DNA from: Heteronotia binoei
Lineage: Eukaryota
Direction of reading: 5' to 3'
DNA length: 64,000 nucleotides
Assembly: GCF_032191835.1 (NCBI RefSeq)
Contig: NC_083235.1
Coordinates: 46,376,001 to 46,440,000, forward strand
The notes under the pieces were generated by a model. The model was not told the origin of the DNA, made no database searches, and saw nothing but the letters and a program-made list of their open reading frames with translations. Below, piece after piece: positions 1-64,000 of the stretch. The translations under genes were made by a program, and so were the position numbers. Numbering within the stretch: position 1 is the stretch's first letter; each line of letters begins with the position of its first letter.

Positions 1-326
1 CACTGCCTCCCTCTCTTTCTACAAAGTCAGTATTCTTGTTAAGAAAGCCACAGGGCTTCTGCCGCTGCTTCTACAGCCTATAGTCAACACAGGAAGGAGA
101 AAGACAAAAGTTGGTTTGTGGGAAGGAAACAGAAACAGTTCAGCATTTACATGCTATCCTCTTCAGTCCTGCTTCAATTTATAAACATTAGATATTCCCA
201 AAGCAACCACTGTAAACTGCCTTAACCCTGCCAAGGAGGTGGGGCACAACCTATTATAAAATCACTGAAGCTTGCTAACAAAGCATACAGATCCCTTTGG
301 GCACCTCTGCAAAAAAGCTTTACAAG

Positions 327-833
327 TAGGGATGGGCATGAACCAGAAAAATGGAGGTTCATGGAGGTTTGTGCCTTGGAGGTTCTCACGAACCCCAAAG
401 CACAGACTTCCACGAACTTCTCCACTGCATGAATCGGTTCATGCTTTGGGGAGTTTGTGGGGGAGCCCACCTGAAAGTGAACCCTGAAAGCATTTAAATG
501 CTTTGAGAACCTACTCCTGGTCAGGCCACTGGACCCAGAAGCAAGCACTAAAGGTATTTAAATGCCTTCACAACCAGGACAAACCTCATAGAGCAGGGGT
601 GGCCAACGGTAGCACTCCAGATGTTTTTTCCTACAACTCTCACCAGCCCCAGCCATTGGCCATGCTGGCTGGGGCGGATGGGAGCTGTAGGCAAAAAACA
701 TCTGGAGAGCTACCATTGGCCATCCCTGTCATAGAAGTTTGTGGGTGGGGGAAGACACATTCTCCCAAACCCCTCATTCCTGAAGCATGAACCAGCCTGG
801 TTTGGCACAAATTTTGGTTCATGCCCATCCCTA
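327..833. mobile_element. Non-autonomous hAT-type DNA transposon (MITE) containing a nested MITE
   Basis: Perfect 19-bp TIRs TAGGGATGGGCATGAACCA (327-345 and 815-833), flanked by an 8-bp near-TSD TTTACAAG/TTTACAAT. Confidence 0.8.
594..728. mobile_element. Short palindromic hAT MITE
   Basis: TIRs CAGGGGTGGCCAAC / ATTGGCCATCCCTG, internal palindromy, near-TSD TCATAGAG/TCATAGAA. Confidence 0.8.
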
Positions 834-904
834 TTTACAATGGATGGTGATTTTCTTTGGGGACACAAATGACTCTCAAGTTTGTGGACAGGGGAATAAG
901 TTAC

Positions 905-1620
905 ATTTTATCAGCAAACAGCAAACAGCAAGCCTTTATTGGCATAAAACAGATTTAGCAGTAAAATAGCAATATAAATAATATAAAATCCTAGATTATA
1001 GAGTACATAGGGAGCTAATATACATAAAATAAGTAAAATATATATGAGTCAAGTTTAGCCAAATTAAATAATTAAAACAAATAAAATGTGGTCATTCCAG
1101 AACCATTCTCTGTCATATTTCCATGGCCTGTTGGAGAAATCTAGCCACCATTAAAGTTACCTCAGCGCAAGTGTCATTTAAAAGTTTGTGGACTTTGCCT
1201 GAATCAGCACAGCCCAACATATCTGCTAAGATATCTTTCAGGTATATACAACAAATATCATCATAAAGAGGACAGTTCAATAATACATGGGAAATAGTTT
1301 CAATACACTTGGAATTACAAAGACAGTGTCTATTAGAGTACTCAATCCTGCTAAATCTACCAAATAGGATAGCAGATGGTAATGCATTACATCTTGTTAA
1401 CGAGAACGCACGCCATTGCTGTGGAGCTTGTAGAGAGGACAATTACGACGCTAATTTCCCTACTGAGAGAGGAAGTTCGAAATTCAGCAGGGAGCAAGAC
1501 TTGTTGGCCATTTTGTCACAAAAGACACATGCACATGTTCAAAGATGGCCTCCTTTGCACTTGCAGAAGCAGAAAGTTGTTTACTTCATTCATTCATTTT
1601 TCTCCCCATTGGGGACCCAA
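905..1620 (-). mobile_element. 3' end of a non-LTR retrotransposon (C-terminal CCHC zinc knuckle, 3' UTR, microsatellite tail); clade unresolved
   Basis: Minus-strand ORF 1113-1442 reads RAFSLTRCNALPS...RHCLCNSKCIETISHVLLNCPLY, a LINE ORF2 C-terminal C-x-C...H-x4-C pattern. It is followed on the minus strand by CCAATAAAGG and (TTTGCTG)n at about 912-950. Confidence 0.65.
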
Positions 1621-2086
1621 AGTGGCTCATTCTCCCCCTTTTCATGTTCACAAAAAACTCTACGAGGTAGGTCAGGCTGAACGTGTGACTAGCCCAAGTT
1701 CAACCAACAAACTTAAATGGCAGAGTGGGGAATAGGACTAGGGTCTCCCAGATCCTAGTCTGACATTCTCGCCGTTAAACCACCCCACATCTTCTTTGAG
1801 CTAATATACAATTAAAGTTTGATACCTGTGCTTGTAACGTCATAAATGACTGTGTTCAATGTCCCCACAAAAACCATTTGTTGTAGGCATTACAGCTGGT
1901 CTACACAATCTCACCAGGAGTACATGTCAGATAGATAATGATCCACAGATTTGTTAGAACCTATTCCTTACATACGCATATAGTTTAGGAATCCCTCAGA
2001 AAGGTGCTAATGGGTGGAAAGATGACACTTTTTAAGCAAGATATCATGTAGAACAATATCTGACCCTACATATTTCAGTGGTGACA

Positions 2087-2290
2087 TGTTAATTATTTAT
2101 TTAATACATTTATACCCTGCTTTCTCCCCAAAGGGGACCTAAAACAGCTTACATCATCCTTCATTTTATCCTCACAACAACCCTGGGAAGTTGGTTATGC
2201 TGAAAGCAAGTGACTAGCCCAAAATCACCCAGTGAGTGGGGATTTCAAACCTGGCTCTCCCAAACACTAGTCTGAAACTCTACACCACAA
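2087..2290 (-). mobile_element. tRNA-derived SINE (gecko Squam3-like), degraded
   Basis: Reverse-complement similarity to the cleaner copy at 18187-18458, with an A/T-rich tail at the left end. Confidence 0.6.
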
Positions 2291-2328
2291 TCAGTATAGT
2301 TGCTTAGCAACCACCTGAACTTCTTGAT

Positions 2329-3049
2329 CAGGCCCATAGCCAGAAAATCTTCGGTGGGGGGATCCACAGAATAAAATTTAGGACAGGCCCCCCCCCTCTC
2401 ACGGCCCCCGCTCTCTCTGGTGCTGCTTCTCTAGCGGCCCCCACCCCCTCCATGGCACGTCCCCCTCCCTCCCACCTCCTGGGGATCTTTCCAGCCCCCC
2501 CCCCCACCCCTGCGCTGATCATGGGAAAAGCTGCGCAGGGAGGCCGGTGCTCCTCTGCCGGCCTTACAGCGCTCTCCGGAGCTCTGGCACTGGGACCGCA
2601 GCAAAAGGAAGCACCAGCAAGCCCTGCAAGAGATCCCGCCGCCCCTGCTGCTTTCTCCCTACTTCTCTCCCACGTGATCTGGAGAGGGAAGTAGGGAGGA
2701 AACAGTGGAGGCAGCAGGCGCTTTTGCAGGGCTTGCTGGTGCTTCCTTTCACCATGGCCCCAGTGCTAGAGCTCCGGAGAGTGCTGTAAGGCCAGCAGAG
2801 GAGCGCCGGCCTCCCAGTGCAGCTTTTCCCATGATCAATGTGATTGGTACGGGGGGGGCCCTGGAAAGAGCCCCAGGAGGAGCCAGCGCTTCACGGGATG
2901 GGAGGGAGGGAGGGAGGGGGAGGCACCACACGGAGGGGAGCAAGAGGTGCAAGAGCGGCAGGGAGTTTGGGGGCCGCCAGGAGGGGCCACAGTAGTCAAA
3001 GGGGGGGGGGTTCAATGGAGGGGCAGGCCCCTCCGTGGCTACAGGCCTG
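2329..3049. mobile_element. hAT MITE with a long internal inverted repeat (foldback structure)
   Basis: TIRs CAGGCCCATAGCCA / TGGCTACAGGCCTG; exact 8-bp TSD TTCTTGAT (2321-2328, 3050-3057); internal arms about 2475-2670 and 2681-2880 are reverse complements. Confidence 0.9.
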
Positions 3050-4239
3050 TTCTTGATGCATGTCCAGATTCAACATCTTTGAAGAACATGACTTTAGGGA
3101 ATTACTTAGCCAACCTACAGCTGGGGAGAGGAATTTATACCACAGAGGACACTTGAGTGAACTACAGGCTTCCTTCAAGAATGAAACAGAAGCAGCCACA
3201 AATCTAGTGCCATGGTGAATTAACTTGTTTATTTCCATTTCAGATGGGATCTCCTCATCTGTATGGTACCACACAAAGAAGAACAATTCACAAGAGCACC
3301 TGTGAACCAGAAGCCAGATTTACAGAAGGAACCAGTTTGCTGCAATAGCCATCAGCTTTGACAGCTGCTAAAGTACCTTGCTTCCATCTCTCTCTCTGCA
3401 GTGCCTCGCTTCTTTAAGCAGCAAAGAAAAAAGAAGGCATTGCAACTTCCTTCTTCTGCCTGCCTGCCAGGGGCAGCCAGGCAGTGAATGGGAGAATGAG
3501 TAGATGACTAGCAAACCAGCCCAAAGGTGCCCAACCCACATTTAAAGAAAAACAGGTTCAGTAGCAAAGGTTCTGTCCTCTCATAGTACTTTCAGTCGAA
3601 ACAGCACAAACTTCATCAGAGTTTCCACACCACTGCATTTCACCTGTTTACTATAAAACCAAGTTATCACTGTGCCCTCTAAACAGAGGGAAATCCACAC
3701 AAATAAATCCAAAATTTCAAAAGGATAGCTGCAATAATTCTTACTTCAGCAAACTGAAGGCTCTTGAAGAATGCAGGAGCCTCAGGCATTTAAATAAAGG
3801 TCCTGTTCTTAGTCATGGAACATCTGAATTTGCCATGGAGCTTTAGAAATTAGGCATATAATCTCTGCCTCAGAAGTGAGGAGAAATAATCAGAAGATGA
3901 AATAATGACTTAAGAGTCCAAATAATTCTCTTTTAAGAGACACATACATTTGGAATACAGAAATGCAGTACAATTCAGTTTTAAAAGTTAGCACTGTACA
4001 TTTTCTACTGTTGTAGAATCCTTATTATTGCAGTCCAGATGATGTCAGAATCATGGCCAAACCCATTTACTCTGCATGTGAAAAACTGTGTTTCTCTTCC
4101 AAATATTTGTTACACAAAGCACTGTTTGTTTTTTAGGGGATGCTGATGTTAAATCTAAAGACAAGAACAGGAAGGAAAAGGGGAATGTGTATTTATGGGT
4201 ATCTGATCTTTACAGTGAAATGGTGATTTAAAGTCTATA

Positions 4240-5900
4240 GTGAGGGTGGTTTATAGGTTTATTAATCAGCTGAATAGAAGGCACTATAGGTCCTTTATGA
4301 GAACCTATGAAATGGCAATGAAGCCTGCAAAGAAGAGCTACTATGCGGCTATCATTCCATCGGCAAGCTCCCGCCTGGCACAATTATTCAGAACAATTCA
4401 CTCTCTGACGTCACAGCCACAGAGCAAGCAAAATACTGAATTGGACACTGGCTGTGAGGCTTTTGCGAGCCATTTTGCTGATAGTCTTGTCATTCCGTCA
4501 AGACCTCCCCACTACAGCTGAAACAATAGTGGAACGGAAGCCTCTTGACTATCTTCTAGACCTATAATGAACACATTCGGCCGCCTCTTAGGAAGAGGTC
4601 AACAGGACCCCTGCAGTGGTGAGACCCACCACTTGCCTCCTTGATCCGTGCCCATCTTGGCTTGTGAAAGATGAGTTTCAGATCCCCCTGTGTGAGATTA
4701 TCAATCAATCCCTGTCCTTGTGTGTTTTCCCAGGGGGGCTAAGGAGGTGATAGTGCGTCCACTCTTGAAGAAGCCATCTTTGATTGTGATGGTCCTGGCC
4801 AACTACTGTCCAGTATCAAATATTCTGTTCCAGGGTAAGGTAGTTGGAGGCCAAACAGCAGGTTTTCCTGGAGGATGCCTCTATTCTAGATCCCTTTTAG
4901 TCAGGGTTCTGACCCTGTCATGGGGCTGAGACAGCTTTGGTCGCCCTTGCAGATGACCTCCAGAGACAGCTGGACTGAGGTGGGTCGGCACTGCTGCTAC
5001 TTTTGACCTTATAGTAGCATTCAACACTGTCAATCACAGTGTTATCAATATGCAGATGACACCCAGCTGTATCTGTTAATGGATGGCCGGCCAGACTCAG
5101 CCCCAGACATCTTGGACTGGGCATAGGGGGCCGTGGCTGGTTGGTTGAGGCAGAGATGGCTGAAGCTAAATCCATCAAAGACTGAGCTCCTGTATCTAGG
5201 ACTTGGGGGGAAGGAATCTGACTCCTGATCTTGGATGGGATACACCTTTGGTGCCGGTATCCAAGGACTGGAGCCTAGGTGTGACACTGATGCCACCTTA
5301 TCTATGGAGACTCAGGTCATAATGGCTGCCAAATCTGCCTTCTTCCGTACCTTTCTTCCCACGAATTGGCCATAGTGATCCATGCAACAGTCACTTCCAG
5401 AATAGACTATTCCAGAATTGCGATTCACTCCACATGGGCCTACCCTGACTCAGAAGTTACAGCTGGTACAGAACACAGCAGCACATCTGCTGGCAATGGC
5501 GCCTTTGCGGGCTCATGTCAAGCTGCCGGTGGAATTCTGAGTCAGGTTCAAGGTTTTGACTTTTAAGACCCTGAACAGCCAGGGACCAACATACCTGCAG
5601 GACTGCCTCTCCCCATATGTCCCTCAGAGGGCCTTAAGATCGGTTCATCAACATTGACTGGTAATCCCCAGTCCAAAAGATGTCCATCCAGCTTCTACTA
5701 GGGCCAGGGCTTTTTTGGCTGTGGCACCTACCTGGTGGAATGAGTTCCCTATGGAAATTAGGGCCCTGTGGAATCTACTGCAGTTCCGCAGGGCCTATAA
5801 GACAGAGCTCTTCCACCAGGCTTTTAGCTGAGATCATCTGGCTCAACCTGCCCCTGTATAGTGACTTGACCTGCTTTTACTGCTAATTGTCTGGAACATC
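4240..5900 (+). mobile_element. Degraded L2-clade LINE fragment (RT region and 3' part)
   Basis: Frameshifted peptides KSYYAAIIPSASSRLAQLFRTI, VRPLLKKPSL...NYCPVSNI and ETALVALADDL...AFNTVNH match L2/CR1-group RT motifs; many stops. Confidence 0.8.
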
Positions 5901-8900
5901 TGTGCTATTAATTACTATCAGCAGTTTTTAGCAGAGCTACGGAAGACAACCATCTTGTGTCAACTAATTGTTAAATTGTACTTTTATTTGTTGATTTTAG
6001 AATTTTAATGAACTAATGTATAGGTTTTTATGTTGTTACCTGCCCTGAGCCTGCCTTGGCAGATTGGGCAGAATATAAATCCCATAAGCAAACAAACAAA
6101 TATAGATGACTATTGATAATTTGCTCCTGGTGCCTCTTAAGCACATTGACCAAATTTTAAAAAATTGCTTGTAGTGCCCAACAGTACCTTTGTAGTGTTG
6201 CTGGAATGTGCTTTCTGCAACAAGTGCAACAGTAAACAGTAAGGAAAACAAGATGCAAGATAGCAAAATAAGGTCACAGAAGGACAGAGAGACACAAACT
6301 GGAAATCATTGCAGACCCAAAGTTCTATAAACCCCAGCCACTTGAACCTGTCAACATCCTGCATTAGTTTAGCTTTCAGTAAAATGTTGACTGTACAGTT
6401 TTGAGTGATTCACGATTTCACAGTAAAGGAGCAAAAAGAAATTAGTATCACCATAAAACCAAGCTGCATACCAGATTCTATAATATACTGACATGCAAAG
6501 CACACACAGCAGTCAAAGTCAGATTCTATGTTTCTGTCAAGCTATGCCACCCAACACTAACCCGTAACTGGAGGAGAAAATAACACAATGGGCACAGCTC
6601 AGAGGACATCCCAGTCAGCATGCCTATATGAATAGACATGCACACTGAAAGAACTTCTGAATTGTTTTTCTTCAGGTTACAACAGTCAAGATACATCCGT
6701 TAGTTAGGGAACAAAAAGATTTGGAGCTGTAAGGCTATTTGCCCTGCCCTTGAAATAGGGACACATGCAGCAGATCAAAGATTTTGTTCAGAATAACGCT
6801 ACCCTTCTGCAGAAGACAAAGTTTTTATCTGCCAGCAGGAGACCAAGCCACTTAAAGGATTCCTACTAGCTAAATCTATTTAGGTAGAGCCTAGCAGACA
6901 TGCTGCAATCACATTTGATTACTTTCTTCCCAAACCAAGGAACGATGACTATGCAGCTGGCCCATGTGAATATTAAAGACACATTCTTGGCAAAAGGAGT
7001 GTTATCTCTAAAAGTTTCATACCCTGTAAATGTTATTGGTCTCTAAGACAGTACTAGTCTCTAAGACACTACTAGACTCAAATCTAGCTATTCTATAAAG
7101 AACAAACACTACAATGATGTCCCCAATTTTCAGCCTCATGTTATTTGGAAATATTGTCAGATTTCAATTAATGCAACCTACTTTAACAGAGACCTCAAAG
7201 TTCACTTCCTTATTCCTGTGTGACACACAGCAGTCAACAGTTAAGAAGAGTTGCAATGGCAGGGTCAGCCAAATGTGTCAATATCATTTCAATCTTTTTT
7301 ATCTGTACCCAGATGACTTAACCCAGCCAAGGGCCACCTCACCAGTGAAACTCAGAAACTGTTAACTCACTGCATGCAACAAAACTTGATGAGTCAGTTG
7401 AATTACCCAAGTTAATATTCTCTGCGCAAGAGTACTTGCTGGCAAACCCTTTTTACTTGCAGGGTGCCAGCTCAACTGAGCACTTCCCCTCACACTCAAG
7501 TACATGTGACAAAAAAATCAGACCACTTTAGATTAAAATGCTTCATTAAATGGGCATGGGCAAGACATAAGACTACAGGGAAGAGGTTATTATGAGCTAT
7601 TCTATCAATGTTGGACCATTGTCCAAATGTGGTCAGAAATTTGCAAGGAATAAAAATAAGCAAGCATTTGTTCGTTCTGCTGTTGCACTTTTACCACAAC
7701 CATATACTTTAATTTCCTTGAAGTTAAAAAACAGCATAGTTGTGAAATTATGCTCAGTGGGGTTCTGTGAGCACACACATCTAAAAAAGATCATAATAAT
7801 TTCTGAAGCGATATTACAGAAGGCCTTGCATTTGTTACAGGCTTGATTAATGCAAACAACAATGGAAGTCTCTCCCTGCTTGAGGATACTTTAACATATC
7901 AAATATTAGAGGCCTGGTGGAGATTAACATTCCTGACTTCCAAACTATGGCTATCAGTCTCTTTCCCACGTTCAACAGCATTCAGAGCTTAGAAAAAGTT
8001 GTGGAGGCAAGTAAACTTTTGTTCCATCTTGAGGCTTAAGAATCCCAGCTTTAGAGAGCTGATCAGACAGACACCACCACTCCTGATCTGCAGCCAGGTT
8101 GCAAGACCATTGGTTCACTTACTCCCTATCAGCTGGGAGTATCAGTCCATTTAAAAGACCAAATATGGACCCTAGAGGCCAAGCAGGGAGAACCAGCAGG
8201 GCGACCACTTTGTATAGATCAGGAGAAAGGGATAAGGATATTGACTGAGACAGGAATAGTCTTCTGAACAGGTATGCCTAGAGCCACAGACCACACTGTC
8301 AATTATTTATCTCTTTATTTTCTAAGAGTACTGGGAAAAGCAGTATGGGATTAGGTGAAGTAAGAAATTATTTAGCCAACGTTTCCAGAAGCCACAGTTA
8401 CACAGCTGACATTATAAACAGTCTATCTGCCTCAAAAAATGGTGTGGAGAGAGCCAGTGATGTGGTTTGTCTGGGAAAATTTGAACTGGAACATTTTCTG
8501 ATTCAAATTTAAATAATTTAAATAGTGTTAGCAAAATAAAGTAAACTGACCATGTTTAAACACTGGGATTTGTCCATGCTACCTATCCCACATTAAGATC
8601 ATCTAGCAAGACTGATTTGCTGCACAAAAGCCCTGATAACTACAGATAAACAGCTTATAATTATATAGGCAAGATGGAAAAGATTCAATGGAAAAATACA
8701 GTACTAAAATATTTTCCAGAAAAATTTCAGACCCACATCAATGCACACACCTATGTTGCACTGAATGAAACTGGGCAGGTTTTTGAAATGTATATTACAA
8801 AATAACAGCTGCTTGTTGTACATGTTACTCAAGTACACCCACACAATCTCTCTGCTTTGTTACACAGACAAGGAACGCAAAATAATCAAGAAACTGGTCC

Positions 8901-9877
8901 TGAGAAAGCTTGATGCCAACAAAAGTTTACCTTTGAAACATCAGCTGAAAATAACCTATCAGCTCTTGCTTCCTTCACCTATGAACCAGAAGCCTACCAA
9001 AGACTGCAGAAATAAAAAAAATCAGAGGGCATATTCAAACCCTTCTGAAAATGGGCAACTTTTGTGCGGTAGCACAATCACACCCACCCAGCATTCATTC
9101 ATTGCCATTAAGTGAATATGATGTCTAATTGATCACTGTGGCCAAGATAAACACACACACATGATTAAGGCTTGTACAATACTGGGTGGAAACAAGTGGG
9201 ACAATAAACATCCAGGCACTGCTTATATGTAACTACATATATCCCCCACAAATCCATTAGTAAGCTAAAGACTTACTTAACCAGTTGCATAAAGGAATGA
9301 TCAAATCAACACAAAAGAACCAAGGGCTGGCCCTTCCCAGGACTGCCACCAATTAATGTCACTGTGTGGGTGCAGCAGAGATGGCAAATGCTGTACACAG
9401 AGGCAAAACATGCCAATGTTAAAGGCAGGCAGGCCCAAGCCCAGAGCACATGGTGTATGACACAATCCCAAAACAGTGATTAGACCAACAGACCAGTTTC
9501 AGCATGAAGCAAAACTATCAGAAGCAGCACAGAGTCACTTCTATACAAACCTATTAATAGTTTCCAGACATTATAACTGTCATAAGAGTTTCCATGAGTA
9601 TGCTACACAGGGCCACGGAAAATTCAATAAGAGATGCTTTCAAATGCTGTGAAATCTTGCTAATTGTGTAAATTCCTAGATACTGTCAAATGCTACTCTT
9701 TCCTTAACTGAATGATTACTGACACCTGTGGAAATGAGACTGGCAGACAGAAGACACCACATATAGATCCTTAAGAAAAACTGCAATGAAATTCATCCCT
9801 GATGACTATTTGCATACAATCAGGGAGATTCTAATTCCCAAAAACTTTATTGGCATAACTAGGAAGATTCTCTACAC

Positions 9878-10125
9878 CAGAAGTCCCCAACATGGTGCCC
9901 ATCCAGTGTTTTTTAAAAATTGGGTGGGACTAGGTAGGAGTATTGGCCACTACGGATTTGATTGGCTGTGCAGATTTTTAAAAACATTACTTTGGCAACA
10001 GCTGCTACTACAACACAGATATGACTGAAAGTAAGCTGTGGCAGCTATTTTGTGACTGTGCCCACCACACTATGTCAGAATTCCAAAGGTTAGGCCCACC
10101 GGTTTAAAAAGGTTGGGGACCCCTG
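9878..10125. mobile_element. Older hAT MITE
   Basis: TIRs CAGAAGTCCCCAAC / GTTGGGGACCCCTG; degenerate 8-bp TSD CTCTACAC/CTGTACAT. Confidence 0.6.
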
Positions 10126-12064
10126 CTGTACATCACAATATTGCTTTAGTACAGGAATAAATGGACTGGACTCTCTTTGTTAAAAGCACTTACCCAAAGA
10201 GAATTTCCGAAAACACTAAGCCCCTACAACCCAAGCTGAGCGTTTTACATATCCTGAAGTCTCAGACACTCATGTAACAGAATACTGCTAGAAATGTAAC
10301 TACTCCTGGGAGAAGAAAGAACAACCTCTGTGCATCAAGTAGGAAAATTTTAAAAAGAGAACAAAAAGCAGCAATCAAAAAGGAAGGGGGGTGGGTGGGA
10401 GAGAGAAGCCAATGCAGAACTAATTAGGAGCATCAAGATGAAGAGCTTACCCAGGTCACTAGCAGTCTAGCTCATCTGGCTTTTGTATTAAATGCTAGCT
10501 AAGAATGTACTAATTTTAACTTTCCTGGTTACAGGTACTTCTTACTACTCCCTTACCATGGGTTGGATCTCACCTAAATTTCCATGTGTACAAGGAGAGC
10601 AATTTTTGCCAACATTACTTCCTATAGCAGTATACCTCCTCCTGATATTTCTGAACCTCTCAGAAATAGCTTGGAGGGAGTTTGGGATCTCTGATTGTAG
10701 AAACACACACACCAACACAAAAACAACTGCAGAAATCTAAGCAGGATTCAAGTCGAGGATCTGCCCTGGCACTGCCCCTGAAAAGTTTTTGGAAACTACA
10801 ACTGGTATAGAACACTGGAGTCAGGATGTTGACTACTATGAGTCATAGGAACCATATTACTCTAGTCTTGGCCCATCTCTATTGGGCTTCAAATTTGCTT
10901 CCAGGACCAATTCAAGGCATAGATATTGATCTTTAAAGCCCAATGTGTTATTAGATAATCATACTTAAGGAACCCCTACTCCAATAGGAACCTGCCCAAC
11001 CACTACAGTCATGTTCTGAGGCTGCAGTTAGGTGGGTGAAAACCCAAGAGAAGGCATTCTTGGTCATGCCATCAAAATCATACAGCACTCACTCAAGGAT
11101 GTTTATCTGTCCCTGTCTATCAGTCTTCCACCAGTGAATGAAGATTTTTTGTTTTATCTCGATGGCCTCTCCTTCCTGCTTATGCTTTAATTGCTGCACC
11201 TGTATTTTATACATGTATTTGAGTTTTGGTTTTAACTGAATCTACTTTTATAATGTTTTGTTCCAATTGTTAGCTACCATGCTGACCCTGAATTGGCAGA
11301 AAATACATTTTAAAATAATACCTACAAAAATTGTCTTTCCCAGAGACAAATGACCTCAGGTTATTTCCAACTGTATTAACATGTCCTTTAGACCAAGCAG
11401 AGCCATACTAGAGGGGAAAAGCCAGTAACTGCACAGCAGTGTGTGTGTTGGATAAATAAAGCCAAAATAAGTGCTCCAGGGTCAGCCATTTATAACTAAT
11501 TTGTTGGCAAACTTCGTATGTCAGGGGTCCAAATGAAACTGGCAGAAGGCCCTTTAACATGAATAGGCCACGGCTGAATTTTCCAGCAAAGACTACTGAA
11601 CAGTATCAAGAGAAAACACAAAAAGAAAAATGAAGCTGGGAATCTTAAACTTTAATGGAACTGCTATTGTATAGTACATGCTTAGTTATAAAGACATTCT
11701 CCTATAACTTCAATACTGCCAATTCACAAAACAGAGACTAAATTCTCTCTGCCTTAGAAGCCCACTTTGCCCCTATCTTGTTTCAATAGATTGGGCTGTA
11801 AGCCAATAAACGCTCTTGATCTATACAAACTCATATATGCTTGGCAATTTCACTTTGGTGCTACTAGCAAACAACCAGCATTATGTCATTGATTTCTGAG
11901 ATTAAAGAAATATTCAATTCCCACTCAAACTATAGGAAAAGCAGCCAGGCCTAAAATCTCTAGTTACAAAACATCAAGTTCAAAGCAAACTAGCCCTTTT
12001 GTTCTGTAAGCACTTTACAGAAAGACATTTCAAGGAAAGAGAATAGCCTGCTTTTTGGGGGCAG

Positions 12065-12230
12065 GGGGCCTCAAGTCACACTGATTTATGGCAATCCCAT
12101 AGGATATTAAAGGCAAGAGACATTCAGAGGTGGTCTGCCATTGCCTCCCCTTGCATAGCAACCCTGGTATTCCTTGGTGGTCTCCCATCCCTGCTTAGCG
12201 TCTGAGATCTAAGAATATCAGGCTAGCCTG
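12065..12230 (-). mobile_element. 5S rRNA-derived SINE (5S-Sauria-like), degraded
   Basis: Reverse complement of the copy at 14665-14860, with a GATGGGAGACC 5S box-C-like motif and a GCAATGGCA(A/G)ACCACCTCTGAA body. Confidence 0.6.
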
Positions 12231-12949
12231 CTTAAGGGAGACCAAAGAGTAGACGAGAGAAACAGAGGCCCATTTCCCCCAGCTACATTTCCACCAGCTA
12301 AACCAGCTTACTTCATCTGCTTCAGTCACATGCTATAAAAAGGAACCAGAATACCCAGAATGCACCTTTCCCCTAAATACCAACTTAAGCCTAGGGAAAG
12401 TTATATTATATGGACGTGGCCCTTTTCCCATAGGCAGAGCAGCTTCCACATCTGGATCATAAGGACACAACGGTGTGGGTGTGTGGGGTGGGTCAGCCAT
12501 TATAGGACCCCAAACTGTCATTCCAAGCCAAGCTCAATAACGGGGAGGGACAACATTTTAACCCGTGAAGAACTGAGTCTGCCCTTAGCCACTATTTCAA
12601 TTCCAATCCCTCAGGCCCTTTCCAGACAGTTCATTCCTACCAAAAAGAACCTGATCCTCACCCACAGAAGATCCAGAAGGGAAGAGGAAAGAGGGATAAA
12701 GACTTTATGGTTAACGCACTCCATTCTTTTAAAGGAGACTCGACGTAGCTTAGAGCACAAGAGAGCGGAAATCCTAACAAGTAACCCTTCCCCTCCCCCG
12801 CTAACCACTTGGCTTAAATGTAACCCCGTTACGATGCTCCCCCCACCAACGCCTTGCCCCTCAGGCTGGCATCAGTACGCACGGTAAGGAAGGGGGGAGA
12901 GACCTGCAGACAAGAATCTCCCTTCACCCAGAAAAAAGCGCGGAACTTT

Positions 12950-13720
12950 CAAGCCCCCTCCCCTCTAATTTTTGTCCGAGAGGTCCTTCCTACCAATAGA
13001 ATACGGAGCGGACTCTTTAAGAAAAGCCCCAGCAGACCTAGACAGCGGGCGCGGTCTCTTAAAGGCCATGCCGAGGGGGAGGGGGGGAAACCGGGAGAAG
13101 CGTCACCTTGGCACCCAAGAGGCGCGCGGCCGCCCTACTGCTGGCAGTCAACAAGGTCATGGCGAGCAGCGACTGAACCGGACGCGGTGGCAGCGAAGGG
13201 GGAACCAGCGGCCGCCTCACAGGAAAAGGGGAAGCCGAAGAGGGCGGCTAAGACCAAGGTTGAAAAGAGGCGGAGGTGGCGGCGGCTAGAAAGGCGAGCG
13301 AGCGGCGCCGGGCAGGGTCCTCGGCGACACGGGCAGCGTCGGCAACGCGAGGCGGAGCAAGCGCGATGAAGGCCCGCCTTATTAACCTAACTTTTTCGCT
13401 TCAGCTGAAAAGCCACGTCCCCTGTGGGGTGTAAGCGCGACGCCATTGGACGGAGTGGTGTGATGGGCGAGGCTTTAGGCTCACGGGTTTGCGGGAAGGA
13501 CACGATAGGGTGGAGACCTGCCGGAGTTTTAGTCGTCTCTGTCAAATGCCTGATAGCTTAGCCTTTTTTTTTTCTGGCTGCTTCCCCACCCCCACCCTCT
13601 CTCGCTGGTGGGGAATATGAGCGTGGCCAACTTTTTCAAAACAGAGCACTTGCCGGTGCTACGCTCTTTAAGAGGTTAAAAAGACATCGAACAGCACCAC
13701 TTCAAGACCTTGATTGTTTG
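12950..13720 (-). promoter_or_regulatory. CS: CpG island and promoter of CS
   Basis: High GC and CpG density around CS exon 1; CCAAT box on the minus strand at about 13443-13447. Confidence 0.8.
13107..13160 (-). CDS. CS: Citrate synthase, first coding exon (mitochondrial presequence MTLLTASSRAAARLLGAK); remaining exons lie left of the window
   Basis: Minus strand reads GCTCGCC ATG ACC TTG...GCC AAG|GTGACG: Kozak context and phase-0 GT donor. Resembles mammalian CS exon 1 (MALLTAAARLLGTK) and sits next to CNPY2 as in mammals. Confidence 0.9.
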
Positions 13721-14030
13721 GGGTTGAGAACTCATTGAACTGCATGGGAATTGCTTCTGAGTAGACTTGCGTAGGATTGGCTTATAAAGTTCCACACCTA
13801 AGCGTAATGACCAGAGAATAAAACCAAACTAGAGACCCCTGGTCCAGCACCTAGGTTATTTTTTGCTACAGCCCGCAATGGGGTAGCATACTACTCTTTC
13901 TCTCTAATGATTTACTTCTGAGGAATCATACTGTAAAGATAGCTGCCCTTCTGTAATTCATGACCTTAATGGCTGACGGTGTCAAAGATGCGAGAATAGA
14001 GCTGGCAATATGTTCTCAAGGGCACACAAG

Positions 14031-14200
14031 ACGACGACGACTGCAGGTTTATACCCCACCCTTCTCTCTGAATCAGAGAGGCTTACAATCTCCTATAATC
14101 TTCTCCCCCCACAACAGACGCCCTGTGAGGTCGGTGGGGCTGAGAGGGCTCTCACAGCAGCTGCCCTTTCAAGGACAACTCCCGCAAGAGCTATGGGTCT
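14031..14200 (-). mobile_element. Squam3-like tRNA SINE, 3' part
   Basis: Reverse complement of the 3' part of 18187-18458 (CCTTGAAAGGGCAGCTGCTGTGAGAGCCCTCTCAGCCCC). Confidence 0.7.
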
Positions 14201-14664
14201 GATTCATCTGCTAAGGTGCTGTTCCCATAGTAAGAACTAGAACCTTGCCTCTGCACAAGTGCCACAAACAACAGTAAAACCCCTCTTTGTATCTAGATCC
14301 TAGAGTAGGCAGAGTGACCACAAATAGGCCCACGTCCTACTTAAAAGTCAACCCCTAAAAACACATATAATTGCAACTAAATGCCTGTAACAAATTTCTC
14401 ACTAACCGGCTAAGGTCATTTACGTCACAAGATGTCACACAATGTTCCCTTCCTATAGCATAGAAGCATAGGGGGTGGGAGATGAACTTTCACTGCATAT
14501 TGTAATGGCATGGAGAGAGATCACAGCAACATCTCAGCATCTCACTGCAGCCTTGAGAAAAGTTAAGGTAATGGATCAATTGTTATGCTAAAAAGGAAAG
14601 ATCAAGGGAATACACTCTAGCAAGGCATACTGGTGGGGAGAAAAAAAATGATCTGTTAAGCTTC

Positions 14665-14860
14665 TCAGTGCCCTGATCTGGATAGCCAGATCTCATCAGA
14701 TCTTGGAAGAAGTGTCAACCCTGGCTAGTCTTTAGATGGGAGACCACAGTATATCAGGTTTGAGATGCAGATGCAGGCAATGGCAAACTATCTCTGAATG
14801 TCTCTTCCTTGAAAACCCTATTGAGTTGTCATGTCAGCTGTGTGATGGCATTTTCCACCA
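14665..14860 (+). mobile_element. 5S rRNA-derived SINE (5S-Sauria-like)
   Basis: Head AGATCTCATCAGATCTTGGAAG...CCTGGCTAGTCTTTAGATGGGAGACC resembles 5S rRNA boxes A and C, followed by a non-5S body. Confidence 0.65.
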
Positions 14861-15276
14861 TCAGGCTTCTCAATGCTCTGCTCTGGCATTTTTGCAGCAT
14901 GTAACAATACATTCAGTACAGTTCTATGGCAAACCTAGAATGAGTCCACTACATGTTTGAGGGCATACATATTTCTGGAAAGGAAACACACCATAGAGAG
15001 CGGCTCCTTAGAGGTGTACAACTGAGTAGTCTACTTCTTTGAAAGCAGGGTTTTTGAGCTTACAAAGGACATACATTCAGGATCTGGTAATGGCCACATT
15101 TATCAAATAGCAAGTATGCCACCTCTTTGTACAATAGCGTGGGGACAACACACAATACAATGCTGATATTGACATAACATCGGATTCCGTCACATAGAAC
15201 AACTGGGATATGTGGGAAGAGAATGCCAATGCAGGAGATATTGCAGAACAAATGCCTTTTATAAGCTGAGCAGCCG

Positions 15277-16234
15277 CATCATAAATGATTTAGAGTTGAG
15301 AGTGAGCAGTGAAGTGGCCAAGTTTGCGGATGACACTAAATTGTTCAGGGTGGTGAGAACCAGAGAGGATTGTGAGGAACTCCAAAGGGATCTGTTGAGC
15401 CTGGGCGAGTGGGCGTCAACGTGGCAGATGTGGTTCAATGTGGCCAAGTGCAAAGTAATGCACATTGGGGCCAAGAATCCCAGCTACAAATACAAGTTGA
15501 TGGGGTGTGAACTGGCAGAGACTGACCAAGGGAGAGATCTTGGGGTCGTGGTAGATAACTCACTGAAAATGTCAAGACAGTGTGCGTTTGCAATAAAAAA
15601 GGCCAATGCCATGCTGGGAATTATTAGGAAGGGAATTGAAAACAAATCAGCCAGTATCATAATGCCCCTGTATAAATCGATGGTGCGGTCTCATTTGGAG
15701 TACTGTGTGCAGTTCTGGTCGCCGCACCTCAAAAAGGATATTATAGCATTGGAGAAAGTCCAGAAAAGGGCAACTAGAATGATTAAAGGGCTGGAGCACT
15801 TTCCCTATGAAGAAAGGTTGAAACGCTTGGGACTCTTTAGCTTGGAGAAACGTTGACTGCGGGGTGACATGATAGAGGTTTACAAGATAATGCATGGGAT
15901 GGAGAAAGTAGAGAAAGAAGTACTTTTCTCCCTTTCTCACAATACAAGAACTCGTGGGCATTCGATGAAATTGCTGAGCAGACAGGTTACAACGGATAAA
16001 AGGAAGTACTTCTTCACCCAAAGGGTGATTAACATGTGGAATTCACTGCCACAGGAGGTGGTGGTGGCCACAAGTATAGCCACCTTCAAGAGGGGTTTAG
16101 ATAATGGAGCACAGGTCCATCAGTGGCTATTAGCCACAGTGTGTGTGTATATATAAAAATTTTTGCCACTGTGTTACACAGAGTGTTGGACTGGATGGGC
16201 CGTTGGCCTGATCCAACATGGCTTCTCTTATGTT
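15277..16234 (+). mobile_element. 5'-truncated CR1 LINE (RT C-terminal part and 3' UTR)
   Basis: Reads INDLELRVSSEVAKFADDTKLF...LEYCVQFWSPHLKKDI...ERLKRLGLFSLEKR*LRGDMIEVYKIM, a classic CR1 RT sequence; ends in a CTTATGTT tail motif. Confidence 0.95.
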
Positions 16235-16930
16235 ATCAGACCACTAGCTTCTGTCTGGGTCCCTTGCTTCATCTGGTCCAGTACCATAACATGCTGCACC
16301 CTTTCCATCACAGTACCAAGTCACACTCGCTAATCCTTCCATTAGCATACACCTAACTATCCTTTAGGCAGCAGATGTATGACAGAGTGCACAGTTCTCA
16401 AGCTGAACCCAACCTTTCCTGTTTGGAAAGGAAAGTTTAAAAGATAATGGGAAGAAAAGGGGGGGGGGGGAGAGAAATGATGAAAGATCAAAGCAGCTTG
16501 GAAATCAGCCACCATTAGAGATGGGGGGGGGAGATGAAAGATCAAAGCAACTATGGAAGTTAGCCACCATTAAAGATAGACACCATACTTGAGGTCAGCT
16601 CCAACAGACTGCAGAAAAGGCATAGTTACTATCAACTGCAGGTCTACTGCTAAGGGCTGGGAGAGAGGGTGTGGAGGAGGCATTGACAGGGATTTCATAA
16701 TACTGGGTACAACAAAACAGCTCTTTTTGGGCAAAGCAAAATTAACATTGCCTGTAATAACAGTCTGCTATATAGATCCAAGTATAACTAAAGGCTGTAA
16801 ATGTACACTGTGTAAATTTATCAAGGCTGTATTTACATTTATTATTTATAAGACTCCAAGGCTGTAGCTCCAACTGACCTTTCTTCACATCCTGAACTAG
16901 GTTGTATTTGGAAGTATTACATTGTCCTGT

Positions 16931-17052
16931 GGGAGCCAGTTTGGTGTAGTGATAAAGAACAGCAGACTTTAATCTGGAGAACTGGGTTGGATTCGCCACT
17001 TCCCCACTTGAAGCTAGCTGGGCAACCTTAGGCAAGTCACAGAACTCTCAAC
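16931..17052 (+). mobile_element. Squam3-like tRNA SINE, 5' part
   Basis: GGGAGCCAGTTTGGTGTAGTG...GGGTTGGATTCGCC head with pol III A/B-box-like motifs, matching 18187. Confidence 0.65.
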
Positions 17053-18186
17053 CTAAAAAATAAGCATAGCTCACTACTAGTGCCAAAAAAGAGCTACAGC
17101 TTTGGCAGCCAGAGCCAGTCCCTCTGAGATCACCTGGATATTCCACACACAATGCCATACGATCATTTCAATTTTACATTGTTCAGTGAACAAAATGTTA
17201 GAATAGAAATGGCTCAGAGTCTGTTTAGTTTTCAGCCATCTCTTTCTTTCTAGAGCCTAGGAGGCTACTTAAAAGGGATGAAGCTGGGCACAAATCAAAG
17301 GAAAATAAACAAGAAGATAAGGCATTCCCACAAACCTCCCAAATATTGATTAAGAAAGCTACAGTAGGCTTACACTTGTAGAGAGATCTTGAAAAACCAT
17401 TGTTATATAGTAATACAAGTTAGTATTTGAATAGCAGTTTGAGTACCCAAAGCATTATACATACATTACTTCAAATAACTGCTCTAAAAGATCAGTATTT
17501 TTACTCATATTTCAGACTGGTAACTGAGGCTGAAAGAATATTTTGCCTAAAGACATCTACAATACCATCCTAACCAGTTACACCCTCCTAAGTCCATTGA
17601 CTTCAATGGGCTTAGAAGTGTGTAACGCCACTTAGAATTGCACTGCTGGTAAATTAATGGCAGAGACTTCCCAATTTAGAGCTCAGTCTTTAAGCCACTC
17701 TGCTTACACTAATTCTCTCCTTCTCCATTTTACCCTCCCGACAAATTTGTGAAGTAGGTTAGACTGAGAGCCGGAAGTCACTGGCTGTCTCATAAAATCT
17801 GTGTCATGCACATCTATTGTCTATCACACATTTATCTTGCCTCTCAAGATTACCCAGTGTGGTTTTGAACCTGGGTCTACAAATCCTAGGCTAGCACTCT
17901 AGCCAATACCCCAAAGATCTGGAGTACAGGACCAGCATCGCAAGATCATGTGCTGTCCTCAGTTAAAAGTTCTTACTCCATTTTTAAAGTCAATATTTGT
18001 TCTTCATTTTGTGCCTTTTTGAAATATTTGCTTAACTGGAATAGGAACAATTTCCCAAGTGGTTAATTATCAAACAAAGAACATAGTAATTTCCTACAAT
18101 GAAAAAAACCCCTTCCCTATTTAATAGCTCCTTTCTTTCTCCTGGGCAAGATACTCTGTGTATTTAATAAACAGATTATTTTCTTT

Positions 18187-18458
18187 GGAGAGCCAGTTTG
18201 GTGTAGTGGTTAAGTGTGCAGACTCTTATCTGGAAGAACCGGGTTTGATTCCCCACTCCTCCACTAGCACCTGCTAGCATGGCCTTGGGTCAGCCATAGG
18301 TTGTCCTTGAAAGGGCAGCTGCTGTGAGAGTCCTCTCAGCCCCACCCACCTCACAGGGTGTCTGTTGTGGGGGAGGAAGGTAAAGGAGATTGTGAGCTGC
18401 TCTGAGACTCTTCGGAGTGGAGGGCGGGATATAAATCCAATATCATCATCTTCTTCTT
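18187..18458 (+). mobile_element. Near full-length gecko-type tRNA SINE (Squam3-like)
   Basis: tRNA-like head GGAGAGCCAGTTTGGTGTAGTGGTTAAG...GGTTTGATTCCCC, body, and (TCT)n tail; several related copies in the window. Confidence 0.8.
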
Positions 18459-18689
18459 TAACTTTGTCAGCATTGTTTTCCCTTTAATATGCTGCACTGT
18501 TGAAAAGTCTCTTTAATTCCACTGTCATGTGAAACAAGAAAGATGAGGTTACTTCTGCTGATGCTGCCCACAAGATTAAAGGAAAAGGAATATTAATACC
18601 AAATAACTGCTTGCAATAATGGTGCTCATACACATCAAACACCAAAACTGTAGAACAGTACAATCATAACCTTCTGGCTCCTCTCACTC

Positions 18690-19520
18690 CACTTCTTGTT
18701 ATCCTTGGCCATAATTATGGGAAGGCATGGCTGTGATAATGATCCTAAAGAAGCCATCCTTAGATCTAGATGATTCTTACCACCTATGGCCAGTCATAAA
18801 TCTCCTCTTTTAAAAGGCAAGGTACTTAAAACAAGTGTTGGCAATTCAACTCCAGACATTCCTGGGTGACACAGGTCCTATTTCAATCTGGCTTCCAGTC
18901 CCATTTTAAGATTGACTCTGCTTTGGTTGCCCTGGTGGCTAACCTCTGTCTGAAGACAGCAGGAACTTACTGTCTGGCTTTCTGCACTACTGACCTTGGC
19001 ATTCTTCCAGATCATCTGCCTACTCACAGATAGGTTAGAGGCATGGGACTTGCTCAACTACCACCTGATGGAAAAATTCCATAAGGCGGTGCTGGGGGAA
19101 TGCTCTATTGTATTTTTATTATTATTAATTCTGCTAGATTCTAATCTTCCCCTCATGTTATTTAACCTCTACATGAAATCGCTGGGTGAAACTAAAATTC
19201 AGTGATGGTAAGACGGGTGCTAATGGTAGGTAGTTTAGTTACCTGACCACAGAGTTACTTCTTTGGCCTGTTTTATTAGATGTTACACTTAACACAGTAA
19301 TCAGGTTCAGGGCTAGTGGGTACTATTAGATACAGCCCTATGGATTCCAAGGTGCCATGAAGTACCTTTTACCAACTTTGGAGTAAAAAAGTGTGACCGC
19401 AATTACACCATTGCCTTGACAGTGCATGCATTGGCTTACAATATATTATACATAGAGCTATGTTTAAAGACATTTGGAAAGTTCAATTGGTTCGGAATAC
19501 AGCACTTAGGCTGTTAACCG
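18690..19520 (+). mobile_element. Degraded L2-clade LINE fragment
   Basis: Residual LKKPSLD and DSALVALV motifs homologous to the fragment at 4240-5900. Confidence 0.6.
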
Positions 19521-19594
19521 GTGCCTACTGCTTCTTGTTCAGCTCAGAATGCCAGTGTGTATGTTAAGTTCCATCAAGTTGTGTCTGACTTAAA

Positions 19595-19965
19595 ATCACA
19601 GAATTGTAAGGGGCCATAGAGGCCATCTAGTCCAGTCCCCTGTTCAATACAGGATCAGCCTAGAGCATCCCTGACAAGTGCTCATCCAGCTGCTGCTTAA
19701 AGACTGCCAGTGAGAGGGAGCTCTCCACCTCCCTAGGTAGCTGATTCCACTGTTGAACAATTCTTACTGTAAAAAAGTTTTTCTTAATACCCACGCTTAA
19801 TTTAAACCCATTATTGCGGGTCCTATCTTCTGCCACCAACAGGAACAGCTCCCTGCCCTCCTCTAGGTGACAGCCCTTCAAATACTTAGAGAGCAATCAT
19901 GTCCCCCCTCAATCTCCTCTTCTCCAGACTGAACATTCCCAAGTCCTTCAACCTTTCCTCATAGG
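19595..19965 (-). mobile_element. CR1 LINE 3' fragment
   Basis: Minus-strand ORF 19660-19896 KYLKGCHLEEGRELF...KKNFFTVRIVQQWNQLPREV is CR1 ORF2 C-terminal sequence. Confidence 0.85.
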
Positions 19966-21517
19966 GTTTGGTTGACTTATGGCAATCTTATAAATTAATG
20001 ACCTCCAAAACGTCCTATCAATAACAGCTTTGTTCAGGTCTTGCACACAAAGGGCCCAGGTTTCCTTTACTGAGTCAATCTCAAGTTGAATCTTCCTCTG
20101 TTCCTGCTGCCTTCAACTTTCCTAGCATAAAATGCTGGTGTTAATATATAAAGTTCTAAACAGAATGAGGTCAGGCTGTCTGAAGGTTCTATTTGCCAAG
20201 CACATCACCTGCCCACACTGTAATCTTAAAGAATGAAATATCAGTATCTTTTTAGCATCCCAGTACAAGTGATAGATGGTAGCTAGTTTATGCTAGAAGC
20301 ATCCTAAACAAACAACTGCAGTTTGTACATTTAAAATTGTTATATGTAGTACACACCTATGCCATCGCTTGAGCAAAAGAAACTAAACTATAAAGTGACC
20401 TCAACCACAGCAAATTCATTTTTCCTGCCCTCACTAGCAGATCTGTGATTTTTCATCAAAGATCTAAAAATAGGTGTTAAATATATAACCAACTTCCCTT
20501 TCAAAACAGAGTGAATACATCATTCTCAGCTCATAGACACCTAATTCCTCTGCTCAATGCAAGCCTCCTTAACAGTAACATATCATTTTGACAAACCAGA
20601 AATGGGGTTTCAAATTTTTCAGTTTATATGCTCAGAATTGAGACTGGGGAAACAGCTTATGGTGACCAGTTGCTCCACAGCCATAATGTGCTCAGTGACT
20701 TGCTATAGGGATGAGCTGTTCTGCATAAATCTTCTACAATAATATTTCCTGGAGACCACTGTCTGAGGTATGGATACCTTCCACATGAGCAGGTGTACCA
20801 AGCAGCAGTCTGTTCTGCTGTCTTAACTGATGTGTGATGCTGCACTGCAGGTATTTGAAGGCAGTCTTGACACTGCTGGCAAAGCATATGCAACCAGCCT
20901 TAACAACTTCTGGTGCTGAGACAGCTAGAAATTGATCCTTCCCTACAATGGCTCCCTCCTAGGACTGATACTGAAGATGTCTGTACAATGGGTTTATCCC
21001 CTACTCAAAGAAGGGTTACTGAGACACAATGAAATGACTTATTACAATAAGATCGTGATAGAACCACACAGGGACACTCTCTCAAGGCACCAACTATTCA
21101 GAGTTAAATCAGAATCCATGAGCGTGTTCCTGGTCCTTTGACTCCAACCTATAGATCAGCCTGTCTGCATACTGTAACGAACACAGACCAACACTACAGA
21201 GACAGATTTGGCTATGCATAGGAAAAAATGGACTCAGAGCCCATAACACGTTATAAAAAGGAAAGATTTCATTAATATTTTTTTAAGTCAAATGACAGAC
21301 AACTTTTCTTTCATTTGCTTTCTGTTTTGTTTTGTTTTTTAAAAAACAAATCTATAAAGTTTTGTATTTTCTTCTGGAGGCACAATCATAGATTGTTTAA
21401 CGTTCTTTGCAAAATGGACAGATGGTGAAAAAAACAGCAGCTGGAAACTGGAAGGTGGTTCTCCACAACGGATAAATTATCCCACAGCATTCATCTGACT
21501 AGTTGAGCCTACGCATG

Positions 21518-21561
21518 TCACAATTCATCATGTGAGAGATGCAAGGCATGGTCACACAAAT
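21518..21561 (-). CDS. CNPY2: CNPY2 last coding exon (DLCDHALHLSHDEL*)
   Basis: Polypyrimidine tract and CAG acceptor, phase consistent with the previous exon, C-terminal HDEL ER-retention signal and TGA. Confidence 0.95.
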
Positions 21562-21635
21562 CTGCAAGAGAAGGAAAAAAAACCAAGTCTGTGATACTTT
21601 GAGGGCAAAATAATCTCATATATGAGGTCCATGGG

Positions 21636-21851
21636 AGCCAGCGTGGGATAGTGGTTAAGCGCGGCAGACTCTAATCTGGAGAACTTGGTTTCATTCCCCA
21701 CTCCTCCAATGAAACCTGCTGGGTGACCTTGGGCCAGTCATAGTTCTCTCAGAACTCTCTCAGTTGTGGGGAGAGGAAGGGAAGGCAATTATAAGCCACT
21801 TTGAGACTCCTCGGACAGAGAAAAGTGGGGCACAGAAGCCAACTCTTCTTC
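21636..21851 (+). mobile_element. Squam3-like tRNA SINE
   Basis: GGGAGCCAGCGTGGGATAGTGGTTAAG head and TCTTCTTCTT tail, similar to 18187. Confidence 0.7.
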
Positions 21852-24363
21852 TTGAAAGCACCAGCCCAGCCACTGTTTCCTTGCACAGATGGTTTTTATT
21901 TTCAGTTGACAGCTCTAGGCACCTGAAGATGTGGTCATCTTCACCCTCCTCAGGGTTACAATACACTACAAAGGAGAAGAGCCACAATCTGCCTCTTTGC
22001 CTAGGAAAACTCCCTGAGACAACTGGCTGCTTCTTCTCCCTTCTCCTAGCTAACTTGGCTTCCCTTTCTGCTCGTGTCTTCTCCCTCCAGCCAGCCCCCT
22101 CCCATTTCCCTTTCCTCTCTTTTTTATAGCCCTACCTTCACACCTGGCCTTTTAGCTAAGTTCCACCTCCTCTTCTCTGTTCCCTGCTCTCCACAGCCAT
22201 GCCACATCTAGAAACACCTGGGCCCAAAGACCCACTGTTCTTCCTTCTACGGTTGCTCACTGCCTCCATACCTTTTGAGCTTCCCTGGGACAGACTGCCA
22301 AAGCTGCCCAGTTGCTGAGGCTACCATACCTGCGCTCTCCTAAATTCTGGTCATGTTGGGTGCTTGCTTGACCCCATTTCTTGAAGTTTTAAGCTCCTCA
22401 TACACTGCTAGAAAGCTACATTCAGTTTAGAGGTCACACACTGTGTGGGCCTATTCATATACAGAGGAAGACCTGGATTCGCAATAGAACCCCACCCCCC
22501 CACACACCAAAAAAAAAGTACGTACAGAGAATGTTATTGTTTGTGTGTATTTCAGGGCGCTATTGCCTCAACATTTTCTTGGGTAGACTTTGAAGATGTT
22601 CTTCCTGTAGCCACCATTTTCCAAGAAGGTGGATATGGTTATTCTGATATTTAAAATTCACTTAGGATGCTCAGTGTCAAAATATAAAGCCAATTCACTA
22701 TAATAGTTGTAGAAACAGCCATTTTCCGGTAGCTACCATTTTGTAAGATGGTGGATCTTTTTTCCACATTCCCTCTAGGCCCAATGAAGTGCATCCACAA
22801 CAACTCCCTTTTATACATGGTTGACATGTATAAAGCTCCATTTATATGGCACCTGCCCACAAGCCTATTTAGCTCAGTCTACTCTGGAAGAAGCTCTCCA
22901 GCAGAGAAAGGTCTTTTCCAGCATGTAATTTACAAGGCCCTTATTAATTGGGAAGACTGGGGATTGAACCTCTGGCCTACTTCAAGCAAGATTATATGCT
23001 CTACCATTCAGCCATGCTTCCCTCCCAAACTTTTCATTACTTTATTTATGTAGACGAAATGTAGAGCAGATGACTCAATTATTAGTTTGGGGGCCACAGG
23101 ATCAACAAACATGGTTCACTTACTTATAAAATCTAGCCATGCTTATGGACAAACATACAATTAATCTAGTTACCAGATAATCATCAAAGCCATTCCTACC
23201 AGTAAACAGGTGATGGATGGCACCCTTATCTTACTGATCTATCACAGGGAAGCACCGCTGTGTTTGCTGTTGCTGGTCAGAAACAGACACTGATCAACGG
23301 ATATAGTCTGGCTGTACTGCCATGGCATGTTTCCTGTACTCAAATCACAGGGGGCAAGGGTCAGGTAGAAACAAGCAGTCAAGTTTGTTGTCCAAAAATA
23401 GCTCAGTGCTACATGCAAGCTTCCTTACAGGTACCCTTGGCAACGTCATTCTTTTGACAGCCAATGAAAGTCTTTGAAAAAAGAAAGAAGGAAGGAAGGA
23501 GAGATGTTCTTATTGGTCTGTTCTCTTGGCTCCAAGAAAATAATTGACAGAAATTAAAAGGGGAAATAAAAAATCTTCAACAGTTGTAAAAGATAGAATA
23601 CAGCTGCCAGCATCTTGTTTTCTTCATACGTTAGTAATTCTAGTGTTTGAGATGCTCAGACCTTTCTGGCAGAGGCAGGTTTCATTTATTTTCAGTATGC
23701 CAGAATTTAGTTTATGGGATGTCTGAATTCATGTATTTGCAATTGGCTGACAAACCATTATCAGAAGTTTGCACAATGTCTGAATTTCTAAGACTGTGGC
23801 CATACTGCCTCCAGAGGCTGCCACTCCACAGAAGAAGCAGTAAAGCTAATTACATTAAAGACAGAGAATTAAAGTAGTGAAGCAACTTAAAGCCAAGGTT
23901 TCTGTTGTATGTTTGGAGGCTCAAATCATGGTTTGGATTCTGAATTGGGCTAGCCTGGCTTGGTATGCTGTAAGTACAGAGGCACAGGCAGACAATGCAC
24001 AGGAGAGAGCTAAAACTTTTAAAATTTTAGCTGACAATTTCTACTTATTGCCTAACAGGACATTTTTCAAACTAACTTGTTAGAAGAGTCCTATGCAACT
24101 CAATTTTCCCCAAGAATAAATAAATCTTAATGAGTTAACTCTGTATATGAATACATGGTTCTGAAGAACACAGCATCCTTTACTTATTTTTACACAATGC
24201 ACACGACACTCCAGCAGCCTTGAATTCACTTGGTGGCACTGGACTATCTTCCCAACAAGGTGACAGGGCAATGGAGTTCCACCCCATGAGGGCCTGGGCA
24301 CACCAGCTGGCTTGGAACCTGCCTCATGTCCAAGCTGGCCATTCTTGAATCCCACATGCTCAC

Positions 24364-24460
24364 CTGTGCGTTTGCTGCACAGCCGGTCCTTCACATTTTC
24401 TGCCTCATGGGAGAAGAACTCTATGAGCTCATCTTCGTATTCTTCGGCTATACTCTCGCA
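24364..24460 (-). CDS. CNPY2: CNPY2 coding exon 4 (CESIAEEYEDELIEFFSHEAENVKDRLCSKRT)
   Basis: 97-nt exon with AG/GT boundaries; peptide matches recalled CNPY2. Confidence 0.95.
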
Positions 24461-25106
24461 CTGCACAGGAGAACCAAAGAAATCAGTCAAGCAAATCTGC
24501 TGCCAATCCCACAGGCGCACTAGACCCAGCCAATCATAAACAGAACTAATACTAGGATCAAGACTACTTTTGTAACTCTCCTCTTATGACTGTAAAATGG
24601 AAAGTACTCAAAAGTCAAACTGAGTCTGCCTGTGGATGAGCAAAAGTCCACTGGATTGGATATTATCATATTGATGTCATGGCTTCTCTCCTTCCACAAG
24701 CAGACATCTTGTTAGTTATATATGGAAACTAAATATAAATGCCCTTATAGCCACCATAATGAATGCTCCCTTGCTAAGCAGGCTGATTATGTGGGTATAT
24801 GAGTGGTGCTTATGCACTGGTTCCTGCAGCAGTCTGCCTTGAGCCTCAACAAGAAAGGCAGAGAACAAATGAACAAAAAAAATTATTAAAGATGCTGCAG
24901 GAACATGGGTGGTGACAAAGAAATTTGAAATAAATGTAGCTATTTGATTCAAACCTCCCTCCCAACAAAAAAAATGTTTAGATTGTACAGAAGAAGAGAC
25001 CACACAGAACCTAAGAATACTCCAGAGAAATCTATGCAAATCTTGAGGGGGCTAAGCTCCTTGAAATGTAAACTACAGACTGTCATAGCAGCTGGTCTTC
25101 TTGTAT

Positions 25107-25388
25107 GTGGCCAAACTTGCTTAACATAAGAGCCACACAGAATAAATGTCAGATGTCTGAGAGCCGCAAGACATTAACGTCAGGTGTTTGGGAGCTGCAA
25201 GACATGAACATCAGGTGTTTGGGAGCTGCAAGACGGGAGGGAGGGAAGGAAGGAAGGAAAATAGATGAGGGAGAGGTTGAAAGAAAGCAACTTTAACTTT
25301 AAACACATTCTCCAAGCTGCCAGCCAACAGGGCAGTGGGGGCTTCAAGAGCCACATGCGGCTCCCAAGCCACAGTTTGGCCACCTCTG
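25107..25388. mobile_element. hAT MITE (same family as 36183-36494 and 47895-48189)
   Basis: Shared body AAGAGCCACA...GAGCCGCAAGAC and terminal GTTTGGCCACCTCTG; left TIR damaged. Confidence 0.7.
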
Positions 25389-25677
25389 TTGTATACCATC
25401 TATTGTGCCCATCCTTTGCTGTCCCATGTCCATAACATATCTTGTAAACCAAGGAGACAGCCCAAAATGCTAGCTTTAGTTATACTGCAACTAATTTACT
25501 ACATAAAATTTGTTAAGATATCAGGTACTTGTCACAGTGGTGCATTCCATACACGTAACAAGTGAACGACAGCATTAAGTTCCCGAAAGGAAGAGATCCT
25601 ACCAAGGATCCAACTAAGATCTCCTTTTTCCAGATGCCAAGACTTATAACAGCCAGCTGTTACACTACATTACTCAC

Positions 25678-25875
25678 CGCAAATTTCAGGCTCGACGTCA
25701 CATCACCATCAAATTTGGTTTCAGAAAGGTCCATTTTAGTTCCATCATGAGAGATAACTCTTACATAGCTTTTACGATTGGTGGATGGATCCACCTTCTC
25801 TCCATAATCTTTCATGTTCTCACAAATACGCTCCAGCAATTCTGTCAGGTGAGCTTCAGACCTGGCATAGGGGAC
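25678..25875 (-). CDS. CNPY2: CNPY2 coding exon 3 (VPYARSEAHLTELLERICEN...SSLKFA)
   Basis: 198-nt open exon with TAG acceptor and GTGAGT donor; matches the CNPY2 saposin-like domain. Confidence 0.95.
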
Positions 25876-27801
25876 CTATGGCAGAATGAAGGCAGTCTGC
25901 TAGGCAGATGGCAAAAGCCTCTTTACCACAAAAAACAATACAAACAACCCCATTTCCACTCTGGAACATAGTGGTTTCAGTTGACTTAATGACTAATAAA
26001 GGTTTGTCCATGAAAAGCATGATGTCTTCCCCTTCCCCCAACACAGGAGGACTGTGACTGAAGTCTTCTCGATCCAGGAAACCTTGAATCAGATTTCATT
26101 TTGCTGTGACTTTCCAATACAGACACCTATGAAAATTAAGTCTGTTTCCTCCCCACAAACCAAAATTCCAAACCTTGGTTTAATCCCCTTCCTACCTTGA
26201 GAGGTAAGTTAGGCTGACAGAGAATGATTGGCTAAGATCACCCAGTCAACTTAAGAGAAGACTGGGAATTTGAATCAAGTTCTCTTTTGCCCTAGTTGAA
26301 CATTCTAACTCATAGGTCCCAAAACTTGTCAAGTTTCTGAAGCGCTTTAGAAGCTTTGCAAACATGTAGTGGGATCCCACCACAAAATTGCTGCCAGGAG
26401 GAGTATGGCCAGTCACAAGATAGCTGCCCTAGCACTTGTTGTGAAGCTCCAAGCCAAGTGTCTTCTGTCACTTCCAAATGGGTGCTCCCTACAGATACAA
26501 AGGTGGTACCACTTGGGTTCTTCTGAAGCAACTCAAGCCCAATTGAGGTGGAGGAAAACAAGACTGGTTGTTTGTTTGGGGAGGGAAAAAAGTGGGTGCC
26601 ACAAAACATATTAGCAGATACCATGATGCCTGCGGGTGCCACATTGGAGGTAACTGTTCTAATCACTGTTTTAACTGCGGCACTCAAAAAGAGATGTGCA
26701 TCCCATCAAAGAACGTGGCTGAGAACTCCCACATCAAGGTTTGTTTAGAATAGCCAGAGGAAGAATCATAACTGTTTTAATCATGGGCCCAGTGCTCTAG
26801 AATGAATTGCCTATGTAGGTGTGTAAACACACCACTTAGTTAGCTTTATAACACCACTGAAAAGCCCATCTGTTTTAAGCAGCTGGAAATGGTTTTTGTT
26901 GCTTTAATTAGTGACACTGGACACTGTGTTTCTAGATTTTTAACTGAGTGCTGAATTTTGTTCTAAGGCTCTTATATACCATCTGTTTTATGGTTTGACT
27001 TTATACTTTCAACTGTTAAGTTGACTCAGGGTTTTTTTTGCAGTAAGGCTATTAGGGTATATGAAAATAAACAAATTAGCTGATGGAGGTCTCTCACAGA
27101 ATGCTGAGCATGCCATTGCCTCCTTTTGAAAGGGAAATTCCTTCTTGACTAAATAGCCTCAGTCCATTTGGGAAACTTTTACAGAGCTAGAGAAGGAAAG
27201 AAGGAATAAGACCCAGAAAGATTCTAGTGTCTCCATTCCTTTTTAACAAAAGTTTAACATTCAAGCATGAGACTGTTTCTACAGATGTCATTCATACATC
27301 AGTGTTCGAAATATTTCCTCATCTCCAGTTCTAGAAAGGAGAATGACCTCATTGCCCTCCTAGTGTTTTCATCAGTTGCCACTGCTATTAAGGAAGGGCC
27401 AGGGGCTGCTTACTCTTCAGCTGTCTGAATAAGGAGACACCTGCTCCCAAGGGATGCAAACACCTGCTGCTACCTGGCCCTAGCTGCTACATACCCCTCC
27501 AAACTGGTACACTATTTCTTCTGTGGCTGTTCTTAAGCCATTAAAGAGAAACAGTTTGAGCTTCAGCAACGCTAACATCTAAGGAGAAGAAAGAGGACAT
27601 TTTACATTTCCTATACATCCATCTGTCAACACTGCCTTTGTTTCTTTTTGTTATTGTCTTTATTGTACATGCGACAGTTCCCTTTTATTGGGAGCTACTG
27701 TGTACACTTAGCATCAAGCAGAAAAGTAGCATGTAAGTACTTTCTAAATGAATAAACAGAAAAAGATTCTACTGATCTAGAACAAGCAAAAACCCAGTTA
27801 C

Positions 27802-27917
27802 CTCAACAACTGACTGGCTTCCATCTGGATTGATGCGGAAGGAACCCATCTGAATTGTTTTCTTGGGGTCTACCTGAGAAATTTCCCATTCCAGTTCATC
27901 TACCAGGGCCCGACATG
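27802..27917 (-). CDS. CNPY2: CNPY2 coding exon 2 (ACRALVDELEWEISQVDPKKTIQMGSFRINPDGSQSVVE)
   Basis: 116-nt exon with AG/GT boundaries; near-identical to recalled mammalian CNPY2. Confidence 0.96.
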
Positions 27918-30079
27918 CTAAAAGGAGAGAAAACTTAAATCTAGATAGCAACAACTAAAGAAGAGATTATTCATGCAAGGACATCATTTGAAAAGGCAAA
28001 TTCAGAATCTAGTCTTAAACATAAAAATGAGATGATTCTTATTTCCCCACATCACAGGGCTGGATTAAATGACCTTCAGGTACTTTCTGGAGCTGTTCAT
28101 AGGACTATTCAAAACATTCAACAAATTATCCAGACAAATCCGAACAGGATCAAAAAGCTTGGCTGCCCATTGCAATGCTTACCTCAGCTTTCCATTTCAT
28201 TCATTTTCTGTCAATCAAATGCTCATCTATCCCATCAGTGGTTGTTTCCAAAATGCAACTCCCTCCTTCCTACTATCGTATGGACCTACCCTTATGATTT
28301 ACATCCAGTTCCAACATTTTGCCAAAATCTAGCATCTGAATAAATGCAGTATTCAATATGAAACCTATGGCAAACAGGAAGCCTTTCACACATCGGTGAC
28401 TCTAGAAGATTCAGGGGAGTGAAGGTGTGTCAAAGGGGAGTAAAGATCTTGCTATACACATTATCCACCAATGTAAAATACACATTTTAACTCTTGCTAT
28501 AGGACTTTAATATACAGCAATTATTAGCTCGGAAAACAAAAGCAGGAAAAATTTAGGGAAAGGATCCACTACCCCTTGGAGTTATCTTTCATGTCATACC
28601 ATTGTGCATGCCAGTAATTGTGATCTAGTTACAATTAATATTAGGTAGGTAAATTGTGTGCATGTGTGCAGAAGGGGCTTTAAATGAGTAGAAGGAAAGT
28701 GTCAACCTGAAGACTTTGCTTTAAGACTTCCCAGGGCAACAAAAAAAATCTTTCCTCCTATTCTTTCTCACCTCTAGCATAAGGAGGGCCTTCAACTCTG
28801 CTGTTAAAACTACAGGTTCCATTTCTGCTTTGGAAACTAGCAACCCTTCATAAGAGAGAATCTAGTAGCCACAGCTAAGGTGAAGCTACAGTAGTTTCAA
28901 AAAATTGTTTTCTGAAAGAACTGGGCGCTGTAGAAGGACATTAGCAATCCAAACACCTCCCTTCCCAACATGAGTGAAAAATTCTTCTAGATGCAAGCAC
29001 TTCACATGGTGGGGGATAACATTTGTTTAATGCTGACCATACCACTACCCCAATTATGAACAAGGCTTCCATGCTAAGGCCTGGCCACGATCAGGAGTAT
29101 TCATTGTTAGTGCACAGTAGTGCCAAACATTTGAGCTGGCTTGCAAAGTAAAACCAATATAAATGCAGAAATCACATTTTAGCAGTCTCCCCCAGGACAG
29201 GCAACATTGGACCCATCCCTTAATTATTAGGGACTCTTACACAATGGTGAAAGATCAATACGTGATGCTGTTGTAGGAATGCAAATTAGCTGTACATCAG
29301 CTGAAAGGCAGGGAAGAGGCATTTTCACCCCCTCCTTCAGAATAAAGAGAACCAATGCTTTGGCAGAGATATACCCATATTAATCTCCCAGCCACTCACC
29401 CCATGACAGAGCAGAACATACAGATGCAGACCCCTTAAGCATACAGTGGAAAATTCTGATGCAAGATACATAATAAAGGGGCAAATCTTAAGTGCTATGC
29501 TGGGTCCATGCTAGATGGACTGAGAGCTAAAAGTACACATGATGTACAAATTCAACAATTATTTTTTCTTTTAACAAAATGTAGCTCCTGGGACAAGGAT
29601 TTAAAGACAAACTGGCTTAAGAAAAACAGCGCTATTTTTCCTCCTTGTATTATTTCCCACAGAAAAGTGCCACATCCAAGTTGATTTTGCCCTGACTGTG
29701 AGGGGAAAAAATATACAAATTCTGTTTATAAATGGCACATTTCTTATTTGCTATTTAATGCTTCATGAAGATATGCTGTTCTCTTAATTTGCTTGTTGTG
29801 TAAATTCTCACAATCCGATCGGAATAATTGTTTGCTTTTGATTGTAACCCTTCCTATTCTGAATAAAAATAAAAAATAATTAAAAATGTACAAATTCATG
29901 GGAACCTGCATATGTTTTTCTTAGCAGGGGCAAAAGCAACATGGTAATGGCAATTTTGGGTGGAACACAATGAAAAGGAAAGAGTTAAATAGCCCTTTGC
30001 CACACATCCCCATGTCAGTCTCTACTTTTGAAATGCTGCTTATTTATCAAAATTTGTGCCCCTACTTATTCATCAAAAT

Positions 30080-30350
30080 TTGCGACCCACCACTTCCTTG
30101 ACATCTGAGGCTGGGGGTGGGTTACAAGAAAGCAAAATACAATTTGTGTCTTCTGATACAGCATTTGACCAGGATGGAGCCACCACACAGAAGGCCCTGG
30201 TAAAAGAGAGGTGAGCCGCTTGAGAGCCAAAAGATTGCGTGATGAAGAACACGGGCAATGTGGGAGGATCATAGTGGTCCTTCAGGTATGATGGTCCCAG
30301 ACTATTTAGTGCCAGGTACAGCATGCTTGAAACCCAGTTATGTTCCATTT
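30080..30350 (-). mobile_element. L2-clade LINE 3' fragment
   Basis: Minus-strand ALNSLGPSYLKDH...RAFCVVAPSW motif, typical of L2 ORF2 ends. Confidence 0.6.
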
Positions 30351-30649
30351 AAAATGTGATGAATATAACCTACATGTTATGTATAATTCTGTTATCTACA
30401 ATAAGAAAAGTAAGAAACAGAAGATAAATTTCACTGACCAGCTTGCCCACCACTACCAGCCTTTCCATGACATCTAGAATTCACTGTGTCCTTTAGAAAT
30501 GCCTCACACTATGCTTGCTGAAATCAGAAAGTCGGATAATACTAGGAAAAATCAACACATCTGTACTGTGCTGACAGATATTCCTCACTAGAACTAGTAC
30601 CGTGTAATTAATTAAATAATTAGTAAATGGTTTAATTTGCTCCTTTTAC

Positions 30650-30755
30650 CTCCACAATGGAGATCTTGGCTCTTCCTGGTAAGGGCACCCTTTAACAGCA
30701 GTAAGAGGACGATGGACAGGCAAAGCATGCTTGAAACCCAGCCATTCATCTTCAT
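30650..30755 (-). CDS. CNPY2: CNPY2 first coding exon (signal peptide MKMNGWVSSMLCLSIVLLLLLKGALTRKSQDLHCG); whole exon 30650-30777
   Basis: Hydrophobic signal peptide followed by the conserved RKSQDLHCG; GTAAAA donor; CAG acceptor at 30778-30780. The five coding exons sum to 561 nt (186 aa plus stop). Confidence 0.93.
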
Positions 30756-31790
30756 GGATGTGGCCAAGCACAACAGACTGCATGTAAAGGCAGAAGTTAG
30801 CTTCCAGGCAGTTTAGGAATATTATTTATTTATTGTCACTACTGACCCAAATGGTCTCACAGTGATTTAAAATATTAAAACCATATTATAAGGTAAAAAC
30901 CAAATAAAACCAATTAACAAATATAAAATATTAACATTAAAATATTAAATTATTAAAATATGTGGATAGCAGCATACCACAACCCAAATATGCGGATTAC
31001 CCTCCAAAGGCAATTTGGCCTTGCTTGCCCTGCAAAAACTAAACAAATCTGGCAGGGCACAGGTGTTATCTGAGAGTGCATTCCACGGGGGAGGGGCCAC
31101 AACTAAGAGGGCCCTTCCCTAATGACAGCAAACTGAGACATCCTGGGGCCAGGCACTTTTAAGAGGCCCCTAAACGATAACCAAAGGGAGCGATGGGGTT
31201 GTAACAGGAAAGGTGGTCCTGAGGGTATGATAGTCTCAGACCATTAAGGGCTTTAAATGGTAATACCAACACCTTTAATTGGATCTGCAGAGTAATTGGT
31301 AACCAGTGCAACTGCCACAGAATTCGAGTAATATGAGCTGACCATGATGTTCTGGTCAGCAACCTGGCAGCTGCATTCCGGACCTCCTACAGTCTCCTAA
31401 GCATTTTCAAGGGTTGCCCTATGTAGAGCGACCTGCAGTAGTCCAATCTGGAGGTGACTGTTGCATGGATCAATGTGACAAAGTCTGACCCAGACAGCCT
31501 GGTGTAGGCTAAAACATGCCAACTGTGCTACCATGGATACTTGTGTACCTTGAGGCTTTTTACAGAGTCTAAATCTGTCAGTTGGATACCATCAAGTTTT
31601 GGGAGTGACCCTCCAGCTAGCATCTCAGTCTTTCTCAGCTGCATGACCTCCATCTTGGATGGATTCAACTTCAGCTGGCTCCCCTTTAAGCACTACTGCA
31701 TCCAATCAATGGGATAGTGCCATGAGCCCTGCCACTGGCTGCTTATCCAGTGGGAGAAAGAGCTCAGTGCATCAATATATTGATGGCACC

Positions 31791-31920
31791 CAAGGGATTT
31801 TTTGTACAAAAAGCCCAGCAGGAATTCATTTGCATATTGGTTTGCATATTAGGTCACAACCCCTGACACCAAGCCAGTCGGAACTGTATTCCTGTGAGTT
31901 CTTGCTCAAAAAAAGCCCTG
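31791..31920. mobile_element. Octamer-containing hAT MITE inserted in L2
   Basis: TIRs CAAGGGATTTTT / AAAAAGCCCTG; exact 8-bp TSD ATGGCACC; ATTTGCAT at 31828-31835. Confidence 0.8.
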
Positions 31921-32403
31921 ATGGCACCCAACTCCAAATCTCCTGACGATCTTGGCAAGAGGGTGTATATATATGTTAAATAACATCATACAGAGAACCA
32001 AATTCCACAATTCAGGTCTTATTAGAAAGACCCCTCCTCCATGACAGTGTCTCTTGAGGAACAAGGAAAACCAGGCATGGGTCTTTACCCCCAGGGAGAC
32101 AAGGTAGTCAATCAGGACCAAATGGCCAACTATACTGAAGACCACTGATAGATCCAGAAAAATCAACAGTGCCAGTATGCCTTTGTCCAGATGTAAATTG
32201 AGATAGTCAGCCAAAGCAACCAGTGCTGTCTTGGTCCCAAAGCCATGCCTGAAGCCCAATTGAAAAGGGCCCAGGGTAAGTGTCTCATCCAGGAAAATCT
32301 GGAGCTGTTTGGCTACTGCTTGCTCAGTTACCTTCCCCTGAATAGATTAAACACTGGGTGGTAACTGGCAAGCTCCTTTTTATCTAAGGAGGGTTTCTTT
32401 AAA

Positions 32404-32646
32404 AAAGGTAAAGGTAGTCCCCTGTGCAAGTCATTTTCACACACGGCAGCCTTTTTACGGGGTGGTTTGCCATTGCCTTCCCCAGTCATCTACACCTTCC
32501 CCCCAGCAAGCTGGGTACTCATTTTACCAACCTCAGAAGGATGGAAGGCTGAGTCAACCCGGAGCCGGCTACCTGAACCAACTTCCGCTGGGACTGAACT
32601 CAGGTCGTAAGCAGAGGGCTCCAACTGCAGTACTGCAGCTTTAGCA
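32404..32646 (-). mobile_element. Sauria SINE
   Basis: (AAAGGT)n is the reverse of the Sauria (ACCTTT)n tail; body matches the copies at 40446 and 51661. Confidence 0.85.
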
Positions 32647-34062
32647 AAGGTCTAATAATTGTCTCCTTAAGGGAGCTGGGGAAACAGCCCTGTGTGAGAG
32701 AAAAAATAATAATCTAACTCAAAGTGCCACTAACCACTTCATGGCATGATTTTACCAGCCGTGAGGGACAAGGATCCAATCAGCAGGTAGTTGGCTTCAC
32801 AGCTGTCAGGATCCTGTCGACATTTGCAAGGGTGAAAAGGTCAAAAGAGTCCAAAAAAGAACCTGATGGTGAAAGCAGAGCCCTCATCCCACTACTGTTA
32901 TCAAGTTCAGCGGCCAACTCCAGGAGGGGCTTTATCTGCAAAAATGTTTGCAAATGAATCACAGCTGAGGACCAAATCAGTATCAGGACACACCAAAGGG
33001 TGGTCAACTGTTGAACCAATATGAATAACTGAGCTGGTTGGGAACTAGCAGGTAAATTGGAGGCAGTAAAATAATCTTTTTTTCTTGCTTTCTCTGCCAC
33101 CTCAAAGGCTTTCAATTAGTCTCTACAGTGTTTTCTCATGACTTCAATCCAAGTTCATTGCTAATTCTTAGCTGCTCCCTCAGATCCCAAAACAACTTGC
33201 TGCTGTTGCAAAGACTCTCATTCTAGTCTCCAACAAGAGCCATATACAAGCTGCCTGATGCTCAGGTCCCACCAAAGTTCCATAGCACATCCTACTGTGC
33301 CAACCAGCATTCCCAAAAGCTAGCATTTGTCCTCTGAGCTCAGGGTTTAAAACACAAAGTGTCCTTTGTGTGTGGAAGGCCAGTTACTACTGGTTTCCAG
33401 ATGCTCAACCATATCATACAACTTTAGCTAAAAAGAAAGTTTAAGGTAAACGATTCCAGTTTCTGAAGGAAAACCTATCAAAATGTTTGAAACAACACAA
33501 CAGTATAGATTTTAAACGTCCAACAAAGAGCATGAAAACAGCATTGCGTGCATGAAATTTTTCTTTTTAATCCTGGCAAGGAAACGGTACATATTAAGGG
33601 AATTTATGTTCACCCCCCCTCCCCAAAACCCCCCATACAATGTATATTCCGTTACTTTCCCTGGCTTATTGTTTGATCAAGAGAAACACTCCCCTCCCGT
33701 CATATTTCAAACCACTAATTTTAGTAACATATATCCTATCTCTCCACTGAGCAGCATTTGAAACCTTCCAACAAAAGAACCACTTAAATTGGAAGACTTC
33801 TTGGACTACAGAAGCTTTATCCAGCCTAAGGCAGATAAACTTTATCCAGCCATTTCAATATAGAGAGCTAATAACAGCATTTATAACTGAGTTGAACGTG
33901 GGAATCACTCCACCGATATTCCTAACATCAATTTTTCACAACAACTTGGTAAAGCAGATCAATATTTTGGTGCACATGGAGAGGCAAGTGCTGAGATTAA
34001 ATGGACTAACCCCTGGAGTGCGTGGTAGAAGTGAGATTTGAAACGGAAACTTTATAGCTTAC

Positions 34063-34760
34063 TCTTTCGCAAACACTGCTACGCCGCCAGAAATCCCCTC
34101 TATACAGTAAAACTGCCTCGTTTCCAAACTCGCTTCTTCCCCGTACTCAACTCTCACCACCTCCTCCCACGACAGAACCCAAATTCGCCCGAACCCCAAT
34201 TTAATGTCGGCTGCAGCAGCTCCTCCAGGCTGCCTTCTCAAGGGGTGCCTAACTGCTGCCTGACCGGCAGACTACGCAAACTGGTAATCAGTACCACTTC
34301 CCGACTATCCCAATCCCATTTCCTCAATCTCACTCCGGGAAATCGGCCCAAACTCAACCCACATACCCTTCCTTTCCAAAACCTTCCTTTGAACGACGTC
34401 AAAACCAGTTTCCCCAGGACTCAGGCACTACTGTAGACCACTTATCTCTTTCCAAAGGACCTTCAAAGCCCTCCCTGATCGCGTGGCAAACGGCGCGGCA
34501 AACTGGTGGGAAAGTAGGCGTGGCTAGCCTGAATCTGTTCCGCAAGCGGAAAGGCTGTCGGGAGAGGGTTGGGGTAGGCATACCTTCTCGGCTCTCCGTG
34601 GAGACAAGAAAAAGACTAGAGTGGGAGGCGCCCACTGATTCTGGCATTATCTATTCTAGACGTTTAGGTAGATGTGGGAAGAGCGCAACGCCCTGTGGCT
34701 GCTAGTGGTTGGTTTGTACAGGATCGTCATCGCTCTGTTTTCATCACCTTCGTATGCTGT
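34063..34760 (-). promoter_or_regulatory. CNPY2: CpG island, promoter and probable non-coding exon 1 of CNPY2
   Basis: CpG-rich segment upstream of the ATG exon, which has its own acceptor; candidate donor GTAAGC on the minus strand at 34062-34057. Confidence 0.65.
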
Positions 34761-35079
34761 ATAGCGCTTGTCTAGATCCGTTGCAAGCCTGCCTTGCTTG
34801 CAGCCTCAGATCCGCACCCCATGAATTATAAGAATTATAACTTTGGCCCCTGTCTCACCCTTCACGTACAGAAAAGACTGTATTGCGCTTTTTAAAAATT
34901 AAAACACATAAATCGCATGTCTAGGGTTGCCAGCCTATGTTGGGAAATACCTGGGGATTTTGGAGGTGGAAACTTGGGGAGGGACTTCAGCAGGGTATAA
35001 ATACCACAGAGTTGACCATCCAAAGAAGCCATTTAATCCATGGGAATTGATTTGTGGGGATGTCACTCCTATCTCCCCT

Positions 35080-37865
35080 AATGAATATCTGAGGTTACAC
35101 GCTAAACAAATGTTAAAGATGGCAAAATTCCTCCAAATGGATGTTTTTTCCTCCAGCCCTAAGCCTAAAAATAAGATATTAAGTGCACTTTATTTGGATG
35201 CACCAGTAACAGTCACCTTTTCAATGCTGGGGGGATTCATAGATGGTCTCAGAAAAACCATCCTTGATTCCTGTGATCTCATGGAAAATAGAGAATATGT
35301 ACAAAGTAAAACAGGACAAATGTATGTTCTGTTTAACCACCCTCACCCCTCATGTCTGGTTGTAGAAGTAGTAGTATCAGGAGTGGTTTATAAGTTACTA
35401 ATGATGGCTATTGCTATGCATGTATTTTGATAAATGTAGCTTGCATATACACTATATTGTATAAAAGTGTTATTGTTATTCCGGTGTTTTTTGACTTTAT
35501 TCACTCACATCGGAACCTGTTGATATTTACCATTCTATAGCCTCTGCTGTCACCTTGCACGGCTAAAAAACCACAACTATTCCTCCAGAAACAAGAACCA
35601 AGGTGAAATACTTATCTTTTGAAGGTGATTCTCTCTTCTCATCCAAAACTGACAGCACCTTGGCAGAAATCATACAGAATAAGCAAACAGCCAAATTTTT
35701 GGGTGTCAGCAGTTCCACTTCCTTGCCTTACAAGCAGCACTCTCAACCTTGCTGCCAGTTTCAACCTCAGCACACAATGTACTCTAGGATATACCAGCAT
35801 TTTTACCCTCCATCCATCCTGATCAACCACCACCACAAGGGAAGCATCAGACTACCAGTCCAAGGCAGCATCAGTCTCATCCACAGTTGCCTAAGGGTAA
35901 CAACATTCTTCTGAGTCTCTGTTCTGATGGGCACCTGCCTTCATCTGTGTACATCTTGTTCCATTCATTTAATCCTGGAAGCAAATTACATCTGCTTCCT
36001 GGGTCCTCTCCATCTTTAGCGATAGATACAGGATTGAGTATCGGAAACTGCCTCCTCTGAGCTCCCTGCCCACTTTGTTTAGGTTACATTGTGCTTCTCA
36101 TATGCCCCAAGCGATCTACTTGCAAAGGGAGCAACTGAGCGAGTGACTTCTGTGGACCCTGATTGGGGTTTTTACTCTAGGTCAGGGGTGACCAAACTGC
36201 AGCTCAGGAGCCACATGTGGCTCTTTCACACATTGTGTGGCTCTCAAAGCCCCCACTGCCCCATCAGCCAGCTTAGAGAAGGCATTTCTCTTTAAATCAC
36301 TTCTCCAAGCCAAACCAGCTGGCAGCTTGGAGAATATGTTTAAAGTTGCTTTCTTTCCACCTCTCCCTCCCCCATCTATTTTCCTTCCTTTCTGTCTTGT
36401 GGCTTTCAAACATCTGATGTTCATGTCTTGCAGCTCTCAAACATCGGACTTTTTTCTATGTGCCTCTTACATTAAGCAAGTTTTGCTACCCCTGCTCTAG
36501 GTATTTTCTGATCCATAAGAGGGGTGGTGGTTCCAGATCCATTCTGGACCTTCACTTGTTGGACAAATATGTTCATGTTAAAAAGTTCCATGTCACTATG
36601 TTACAGTTGGAGTTACGGCTTTAAAATAGCATTTCTGGTTTGCAGTGTTGGATTTAAAAGAAGCCTATTTTCATGTTGCCATACACTCAGAGCATAGAAA
36701 GGTATCTTTGTTTTCAGTGTTCTGGCCAATATTTTCAATACAGGGTGCTGCCATTCTGCCTTGCCCCGGCCCCTAGAGTTTTAATGAAGTGTATGGACAT
36801 AGGTACTACCTCTCTGAGTCCCAAAGGATGCACAGTATTCTATCCTGATGATTGGTTCATAATAGCTGACTCACTCCTCTTACTGAAATCTCACCTATTA
36901 CTGGTTGTGTCAACAGTCTTCAAATTGGCTTTAGCAATTAACTGGGATAAATCCAGATTTTCTCCACCCCAACAGACTGAATTTATTGTTCTCAAACCCA
37001 GTCTCCATTTTTTGCCTCTCTCAGGTGATCTCATTGCCTGCCTTTTCTAAAACCTCTCACCAAATGAAGAAGCACTCTACATGTCGGACCTTAAAATGGC
37101 TTTATTGTACTATTTACAATGTACCAAATGTTTTTGCAAGGGACGCTTGCTACTATTTGTCATATTGGCCTTTGTAAGGGCACTGCTTTGTTCTCCCAGT
37201 CGACTTCACGCTGGATTTTTCAAACCATTAAACTGTATTATCTATGTATTGATGTTGCCTGTCCTCTCCATATAAAAGCTCACTCCACCAGGGCTTTCGC
37301 CTCATCAGGAGCCTTCCTCCATGGTGTTTGGATCAGCGACATCTGAAGAGCAGTGATGTGGTCCCTGGCCAACACATTCATCGAGCACTACGCAGTAGAC
37401 ATTGATGACTATCAGTAGTCAGCCATGGGGAAAGCAGTCTTGCATTCTTTGCTTGATGATACTCATTCCACAGTCTTGGCTCTCCCCACTTCCATTGGTA
37501 AGCAGCTTATGTCATCCCAAAAGTGGGACTACACGGAAGACTGAAGATAAAACTAGGTTGTATTTACCTGTAACTCTTGTTCATTGTGTTGTCTTCAGTG
37601 CAGGCAGGAGTTCCCTCCCTCTTGCCCCTCTGTGAGTTCTCTGTTTTTACTGAGTTCCAGTAGTCAGGAGAACCAAGGAAAAATGACTCTCCTCCCTCAT
37701 GCTGCATGTCTGTTTGAGTGGGGAAACTCTGCCTGCAAGGTGGGGAGATCACCCTTTACAGCTCTAAAAAAACTAGAAAGTTCTCTCTTGACTGGTCTGC
37801 ACCTGCACAGATATGGAAGACAATTTGATGAACAACAGCTACAGGTAAGTGCAACCCTGTTTCAT
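35080..37865 (+). mobile_element. Decayed DIRS1-type tyrosine-recombinase retrotransposon (gag, RT, YR remnants and terminal repeat)
   Basis: gag-like LFNHPHPSCLVV and KYLSFEGDSLFSSKTD; RT SWKQITSASWVLSI, GFYSR|YFLIHKRGGG...ILDL, WFAVLDLKEAYFHVAI, FQYRVLPFCLAPAPRV, YPDDW; YR IKAHSTRAFASSGAFLHG...TFIEHYAVD; DIRS-like TTACCTGTAAC (about 37565) and CAGGTAAG (about 37841). Confidence 0.85.
36183..36494. mobile_element. hAT MITE inserted in the DIRS RT
   Basis: TIRs CAGGGGTGACCAAAC / GTTTTGCTACCCCTG; exact TSD CTCTAGGT on both sides; removing it restores the RT frame FYSRYF. Confidence 0.9.
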
Positions 37866-39632
37866 GCTATTTACATTGGCTTATGATCAGATAATATCAA
37901 GATGGGCATCATAGGACGGCTGACTTGATTTATTCAGGAATTATTGTTAACCTACACAACTATATATCTTAGATGTATGGGTAGAAATTAATGGAAAATA
38001 GTTTTTGCCCTTGTACCCACAGTTACATAGAATGACCCATTTACTCTTATCAGAGATTTCCAAAATAAAGAAAAAAAAGATGATTGAAGTATTTATTCCC
38101 AAAACATTCACTGATAGTACACTCAAGTAGCCACACCAGAGTGGACAAATGTAATGTTCCTGTAAAAACAACCACACCATCACAACCTGTTTTCCAGTAG
38201 TTCATACTAATAGTCTGGAAAAAAGAACAGAGGCACAGGAATGGAGAGAATCAGGCCCAAGCAAAGGGCCTTTAAAATATTCTTAAATATCGTTGGTTTA
38301 TGGCCATAGATCTACAATTACAAAAAATGTAAAACATTTGACTTTTAAGTAATTGTGTTAAAACTTGGGCAAACGTTTTAAAATCCCATCCTATTCTCAA
38401 AGTTTACAATTTCATTTACAATGTAGGTCATAACTCATGTTCCTCCAGGCCACTAACTGCTATAGCTTTTTAAAAGCCCTTGGAGCCCCTCACCTTGGGT
38501 AGACCCTTCAGTTTCTCAGGTGGGAGTGGAGGCCTGGCCAAAGAGGAGCACAGAGCTCAAGAACTGAGAATGCTCCAGAGACCCTTGCCGTGTCTCAGGG
38601 GAGTGTGAGAATAATACTTTCTTCACATAAGGCTTGGAAAGGCCAGAAACAACATGCAACATCTCTGAGGACCTTGCACTAAATAAGAACAAAGATGGCG
38701 GCACAGGTTCCTGGTTGGCGCTTTAATGTGCCAAGGAGCCAGTGACCATCTGACCCACTAAACTGTGATGCCAGCCACATTGAAGTGTACTGGAATAAAA
38801 ACATACAATCTAATTTAGCCATCTAGCACAAAAACAACAATAAAGTGTTAGTTTTTCAGAACAATTAAAAACCTGCTTGTCAGTTTCCCCACACTTCTAA
38901 TCTAACATCATTACATCTATGGAATGGAAGCCTACCCACAGGATGCTTCAAGCTATCAAAAATGTCTTTGTGGAAAAAAACAACACGTGATCTTATTGGT
39001 GACCTAGAGATAGTATTAGTTTGGCTTGGAAAAGGTTGCATAAATTTGTGTGCGATTTGCTATACCCCTTTCCCATGTAAAAGATATTCTGAGAGCTAAG
39101 CACTTCATAGATATTCAAGCATAGCTGTCTTTTTGTTCGCAACCTTAAAACGATTCAATCCAGGATAGTTTCACAAACCTCACTACGAATCTACCATGTC
39201 AATAAATGGTTTTTAAGGATTGCAGAAGTCTAAATGGAGCTAAATTCAAGGACACATGCCCATAAGGCAGGGAAGTGATATGAGCAGATAAATGGTGTGA
39301 CAAAAATCAGACAAAGATGAAAGAGTAATTGTGCCAATTTCCTGCAGAGAATGAAAATGTTGTATACATGTGTAGGGAGTCCTGAAAAGTACAACTTTTA
39401 CATGAAATACAAATATAAATATGCTGAAGACTATATTCCTCACCCAGTGTTCAGCATCACATGTTAAAAGTACGTTTCAGTGGCTAAAATTAAGCTGGTT
39501 TCATAGTCTGTGCTCCAGCCTAGTGTCCATCTCTTCTCACTATCTACTGCTTGCCTCAGGGTTAGGTCAGTAGAAGGTAAAAAGGTAACAAGCAGATGGT
39601 AAAAGAAGAGCTGCCCTCTAGTCCTGCACCCA

Positions 39633-39830
<198 letters not shown>

Positions 39831-40174
39831 TTAAAAATAAGTATAGGAGAAAAACATTACTGAAACCATGGAGACTAAACCATTAAATTTTTCTGGGATA
39901 CATTCTGTGGAGTGATAAGGACTCTCAATACATTTAAAATCAGTCGGCTTAAGGACATCTAACTGCATAGAACTACTCCTATTCACAACACTACCTAGAT
40001 ATACAGGAATCAGAGAGGCATAGAAAGCCATGCAGCATACATTGCACTACTAGCAGGCTAAAGAATATAGCAAGATAATAACTCTTCCAAACCTGCTCCT
40101 GGCTAAACAAGTCATGTGCATCACTCACCTGAGAGCACTGAGTTTTCATTGCAATACTAAAGAGGGCTGCCTAC

Positions 40175-40244
40175 CTGCTGCTGCTGAGGAGGAGGGGCCT
40201 GGTACAGTTTGAGAGGCTGCAGGTGCTGAATTGTCATTCTGTGT
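40175..40244 (-). CDS. NABP2: NABP2 coding exon 5 (TQNDNSAPAASQTVPGPSSSAAA)
   Basis: 70-nt exon with CAG/GTAGGC boundaries; phases 0 to 1 fit the neighbours; resembles the human VQNDSNPSASQPTTGPS segment. Confidence 0.85.
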
Positions 40245-40445
40245 CTGGGGAAAACAATCAAAATTATTCACATATTCTGTCAAAGGCAGATGCTTCCCAG
40301 ATATAACTTTTTGATATGAAAATATGTATTTATTTATTTTGTTTACTTCATTTATAGCCTGCCTTCCTCACTAATATTCTAGGAGGATCACAAAATACAG
40401 AAAACCATTCAGTCAGCACAAGACCTCCAGTAACAATGCAGTAAG

Positions 40446-40731
40446 GAGCCCCATGGCGCAAAGTGGTAAAGCTACAGTACTGCAGTCCAAGCTCTGTTCA
40501 CGACCTGAGTTCGATCCTGGCAGAAGCTGGGTTCAGGTAGCTGGCTCAAGGTTGACTCAGCATTCCATCCTTTCGAGGTTGGTAAAATGAGTCCCCAGCT
40601 TGCTGGGGGTAAAGTGTAGATGACTGGGAAAGGCAATAGCAAACCACCCTGTAAAAAGTCGGCTATGAAAATGTTGTGATGCAACGTCATCCTAGAGTTG
40701 GAAACAACTGGTGCTTACATAGGGGACTACC
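40446..40731 (+). mobile_element. Sauria SINE
   Basis: tRNA-like head, Sauria body and GGGGACTACCT end; flanked by GCAGTA(A)GG direct repeats. Confidence 0.85.
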
Positions 40732-41645
40732 TGCAGTAGGACTAGGATTACAGAAATTAGGGAACAATGCAAACAAAACCATTGAAGATGTGGGAAACCA
40801 TAACTAATGTGGAAAGTGAGTTACCTTTGTAGCAAGACAGCACAAAAGTAGGATGATACAAACAATAAATATTGCAACAGATGACATTCCTGTTCCCTTA
40901 TAAAAGTACTCTCCTGGACTGTTCCATTATATTGCAGTTCTGATGCCTTCATAAAAAGTTCTGTTTTGCATAGAAGTGTGGAAGTCTTCTTGATGGTAAT
41001 AGCCTCTCAAAAGTATGACGTAAACCAAGCCAATTAGAAAAGGATCAGAAGGTAGAGCCCTAAAGCCTGGTCCTGGAACCGGCAGAGTTGCCAAGTCCAT
41101 AACCAGAGGAAGCTCCTGCATTTTTAAGAACTGCACAGAAAAAAAACCATTCAGTGCAGATTCTCCTTCTTACTGTAGCACCATGATAAAAGAAAGCACA
41201 CTCAATGAAGTGCCTCAATGAAGCACTACAGTGTTACACTTAAAGGCATAGATGTCCGCCCCCACCCCTCCCCAAATTGTGGATCTGGTAAATCTATGGG
41301 CATGTTTTCCAAACAGTTGTCCTGGTATCCAAAGCTTTGTGCTTTCATTCCTGAGATCTGGTTAATCTATCAGCAGGCTGTTCCATGGTATGTGTGGGAG
41401 AACAGAAAGAAACAGTGGAAGTGGGTGATAATGGGAATCAGGTGAAGGAATGTCTGTTGCATGGCTCTAGTAGAAGGAAAACTAGGATTTCAAGAGTATC
41501 CAGTTTTCGTGCGGCAACAGAAGATACAAAGGCACCCTGTGATGGAATAAAGAACAGCCCCAGGAGTGGGATACCCCATGGGGAAATCAGATACTTCCAC
41601 AATTTGAGCCAAAGTTACTTCACTTGTCAGCATCAACTAAGGCTA

Positions 41646-41985
<340 letters not shown>

Positions 41986-42265
41986 GTGGTCAATGGAGTG
42001 GTTAGGTATGGTTGACCATACCTTTCCTTCTTTCGCAAAGTATGCAAGTACAGGTATCACATGCTAACTAGTGGCAGTGACAATAGTTCCCAGAAACACC
42101 ATGTTTCAGATCTGTTTTAGGCTTAGACTTGCCAGACATCAGTAGATGCAAAATGTTTGACCATAATTTTTGCACTACAGGTTTTCATAATTCTTCTTTA
42201 AAGAGACACAAGCTCAAAGTGTCAGAATCAAACCCGGATAACACAGAGTTTTATTCAGTCTATGC

Positions 42266-43436
42266 CAGGGGTCCTCAACCTTTTTAAATAGGGGGCCAGT
42301 TCACTGTCCCTCAGACTGTTGGAGGGCCGGACTATAGTAAAAACAAAACTATGAACAAATTCCTATGCATGCTGCGTATATCTTATTTTGAAGTGAAGAA
42401 ACAAAACGGGAACAAATACAATATTTAAAATGAAGTAAAGTTAAATCAACAAACTTGCCAGTATTTCAATGGGAGTCACTTTGGAGAAGTCACTGTCTGT
42501 CAGCCAAGGGCTGGGGGAGGGGGAGGCGAGCTCCAGGTACGCCGCTTACTTTGACGGATGGGCACCGCCGATGCCACCAAAAGTCTGGAACACAGGCCAA
42601 GGTTTTTCCCCCCCCCAGGTGTTGTTCTCCTACACCTGTGCGTGCTTCCAGCCAGGCTGGGGGCAGCCACAATAGAGGTATCCCTGTCTGCATGCCTGTT
42701 TTCTCAACAACTCTTCACCACACACAACTATATCCCCCCACCCCGCAGAGCTTCCTCAGTGGCCCTTCCATGTGGCACCACTCGTGCTCCGAAGGGGGCA
42801 GTGCCTGAGCACGCCCCCCTCCCACTTCGCCCGGGTGTGCGCCCGAGACGCTTGCCTCCCTGTGCACCCCCAGCCCCAGACTCCGCACAACTTCTCCCAA
42901 AGTGAGGGAAAGAGAGCCGAGGCAGAACCCCTCCCCCTTTCCAGGTCAGTGCGGACGCGCCTGCTCGCGTCTCTCTCTCTGGAGCCTCTGACCTTGGACT
43001 GCTCCGCTTGCGCCGACCGCCACCTAACGCTGCGGGTCCGAAACAATACAGGGGCACGTGCGGCAGCTTCCTTCCTCCCTCTCTCCTTCCCTCGGCATCT
43101 GCAACTTCACTTCGCCCGTCAGCGCATGCCCTGCCCGCCTCCCTCACCCTCCTCCTCGCCCCAACGGCTCCTGCCTCGTGCGAGCCCCTCCGCTCACCTC
43201 ACCTGCTGCTGCCGCCGCCTCTCTCCCCGCGCAGTTTCGTGCCCAGCTCTCGCGGCTCCCCAGAGGGGTAAGGAATGAGCATCCGCAAGGTTAAAAATAA
43301 AAGTTTGATTCAAGTTCCTGGGACTTGCCAGAGCAGGAGGGAGGCGCTGCCAAATCCAGGGGAGGGACCTGGCGGGCCGCATAAACGTCCTCAGCGGGCC
43401 GCATCTGTCCCGCGGGCCATAGGTTGAGGACCCCTG
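42266..43436. mobile_element. 1.17-kb non-autonomous hAT element with a GC/CpG-rich interior
   Basis: Perfect TIRs CAGGGGTCCTCAACCT / AGGTTGAGGACCCCTG; exact TSD GTCTATGC (42258-42265, 43437-43444). Confidence 0.92.
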
Positions 43437-44179
43437 GTCTATGCTGTCAGAGTGATAAGGACTAGAACTATTCAGTTCATTACTAAAAGGGAAAGTGGGT
43501 GACAGAGATGGGTAGTGACAGCTCTGCCAGTGAACTTCTGTTAAAGGTAAGAATATCACTGAAGACCTGACTCCAGTTACACACATGCTCTAGATACCCC
43601 CATGTACACAGATGACCCAATTAACAAAGTGGCATGATTCAAGCAGTAATTTATTTTTTAGACTTAGGTAAATTATACCGTGGGATTTTTCAAATAACTA
43701 TTTAGGGAACTCTGGGACTAAATTGTAAGGGGAAATAATACACAATGTACCTCAGAATGCATAGTCACAATGTGTAATCCAAATGGACACTACTGAGTCT
43801 ATTCTATAAAACAGAAGTCCTGCAGAATTAGCAATGCAAGTCTAAGCAAGGCGTGTAATTTTGTTTTGGATAGCACTGGACCTTTGTTCTATAGCTATGG
43901 AGCTTTATGGTTCGGAAGCCAGACCAGCCTCTCAAGATTCAGAACAAATGCGAAATAAAACTGAAAACTTTACCATAATGTAAGCTACACACAAACACCG
44001 TAGATACATTCTACTCTAGAAGTGTGGGGGAGTTCATTCCATTACTTCAGAGTAGATTACACTCTCTATAACAACACTATTGTTTGAGCAAAACTAGGCT
44101 TTGCATCTGAACTAACCAAGCCCATCTACCCCATCTCCAACACTTGAAAGCAATTTTGGGATAAGCTATATAAGTCTTA

Positions 44180-44281
<102 letters not shown>

Positions 44282-45460
44282 TCAGCAGCACAAAAGCCCT
44301 CCAACATGGTATATATACTAAACACACAATATAACATCTGATTTTGGTTGCCCTCAGAGCATTGGATGGCTAACTACACCATTAGCTCACCTGGTTTCTG
44401 ATTTATATCAGTGGAGCTGCAGTCCTGTATAATAATGCATGCAATCTGACGACAATTCACAGTGCCATCCTAAGCAGATACACCCTTCTAAGTACGCTGA
44501 AGTAAACAGGCTAGCAAGCAACTTTGCTTAGAGTGGGATGGTACAGATGTTCTTTAAGTCTCATTGAAGTCGGTAAGACTTAAAACACTCCTAACTTGTT
44601 CTCACATAGGTCCAACATGCTTGCAGGAAAATCAAGTGCCCAGTTCATCAGAGCTGGCTCTAGAAAATGGCAAAATTGTTCATTTACCAGGGCTTCAAGG
44701 CTCGCAAAGGGTCCACTCTTCTACCAAGGCTGTCATTTTCACTCTGAACTTCACAGGTGCTCCATGTGAGAGATTCCTACTTGCACAAACTACATCTTTC
44801 AGGTTAAGGGGTCCATTGCTAGATGGCCCCCCAAATCATGGATGCAGCACTGCATTGCATTCTGGATCATTTCAGACACAACAATAAGACAGTGAAAGGC
44901 AAGGGTTTCTGCTTAGAAAAATGCTAGCTTTAAAATTCAGCCTGCTTATCTACCTAAAACAGTTAGGCCAGAATATGTATCCAGAATGCATGCTTGATTA
45001 TCAAGAGCAGGCTGGGAAGAGAAAATGGCCCTGAAACAAGCCAAGCTAAGCAGCTTTTCACATTGCAGGGGCTCAGCGGTGCCAGCAATGGCCATTAGCT
45101 CATCCACTGCTTCCTCCAGTTACTACTACTGATTATCGGAGTCAAGTGGCCCCTGAGATGTTGGCAGAGTTGCCGGGGCTCGGCAGTGCTCACGCCTGGC
45201 CACCAGAGGTCTTCTATGTCAGTGACTCACTAGGAAATTTCCCCATAACCAAAATGGTCAGTCTGCCCCAGTTGGTAACTTTGGCAGGAAGGTGCTGCAC
45301 ACAATTGCAAAATGTTTTTATCACCATCATGTTTCCAAACATTGTCAATTTTATTAAGGCATCTTAGTTACTATGTATAGTTTTACTTCTTCAAGTTGTC
45401 CCCACAGTTATTTGGGATGGATTCAAATACCACAGTTATTTGGGATGGATTCAAATATGA

Positions 45461-45560
45461 GCAAGAATGAACAGGAACGCAGTTCCAGCTGGCTTGGCAC
45501 CAGGGGTGTGGCCTAATATGCAAATGAGCTCCTGCTGGGCTTTTTGTACAAATAAAGACC
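45461..45560. mobile_element. Octamer-containing MITE fragment
   Basis: Reverse complement of 31791-31920; ATGCAAAT at 45518-45525. Confidence 0.65.
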
Positions 45561-47894
45561 CCCTCCAACCAGCTCCAAGGCCTAAGTCAAGGTGGTGCAA
45601 AAGAAGTGAAGTGCTTGCCTGGCTGCACACAATCCCCTTCCAGAGCCAGGCAGTGAGAACAATCTTTCTTTGTAAGATCCTGGCTAAAGCACAGTGCAAC
45701 CGCAGGAGCTCAATGCCTGTTAACAGGGCAGCTGAGCCTGTTTACTTCTCACCCTGCTTAGGCTGAGGCTTGGGAAAGGTGCCTTGGCTTATTAATTGGT
45801 CCACTAGGCACATGCCTATGTTCCAGCTCCTTACCTCCAGCTGTAGCCAGCACTCAAGTCTCACTATCCAAGCCTGTGGTCACTCCCACTCAAGGAGACC
45901 TGACTAGCCATGCCTTCAGAATACAGGGCACTGTCCTTGTTTTGTGTCTGTTCTCTTACAATGGTTTTAGACATGAGAACAACCGTTGGTGCAATCATGG
46001 ATCATAAGAGCAATATGTGCATCACCTCTCCAGAATTAATCCACACAAAACTTGAAAGGGATCAAAAGTCCCTTAACGCACTTCTGTATTTGTCTGGGCA
46101 TATGAAGGGAAGGCATACGCACCACTAGCTCTTTAGCACACATGGTTGGCTTTCTTCCCATATGCCTGGGCCGTTTTCCCATGAGTTCCTTGTTCTGTGC
46201 TAAAGCCACTGTGCTCTTAGGCTCTGGATGTTCAAAGACTGCCATCCAAAAGAACATTAAAAACTGCTGTCATGGATCAGATCAAAGATCCATCTTACCC
46301 AACATTCTGTTTCTGACAGTGGCCCAGCAAAAGTCTCTAAGAAGCTTACATTCAGGGCATGAAGGCAATCACTGTTTGTTCTTTACATCCGGTAGTCAGA
46401 AGGGATGAAGGGGGTGCTCTAAAAACTGCTGCTTTTTATGCTATCACTTCAGTAGTGTGACATGAAATCAAAGTACAGAGAAGGTACTGAAAAGGTCACT
46501 GAAGGTCTTTTCAGAAGCCTCCACATGATTGTGCTAGTGTGCAATGATTGTGGTAGTGTGCATGATTGTGGTGTGCAAGGAATAAAAAATGCTAGTGCTG
46601 GTAACTATCCATCCCCAAATGGCAGGCTTGATCCTGCCCTGAATGTTACTGTTCTGTTCAAAATTTCCACTTTTCCAAGCAACACCTCTCATCCTAGTCA
46701 GAGAACCAGAACTAGGAAAACTGGGAAGGGCATTGAAACCTAATATGCATCATAAGAAATTTAGCTGCTAAACAAATTGCTCAAGGACAAACTGACAGTA
46801 CAATCCTGTGCATTGTTTCTTACTAAACCTACTGAAATTAATGGGATGTGACTATATCTCTATATAGGCTAATCATATAGACATAATACTTTTAAAAATT
46901 ATGCTGGTTTAGGGGCTATGAAGCAGCATGTACTGCTAATCTAAACAGTACCACAATGGTTATCTTTTTGAAAAAGCTTTAATTATAATAAATTAAAATG
47001 CAGCAAAGCTAGTAAAAATAGGCCACTTGAAGCTGAATGCAACTTCAACCATTATCTTTTTCCTGAGATCTCTCTGTGCAGGAAAATGCAAGTATTTTTT
47101 AACAGAAGAAAGGTTGGCTTAGTTTTTTTGTTCTACAAGCACACCTATCAGATGGCCAATACATGCCATGACTGCTGGTGTGCCTATGGTGAACTGTGTC
47201 CATTAGGAAATGGTGTCCATTAAGAAAAAGTAAGGGTCCATGTACATCTGAGAATCACCTTTCCTTGTTACTAATTAAAAGATTGTACCATGGTTAAGTA
47301 AGTGAGATAAGCCACAGAATCACATGCTTCCTGCTCGTCCCACCCTTCAGTCCATCCCCCCTTCAGTATGACTTCCTCCACTGAAATGAACCATTATGAT
47401 TGGGCCAGTTGCCAAGCCATCATTCATACAAACTAGGTTTTGTTATCCATAGCTGAAGAGTGAGCCTTGGTTAGCAGTAACAACCGTGACAACAGAGCCA
47501 TGTTTAGGGTTAGTGAGGATAATTTGTGCACAAGGAGAAGGTTTTGTAAGGTGGGAGCATGCCATCAGGTGGTTTGCTCTAAATGCCATGCTCAAAGGCC
47601 AAGCCATATTACATCTGCAGTGACCCAGACAGGAGAAAAAATTAAACTTTTAAAGCTTTGTCTTCGTTTTGCAAAGGGAGAACTCATAATTGAAAAACCA
47701 GTTCCCAGCTGAGTTTTGGTAACTAAGAGAAAAATCCATCACTTTCTCTTCCTTCTTCCCCTTCTCCCTCACACACATACACAGAGACAGAGGGAAAAGA
47801 TGAGCAGAAAACCACCATTTCAGCCCAGTCCTAAATATAAGTTCCACTGTATTCAACAGAAGTTGCCTCCAAGGAATTGTAAATAGGACTAGAG

Positions 47895-48189
47895 CAAGGG
47901 TGGCTAAACTTGCTTAACGTAAGAGCCACATAGAATAGACATCAGAAGTTTGAGAGCCGCAAGACATGAATGTCAGAAGTTGGAGGGAGGGAGGGAGGGG
48001 GGAAGGGAAGGGGGGGTAGAAAGAAAGCAACTTAACTTTTAATGCATTCTCCAAGTCGCTGGCTGGTGTGGCCTGGAGACATGATTTAAAGAGACAAGCT
48101 GGCAAACGGGGGGTGGGGGGCTTTTAGAGCCACACAATATGTGTGAAAGAGCCACATGTGGCTCCCAAGCCATAGTTTGGCTACCCCTG
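47895..48189. mobile_element. hAT MITE (same family as 36183-36494)
   Basis: TIRs CAAGGGTGGCTAAAC / GTTTGGCTACCCCTG; shared body; degenerate TSD GACTAGAG/GTCTAGGA. Confidence 0.8.
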
Positions 48190-48250
48190 GTCTAGGAGTC
48201 TCTCAAACAGATTTCAAACAGATGCTTCTTTCTTAGCAGTCTTTCAGCTA

Positions 48251-48490
<240 letters not shown>

Positions 48491-48684
48491 TTAAGAGGAT
48501 GTTGCTGTTTTTATACTGAAACAACAAGAGTTCTATCCCAGCCCCAAACCCATGGAAGCTGTTAGAAGCCTCACTTTACCCCAGAAACAAACAAAAACAG
48601 AGAAGAAAGTGAGCTGTAAAATGTATTGCCTCTCAACAACAACATTCAGTACAAAACAGTAACAAATATAGAATTGGAAGGGAC

Positions 48685-48855
48685 TGCCTGGGGCTTAGTA
48701 GTAGAGCATCTGCTTTATAATCGGAAGGTTCCAGGTTCAGTCTCCATCATCTTCAGTTAAAAGGATTATGCAAAATACTTCTGCTAGAGACCTTGGAGAG
48801 CCACTGCCCAATTATCAGAATTGATAATACTGACATTGATTCAGTATAAGGCGAT
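48685..48855 (+). mobile_element. Squam2-like tRNA SINE, degraded
   Basis: GCTTAGTAGTAGAGCATCTGC...GGTTCCAGGTTCAG head and TTCAGTATAAGGC end. Confidence 0.6.
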
Positions 48856-50192
48856 AGACTGACGTGCAATGTTCACTAACAAATGAGGTGAGAATATTCT
48901 GACATAAATGCTAATTGGCAATAACCAGTGGTCAGGATAGAATAACCTTTTTCTGAATCCACAGAATATACTACTATACTGAAAACAGAAATCTCTGTAT
49001 AGGGCTATACACTCAGCATGATGGGAAGCTAGCCTACTTACCCAATTCACAGAGTTTTATTTATCAGTATGTAACTATTATAGTAATCATGCAATATCTT
49101 CACTATTTTGACCGTAAACAGAAGAAAGTCTATACACAACCATCATTACCTAAGAAAGATAACATTGTATCACACTATCCCTGCATGCAGAAAGGAGAAA
49201 CATACTGGAATATCCATGAAGGCATCCAATGTTTCTAAATAGCAATGTGTTAGGGAAGTCATCCCAATCTGAATTAGGCCCACAGATTTTAACTTGTTCC
49301 TTCCAATGTCATTTTCTTCCATTCCGATGACTCCCTTTGCCTTGCTGGAGGCAACATACTGCTTGCCTATCTATTTCCCCCAATGGAAAAAATAGTTACT
49401 CTAAGATGCCATTTGAGGTCTGAGAAAACAGCACAAGCAACTCACTATCCTGGCCTGTAAACTGCTGCCTCATTTACGTAATTCTACCTGCAGGGCTTTA
49501 ACTTTACCCCCTACCTAGAGATGATATAAAGACCTGCTATATGGGACTGGGAAGGGAGAAGATGCTTACTGCCTTAGTTTGCAGACTGCCACCTCTTCAG
49601 TTCATCTGCATAAGTCTAGTTACCCCACTTTACAGTGGAGGGAAATCTGCACCAAGACTTGCCACTGGCCCTAGACCTCTTCATCTCTAGCAGCCACAGT
49701 TTGGACGTGATGACTGGCCCAGCTGCTAGGAGTAAGGTACCTACCTCCCCAGGGTTTTAAATTGCCACCACCTCCTAAAGTGCCAACATGGCTGGGTCTG
49801 TGATGTGCTCCCACACAACTATTCTTTGGCTCAGCAGATATTTTGTTTTGATGTAGGTGGGCAGTATTGCCCCCATTGCCGGTTCTAGAGCTTTTTCGCA
49901 ATTGCTAAACCAAGCTTTTGAGATCAAAGGGATATCAAGAAGGGTTTAAAAACCAGCCTGAATTTTACAACTCAAATGTGAGAAGTTGATTTCTTGATGG
50001 ATTTGGCTTCTGAGTAATTGTACTGTGATTTTAAAGTTTGTAAGCCACTTTTAAGTCTCTAATGCAGGAGAAAAGTGGCATATAAGTATTTTAAATAACC
50101 AAAAACCTTCACTTCCATACTTTAATCCCAACCCAAATCACAGATACATACACCCAAACTGCTATTTACTAATAAAAAAACATACTGGAGAT

Positions 50193-50384
50193 CAGTGTTC
50201 CCTCTAAACTGAGTTCATGTGAGCTAGCTCACAATTTTTTAGCCTCCAGTTTACATTTTTGTCTCAGCTCAGGAAAAATGACCCAAGAGCAAACTAATTT
50301 ATGCAGTAGCTCACAACTTTAATGTCAGTAGCTCACAAAGTAGAATTTTTGCTCACAAGATTTCACAGCTTAGAGGGAACATTG
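50193..50384. mobile_element. hAT MITE
   Basis: TIRs CAGTGTTCCCTCTA / TAGAGGGAACATTG; exact TSD CTGGAGAT; repeated AGCTCAC motifs inside. Confidence 0.88.
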
Positions 50385-50541
50385 CTGGAGATCTGCTGGG
50401 AAATCTTCTAAAATCTTTTGTCACATTTGACCTATAGTCACATGCTCATAAATAAGATGTTTATGAAACATAAATGAACTGGCCTCCCTTCTAATCCCTA
50501 CAAGATTTTAAAAAACCAAACTAACCATAACAAGCTTTTTA

Positions 50542-50793
<252 letters not shown>

Positions 50794-51660
50794 TCATGGT
50801 CTTCATTTATGAAAGGTTCTATTGAATAGATTCCCCTCTGCCATCCAGTTCCTGACCTCCAATAGTAGAACATTAAAAACCTATCATACGCAACTTGCAT
50901 CATGTTACTTTTATCAACCCAGTGCAATTTAGTCTCCTCCCATTCTCACTGAAAGGAAATTTCTTCAGCTCTAAAACTTACATAGGATCATACCATATTT
51001 TTTGAAGTGATGCTAATCTTGAAATGTGTCTACTTTGTATATCATAACACAATAAAGAAGTGAAAGAGACTAAGTTCTGGTCAACATGGCCCTTCAGTTT
51101 CTAAGCAGATGAAATTCAAATACTGATTTTAGAGCTGTGTAGCTCAGATCTCTGCTCTAGAAGATATATTCTGAAACAGGGATTGCTAGCTTGGCAAGAG
51201 TTCCACATGTCAAGTCCAAATGGCAGCACTCTATCATACATCATACCCCGCACACACAGTGTAGTTTCATATCTTGTCTAATATTCCAAGAATCAAGCAC
51301 ACCATATTACTAGAAGGCATGCAGGAATACAGGTCTGATGCTTTATACCGCAAAATTATAGGACTTATGTTCAGGCATGTCACAAATCTGTATTGCCTGT
51401 GCTACATGCACACCATGCTATGAACTGACCACCCATGGCCTGGGAAGTTACTTGTTTGAACTACTCTTAACACCCCCGTCCCCATCCAGCATGCAAGGTG
51501 CTGATAACACTTCCACCCAGCAGAAATACTATATGGAGGCTGTAACTATTACAATCTGTTTGCCATATGGATCATCACTATATGAAAATTATATTCAGCG
51601 GCCTTCCCGCAAGGACTAACATTATGATGTCTACAGTCTACCCAAAGTCTAACAGAAGAT

Positions 51661-51947
51661 AAAGGTAAAGGTAGTCCCCAGTGCAAGCACCAGTCATTTT
51701 CGACTCCGGGGTGATGTTGCTTTTATAACGTTTTCATGGCAGACTTTTTACGGGGTGGTTTGCCATTTCCTTTCCCAGTCATCTACACTTTCCCCCCAGC
51801 AAGCTGGGTACTAATTTTACCGACCTCAGAAGGATGGAAGGCTGAGTCGACCTGGAGCCGGCTACCTGAACTAGCTTTTGCTGGGATCGAACTCAGGTCA
51901 TGAGCAGAGGGCTCTGACTGCAGTACTGCAGCTTTACCACTCTGACC
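51661..51947 (-). mobile_element. Sauria SINE
   Basis: (AAAGGT)n reverse tail and a full Sauria body. Confidence 0.88.
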
Positions 51948-53574
51948 ATACAGCTAGAACATTTCAGATATTCCTGCAGCATTCTATGAAACATTTAGAA
52001 ATCACAACTATAACATACAAGTTACTATCTCAACTTCCCTCTCCATTGTCCTAAATAAAAAACAAAATGTAAAATAAAAATGCCAGTTTGCTCATTTCCA
52101 AGCTCATGTTTTGGATTTCTTCTTTTAGTATTTTGGCACTAGAAAAACATTAATGCTGCATTTATTTGACCCCCAATTGTCTTTTTAAGCTTTTCGCCTC
52201 AGACATAAAATTACATTTTCCAGGAGATGTTATTTTTATTTATATATTTTAAAAATAATTTTAGTTAGAAACACATATGTAAACAAAGTACAGATCTCTG
52301 AATACATAACACTGATTCAGTGAGACGTGTGGGCTGTAACAAATATTTTGATCCATAATTCCGTGAGGCAAGCAGAGTATAAATAAAATTTGCCAGCTCA
52401 CTAAATGGTTATAATATAAATGACACATCTTGATTTAGCTTGCCCATATAAATATCCAAAAAATTAGCATGGTCCTACTGTCATAAGCAAAAACTTCTCA
52501 TGGCTGTTCCTGCAATTTAGTAAGTAAACAATGATTTATAATAACATTGTTTCTGTAATTCCTCAAAATATAAATACCTATACCACACGAGATTGCTCAG
52601 AGCAGCTCACAGAAAACACAGATAAATGCTCTCTGTAGTCTCTTCTTTCCAGAACTTTATGAACATGGCCCAACATTCTGTAAACTTATTTGAAAAGGCA
52701 GAAGGGCTTCTTAATGTTGTCTGGCATTAATTTAATAAGCAATACATACAAAAAGAACAAGGATTATTTTAGTATCCACAAAAAGGGTTAAAACAGATCC
52801 CAAATCTGACAAAATAATGTAATATTTAATATAACCAAATAATATAACTTTTGGACCATGAGGTAAGCTAATATTTAGAATATAATTAATTGATTAAAAA
52901 TCCCAAAGATTCTGTATTTTTGCACAACTCTAAAAGATACAAAGCTAGCACAACAACAATCTTGTACATTCCTGTATATCAAAGCCAGCCTATTTGGAGT
53001 AAGACGTCACTAAAACAAATTCTCCCTCAATTTTGTGAACATAAGTCTAGGCAAAGCAACCATTTCCACTCCTCTGGTCTAATGTTTATCTGTAAATCCC
53101 GATTCTAGTTTTATGGTAACAGGTAAAAGAGACCTCAGTGTTTTTAAGCAAAAGAGCATATATATTTGCAAATAGATCCTCTATCATTATCTTTAGTCAG
53201 CACAAAAAGAAAAAAAGAAAAGCTCACTCCGACAACCCAAGATTAATCCAAAAAAATCCCTCACGAAACCAAGAATACAAAACATTGGCATCAGTGTAAT
53301 AAAAGCCCCATCTGATTAAAATCTTAGGACGTACAAAATCATAATTTTTAACTACTTGGTTTCCACATGAACATAGACTAGATCAGCATGTATCAGAACA
53401 ATCATTGAATAAGCACTTATTTGTACTATTGTCCAGCAATTCAAATTTTGAATAAAATAGGATAGTACAGGGTCACTTAAATTTTATCATATCAAAAACC
53501 CAACTACAACTGAGTACTACCACTAGAACTATGTTCTTAATAAGAATTTAAATACTAGCTGTAGTGGTGCATAT

Positions 53575-53700
53575 GTACTCTTCAGTTTAAGCAGATTACT
53601 CATTTAATATACATATATCTATATACATTTAGTATATATACATTCATACATATACATACATATATACATTTATATACATAATATACATTTATCATTCTAT
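53575..53700. repeat. Degenerate (TATACA)/(TA)n AT-rich microsatellite
   Basis: Repeated TATACAT/ATACAT units visible directly. Confidence 0.8.
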
Positions 53701-54206
53701 CAACAATTACCTGTTTCTTTCAGCACAATATGCAAAGTCTCTCTTTATCACTAGTATAAAGCTGGTTTAAAAAGAACAGGCAAAGCATCCTTGCTCAAAC
53801 TGCAGAGCTGATCACATGTCACTGTATGGGGAAAAAAGACATCTTTTCTCGTTTTTAACACAATCTTCCACCACCATTCAACCAGTGCAAACAAAGTGTA
53901 CCTCTGGCAAATGTTTGGTGCTGCATGCTTCTCTTCTGGGTAAAGCAAAGGTTGATTTGCTAATACTAAAGGAAATTCCTCCACCATGATCTTAGAACAG
54001 AAGGGGGGGCGGGGAGCGAGAACTTAAAACTACAATGAAACAACTTGGTAAATGTGCTGGTGAGCAGTGTTCCTCTTAAAGAACATGGATTCTGCCCTAT
54101 CCTACAGCATTCATGCAGCCATTTCTTTCAAGGCACAAAACACCAACGAGATTACTGAAATCCCACATCCCCCTTACCAACAACTCGGAAGCTATTAATC
54201 ACTTAC

Positions 54207-54400
54207 GTGATAAAAGATAACCCCCTCCCACCACCACTTTTCCAGCGAGGAGACCTGGCAGAACGTTGGTGGGTTGCTGACATTCCAGGAAGTGTCCTGC
54301 TGCGTTCAGAGCAGCCAATCGCGGCACAACGCTATCCTTCAACATGCAGGAATGTTCCAATCTTTCCGCCAATTGCAAGTGGATAGAGTATTAAAGTGAC
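54207..54400 (-). promoter_or_regulatory. NABP2: Candidate NABP2 promoter and non-coding first exon
   Basis: Consensus donor CAC|GTAAGT on the minus strand (54206-54201), local CpG enrichment, AGCCAATC CCAAT box (about 54313-54320) and CAGGAAGTG ETS-like site. Confidence 0.55.
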
Positions 54401-55044
54401 AGTAACACCTAGTGACTCACGTTAAATTTGCCCCCAGAGGATCCTGTGATCTGACACTCTGCTCCTAAGAATTTCCATCGATTTTGCAATATGCATTGTG
54501 TTCCGAGGATCTGGACGAAGTTTATATCAATACTCACACATAAATCATGTCTTAACAGCCATTCAAAGGATTAATTTGGTAGCATCTGCAGTATTTGTAC
54601 AGTTAAATCACACTTCACCTCTTGCCATAAAGTTTGCAAAAGTCTATCATCGTGAGAGGTCTGTCTCAGGGATCTGACCTATGGCTCCACAGACAAATGT
54701 GTCTTAGTACATAACCAAATGTTTACGTTAATGTAAACTGGAGAGGTAGGCACCTAGGCCAAGGGAATGGCAGGAAAAGATGTTATAGGACTAAAGAGCT
54801 TTTTAGAGATAGTTTACAGAAAGGGAAACGACAGAGCTGAATAGCTGCTAGTAATCCAAGTGTGAACCTCATGCAGATTTATGCCAGCACTCTAAAACAA
54901 TTAAACAGGGTTCCTGTGTATATTTATTAGTCATTGTAAGATCTCTGTGTGCCCCTTGCTAACAACCAGTGATCAGGCTACGAAAACTCTGTGGGTGATA
55001 TGTCAATCAATGTCAATTATAAGTAATGTTAAGCTTTTTATTTT

Positions 55045-55262
55045 CAACTATTTATTTATTTACTGTATTTATATCCTGCCTTTCTCCTCAATGGGGGCTC
55101 AAAGCAGCTTACATCCTTCTCCTTTCCTCCAGTTGCTCCTCATAGCAACCCTGTGGGGTAGGTGAGGCTGAGAGTATGTGACTGGCCCAAGGTCACCCAG
55201 AGAGCTTCCATGGGCAGAGTGTGGGGATTCAAATATGGGTGGCCCTGATCCTAGTCTTTAAC
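55045..55262 (-). mobile_element. Squam3-like tRNA SINE
   Basis: (TTTA)n reverse tail and body similar to other copies. Confidence 0.65.
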
Positions 55263-55527
55263 TGGCTTTCTTTATATATATATATTATAAAGCCTTCTAT
55301 TTTCTGTTATGAAAACTGCTCTTTGTTGATTTCTTACTCTGAATGTTGTCATCATTTGGTTTTTTAATCGATAGACCCCTGATCTATATCTATTACATGT
55401 GTCTTGAAGGAACTCAGGAGAGCATTGATGGTTCTCTGATTTCTTTTTTATTCTCACAACAATCTGTGTGTTAGATTGGACATACAGACATATGAAGCTG
55501 CCTTATACTGAATCAAACCCTCGGTCC

Positions 55528-55925
55528 TGTTGGAGCAAGAATCTACATAAACCCAGTCTGACAGCTACAGTATGACAGCTGGTGATCTAGCTGCCAGGCT
55601 AGGTCACAGTGACCTGATCAGCAGACCGGCTTGAGCCGGCAGAAGCCAAGTGATGCAATCTGCTGAGTCAGCATGGCCAGGATTGGCTGCTTGGACTATA
55701 TATGATCTGTGTGTGCATCACACAGGTCTCTCCCTGTGAGATGGTGGTTAGGCGAAGCACTTTGTCCGTGGAGGTGATATTGTATAGACTGCACAAGAGA
55801 GCACTTGTCGTGTATATATGTTAATACACCTTTTGGCACTAGTTGCACGTGTCGGCCTGATTTTCTTTCCTGAAGCCCTGTGTCGGGCAAGTCATCTCCC
55901 TCACTCTGCTACTCCCGCTCCGACA
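55528..55925 (+). repeat. 5' LTR
   Basis: TGTTGG...CCGACA; no difference from 59962-60359 found by eye, and the ORF track gives the same peptide at offset 4434. Confidence 0.97.
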
Positions 55926-55940
55926 GGGTTATGGGCCCAG
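55926..55940 (+). promoter_or_regulatory. Primer-binding site complementary to the 5' half of initiator tRNA-Met
   Basis: GGGTTATGGGCCCAG is the reverse complement of CTGGGCCCATAACCC, the anticodon arm of vertebrate tRNAiMet as recalled; the same PBS type as Drosophila copia. Confidence 0.9.
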
Positions 55941-56102
55941 GGCGGTTCCGCTGTGCGGAGGAGAGAGTTGAGAGTTGAGCTGACTGTGAGTTTGGAAAGA
56001 GCCGGAGGCGAGGAACGCCGGTGAAGGACACAGAAGCACCACCGTTCTCTGTTTGAGAGCCAGAGGGATGTCGGCAGCCAGCCGTGAGGAGGAGTCGGTA
56101 CG

Positions 56103-59100
56103 ATGGCTCAGCAACAGCTTGGAGTAGCCGTTGAGAAGCTCACCTCAGCCAACTACGCGGTGTGGAGCCTGAGAATGCAACACTACCTCAAGCGTGAAGG
56201 GCAATGGCTGTTCGTGAGTAACCCCCCTGCTGACTTATCTCCTGCCGAGACTGTGTTATCGGATAAGGCACTGGCCAACATAGTGCTATCTATAGGAGAT
56301 GACCAGCTGGTTTATGTGCGAGGGCAGGACACTCCCAAGGCTGCCTGGGACGCGTTGAGTGCGGTGCATGTTAGCACCACTGCTGGTTCCCTCATGGCCT
56401 TGACAAGGAGGATGTTCCGCACCGTTATGCCGGCTGGAGGGTGTGTGAAAGATCACATCAAACGGCTAACGGACTGTTTCGTTGAGCTGGAGGCAAGAGG
56501 CAAGACTGTAGCTCCAGACGACAGAGTGTACATTTTGCTGTCGTCGTTGCCACCTGAGTACACTCCCCTGATAACTTCTCTGGAGACGGTGGACGTAGCG
56601 ACCCTGACCATGGAATACGTCTGTGCCCACCTGCTTGACTTCCAAGAGAGAATTGCGGCCGTGAGCTGTCCGGGGGTGTCGGCCGGGCAGCGTGCTGTTA
56701 TCGGTGTGTCCGGGAAGACAGCCAAGAATGAGCCAGCTTTTGCTGCTGGCAGGCGTCCGAAGGTGGAGGAAGTGGAGCCGACTGCGTTTGCAGTCCGTCG
56801 CTGCTATGGATGCGGGTCGTCGCAGCACCTGCTCCGAGCTTGCCCTGAGAGGGAGAAGAGGCGGGGGCGTGTGCGGCGAGAGCGGAGGACCGCCAGCCCG
56901 TGTGAGGAAGCAACCCGGCTGGTCACGTCTGCAGTAGAGAGCACAGGGTCTGCTTGGATTTTAGACTCCGGGGCAACGAGCCATCTCTGCTGCGAGAAGG
57001 AGTTGTTGAAAAACATTGACAGTCCTGAGCATAAGTATGTGAGATTGGCTGATGGGACCACTGCCAATTCTGTTTGCTCAGGCAATGTGGAATTTCCTGC
57101 ACTGAAATGTATGTTGCAAAATGTGTTGTATGTACCCTCACTGCAGTCTAACCTGTTGAGTGTTAGCACACTGTTTGACCAGGGATACCAGGTGAGATTT
57201 GAGAAAACCTGCTGCAAAATCCTGGGAGGTGGGGGAAAGTTGCTTGTGACAGGAAAGAGGGAAGGTAAACTGTATGTGGTCCAGAGTGATTGTGCCCAGG
57301 TGGCTCAGGTGTCGAATGAGCCTGTGCACAATAATTGTATACATTTGCTCCATAGGAGACTTGGGCACTGCGGATTTAGGGCGTTAAAGAAAACCCTGGA
57401 GCTTGTGCCTAGTTTGAAAGTAAATCCTTGCAAATGTTACTTGGATTGCCAGGTCTGCAAGAAGACCAAAAGCAAGGCGTGTGCTGTTGCTAAAGAAAGC
57501 TCAAGGGAAAGCACACGAGCCCTGGAACTAGTCCATTTAGACGTTATTGGCCCATTGCCAAAGAGTCTGTCGGGGAGGAGATACTGCTTGGTGGCCACCG
57601 ACGACCACACGAGGTACGCGTGGGTTTTCACCATGGTGCATAAGTCTGAGGTGTATAAGACATTCACCAAGTGGGTCAAAGCAGTGGAGAGACAATTAGG
57701 GGTTAATCTCCTAGCTGTACAAACCGACAGAGGGGGGGAATTCTTATCTAACCAGATGAAACGTTGGCTGGAGAACAAGGGCATTGCCCACCGTCTGACG
57801 AACCCAGCAACGCCCCAAGAACATGGGCTATCCGAGCGAACAGGCGCCGTGTTACAAACATTAATGCACAGCATGCTCGAGGATGCAAAGCTGCCAATTC
57901 GTTATTGGGCGGAAGCGATGCATTGCTCGGCATACGTACATAATAGGGTTTGGTGTAAGCCTGTAAATGATTTGCCTTATAAGCGGCTATATAACCACTG
58001 CCCAGATTTGAGCTTTCTGAGGGTATTTGGAACCCAAGCCTGGGTGAATATTCCTCTGAAACATAGAAGGAAAGGAGGTGACCGGGCAGTGAGCCTAACC
58101 TTTCTGGGCTACCAGCCAGAAACCAAATCATATCGCTTTTGTGATAAGCGGGCGAAGCTAACCTTTAGTAGGTCCGCTGGATTTAGTGAGTCCAGCTGGG
58201 CAAGATTGCACTCTACGGAAAGAGACCTGGGAATGCTGCCAAGTACTGATAAGAATGTTGGAGCGCAGCCCAGAAGCCCAGCCCAGGAGGTGGCACCCAG
58301 TGGGGCTGGAGAAGGTGAGCCGAATCCTGGCACAGGGCCACGGGTGTCGGCTAGAGCCACAAAAGGCATCCCTCCTGCTAGATACGGGTTCCCAAGTGCA
58401 AACCAAGTCAGCACCCCTGAACCGGAAACATACGAGGAGGTGCTGAAGCTAGATAGTAAAGAAAGGCTAGCATGGTTTGCCGCAATGCAGAAGGAATATG
58501 ATTCCTTGCTGAAAAACAGAGTGTTTACTGAGGTGCTAAGGCCGGGCAACCGGAACATTATCTCCTGTAGGTGGACCTACCGGTTAAAGAAAGACGCAAA
58601 CGGAGCCGTGCAACGAAAGGCCAGGTTAGTGGCCAGAGGGTTCAGCCAAAGGAAGGGATTGGATTATCAGCAAGTGTTTGCCCCCACTTTAAAAGCTGAA
58701 ACCCTCAGGGCAGCATTGTGTAAGGCTGGAAGTACGGGGCAACAAGCCCATCACTTTGACTTCGAGACAGCCTATTTGAACTCCCCCTTAGACCAGGAGC
58801 TGTTTATGGAACAAATCCCCGGTTTTGATGGTGGGAGTGGTGTGTTAAAACTGAACAAAGCCTTGTATGGTTTGAAACAAGCCGGACACGCATGGTACAA
58901 GTGTTTGAAGTCAGCATTAATGAAAGTAGGATTCAACCAGCATCTGGCAGACCCTTGCATGTTTAGCAGGGTGGTGGGAGAGTCCAGAATGATAGTCCTC
59001 ATCTTTGTGGACGATCTGATTGTCTTAGTGGACTCCAACCAACAATTAGCATGGTTTCAAGAAACAGCCAGTAAGCTGTTCACTATCAAGCACCTGGGGC

Positions 59101-59984
59101 CAGTGAGCTACTACTTAGGGGTGGAAATAGCGAGGAGGGCCGATGGTTGTTTTGAACTGTCCCAGAGCAACAAAGTGAGAGCGCTGCTAGCTCAGTATGG
59201 TATGAACGAAGCTAGCAGTGTGCAAACACCCATGACCACAGGTTATAGCAAGGAACCTGAAGGTGAGATATTCAAGAATGTACCATTATACCAGTCCCTG
59301 ATCGGGTCCTTATTGCACCTAGCGTGCTGGACCAGGCCAGATATCAGCTATGCGGTACATATATTGTGCCAGAAAAATGCTGAACCCCACCACAAAGATT
59401 GGGTGGCGGCTAAAAGAGTACTACGTTACCTCAGCGGCACAATAGAACGTAAGCTATCCCTCAGAGTAGGAGAAAAACCTGAACTACGCGCCTATGCTGA
59501 CGCAAGCTGGGGGGACCGGCCCAAGGCAAAATCAACCACAGGAATTGGAATATTTCTGGGAGATGCCCTAGTAGTATGGAAAGCCACCAAGCAGACCCTG
59601 GTGGCATGTAGCACGTGTGAGGCAGAGTACGGTGCCATAAACGAATGTGTACTTAACCTAGAGTGGGCAGTACAACTGATGAGGGACTTTAGCATACCTG
59701 TAAATTTGCCAGTTTCAGTATATACTGACAACTCAGCAGCCAAAGAACTGACGGAGAACCAAGCTGCTCGAGGGAAAAGCAAGCATATACTTATCAGGTA
59801 CCAAAATGTGAAGGAAGCAGCGGCTAAAAACCTCATAAAAATAATAAAGTGTACATCGGATGAGAATGCCGCTGATATATTCACGAAATGTTTAACTGCA
59901 AGTGAACATGAAAACTGTGTAAAGTGTTTGGGTATACTGGGTTTAAATAGATTAGGAGGTGTGTTGGAGCAAGAATCTACATAA
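56103..59984 (+). CDS. Copia gag-pol polyprotein, 1293 aa (gag, CCHC knuckle, protease, integrase, RT, RNase H)
   Basis: CYGCGSSQHLLRAC knuckle; WILDSGATSH protease; HRRLGH...CQVC and LVHLDVIGP/QTDRGGEF/GLSER integrase; RLVARGFSQ...LYGLKQA...IFVDD RT; YADASWG/CEAEY/YTDNSAA/ADIFTK RNase H; no stops or frameshifts. Confidence 0.98.
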   Translation: MAQQQLGVAVEKLTSANYAVWSLRMQHYLKREGQWLFVSNPPADLSPAETVLSDKALANIVLSIGDDQLVYVRGQDTPKAAWDALSAVHVSTTAGSLMALTRRMFRTVMPAGGCVKDHIKRLTDCFVELEARGKTVAPDDRVYILLSSLPPEYTPLITSLETVDVATLTMEYVCAHLLDFQERIAAVSCPGVSAGQRAVIGVSGKTAKNEPAFAAGRRPKVEEVEPTAFAVRRCYGCGSSQHLLRACPEREKRRGRVRRERRTASPCEEATRLVTSAVESTGSAWILDSGATSHLCCEKELLKNIDSPEHKYVRLADGTTANSVCSGNVEFPALKCMLQNVLYVPSLQSNLLSVSTLFDQGYQVRFEKTCCKILGGGGKLLVTGKREGKLYVVQSDCAQVAQVSNEPVHNNCIHLLHRRLGHCGFRALKKTLELVPSLKVNPCKCYLDCQVCKKTKSKACAVAKESSRESTRALELVHLDVIGPLPKSLSGRRYCLVATDDHTRYAWVFTMVHKSEVYKTFTKWVKAVERQLGVNLLAVQTDRGGEFLSNQMKRWLENKGIAHRLTNPATPQEHGLSERTGAVLQTLMHSMLEDAKLPIRYWAEAMHCSAYVHNRVWCKPVNDLPYKRLYNHCPDLSFLRVFGTQAWVNIPLKHRRKGGDRAVSLTFLGYQPETKSYRFCDKRAKLTFSRSAGFSESSWARLHSTERDLGMLPSTDKNVGAQPRSPAQEVAPSGAGEGEPNPGTGPRVSARATKGIPPARYGFPSANQVSTPEPETYEEVLKLDSKERLAWFAAMQKEYDSLLKNRVFTEVLRPGNRNIISCRWTYRLKKDANGAVQRKARLVARGFSQRKGLDYQQVFAPTLKAETLRAALCKAGSTGQQAHHFDFETAYLNSPLDQELFMEQIPGFDGGSGVLKLNKALYGLKQAGHAWYKCLKSALMKVGFNQHLADPCMFSRVVGESRMIVLIFVDDLIVLVDSNQQLAWFQETASKLFTIKHLGPVSYYLGVEIARRADGCFELSQSNKVRALLAQYGMNEASSVQTPMTTGYSKEPEGEIFKNVPLYQSLIGSLLHLACWTRPDISYAVHILCQKNAEPHHKDWVAAKRVLRYLSGTIERKLSLRVGEKPELRAYADASWGDRPKAKSTTGIGIFLGDALVVWKATKQTLVACSTCEAEYGAINECVLNLEWAVQLMRDFSIPVNLPVSVYTDNSAAKELTENQAARGKSKHILIRYQNVKEAAAKNLIKIIKCTSDENAADIFTKCLTASEHENCVKCLGILGLNRLGGVLEQEST

Positions 59985-60359
59985 ACCCAGTCTGACAGCT
60001 ACAGTATGACAGCTGGTGATCTAGCTGCCAGGCTAGGTCACAGTGACCTGATCAGCAGACCGGCTTGAGCCGGCAGAAGCCAAGTGATGCAATCTGCTGA
60101 GTCAGCATGGCCAGGATTGGCTGCTTGGACTATATATGATCTGTGTGTGCATCACACAGGTCTCTCCCTGTGAGATGGTGGTTAGGCGAAGCACTTTGTC
60201 CGTGGAGGTGATATTGTATAGACTGCACAAGAGAGCACTTGTCGTGTATATATGTTAATACACCTTTTGGCACTAGTTGCACGTGTCGGCCTGATTTTCT
60301 TTCCTGAAGCCCTGTGTCGGGCAAGTCATCTCCCTCACTCTGCTACTCCCGCTCCGACA
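59962..60359 (+). repeat. 3' LTR
   Basis: Copy of 55528-55925 followed by the TSD GGTCC at 60360-60364. Confidence 0.97.
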
Positions 60360-61372
60360 GGTCCATCAAAGTCAATATTGTCTACTCAGACAGGTAGTGG
60401 ATCTCCAGGGTCTCAAGCTGAGGTTTTTCACGCCTACTTGCCTGGACTTTTTAGTTGGAATGCCAGGGATTGAACCTGGAACCTTCTGCTTACCAAGCAG
60501 ATGCCCTACCACTGAGCCACCATCCCTCCCCAGATTAGGGTGATCCTATGCAGAATTACTCCCATCTATGCTGACTCAAATCAAGAGAATGGAGAAACTC
60601 TGCAAAGGATTGCTTTGTCTTTGTCTGTGAGCTTCATAGGTGAGTGAAGGTCTAAATTTGAGTCTCCCCGATCTTAATGCAACACAGCTACACCACATTG
60701 GCTCTCTGAATGCCTTCAGCATGATTTATTGACAAAGGACTCGATCAGATTTAGGCTTCAATACAGTAGAATAAAAAGTACAGCTCACAGTCATATAATT
60801 CCTTGTATACTATACTGTAGTATAGGAAATATTCCTCATGCAGTCTCTTGAGTTGGGTACATCATCTCTAGGTTTAGTTCTGTAGCCTTTCTTTTATGTC
60901 TTCTTCTCAGTCACTTCTTTCATTTAAGAATGTACTCACACAGTTCACCATGGTGAGAAACCACAATTGTGTGTGGCTGGATTCACTCTTCCTAACCCTC
61001 AATTCAGGGAAAATTTTAATTATAAGTAAAACTCACAGGGATCAAATCTTAAACTATCTGCTCAGAAGTCACTCCAATGTTATTCAATAGGGTTTACTCT
61101 CAGGCAAATGTCCCTTGGATTGCAGCCACAGTAAACAATGTACATTTGAAAACGGCATTAACCATTACGTATTTCATACAAAGAAAGCTTCCATGAAGGA
61201 AATAATATGAAACACATTTGAAAATCCTCATGTGAGGATCACCTGTGCCCTTGTGTACACACAGAAATGTATACATGTTATTTTCACACTATTTTCTGGT
61301 ATTAATTTTCTGACATTAATTTTCACACTATTTCTGGTAACAGAATCTCTTCCACAATAACATAGATTTGAT

Positions 61373-61545
61373 CAGGGCTTTTTTTGTAGAAAAAGCTCAG
61401 CATGAACTCATTTGCATATTAGGCCACACCCTTGGTGTCACCATCATTTCACACAGGGCTTTTTTTGCAGAAAAAGCCAAGGAGGAACTTATTTGCATAT
61501 TAGGCCACACCTCCTGACACTAAGTCAGCCAGAACTGCAGTCCTG
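61373..61545. mobile_element. Two adjacent octamer-containing MITE fragments
   Basis: Two CAGGGCTTTTTT starts; ATTTGCAT at 61410 and 61491. Confidence 0.7.
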
Positions 61546-63649
61546 TGCTAGATCTGATGTTTTGAGAAATGCAGTCTCAACCCTGGCCTGTGAGGCCAGT
61601 GGATTGGCAGAGGAGTCTCCTGAGTCTCTCCAGTCCCTGGGAGACAAAACTTATTTTATATTTGGTACTAGTGATACAAGTACTATAAATGTGGGAGACA
61701 TCCTCATATGGCCAGAGCTCTCAATTGGAGGCCAATCAGGTCTGCAATTCAGCCAGGAAAACCAGATTAGAGCCCGCAGAAATTTTACAGAACCCTACTG
61801 GCCCATGGTGTTACCTGATCCATCCTGATCTAGTAGCTGCAATATCAACAGATGACCATCTACAGAGGTGGTACTGCAGCACAGCAGAGAGAAGGAGAAC
61901 AGTTCCTTTGTCCAATGAAATGGTATAGCTGCTTTAATCAAAATTGCCAATTTGATTCCTGGAAGGCTGGGCTCTACATATTGGTTTAAATGGATGCTGT
62001 ATTTTGGACTCAAATGATCCCCATATGAAATTAATTGCAATCAGGGCTGAATTAACCACGATCCCTAATAAAATACATAGCAAAACTCCAGATAGGGAGG
62101 ACTGCGCTATTGCATAATTTTCAGGGCATTTTCCAGTTTCCAGTGCCTTTTAAACTGCCCAAAGCTTAGACATCAGTGGCTGTTTGCCCATCATAAGGTA
62201 CAAAAGAAGCACTTATATTCTCAGCATCTAGACAATTTGATAGATTAGTAATCTGGGAAATATACAACGTGGTTTATGGCACTGCATGAAATAATTAGGT
62301 AGATTGTAAAATGCATTTAGTATTCTTTTCCTTCACGTAGATTGAATTTTTAAAGAGTAAGTTAATTTTAAAGGGTCATACAAATAAGATAAAGGTCATG
62401 TATTTTGGTCCATACAGGAGAGTCCATGGGGCTTGCTTAGAAACTTGAAACAGAGATTATATAGCATCTGGAAAAACCAGTTTCTATTGTGGCATATGGA
62501 ACATTGGAAAGCTTGAATTATTTAGGCCACAAGGATTGCAGCTGTCAGGTCAAAGGTTCCGTTCTGTTTTCTGTCATTATATGTGCTGCTCTTTGTGCAT
62601 AAATTGTGGCAAAGGAGAAAGCATAATATGGTCAGAAACATGCGGATATAATATTAGTTCAATATTGGCCTCAGCCCTGACAGGAGGCCACTTGTTACCT
62701 TTGACAAAAAGAAGCACAAAGTCCCACATTCTGGTCTGCTGTACATGCTCCAACATGTGTTGCTTTAATGAATGCTCCAACATTTGCTGAGACTGGAGAG
62801 CGAGCCATATTACAGAACAAAAAGTGCATGTCAAGCACAGCTAACATGCAATTTGTAACAAAATAGTATTTAATACAACAAAAGCATCACAAGCACATTA
62901 CCTTATACTTGCACAGAAACTGTATATACCTACAGAAGAGGGGGGCGTGTGGAGGTAAAGGCCTATTTCAAAAAGTTTTCAGCTTTCTCTTCCATTTCTG
63001 TTGTCAACTAATATGTCAAACATTTTTTCTGAATGCAGCAAGAGAGTCAGACTCAAATAATGTCGGAGGTATCAGAGCATTCACATCAGAAGGCTTGTTG
63101 CCTTGTCAAAAAATGGTCAAGTTTCATCATACACCTCTGAGAATAGCTCATTGCTTAATTTGTGCCAGAGCTCAGACCCAATACCAGTTTTCAATAGCAG
63201 AGTTCAATCCTGGCACATAAGAACAGATGGAAGCATTCCTTAGCAGGTGCAGAATGTATCTCCCTCATCTGATTTGGGGGAAAGGACTTCCAGATAAGAG
63301 GGAACTGCTTCCAGACCGTCATGATCTCTTGACGTCCCCTTTTCAAGAAACTAAGCAATAACCATTGTTTTCATGACACATTATGTATCCATTATTTGTA
63401 CAGTCAGGGTGATAAACACAGGGAGCTTCAGAGTCCAAGACACAGAGCCAGAACACAGCACGAACTTCCTAAGGATTTTCACTCAGAATCAAGCCCCATT
63501 GGGCTCAAGGGACTGTAACCGCGCAGATTTACAGCTGCAACTCCAAGCGTCTAAGGATGCAATCCTATGCCTATTTGCACGAGAGTAAATGCTAGGGAAC
63601 TTAATAGGACTTACTTCTGAGGAAAACGAGATCGGGCAATTAAATAAAC

Positions 63650-64000
63650 GTCAGTCCAACAGCGCCCTAAACTGAGCGTTCCTCCCTTTCATCAACAAGC
63701 CCCGCCTTATCCCTCAGCACACCCACCACTAAGGGCCAGCCCTGCTCAGGCGCAGACCTTCCGGCACTCCGGGGTCTCCTTTGTCTGTCAGAGGAGGGAG
63801 CGAAGCCCGAGGAAGATTGGCCAGGCGGCTAGAGCGGCTCTTTCCGCAGGTTTCCTTGTGAGCCTGCCCTGTGCTGGCGGATTCTCGCATCCGGGTTGAA
63901 GCTGGCGCGTTTCCTGTGGCGGCGGTCGGGAATAATAAGGACAGGGGTTTCCAGAAAGTGGCCTCGTTGGCGTCGGGCCTAGAAGGAGGTATGTGATGAC
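63650..64000. promoter_or_regulatory. CpG island, probable promoter of the next gene (identity not visible here)
   Basis: Abrupt GC/CpG enrichment with GC-box and ETS-like TTTCC motifs; candidate plus-strand donor GAG|GTATGT at about 63990. Confidence 0.6.

Follow-up and report, generated by a model that had tools for sequence, protein, structure and literature searches.

Reverse transcription primed from the anticodon arm of the initiator methionine tRNA (tRNAiMet) is established for copia and Ty5 and has been inferred for fungal and plant copia lineages, according to PMC10886601, PMC10275265 and PMC6317226. The genus Hemivirus is defined on this mode of priming (PMC8515867), and the plant lineages Osser, Bryco and Gymco-II are listed as users of a 1/2 tRNA-Met (PMC10886601; PMC10275265; PMC6317226; PMC8515867). 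Retrotransposon primer-binding sites (PBS) are 8–18 nt long according to one review (PMC7773854). How much of the tRNA fragment is bound or copied in half-tRNA priming, in copia or Ty5, is poorly known. Tests on Ty5 reportedly found tRNA residues outside the PBS to be of little importance, and the 18-nt length of the retroviral PBS is set by a blocking tRNA modification. Elements primed by a fragment of tRNA-Arg(UCU) occur in Candida and include Tca2/pCal besides the gamma LTR. In Candida albicans, some of these families have an 'extensive region' of homology to an internal segment of the tRNA and others a short one (PMC4139406). Elements primed by the intact 3' end, Ty1 and Ty3, have a bipartite PBS with contacts beyond the core, including the D arm in Ty3 (PMC5371799, available part), and strictly inherit their own PBS (PMC7472051, section 4.3 as available). 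For mouse ETn, MusD and IAP the same section describes a common PBS that is mismatched to the tRNA and perfect PBSs scattered over the tree, and proposes a 50:50 inheritance of the primer copy.

Within the window, by which we mean the whole 64,000-nt stretch of Heteronotia binoei DNA that was analysed (contig NC_083235.1), lies a young Ty1/copia element whose LTRs are identical over 398 bp (Table 1). The two TG...CA LTRs and the 5-bp target-site duplication are those of Ty1/copia elements (Pseudoviridae), as is the gene order, with integrase before a copia-type reverse transcriptase (RVT_2) and no env, for which there is no room because the gag-pol ORF extends into the 3' LTR. The C-terminal part of this ORF gave no Pfam match, and RNase H is assumed there. 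The PBS is complementary to an internal anticodon-arm segment of tRNAiMet and not to its 3' end, as in the definition of Hemivirus (PMC8515867), a likeness that here means PBS complementarity only, the gag-protease tree described below holding elements of the host genome alone. The element is thus like Drosophila copia and yeast Ty5 in its Ty1/copia architecture and its tRNAiMet anticodon-arm PBS, and differs from them in that the site of its clade reaches the D-arm, is 31–32 nt long and is found in a vertebrate. Among long copies of the family, 84/99 share a common internal pol deletion, whose size came to about 1.1 kb in most cases where it was determined, and have mostly identical or near-identical LTRs; these deleted copies form a non-autonomous lineage that outnumbers the full-length copies. 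Elsewhere in the window (45495–45560 and 61373–61511) are dispersed short repeats in direct and inverted orientation, probably the ends of host SINEs or LINEs, which we take to resemble squamate repeats.

Table 1. Features of the copia element, in window coordinates
Feature	Position	Strand	Remarks
Target-site duplication, left copy, 5 bp	55523..55527	+	identical 5-mer at 60360–60364
5' LTR, 398 bp, TG...CA	55528..55925	+	sequence identical to 3' LTR
U5 box	55902..55910	+	complement of tRNAiMet nt 1–9; also predicted 5' strand of a stem with 55955–55964
Core PBS, 15 nt, abuts LTR	55926..55940	+	complement of tRNAiMet nt 26–40 (sequential numbering)
Spacer, 5 nt, opposite tRNA nt 21–25	55941..55945	+	positions 1, 2 and 5 of the window copy depart from the exact complement; polymorphic in the family
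D-arm box, best read as far end of a 31-nt site	55946..55956	+	complement of tRNAiMet nt 10–20; one G.U in the window copy
Purine-rich leader strand	55955..55964	+	predicted intramolecular partner of the U5 box region; two-sided compensatory change absent
gag-pol ORF, single, 1293 aa	56103..59984	+	order gag, protease-type beta-barrel, integrase, RT (Retrotran_gag_2, Pol_BBD, rve, RVT_2)
Purine-rich stretch, likely polypurine tract	59946..59959	+	just upstream of 3' LTR; role inferred from sequence
3' LTR, 398 bp	59962..60359	+	identical to 5' LTR
Target-site duplication, right copy, 5 bp	60360..60364	+	repeats 55523–55527

An earlier note on this DNA had proposed that the PBS pairs with nt 26–40 of tRNAiMet and that two further boxes, in the leader and in U5, pair with its D-arm and its 5' end. 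We searched the 2.63-Gb host genome and found five genes that are complementary to all three boxes in the proposed register. ARAGORN assigned all five to tRNA-Met(CAT); four are identical and the fifth (L002) differs at one spacer-facing base. Alignment to these genomic genes agreed with the proposed pairing of the 15-mer that directly follows the 5' LTR. The 14-mer core of the PBS has 2011 exact matches in the genome, compared to 1 when the 14-mer is reversed as a control. Two sampled copies have a different base directly behind the LTR, and the primer may end at nt 39 or at nt 40.

The in-register D-arm box, placed by the earlier note at 55946–55953, is real and conserved; however, it is not a separate box. 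The match spans 11 nt rather than 8, taking in nt 10–20 of the tRNA, and is often continuous with the PBS. The one G.U pair of the window copy, at 55954, is replaced by a Watson-Crick base in 118 of 119 sampled family copies (this sample was picked by allele and is not random), and the genome holds 313 exact 30-mers of the continuous PBS-to-D-arm site, 4 of which are tRNA genes. Chance gives a poor account of the match, as none of 121 scorable unrelated metagenome PBS loci reached 9/11 matches and the best had 8. The D-arm box is therefore best read, from these alignments, as the distal end of a single 31-nt primer site corresponding to tRNA nt 10–40, and the conserved complementarity would indicate a primer that covers at least nt 10–39. 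A second conserved primer-complementary segment recalls the multipartite PBS of Ty1 and Ty3, but there the extra segments are separate and accompany priming by an intact 3' end, whereas in the window's clade the extra contact shares the register of the core and often joins it without a break. For an extended half-tRNA site, the closest precedent is provided by the Candida tRNA-Arg elements, in which long and short internal-tRNA sites parallel the long and short clades described below; those elements differ in tRNA and in kingdom, and in the available part of their description (PMC4139406) there is no length, modification boundary or primer inheritance.

For a census, we clustered the window copy, the first 100 PBS sites on contig 1 and ten additional ones. 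Of the 35 clusters, 24 had enough ORF for a gag-protease tree, which divides them into two clades with support of 100/100, the tool warning of one long branch. In the first clade, that of the window element, the 14-mer begins one purine after the LTR, and 67 of its 74 sites (75 before the exclusion of L033) have at least 9/11 D-arm matches in register. In the second clade a 2-nt gap separates LTR and 14-mer, and the D-arm box is present at 0/25 sites. Some copies of this box-less clade have identical LTRs and full ORF coverage, which shows that anticodon-arm priming can do without the D-arm box in this host. The young copia families of the second clade (L034, L082, L095, L098, L099 and their kin) have the 2-nt gap, a 14-nt PBS and no D-arm box, and a predicted stem between U5 and the leader closes their PBS.

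We also searched beyond the host. Viral contigs gave 0 matches to the PBS plus D-arm box. A metagenome set of 123 loci was collected with a zero-gap pattern from 4/64 parts of the collection; their own tRNAs may differ, and not all are confirmed copia. In five of these loci (L135, L136, L185, L210 and L231) the anticodon-arm PBS lies between an upstream A-box-like and a downstream B-box-like motif, which we take to be tRNA-like A and B boxes, possibly of Pol III-driven miniature elements akin to Helenus. Related elements also occur in assembled contigs of RNA runs from three organisms in two studies, contigs that give no expression level or spacer ratios.

The distribution of the D-arm box bears on whether it has any present role. 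It could be a neutral relic, left by a single ancient primer read-through, and its absence from young families of the same genome and from almost all the metagenome elements, as well as its shift or loss at 7/74 sites of its own clade (clusters 29, 30 and 33), would agree with this. However, the box is kept at 10–11 of 11 matches in families that share 37–44% protein identity with the window element and have unrelated LTRs, and the adjoining spacer is still changing in copies with identical LTRs. We consider a relic highly improbable, as the conservation of the D-arm box disfavours it. Read-through to tRNA nt 1 was found in no family copy; the 7 matches to such a sequence were the 5 tRNA genes, one variant tRNA-like copy and L033.

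Hundreds of near-identical copies make this family a natural experiment on half-tRNA priming, and the 5-nt spacer between core PBS and D-arm box is where the copies differ. Our family census comprised 641 copies that match a pattern with a free spacer, in which the first three bases of the D-arm box were required and copies altered there were excluded. The tRNA-type bases are present at both spacer positions 1 and 5 in 123 copies, and 99 of the 100 such copies listed are the exact tRNA complement. In another 81 the tRNA type is confined to the far end (70 at position 5, 11 at positions 2 and 5), while it is confined to the near end in 0/641, and 0/641 have A or T at position 1. The remaining 437, obtained by subtraction, appear to be of the window type, as were all 73 of them in the first 100 rows. 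The background rate of bases other than the commonest is 0.45% per site (39 family copies), so that three independent substitutions cannot yield an allele present in 19% of copies.

The exact tRNA allele occurs in four subfamilies, at 74–100% protein identity to the window element, whose own spacers differ and which keep their subfamily-specific flanks. Among the first 100 of 167 sister-subfamily rows, both ends are of the tRNA type in 30 and the far end alone in 2, and no row has the near end alone; the other 68 keep G at position 5, and their position 1 is G, A or T but in no case C. The clade that lacks the D-arm box serves as an internal control, and there spacer conversion was absent from all 25 sites. 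Copies with the exact allele (28/119) share rare alleles at 0.167, compared to 0.171 at random, that is, they do not cluster by lineage; copies with the position-5-only allele share rare variants slightly more often than random ones do (p=0.03, the same 119 copies). SNP linkage in the family is weak (3/231 pairs significant), which makes the absence of clustering a weak test; the linkage test was limited to −399 to +1450 to avoid confounding by the shared internal deletion. All four main spacer alleles are present in both full-length and internally deleted copies. In short, alleles exactly complementary to the primer appear repeatedly, in different lineages of a family whose site is mismatched, which is the signature of retrovirus-type inheritance, within the limits that weak SNP linkage sets on the test. 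Because the exact allele recurs in four subfamilies without lineage clustering, the primer sequence is likely inherited, and the pattern of alleles suggests that this copia family, unlike Ty1, probably takes up primer sequence while mismatched spacers persist. PBS inheritance from the primer is likewise ascribed to mouse ETn/MusD/IAP, HIV-1 and MLV, but these are Retroviridae, primed by the tRNA 3' end at an 18-nt site, whereas the PBS of the window family matches the anticodon arm; compared to Ty1 and Ty3, it appears not to inherit its own PBS strictly.

The two spacer types might instead have their origin in an ancient polymorphism that spread as co-packaged RNAs recombined, or in acquisition from families with a perfect site, in either case without copying of the tRNA. 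The family is indeed mosaic, as its weak SNP linkage shows, a sister subclade with the perfect spacer is a possible donor, and there is some lineage signal in the far-end-only allele. We nevertheless find this origin improbable: the same exact allele sits in four subfamilies between their own flanks on both sides, the C that follows directly after the box in the donor families is found in 0/119 sampled copies, and the reciprocal products of recombination, with the near end only, are missing from the family and from the listed sister rows alike. Several other indicators were tried and rejected. The base of the variant tRNA gene L002 was found in 0/100 listed converted copies; in three sister-subfamily cases a base of the L002 type was present, which we rejected as a fingerprint because it is confounded with CpG decay. 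Misincorporation at a modified G26 was rejected as a source of the variants, given that 0/641 copies have A or T there, and singletons as an age proxy for the exact allele were set aside, being spoiled by one outlier copy.

The reading that we favour is templating by the primer. We think it likely that this young copia, with its PBS matching tRNA nt 10–40, has a reverse transcriptase that copies the 5' tRNA half to m1G9, thereby writing tRNA bases into the spacers of many insertions. Human tRNAiMet carries m1G9, m2G10 and m2G26, with no m2,2G26 reported in the available part of PMC7293042, where m2G is said to escape RT-based methods and methylation of G9 is considered as a block to RT; by eye, the probes printed in that part match the host tRNAiMet gene. 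On the human map, from which the host may differ, reverse transcriptase that copies the 5' half from nt 39–40 would therefore reach about G10/G9. In the window's subclade the complementary stretch ends at nt 10, in most sister families at nt 9 and in three clusters at nt 8. The site thus ends at G9/G10, where m1G9 would stop the enzyme.

Under primer templating, a tRNA 5' fragment ending at nt 39–40 would anneal to the core PBS and the D-arm box and prime the minus strand. Plus-strand strong-stop DNA would then pass m2G26 and halt at m1G9, giving a 31-nt tail, and the D-arm box might act as the landing site for the 3' end of this tail at the second strand transfer. A mismatched spacer would at that point give a heteroduplex that could be resolved to either allele. 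The lack of converted spacers in the 25 sites of the clade without a landing box is what copying would predict. The model rests on genomic copies and on the human modification map.

Because conversion ratchets one way and yet mismatches persist in at least five subfamilies, converted copies would be poorer parents, a selection that we infer from the persistence of the mismatches. In the window's subclade the cost would probably be the loss of a short stem between U5 and the spacer; such a stem, pairing the LTR end with spacer positions 3–5, is predicted in several subfamilies. An alternative cause could be escape from silencing by tRNA fragments, as has been proposed for mouse ERVs (PMC7472051, section 4.3 as available).

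The one-sided partial alleles are partly unexplained by copying. They run contrary to early stops of either strand, which predict the opposite polarity, and could result from strand-biased repair of the plus strand or from propagation of a few partial lineages. Partial alleles are rarer in the sister subfamilies (2 seen compared to 12.6 expected, P=0.0003), and this scarcity favours propagation, at least in part.

The third box has a different standing. The U5 9-mer is, as the earlier note had it, an exact complement of tRNA nt 1–9. Sister families in which the D-arm box is kept lack it, and it is restricted to one subclade. Young copia families of this genome, whose anticodon-arm PBS stands without either of the extra boxes, also speak against a general need for three. 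Besides its LTR copies, the 9-mer has two more in the window (4 matches compared to 0.76 expected), which makes it the weakest of the three matches. Its run length was equalled in 6/1000 shuffles of the same U5. A complementary run of 7–9 nt at a fixed distance from the LTR end is confined to the window's subclade (support 99/98), with shuffle p of 0.006–0.035 for six clusters and 0.095 for a seventh. Within this subclade, an older family (L341–L344) retains the core of the U5 box and has a 7-nt D-arm match displaced by 2 nt.

The U5 box is also complementary to the purine-rich strand just 3' of the D-arm box. Each of the ten pairs of this stem holds in 31–33 of the 33 distinct copies compared, about half of which belong to one subfamily, and no two-sided compensatory change was found among them. 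The sister families have other U5 sequences that are predicted to pair with the same leader position. The fold of the window region is no better than that of shuffles (z=0.17), and z falls below −2 in only 3/17 tested fragments. The U5 box more likely serves mainly as one strand of a stem inside the element RNA.

It could instead be that tRNA nt 1–8 also pair with the U5 box, so that the 5' half is wholly held and the mismatched spacer acts as a hinge. The run keeps its place through a subclade of about 50–100% protein identity, and the subclade that has the U5 box also has the mismatched spacer, which amounts to a single transition. The U that forms a U.G wobble in the internal stem suits A4 of the tRNA and is kept in 32/33 copies; predicted helix energies are close (−12.3 kcal/mol for U5 with the tRNA, −14.0 kcal/mol for the internal stem); and a change at 55903, seen in contigs of two RNA runs, remains G.U-compatible. 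Against these points, the U5 box is missing from the sister subclade that has the D-arm box and from 25/25 sites of the other clade. The positions that pair with the tRNA only (nt 8 and nt 1) are the least conserved, kept in 28/33 and 27/33 copies, compared to 31/33, 33/33 and 32/33 for those that pair only inside the element RNA. Furthermore, an occupied 31-nt site does not free the U5 box in folding models (mean unpaired probability 0.19–0.34), m1G9 is unable to pair, and the helices would cross, with a 15-nt linker having to span a duplex. ViennaRNA cannot represent crossed helices, so that co-folding, which gave no U5–tRNA pairing, is no evidence on the crossed three-helix form. Weighing these, we hold a wholly bound 5' half to be rather unlikely, and place the U5 box–tRNA contact itself on the same, doubtful footing. 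In its fullest form the proposal, which we regard as unlikely, is that a crossed three-helix junction of U5 box, D-arm box and core PBS binds roughly the whole 40-nt tRNAiMet 5' half, that selection maintains the mismatched hinge in the spacer although the primer constantly rewrites it, and that the U5 box switches from its internal stem to the tRNA 5' end when the primer is loaded. If such a junction were real, the genome would record, copy by copy, the length of the primer, the m1G9 stop and the repair of the heteroduplex.

Two tRNA-like sequences were met along the way. L033 (1440–1545; contig 1, about 45.54 Mb) holds a decayed copy of tRNAiMet nt 1–40, with a 35/40 match, flanked by direct repeats of 26–29 bp. 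We rejected its interpretation as an LTR end followed by a complement of the whole 40-nt tRNA half and a repeated 'U5 tail', as there is no copia protein within 7 kb; the 'tail' is an unrelated repeat, found at two other places without the insert, and is not evidence of a jump at the U5 box. The tRNA copy sits inside that repeat and ends at nt 40 like the PBS, and it may be a retrocopied 5' half; its end point may also reflect internal priming, one related target site resembling the tRNA complement. The L068:1469–1540 region holds a tRNAiMet-like copy that is altered at one point in or near the anticodon loop.

Anticodon-arm priming as such is already known. What appears to be new is a 31-nt site bounded at G9/G10, recurrent rewriting that is likely primer-templated, and a mismatch that persists in spite of it. 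Neither a 31-nt tRNAiMet site in a vertebrate copia nor primer inheritance in copia was found in the literature searched, with Repbase and most subscription papers outside its scope, so a prior description is possible. The data indicate that a copia-type element can inherit the sequence of its primer, contrary to the rule stated for Ty1, and m1G9 may set the length of the PBS in the window's clade. The mismatch has survived conversion of 19–30%, which points to a cost of perfect pairing, for example in RNA folding or in silencing by tRNA halves, and the natural alleles of this family allow that cost to be studied.

What the first reader, a model, noticed from the sequence alone, without database searches (positions are those of the whole stretch)
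55528..60359. Intact, apparently very recent Ty1/copia retrotransposon in a squamate genome
Seen: LTRs identical by eye, exact TSD, an uninterrupted 1293-aa ORF with recognisable protease, integrase, RT and RNase H motifs, plus PBS and PPT. Known: LTRs are identical at insertion and then diverge, and copia elements are not a recognised active component of mammal or bird genomes and are little studied in reptiles. Inferred: this is a currently or very recently mobile amniote copia family, possibly polymorphic between individuals and possibly horizontally acquired.
Basis: partly seen in the sequence, partly recalled or inferred. Interest (0 to 1): 0.85.

Follow-up and report, generated by a model that had tools for sequence, protein, structure and literature searches.

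The report
Intact young copia retrotransposon in gecko
This is a complete, very recently inserted Ty1/copia jumping gene in a gecko-like lizard genome, which is a clean example of something already known to be common and active in lizards and snakes, though its promoter carries a perfectly conserved oestrogen-receptor binding site that may be worth testing.

Summary
Window 55528-60359 is a 4,832-bp Ty1/copia LTR retrotransposon. Its two 398-bp LTRs are identical, and it has a 5-bp target-site duplication (GGTCC). One 1,293-aa gag-protease-integrase-RT-RNase H reading frame is open with all catalytic motifs present. The primer-binding site (PBS) matches the anticodon arm of initiator tRNA-Met, and there is a short polypurine tract. 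It sits inside a tRNA-derived SINE; an uninterrupted SINE copy at 41.8 kb shows what the empty site looks like.

The closest proteins are RefSeq fragments from the gecko Heteronotia binoei (86-91% identical). That genome holds related copies at 76-83% DNA identity, one with LTRs 406/407 identical. dN/dS between copies is about 0.1, with dS of 0.66-1.4. The family is therefore old, diversified and recently mobile in this lineage. I found no support for recent horizontal entry. In an RT/RNase H tree the nearest named relative is a lacertid lizard copia.

Published work already reports Copia in 23 of 24 squamates, polymorphic insertions in Anolis and a mutagenic insertion in corn snake. This is a new member of a known kind.

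One new point: every LTR examined carries an exact consensus oestrogen response element and an exact Maf/AP-1 palindrome.

The parts
55480..55527 (-). Left part of the interrupted tRNA-derived SINE. The last 5 bases (55523-55527, GGTCC) are the left target-site duplication.
   Evidence: It aligns to the intact paralogous SINE at 41768-41815 (87.5%), ending on GGTCC.
55528..55925 (+). 5' LTR, 398 bp, TG...CA
   Evidence: 398/398 identical to the 3' LTR.
55601..55615 (.). Perfect palindromic consensus oestrogen response element, AGGTCACAGTGACCT, in the inferred U3. The second copy is at 60035-60049.
   Evidence: It occurs only in the two LTRs of the window, against 0.04 expected by chance. It is exact in all 7 LTRs of the 4 gecko copies and lies in the longest invariant LTR block. 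The same string is the ERE of the 2xERE-luc reporter (PMC3281101).
55661..55673 (.). Perfect Maf/NRF2/AP-1-type palindrome, TGCTGAGTCAGCA. The second copy is at 60095-60107.
   Evidence: Found only in the LTRs, against 0.01 expected. Exact in all 7 LTRs. The same core is used as ARE DNA for NRF2 (PMC9293343).
55682..55704 (+). Inferred core promoter: an inverted CCAAT block (ATTGGCTG, 55682-55689) and a TATA-like TATATATG (55697-55704).
   Evidence: ATTGGCTG is invariant in the four copies. The TATA-like run is read from the sequence. The promoter function is inferred.
55725..55732 (+). Conserved GGTCTCTC, 28 nt downstream of the TATA-like run. I infer that this is the transcription start and the U3/R border.
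   Evidence: Invariant block. The role is inferred.
55823..55829 (+). Conserved AATACAC, a possible variant poly(A) signal near the R/U5 border.
   Evidence: Invariant block. The role is inferred.
55926..55940 (+). Primer-binding site (PBS), GGGTTATGGGCCCAG. It is complementary to nt 26-40 (the anticodon stem-loop) of initiator tRNA-Met. Weaker complementarity continues to about 55965.
   Evidence: 15/15 exact and 28/40 over the extension. All four gecko copies share it, and L004 has 31 exact bases.
56103..59984 (+). Single gag-pol ORF of 1,293 aa plus stop. Its last 23 nt lie inside the 3' LTR.
56139..56651 (+). Gag/capsid region (DUF4219 plus Retrotran_gag_2, residues 13-183)
   Evidence: Pfam E=5.3e-23. 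Residues 15-252 match the Drosophila Copia VLP protein, PDB 8vvw, at E=1.3e-10.
56802..56843 (+). CCHC zinc knuckle (residues 234-247)
56955..57188 (+). Aspartic protease region (Pol_BBD, residues 285-362; DSGA at 288-291)
57270..58193 (+). Integrase: HHCC zinc domain, DDE core (D480, D542, E578) and SH3-like domain (residues 390-697)
   Evidence: Pfam gag_pre-integrs, rve and SH3_retrovirus. Matches Ty1 integrase, PDB 7z0h, at E=3.3e-16.
58515..59237 (+). Reverse transcriptase, RVT_2 (residues 805-1045; FVDD at 968-971)
   Evidence: Pfam E=5.6e-59 over 243 of 244 profile positions.
59475..59897 (+). RNase H region (about residues 1125-1265; D1133, E1175, D1209, D1258)
   Evidence: These residues are invariant in the alignment with five relatives. 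No separate Pfam model hit this region.
59954..59961 (+). Polypurine tract, AGGAGGTG, abutting the 3' LTR and lying inside the coding sequence
   Evidence: The same string sits at the same place in L004.
59962..60359 (+). 3' LTR, 398 bp
60360..60531 (-). Right part of the interrupted SINE. The first 5 bases (60360-60364, GGTCC) are the right target-site duplication. The tRNA-like head is at 60454-60527.
   Evidence: Aligns to 41811-41985 at 90.3%. ARAGORN and Rfam both call a tRNA-like head.
41768..41985 (-). Uninterrupted paralogous SINE, which serves as an empty-site model
   Evidence: The matches of the left and right flanks overlap by exactly the 5-bp GGTCC at 41811-41815.

Best explanation
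This is an autonomous, structurally complete Ty1/copia LTR retrotransposon. It inserted into a tRNA-derived SINE of a gekkotan genome, most likely Heteronotia binoei or a close relative, within roughly the last 2-5 million years at most. It belongs to an old, diversified, recently mobile gecko copia family.

Inferred life cycle:
- The LTR promoter makes a terminally redundant RNA. The promoter has an ERE and a Maf/AP-1 palindrome upstream of CCAAT and TATA-like elements.
- One ORF gives Gag-protease-integrase-RT-RNase H.
- Minus-strand DNA is primed by a 5' half of initiator tRNA-Met paired to the PBS, the 'half-tRNA' mode known from Drosophila copia.
- Plus-strand DNA is primed from the polypurine tract.
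- Integrase inserts the copy with a 5-bp duplication.

Shown here: the structure, the intactness, the youth of the insertion, the family relationships and purifying selection on the polyprotein. Inferred: the promoter layout, hormone responsiveness, the identity of the primer, and present-day activity.
For: - Structure: identical 398-bp LTRs and the TSD. The empty site is modelled by a paralogous SINE. Copia domain order with all catalytic residues. Gag matches the Copia VLP protein and the integrase matches Ty1 integrase.
- PBS: an exact 15-nt complement of tRNA-iMet nt 26-40 directly after the LTR in all four gecko copies, and 31 nt in L004. Related PBS strings sit after the LTR ends in L001, L002 and L007. 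Half-tRNA priming is documented for Drosophila copia (PMC5371799).
- Family: H. binoei proteins are 86-91% identical.
  - L004 is a full-length copy at 82.6% nt identity, with LTRs 406/407 identical and its own 5-bp TSD, GAGCC.
  - L005 is at 75.7% nt identity, with LTRs 397/404 identical.
  - L003 is truncated, at 77.5%.
- Selection: dN/dS is 0.08-0.12.
- Tree: the two gecko copies group with a Podarcis-type copia and one metagenome contig, with support 99/97 (97).
- Literature: squamate Copia is abundant, polymorphic, expressed and mutagenic.
Against: - I saw only this one copy of its subfamily. The other three copies differ by 17-24% at the DNA level.
- There are no transcript, small-RNA or population data.
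- Zero LTR differences give only a loose age bound, and LTR-LTR gene conversion can erase differences (a caveat discussed for plants in PMC7251063, seen only as an abstract).
- The exact protein is not on record anywhere.
- Host identity rests on protein similarity to H. binoei, not on locating the locus in that genome.
- The promoter elements are motif matches, not binding data.
Confidence: 0.88

Rival explanations
1. This element, or its subfamily, entered the lizard genome recently by horizontal transfer from another animal such as an arthropod or a parasite.
For: The distribution of copia clades in metazoans does not follow host phylogeny, and horizontal transfer is one published hypothesis for Mtanga-clade Copia in sarcopterygians (PMC11889832). 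The gecko lineage sits on a long stem branch of about 1.1-1.3 changes per column. The element's CpG o/e of 0.53 is above the host background of 0.23.
Against: The same genome (H. binoei) carries at least three further lineages of the family, with dS 0.66-1.4 from this copy and dN/dS about 0.1. That pattern fits long diversification as replicating elements. The nearest named relative is a lacertid lizard copia, not an arthropod one. No protein above 54% identity was found outside Heteronotia among about 15 billion proteins. High CpG is expected for any young copy, and the older copies have a similar value.
Confidence: 0.06
2. The element is an old insertion, and its LTRs look identical because of LTR-LTR gene conversion or because assembly or polishing collapsed two similar repeats.
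For: LTR identity is the only direct age estimator used. Gene conversion between LTRs is a recognised caveat (PMC7251063, abstract only).
Against: A 3,879-nt reading frame is open with every catalytic residue present. The TSD is exact, and the flanking SINE halves join without loss. The older family members show the decay expected with age: L005 has 7 LTR mismatches and a frame broken into four pieces, and L003 is truncated.
Confidence: 0.04
3. The element is contamination or a chimeric assembly artefact and is not part of the lizard genome.
For: The element's GC (0.51) and CpG o/e differ from the surrounding sequence. The exact protein is absent from public collections.
Against: Both junctions lie inside one host SINE with a clean 5-bp duplication. 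Related full-length copies with their own TSDs sit in chromosome-scale H. binoei scaffolds.
Confidence: 0.02

Closest known systems
Squamate Copia elements, assigned to the Mtanga clade in PMC11889832. Examples are the Repbase Copia families of Anolis carolinensis, the Copia insertion in corn-snake OCA2 (PMC4657000) and the Podarcis lilfordi 'TNT 1-94-like' proteins.
   Same: Same superfamily, host order, size class (4.5-5.8 kb) and single gag-pol ORF, with evidence of recent mobility. In the RT/RNase H tree the gecko element groups with the Podarcis-type element at 99/97 support. The Podarcis-type contig L007 also has GGTTATGGGC after its LTR end.
   Different: It is only 38% identical in protein to the Podarcis-type element. 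The gecko lineage sits on a long branch. L007, L001 and L002 do not carry the ERE or the Maf/AP-1 palindrome. I could not test clustering with the Anopheles Mtanga reference.
Drosophila melanogaster copia
   Same: One ORF for gag and pol, a 5-bp TSD, TG...CA LTRs, and a PBS complementary to an internal part of initiator tRNA-Met (half-tRNA priming; PMC5371799; Kikuchi et al. 1986 as cited). Gag is homologous to the solved Copia VLP protein (8vvw, E=1.3e-10).
   Different: It has a different host phylum and only distant protein similarity. Arthropod copia proteins in the searches were about 29-31% identical. Tree placement away from the insect rows is only weakly supported (85/94). The complementarity to the tRNA is longer here, up to 31 nt in L004.
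Saccharomyces Ty1
   Same: The integrase is the best solved-structure match (7z0h, E=3.3e-16). It has the same domain order and also uses tRNA-iMet.
   Different: From my own knowledge: Ty1 makes pol by a +1 frameshift and pairs with the 3' end of the tRNA. This element has one continuous ORF and pairs with the anticodon arm.
Steroid-responsive LTRs. From my own knowledge, not tested here: the glucocorticoid/progestin response elements of the MMTV LTR, and the ecdysone-regulated Drosophila 1731 element. ER-alpha binding within human repeats is reported in PMC2853111 (seen only as a title and truncated abstract).
   Same: A nuclear-receptor palindrome sits upstream of the core promoter within U3 of an LTR.
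   Different: Here it is an exact consensus ERE in a copia-type element of a reptile. No binding or induction data exist. In the held library I found no report of an ERE-bearing copia LTR.

Membership tests
Ty1/copia superfamily (Pseudoviridae-type LTR retrotransposons) | Pol domain order: protease, integrase, RT, RNase H (integrase before RT) | tested here: met
   Pfam order is Pol_BBD 285-362, rve 472-571, RVT_2 805-1045. RNase H residues lie at 1133-1258.
Ty1/copia superfamily (Pseudoviridae-type LTR retrotransposons) | RT of the RVT_2 (copia) type and Gag of the copia type with a CCHC knuckle | tested here: met
   RVT_2 E=5.6e-59 and Retrotran_gag_2 E=5.3e-23. CCHC at residues 234-247. Copia VLP protein 8vvw E=1.3e-10.
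Ty1/copia superfamily (Pseudoviridae-type LTR retrotransposons) | Direct LTRs ending TG...CA, a 5-bp target-site duplication, and a PBS and PPT abutting the LTRs | tested here: met
Mtanga clade of metazoan Copia (the only clade reported in Lepidosauria, PMC11889832) | The RT/RNase H domain clusters with the Mtanga reference element of Anopheles gambiae | not testable with these tools
   No Mtanga reference sequence came back from any search, and the paper's supplementary files are not held. Assignment to this clade is an expectation from the literature only.
Mtanga clade of metazoan Copia (the only clade reported in Lepidosauria, PMC11889832) | Groups with other squamate Copia rather than with arthropod, plant or fungal Copia | tested here: met
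   The set of window element, L004 copy, Podarcis-type P0438 and metagenome P0162 has support 99/97 and 97. Only one named non-gecko squamate row was available.
Copia-type 'half-tRNA' priming | PBS complementary to an internal stretch (anticodon arm) of initiator tRNA-Met, not to its 3' CCA end | tested here: met
   15/15 match to nt 26-40 directly after the LTR, conserved in four copies, with 31 nt in L004.
Copia-type 'half-tRNA' priming | A cleaved 5' tRNA half actually serves as the primer in particles | not testable with these tools
   This needs analysis of VLPs or strong-stop DNA.
Currently active (transposition-competent) element | Intact ORF and regulatory ends, with identical LTRs | tested here: met
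Currently active (transposition-competent) element | Several near-identical copies, insertion polymorphism and germline transcripts | not testable with these tools
   No searchable squamate genome, read set or transcriptome is on hand. I reached only three other copies, at 76-83% nt identity, through RefSeq gene models.
Oestrogen-responsive promoter | Consensus palindromic ERE (AGGTCAnnnTGACCT) upstream of the core promoter | tested here: met
   Exact in all 7 LTRs. 0.04 matches were expected by chance in the window. It lies in the longest invariant LTR block, and a run that long arose in 0.9% of shuffles.
Oestrogen-responsive promoter | The oestrogen receptor binds it and oestradiol induces transcription | not testable with these tools
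   This needs a reporter assay, ChIP, or RNA-seq of hormone-treated or vitellogenic animals.

The most novel reading that the evidence does not exclude
This gecko copia family may use an oestrogen-receptor-driven LTR promoter. Its LTRs carry an exact consensus ERE plus an exact Maf/NRF2/AP-1 palindrome, kept unchanged in every LTR although the LTRs are otherwise only 72-75% identical. That would tie its transcription, and perhaps its germline transposition, to female reproductive hormone state. From my own knowledge, the probable host species complex, Heteronotia binoei, includes all-female parthenogenetic lineages. That would make it a natural system for asking how sex, hormones and reproductive mode shape retrotransposon activity in an amniote.
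Probability: 0.35. Interest if true: 0.6.

Novelty: new member of a known kind. Interest (0 to 1): 0.33.

Why it matters
As stated, the finding adds one well-preserved example to a documented picture: squamates are the animal group richest in recently mobile Copia elements. Its use is practical.

- It is an intact natural reference copy of a gecko copia family, with precisely defined ends, PBS, PPT and an empty-site model.
- It comes with evidence that several diverged subfamilies inserted recently in Heteronotia.
- The more interesting lead is regulatory. The conserved consensus oestrogen response element and Maf/AP-1 palindrome in the LTR give a directly testable hypothesis for hormone-linked control of an amniote retrotransposon.
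- The long complement to initiator tRNA-Met offers a vertebrate case of copia-style half-tRNA priming.

Tried and rejected
- An exact-protein look-up of the ORF found nothing on record.
- The full-length word-indexed search found nothing above 33% identity. The exhaustive HMMER search of 1.84 billion representatives found nothing above 40%. The Heteronotia relatives appeared only when I queried the RT/RNase H part alone, because they are short gene models that the length filter had excluded.
- The profile search meant to pull in named references such as Mtanga returned mostly unnamed contigs, a pseudoscorpion and a butterfly. Clade naming therefore stayed untested.
- The supplements of the 2025 Copia survey are not held.
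- A scan of metagenome and viral contig collections for the ERE-spacer-Maf architecture found nothing.
- CpG content did not separate resident from invader.
- Host identification from the window itself failed. The only host-gene trace is one CNPY-like exon, and no protein search was left to place it.
- I considered and rejected contamination, assembly artefact and gene-conversion explanations (see rivals).
- The alignment tools print a majority line by default. I did not use, save or reproduce it.
Full report
**1. What is there**

Window 55528-60359 is a 4,832-bp LTR retrotransposon on the + strand.

- **LTRs and TSD.** The LTRs (55528-55925 and 59962-60359) are 398 bp, begin TG, end CA, and are identical at all 398 positions. 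The exact run is 400 bases because the next two bases also happen to match. The 5 bases on each side are GGTCC (55523-55527 and 60360-60364).
- **Other copies.** The window has no N and no second copy or solo LTR.
- **Reading frame.** A single frame, 56103-59984, encodes 1,293 aa. Nothing else in the region exceeds 149 aa.
- **Domains.** Pfam finds, in order, DUF4219, Retrotran_gag_2, Pol_BBD, gag_pre-integrs, rve, SH3_retrovirus and RVT_2. This is the copia order, with integrase before RT.
- **Motifs.** The CCHC knuckle, protease DSGA, integrase HHCC and D,D-35-E (D480, D542, E578), RT D886 and FVDD, and RNase H D1133, E1175, D1209 and D1258 are all present.
- **Solved relatives.** Gag residues 15-252 match the solved Drosophila Copia VLP protein. 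The integrase matches Ty1 integrase.
- **3' end.** The ORF ends 23 nt inside the 3' LTR, so the polypurine tract (AGGAGGTG, 59954-59961) is coding.

**2. The insertion site**

Both flanks belong to one tRNA-derived SINE on the minus strand. ARAGORN and Rfam call a tRNA-like head at 60454-60527. An uninterrupted paralogue lies at 41768-41985.

The left flank aligns to 41768-41815 and the right flank to 41811-41985. The two matches overlap by exactly the one GGTCC. This models the empty site. It shows that the duplication was made by integration, and it rules out contamination or chimeric assembly. From memory the SINE resembles the squamate 'Sauria SINE'; I did not test that.

**3. Primer-binding site**

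The 15 bases right after the 5' LTR (GGGTTATGGGCCCAG) are the exact complement of nt 26-40 of vertebrate initiator tRNA-Met. I read that from the antisense tRNA probes printed in PMC5648532 and PMC1797187. Partial complementarity continues, at 28 of 40 positions.

This is not the usual match to the tRNA 3' end. It is the 'half-tRNA' arrangement described for Drosophila copia (PMC5371799; Kikuchi 1986 as cited).

The same 15-mer follows the LTR in the three other gecko copies. In L004 the exact complement runs 31 nt, covering tRNA nt 10-40. Related strings follow the LTR ends of the more distant relatives L001, L002 and L007.

**4. Host and family**

Full-length searches found nothing above 33% identity, or 40% on pol. 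The exact protein is not on record.

A query limited to RT/RNase H found three RefSeq gene models of the gecko Heteronotia binoei that are 86-91% identical. Their loci in assembly GCA_032191835.1 carry related elements:

| Locus | Extent | nt identity to window copy | LTR pair | State |
|---|---|---|---|---|
| L004 | 4525-9378, full length | 82.6% | 406/407 | Own TSD (GAGCC); two in-frame stops, at positions matching residues 181 and 1223 |
| L005 | full length | 75.7% | 397/404 | Frame broken into four pieces |
| L003 | 3'-truncated | 77.5% | not applicable | Broken |

Against each of these, the window ORF gives dN/dS of 0.08-0.12 with dS of 0.66, 1.29 and 1.42. The lineages therefore separated long ago and evolved as functional, replicating elements. 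At least two of them inserted recently. The window is thus most likely from H. binoei or a close relative, but I could not locate the locus itself.

**5. Wider relationships**

The best full-length relative is P0438, at 38% identity. It comes from a sequencing-run assembly, and its 90% cluster includes Podarcis lilfordi proteins. Next is P0162, at 36%, from a metagenome contig. The nearest named non-squamate proteins are from a pseudoscorpion, at about 36% on pol.

In RT/RNase H trees the window copy and L004 group with the Podarcis-type element and P0162. Support is 97 in the quick tree and 99/97 in the careful tree with the long fungal rows left out. The gecko stem branch is long. I could obtain no Mtanga reference, so that clade name is a literature expectation and not a test result.

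**6. Age**

With no differences in 398 bp, the 95% upper bound on age is about 1.6-4.7 Myr for assumed neutral rates of 2.4e-9 to 0.8e-9 per site per year. Those rates come from my own knowledge of squamate estimates. 'Very recent' is fair in evolutionary terms. 'Currently mobile' is not demonstrated.

**7. Horizontal transfer**

I found nothing that points to a recent invasion. Several deep subfamilies coexist in one genome, the closest named outside relative is another lizard's element, and no near-identical sequence appeared elsewhere. An ancient transfer into sarcopterygians remains an open published hypothesis.

**8. What is already known**

- Copia is absent from birds and mammals but present in reptiles (PMC4350176).
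- It was found in 23 of 24 squamates, which hold about two-thirds of all metazoan copies detected. All were assigned to the Mtanga clade (PMC11889832).
- Anolis has 1,962 catalogued polymorphic Copia insertions (PMC7561263).
- A 5.8-kb Copia insertion in OCA2 underlies corn-snake amelanism (PMC4657000).
- Copia subfamilies are expanding and expressed in hydrophiine snakes (PMC8872380).

The finding is a new member of a known kind.

**9. A new detail: the LTR promoter**

I compared the LTRs of the four copies, which are 72-75% identical in pairs involving the window copy. Of 445 alignment columns, 259 are identical in all four. Only nine blocks of 7 nt or more are invariant.

- The longest block (18 nt) contains AGGTCACAGTGACCT. 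This is the exact palindromic oestrogen response element used in ERE reporters (PMC3281101).
- The third-longest invariant block (15 nt, after the 16-nt block over the LTR end and PBS) contains TGCTGAGTCAGCA. This is the exact Maf/NRF2/AP-1-type palindrome used as ARE DNA (PMC9293343).
- Both are exact in all seven LTRs examined. In the window they occur only in the LTRs, against 0.04 and 0.01 matches expected by chance.
- A run of 18 or more invariant columns arose in 0.9% of shuffles, and three runs of 15 or more arose in none.
- Downstream follow an inverted CCAAT block, a TATA-like run, a conserved GGTCTCTC 28 nt further on, and a conserved AATACAC.

I read this as a compact U3 promoter with a steroid-receptor site at about -120 and a bZIP site at about -60. 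That is inference from motifs only. The more distant relatives L001, L002 and L007 lack both palindromes. I found no report of an ERE-bearing copia LTR in the held library.

**10. Limits**

No squamate genome, read set or transcriptome could be searched. Copy number, polymorphism, expression and the locus's position in H. binoei therefore remain open.

Noticed in passing
window 55601-55615, 55661-55673 (and 60035-60049, 60095-60107); L003, L004, L005 LTRs: The LTRs carry an exact consensus oestrogen response element and an exact Maf/NRF2/AP-1 palindrome. Both are unchanged in all 7 LTRs of four copies whose LTRs are otherwise 72-75% identical.
   Followed up: partly
L004:4931-4961 (also window 55926-55965, L003:4956, L005:4954): The complement to initiator tRNA-Met after the 5' LTR extends well beyond the usual PBS. 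L004 has 31 exact bases (tRNA nt 10-40), and the other copies match at 28-30 of 40 positions.
   Followed up: partly
L004:4525-9378 (H. binoei CM063328.1): A second young insertion from a different subfamily (82.6% nt identity to the window copy). Its LTRs are 406/407 identical and its TSD is GAGCC, but its ORF has two in-frame stops. A copy carrying stops that inserted recently suggests either mobilisation in trans or decay after insertion.
   Followed up: partly
window 24083-24520 (-): An ORF holds a short stretch (residues 20-53) that matches the C-terminal part of Pfam DUF3456, the canopy/CNPY family. It is probably an exon of a CNPY-like host gene on the minus strand. The copia insertion lies about 31 kb to its 5' side, on the opposite strand.
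   Followed up: partly
window 15212-15853 (+) and 36673-37047 (+): Two ORF fragments have weak to moderate RVT_1 (non-LTR/LINE-type reverse transcriptase) hits. They are probably decayed LINE copies.
   Followed up: no
window 41768-41985 and about 48692-48852: Further copies of the same tRNA-derived SINE family: one intact (88-90% identical to the interrupted one) and one diverged (about 70%).
   Followed up: partly
window 12001-14000 and 42001-44000: Two locally GC-rich stretches (0.50-0.52, against about 0.42 for the window). They hold ORFs of 115-175 aa with no Pfam hit. Possible CpG islands or unrecognised repeats.
   Followed up: no
L001 (ERZ27260066) and L006 (ERZ27259973): The closest non-Heteronotia relatives (36% identity full-length; 54% in RT) come from two metagenome assemblies with neighbouring accession numbers. 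They may be host DNA of an unidentified reptile or amphibian in those samples.
   Followed up: no
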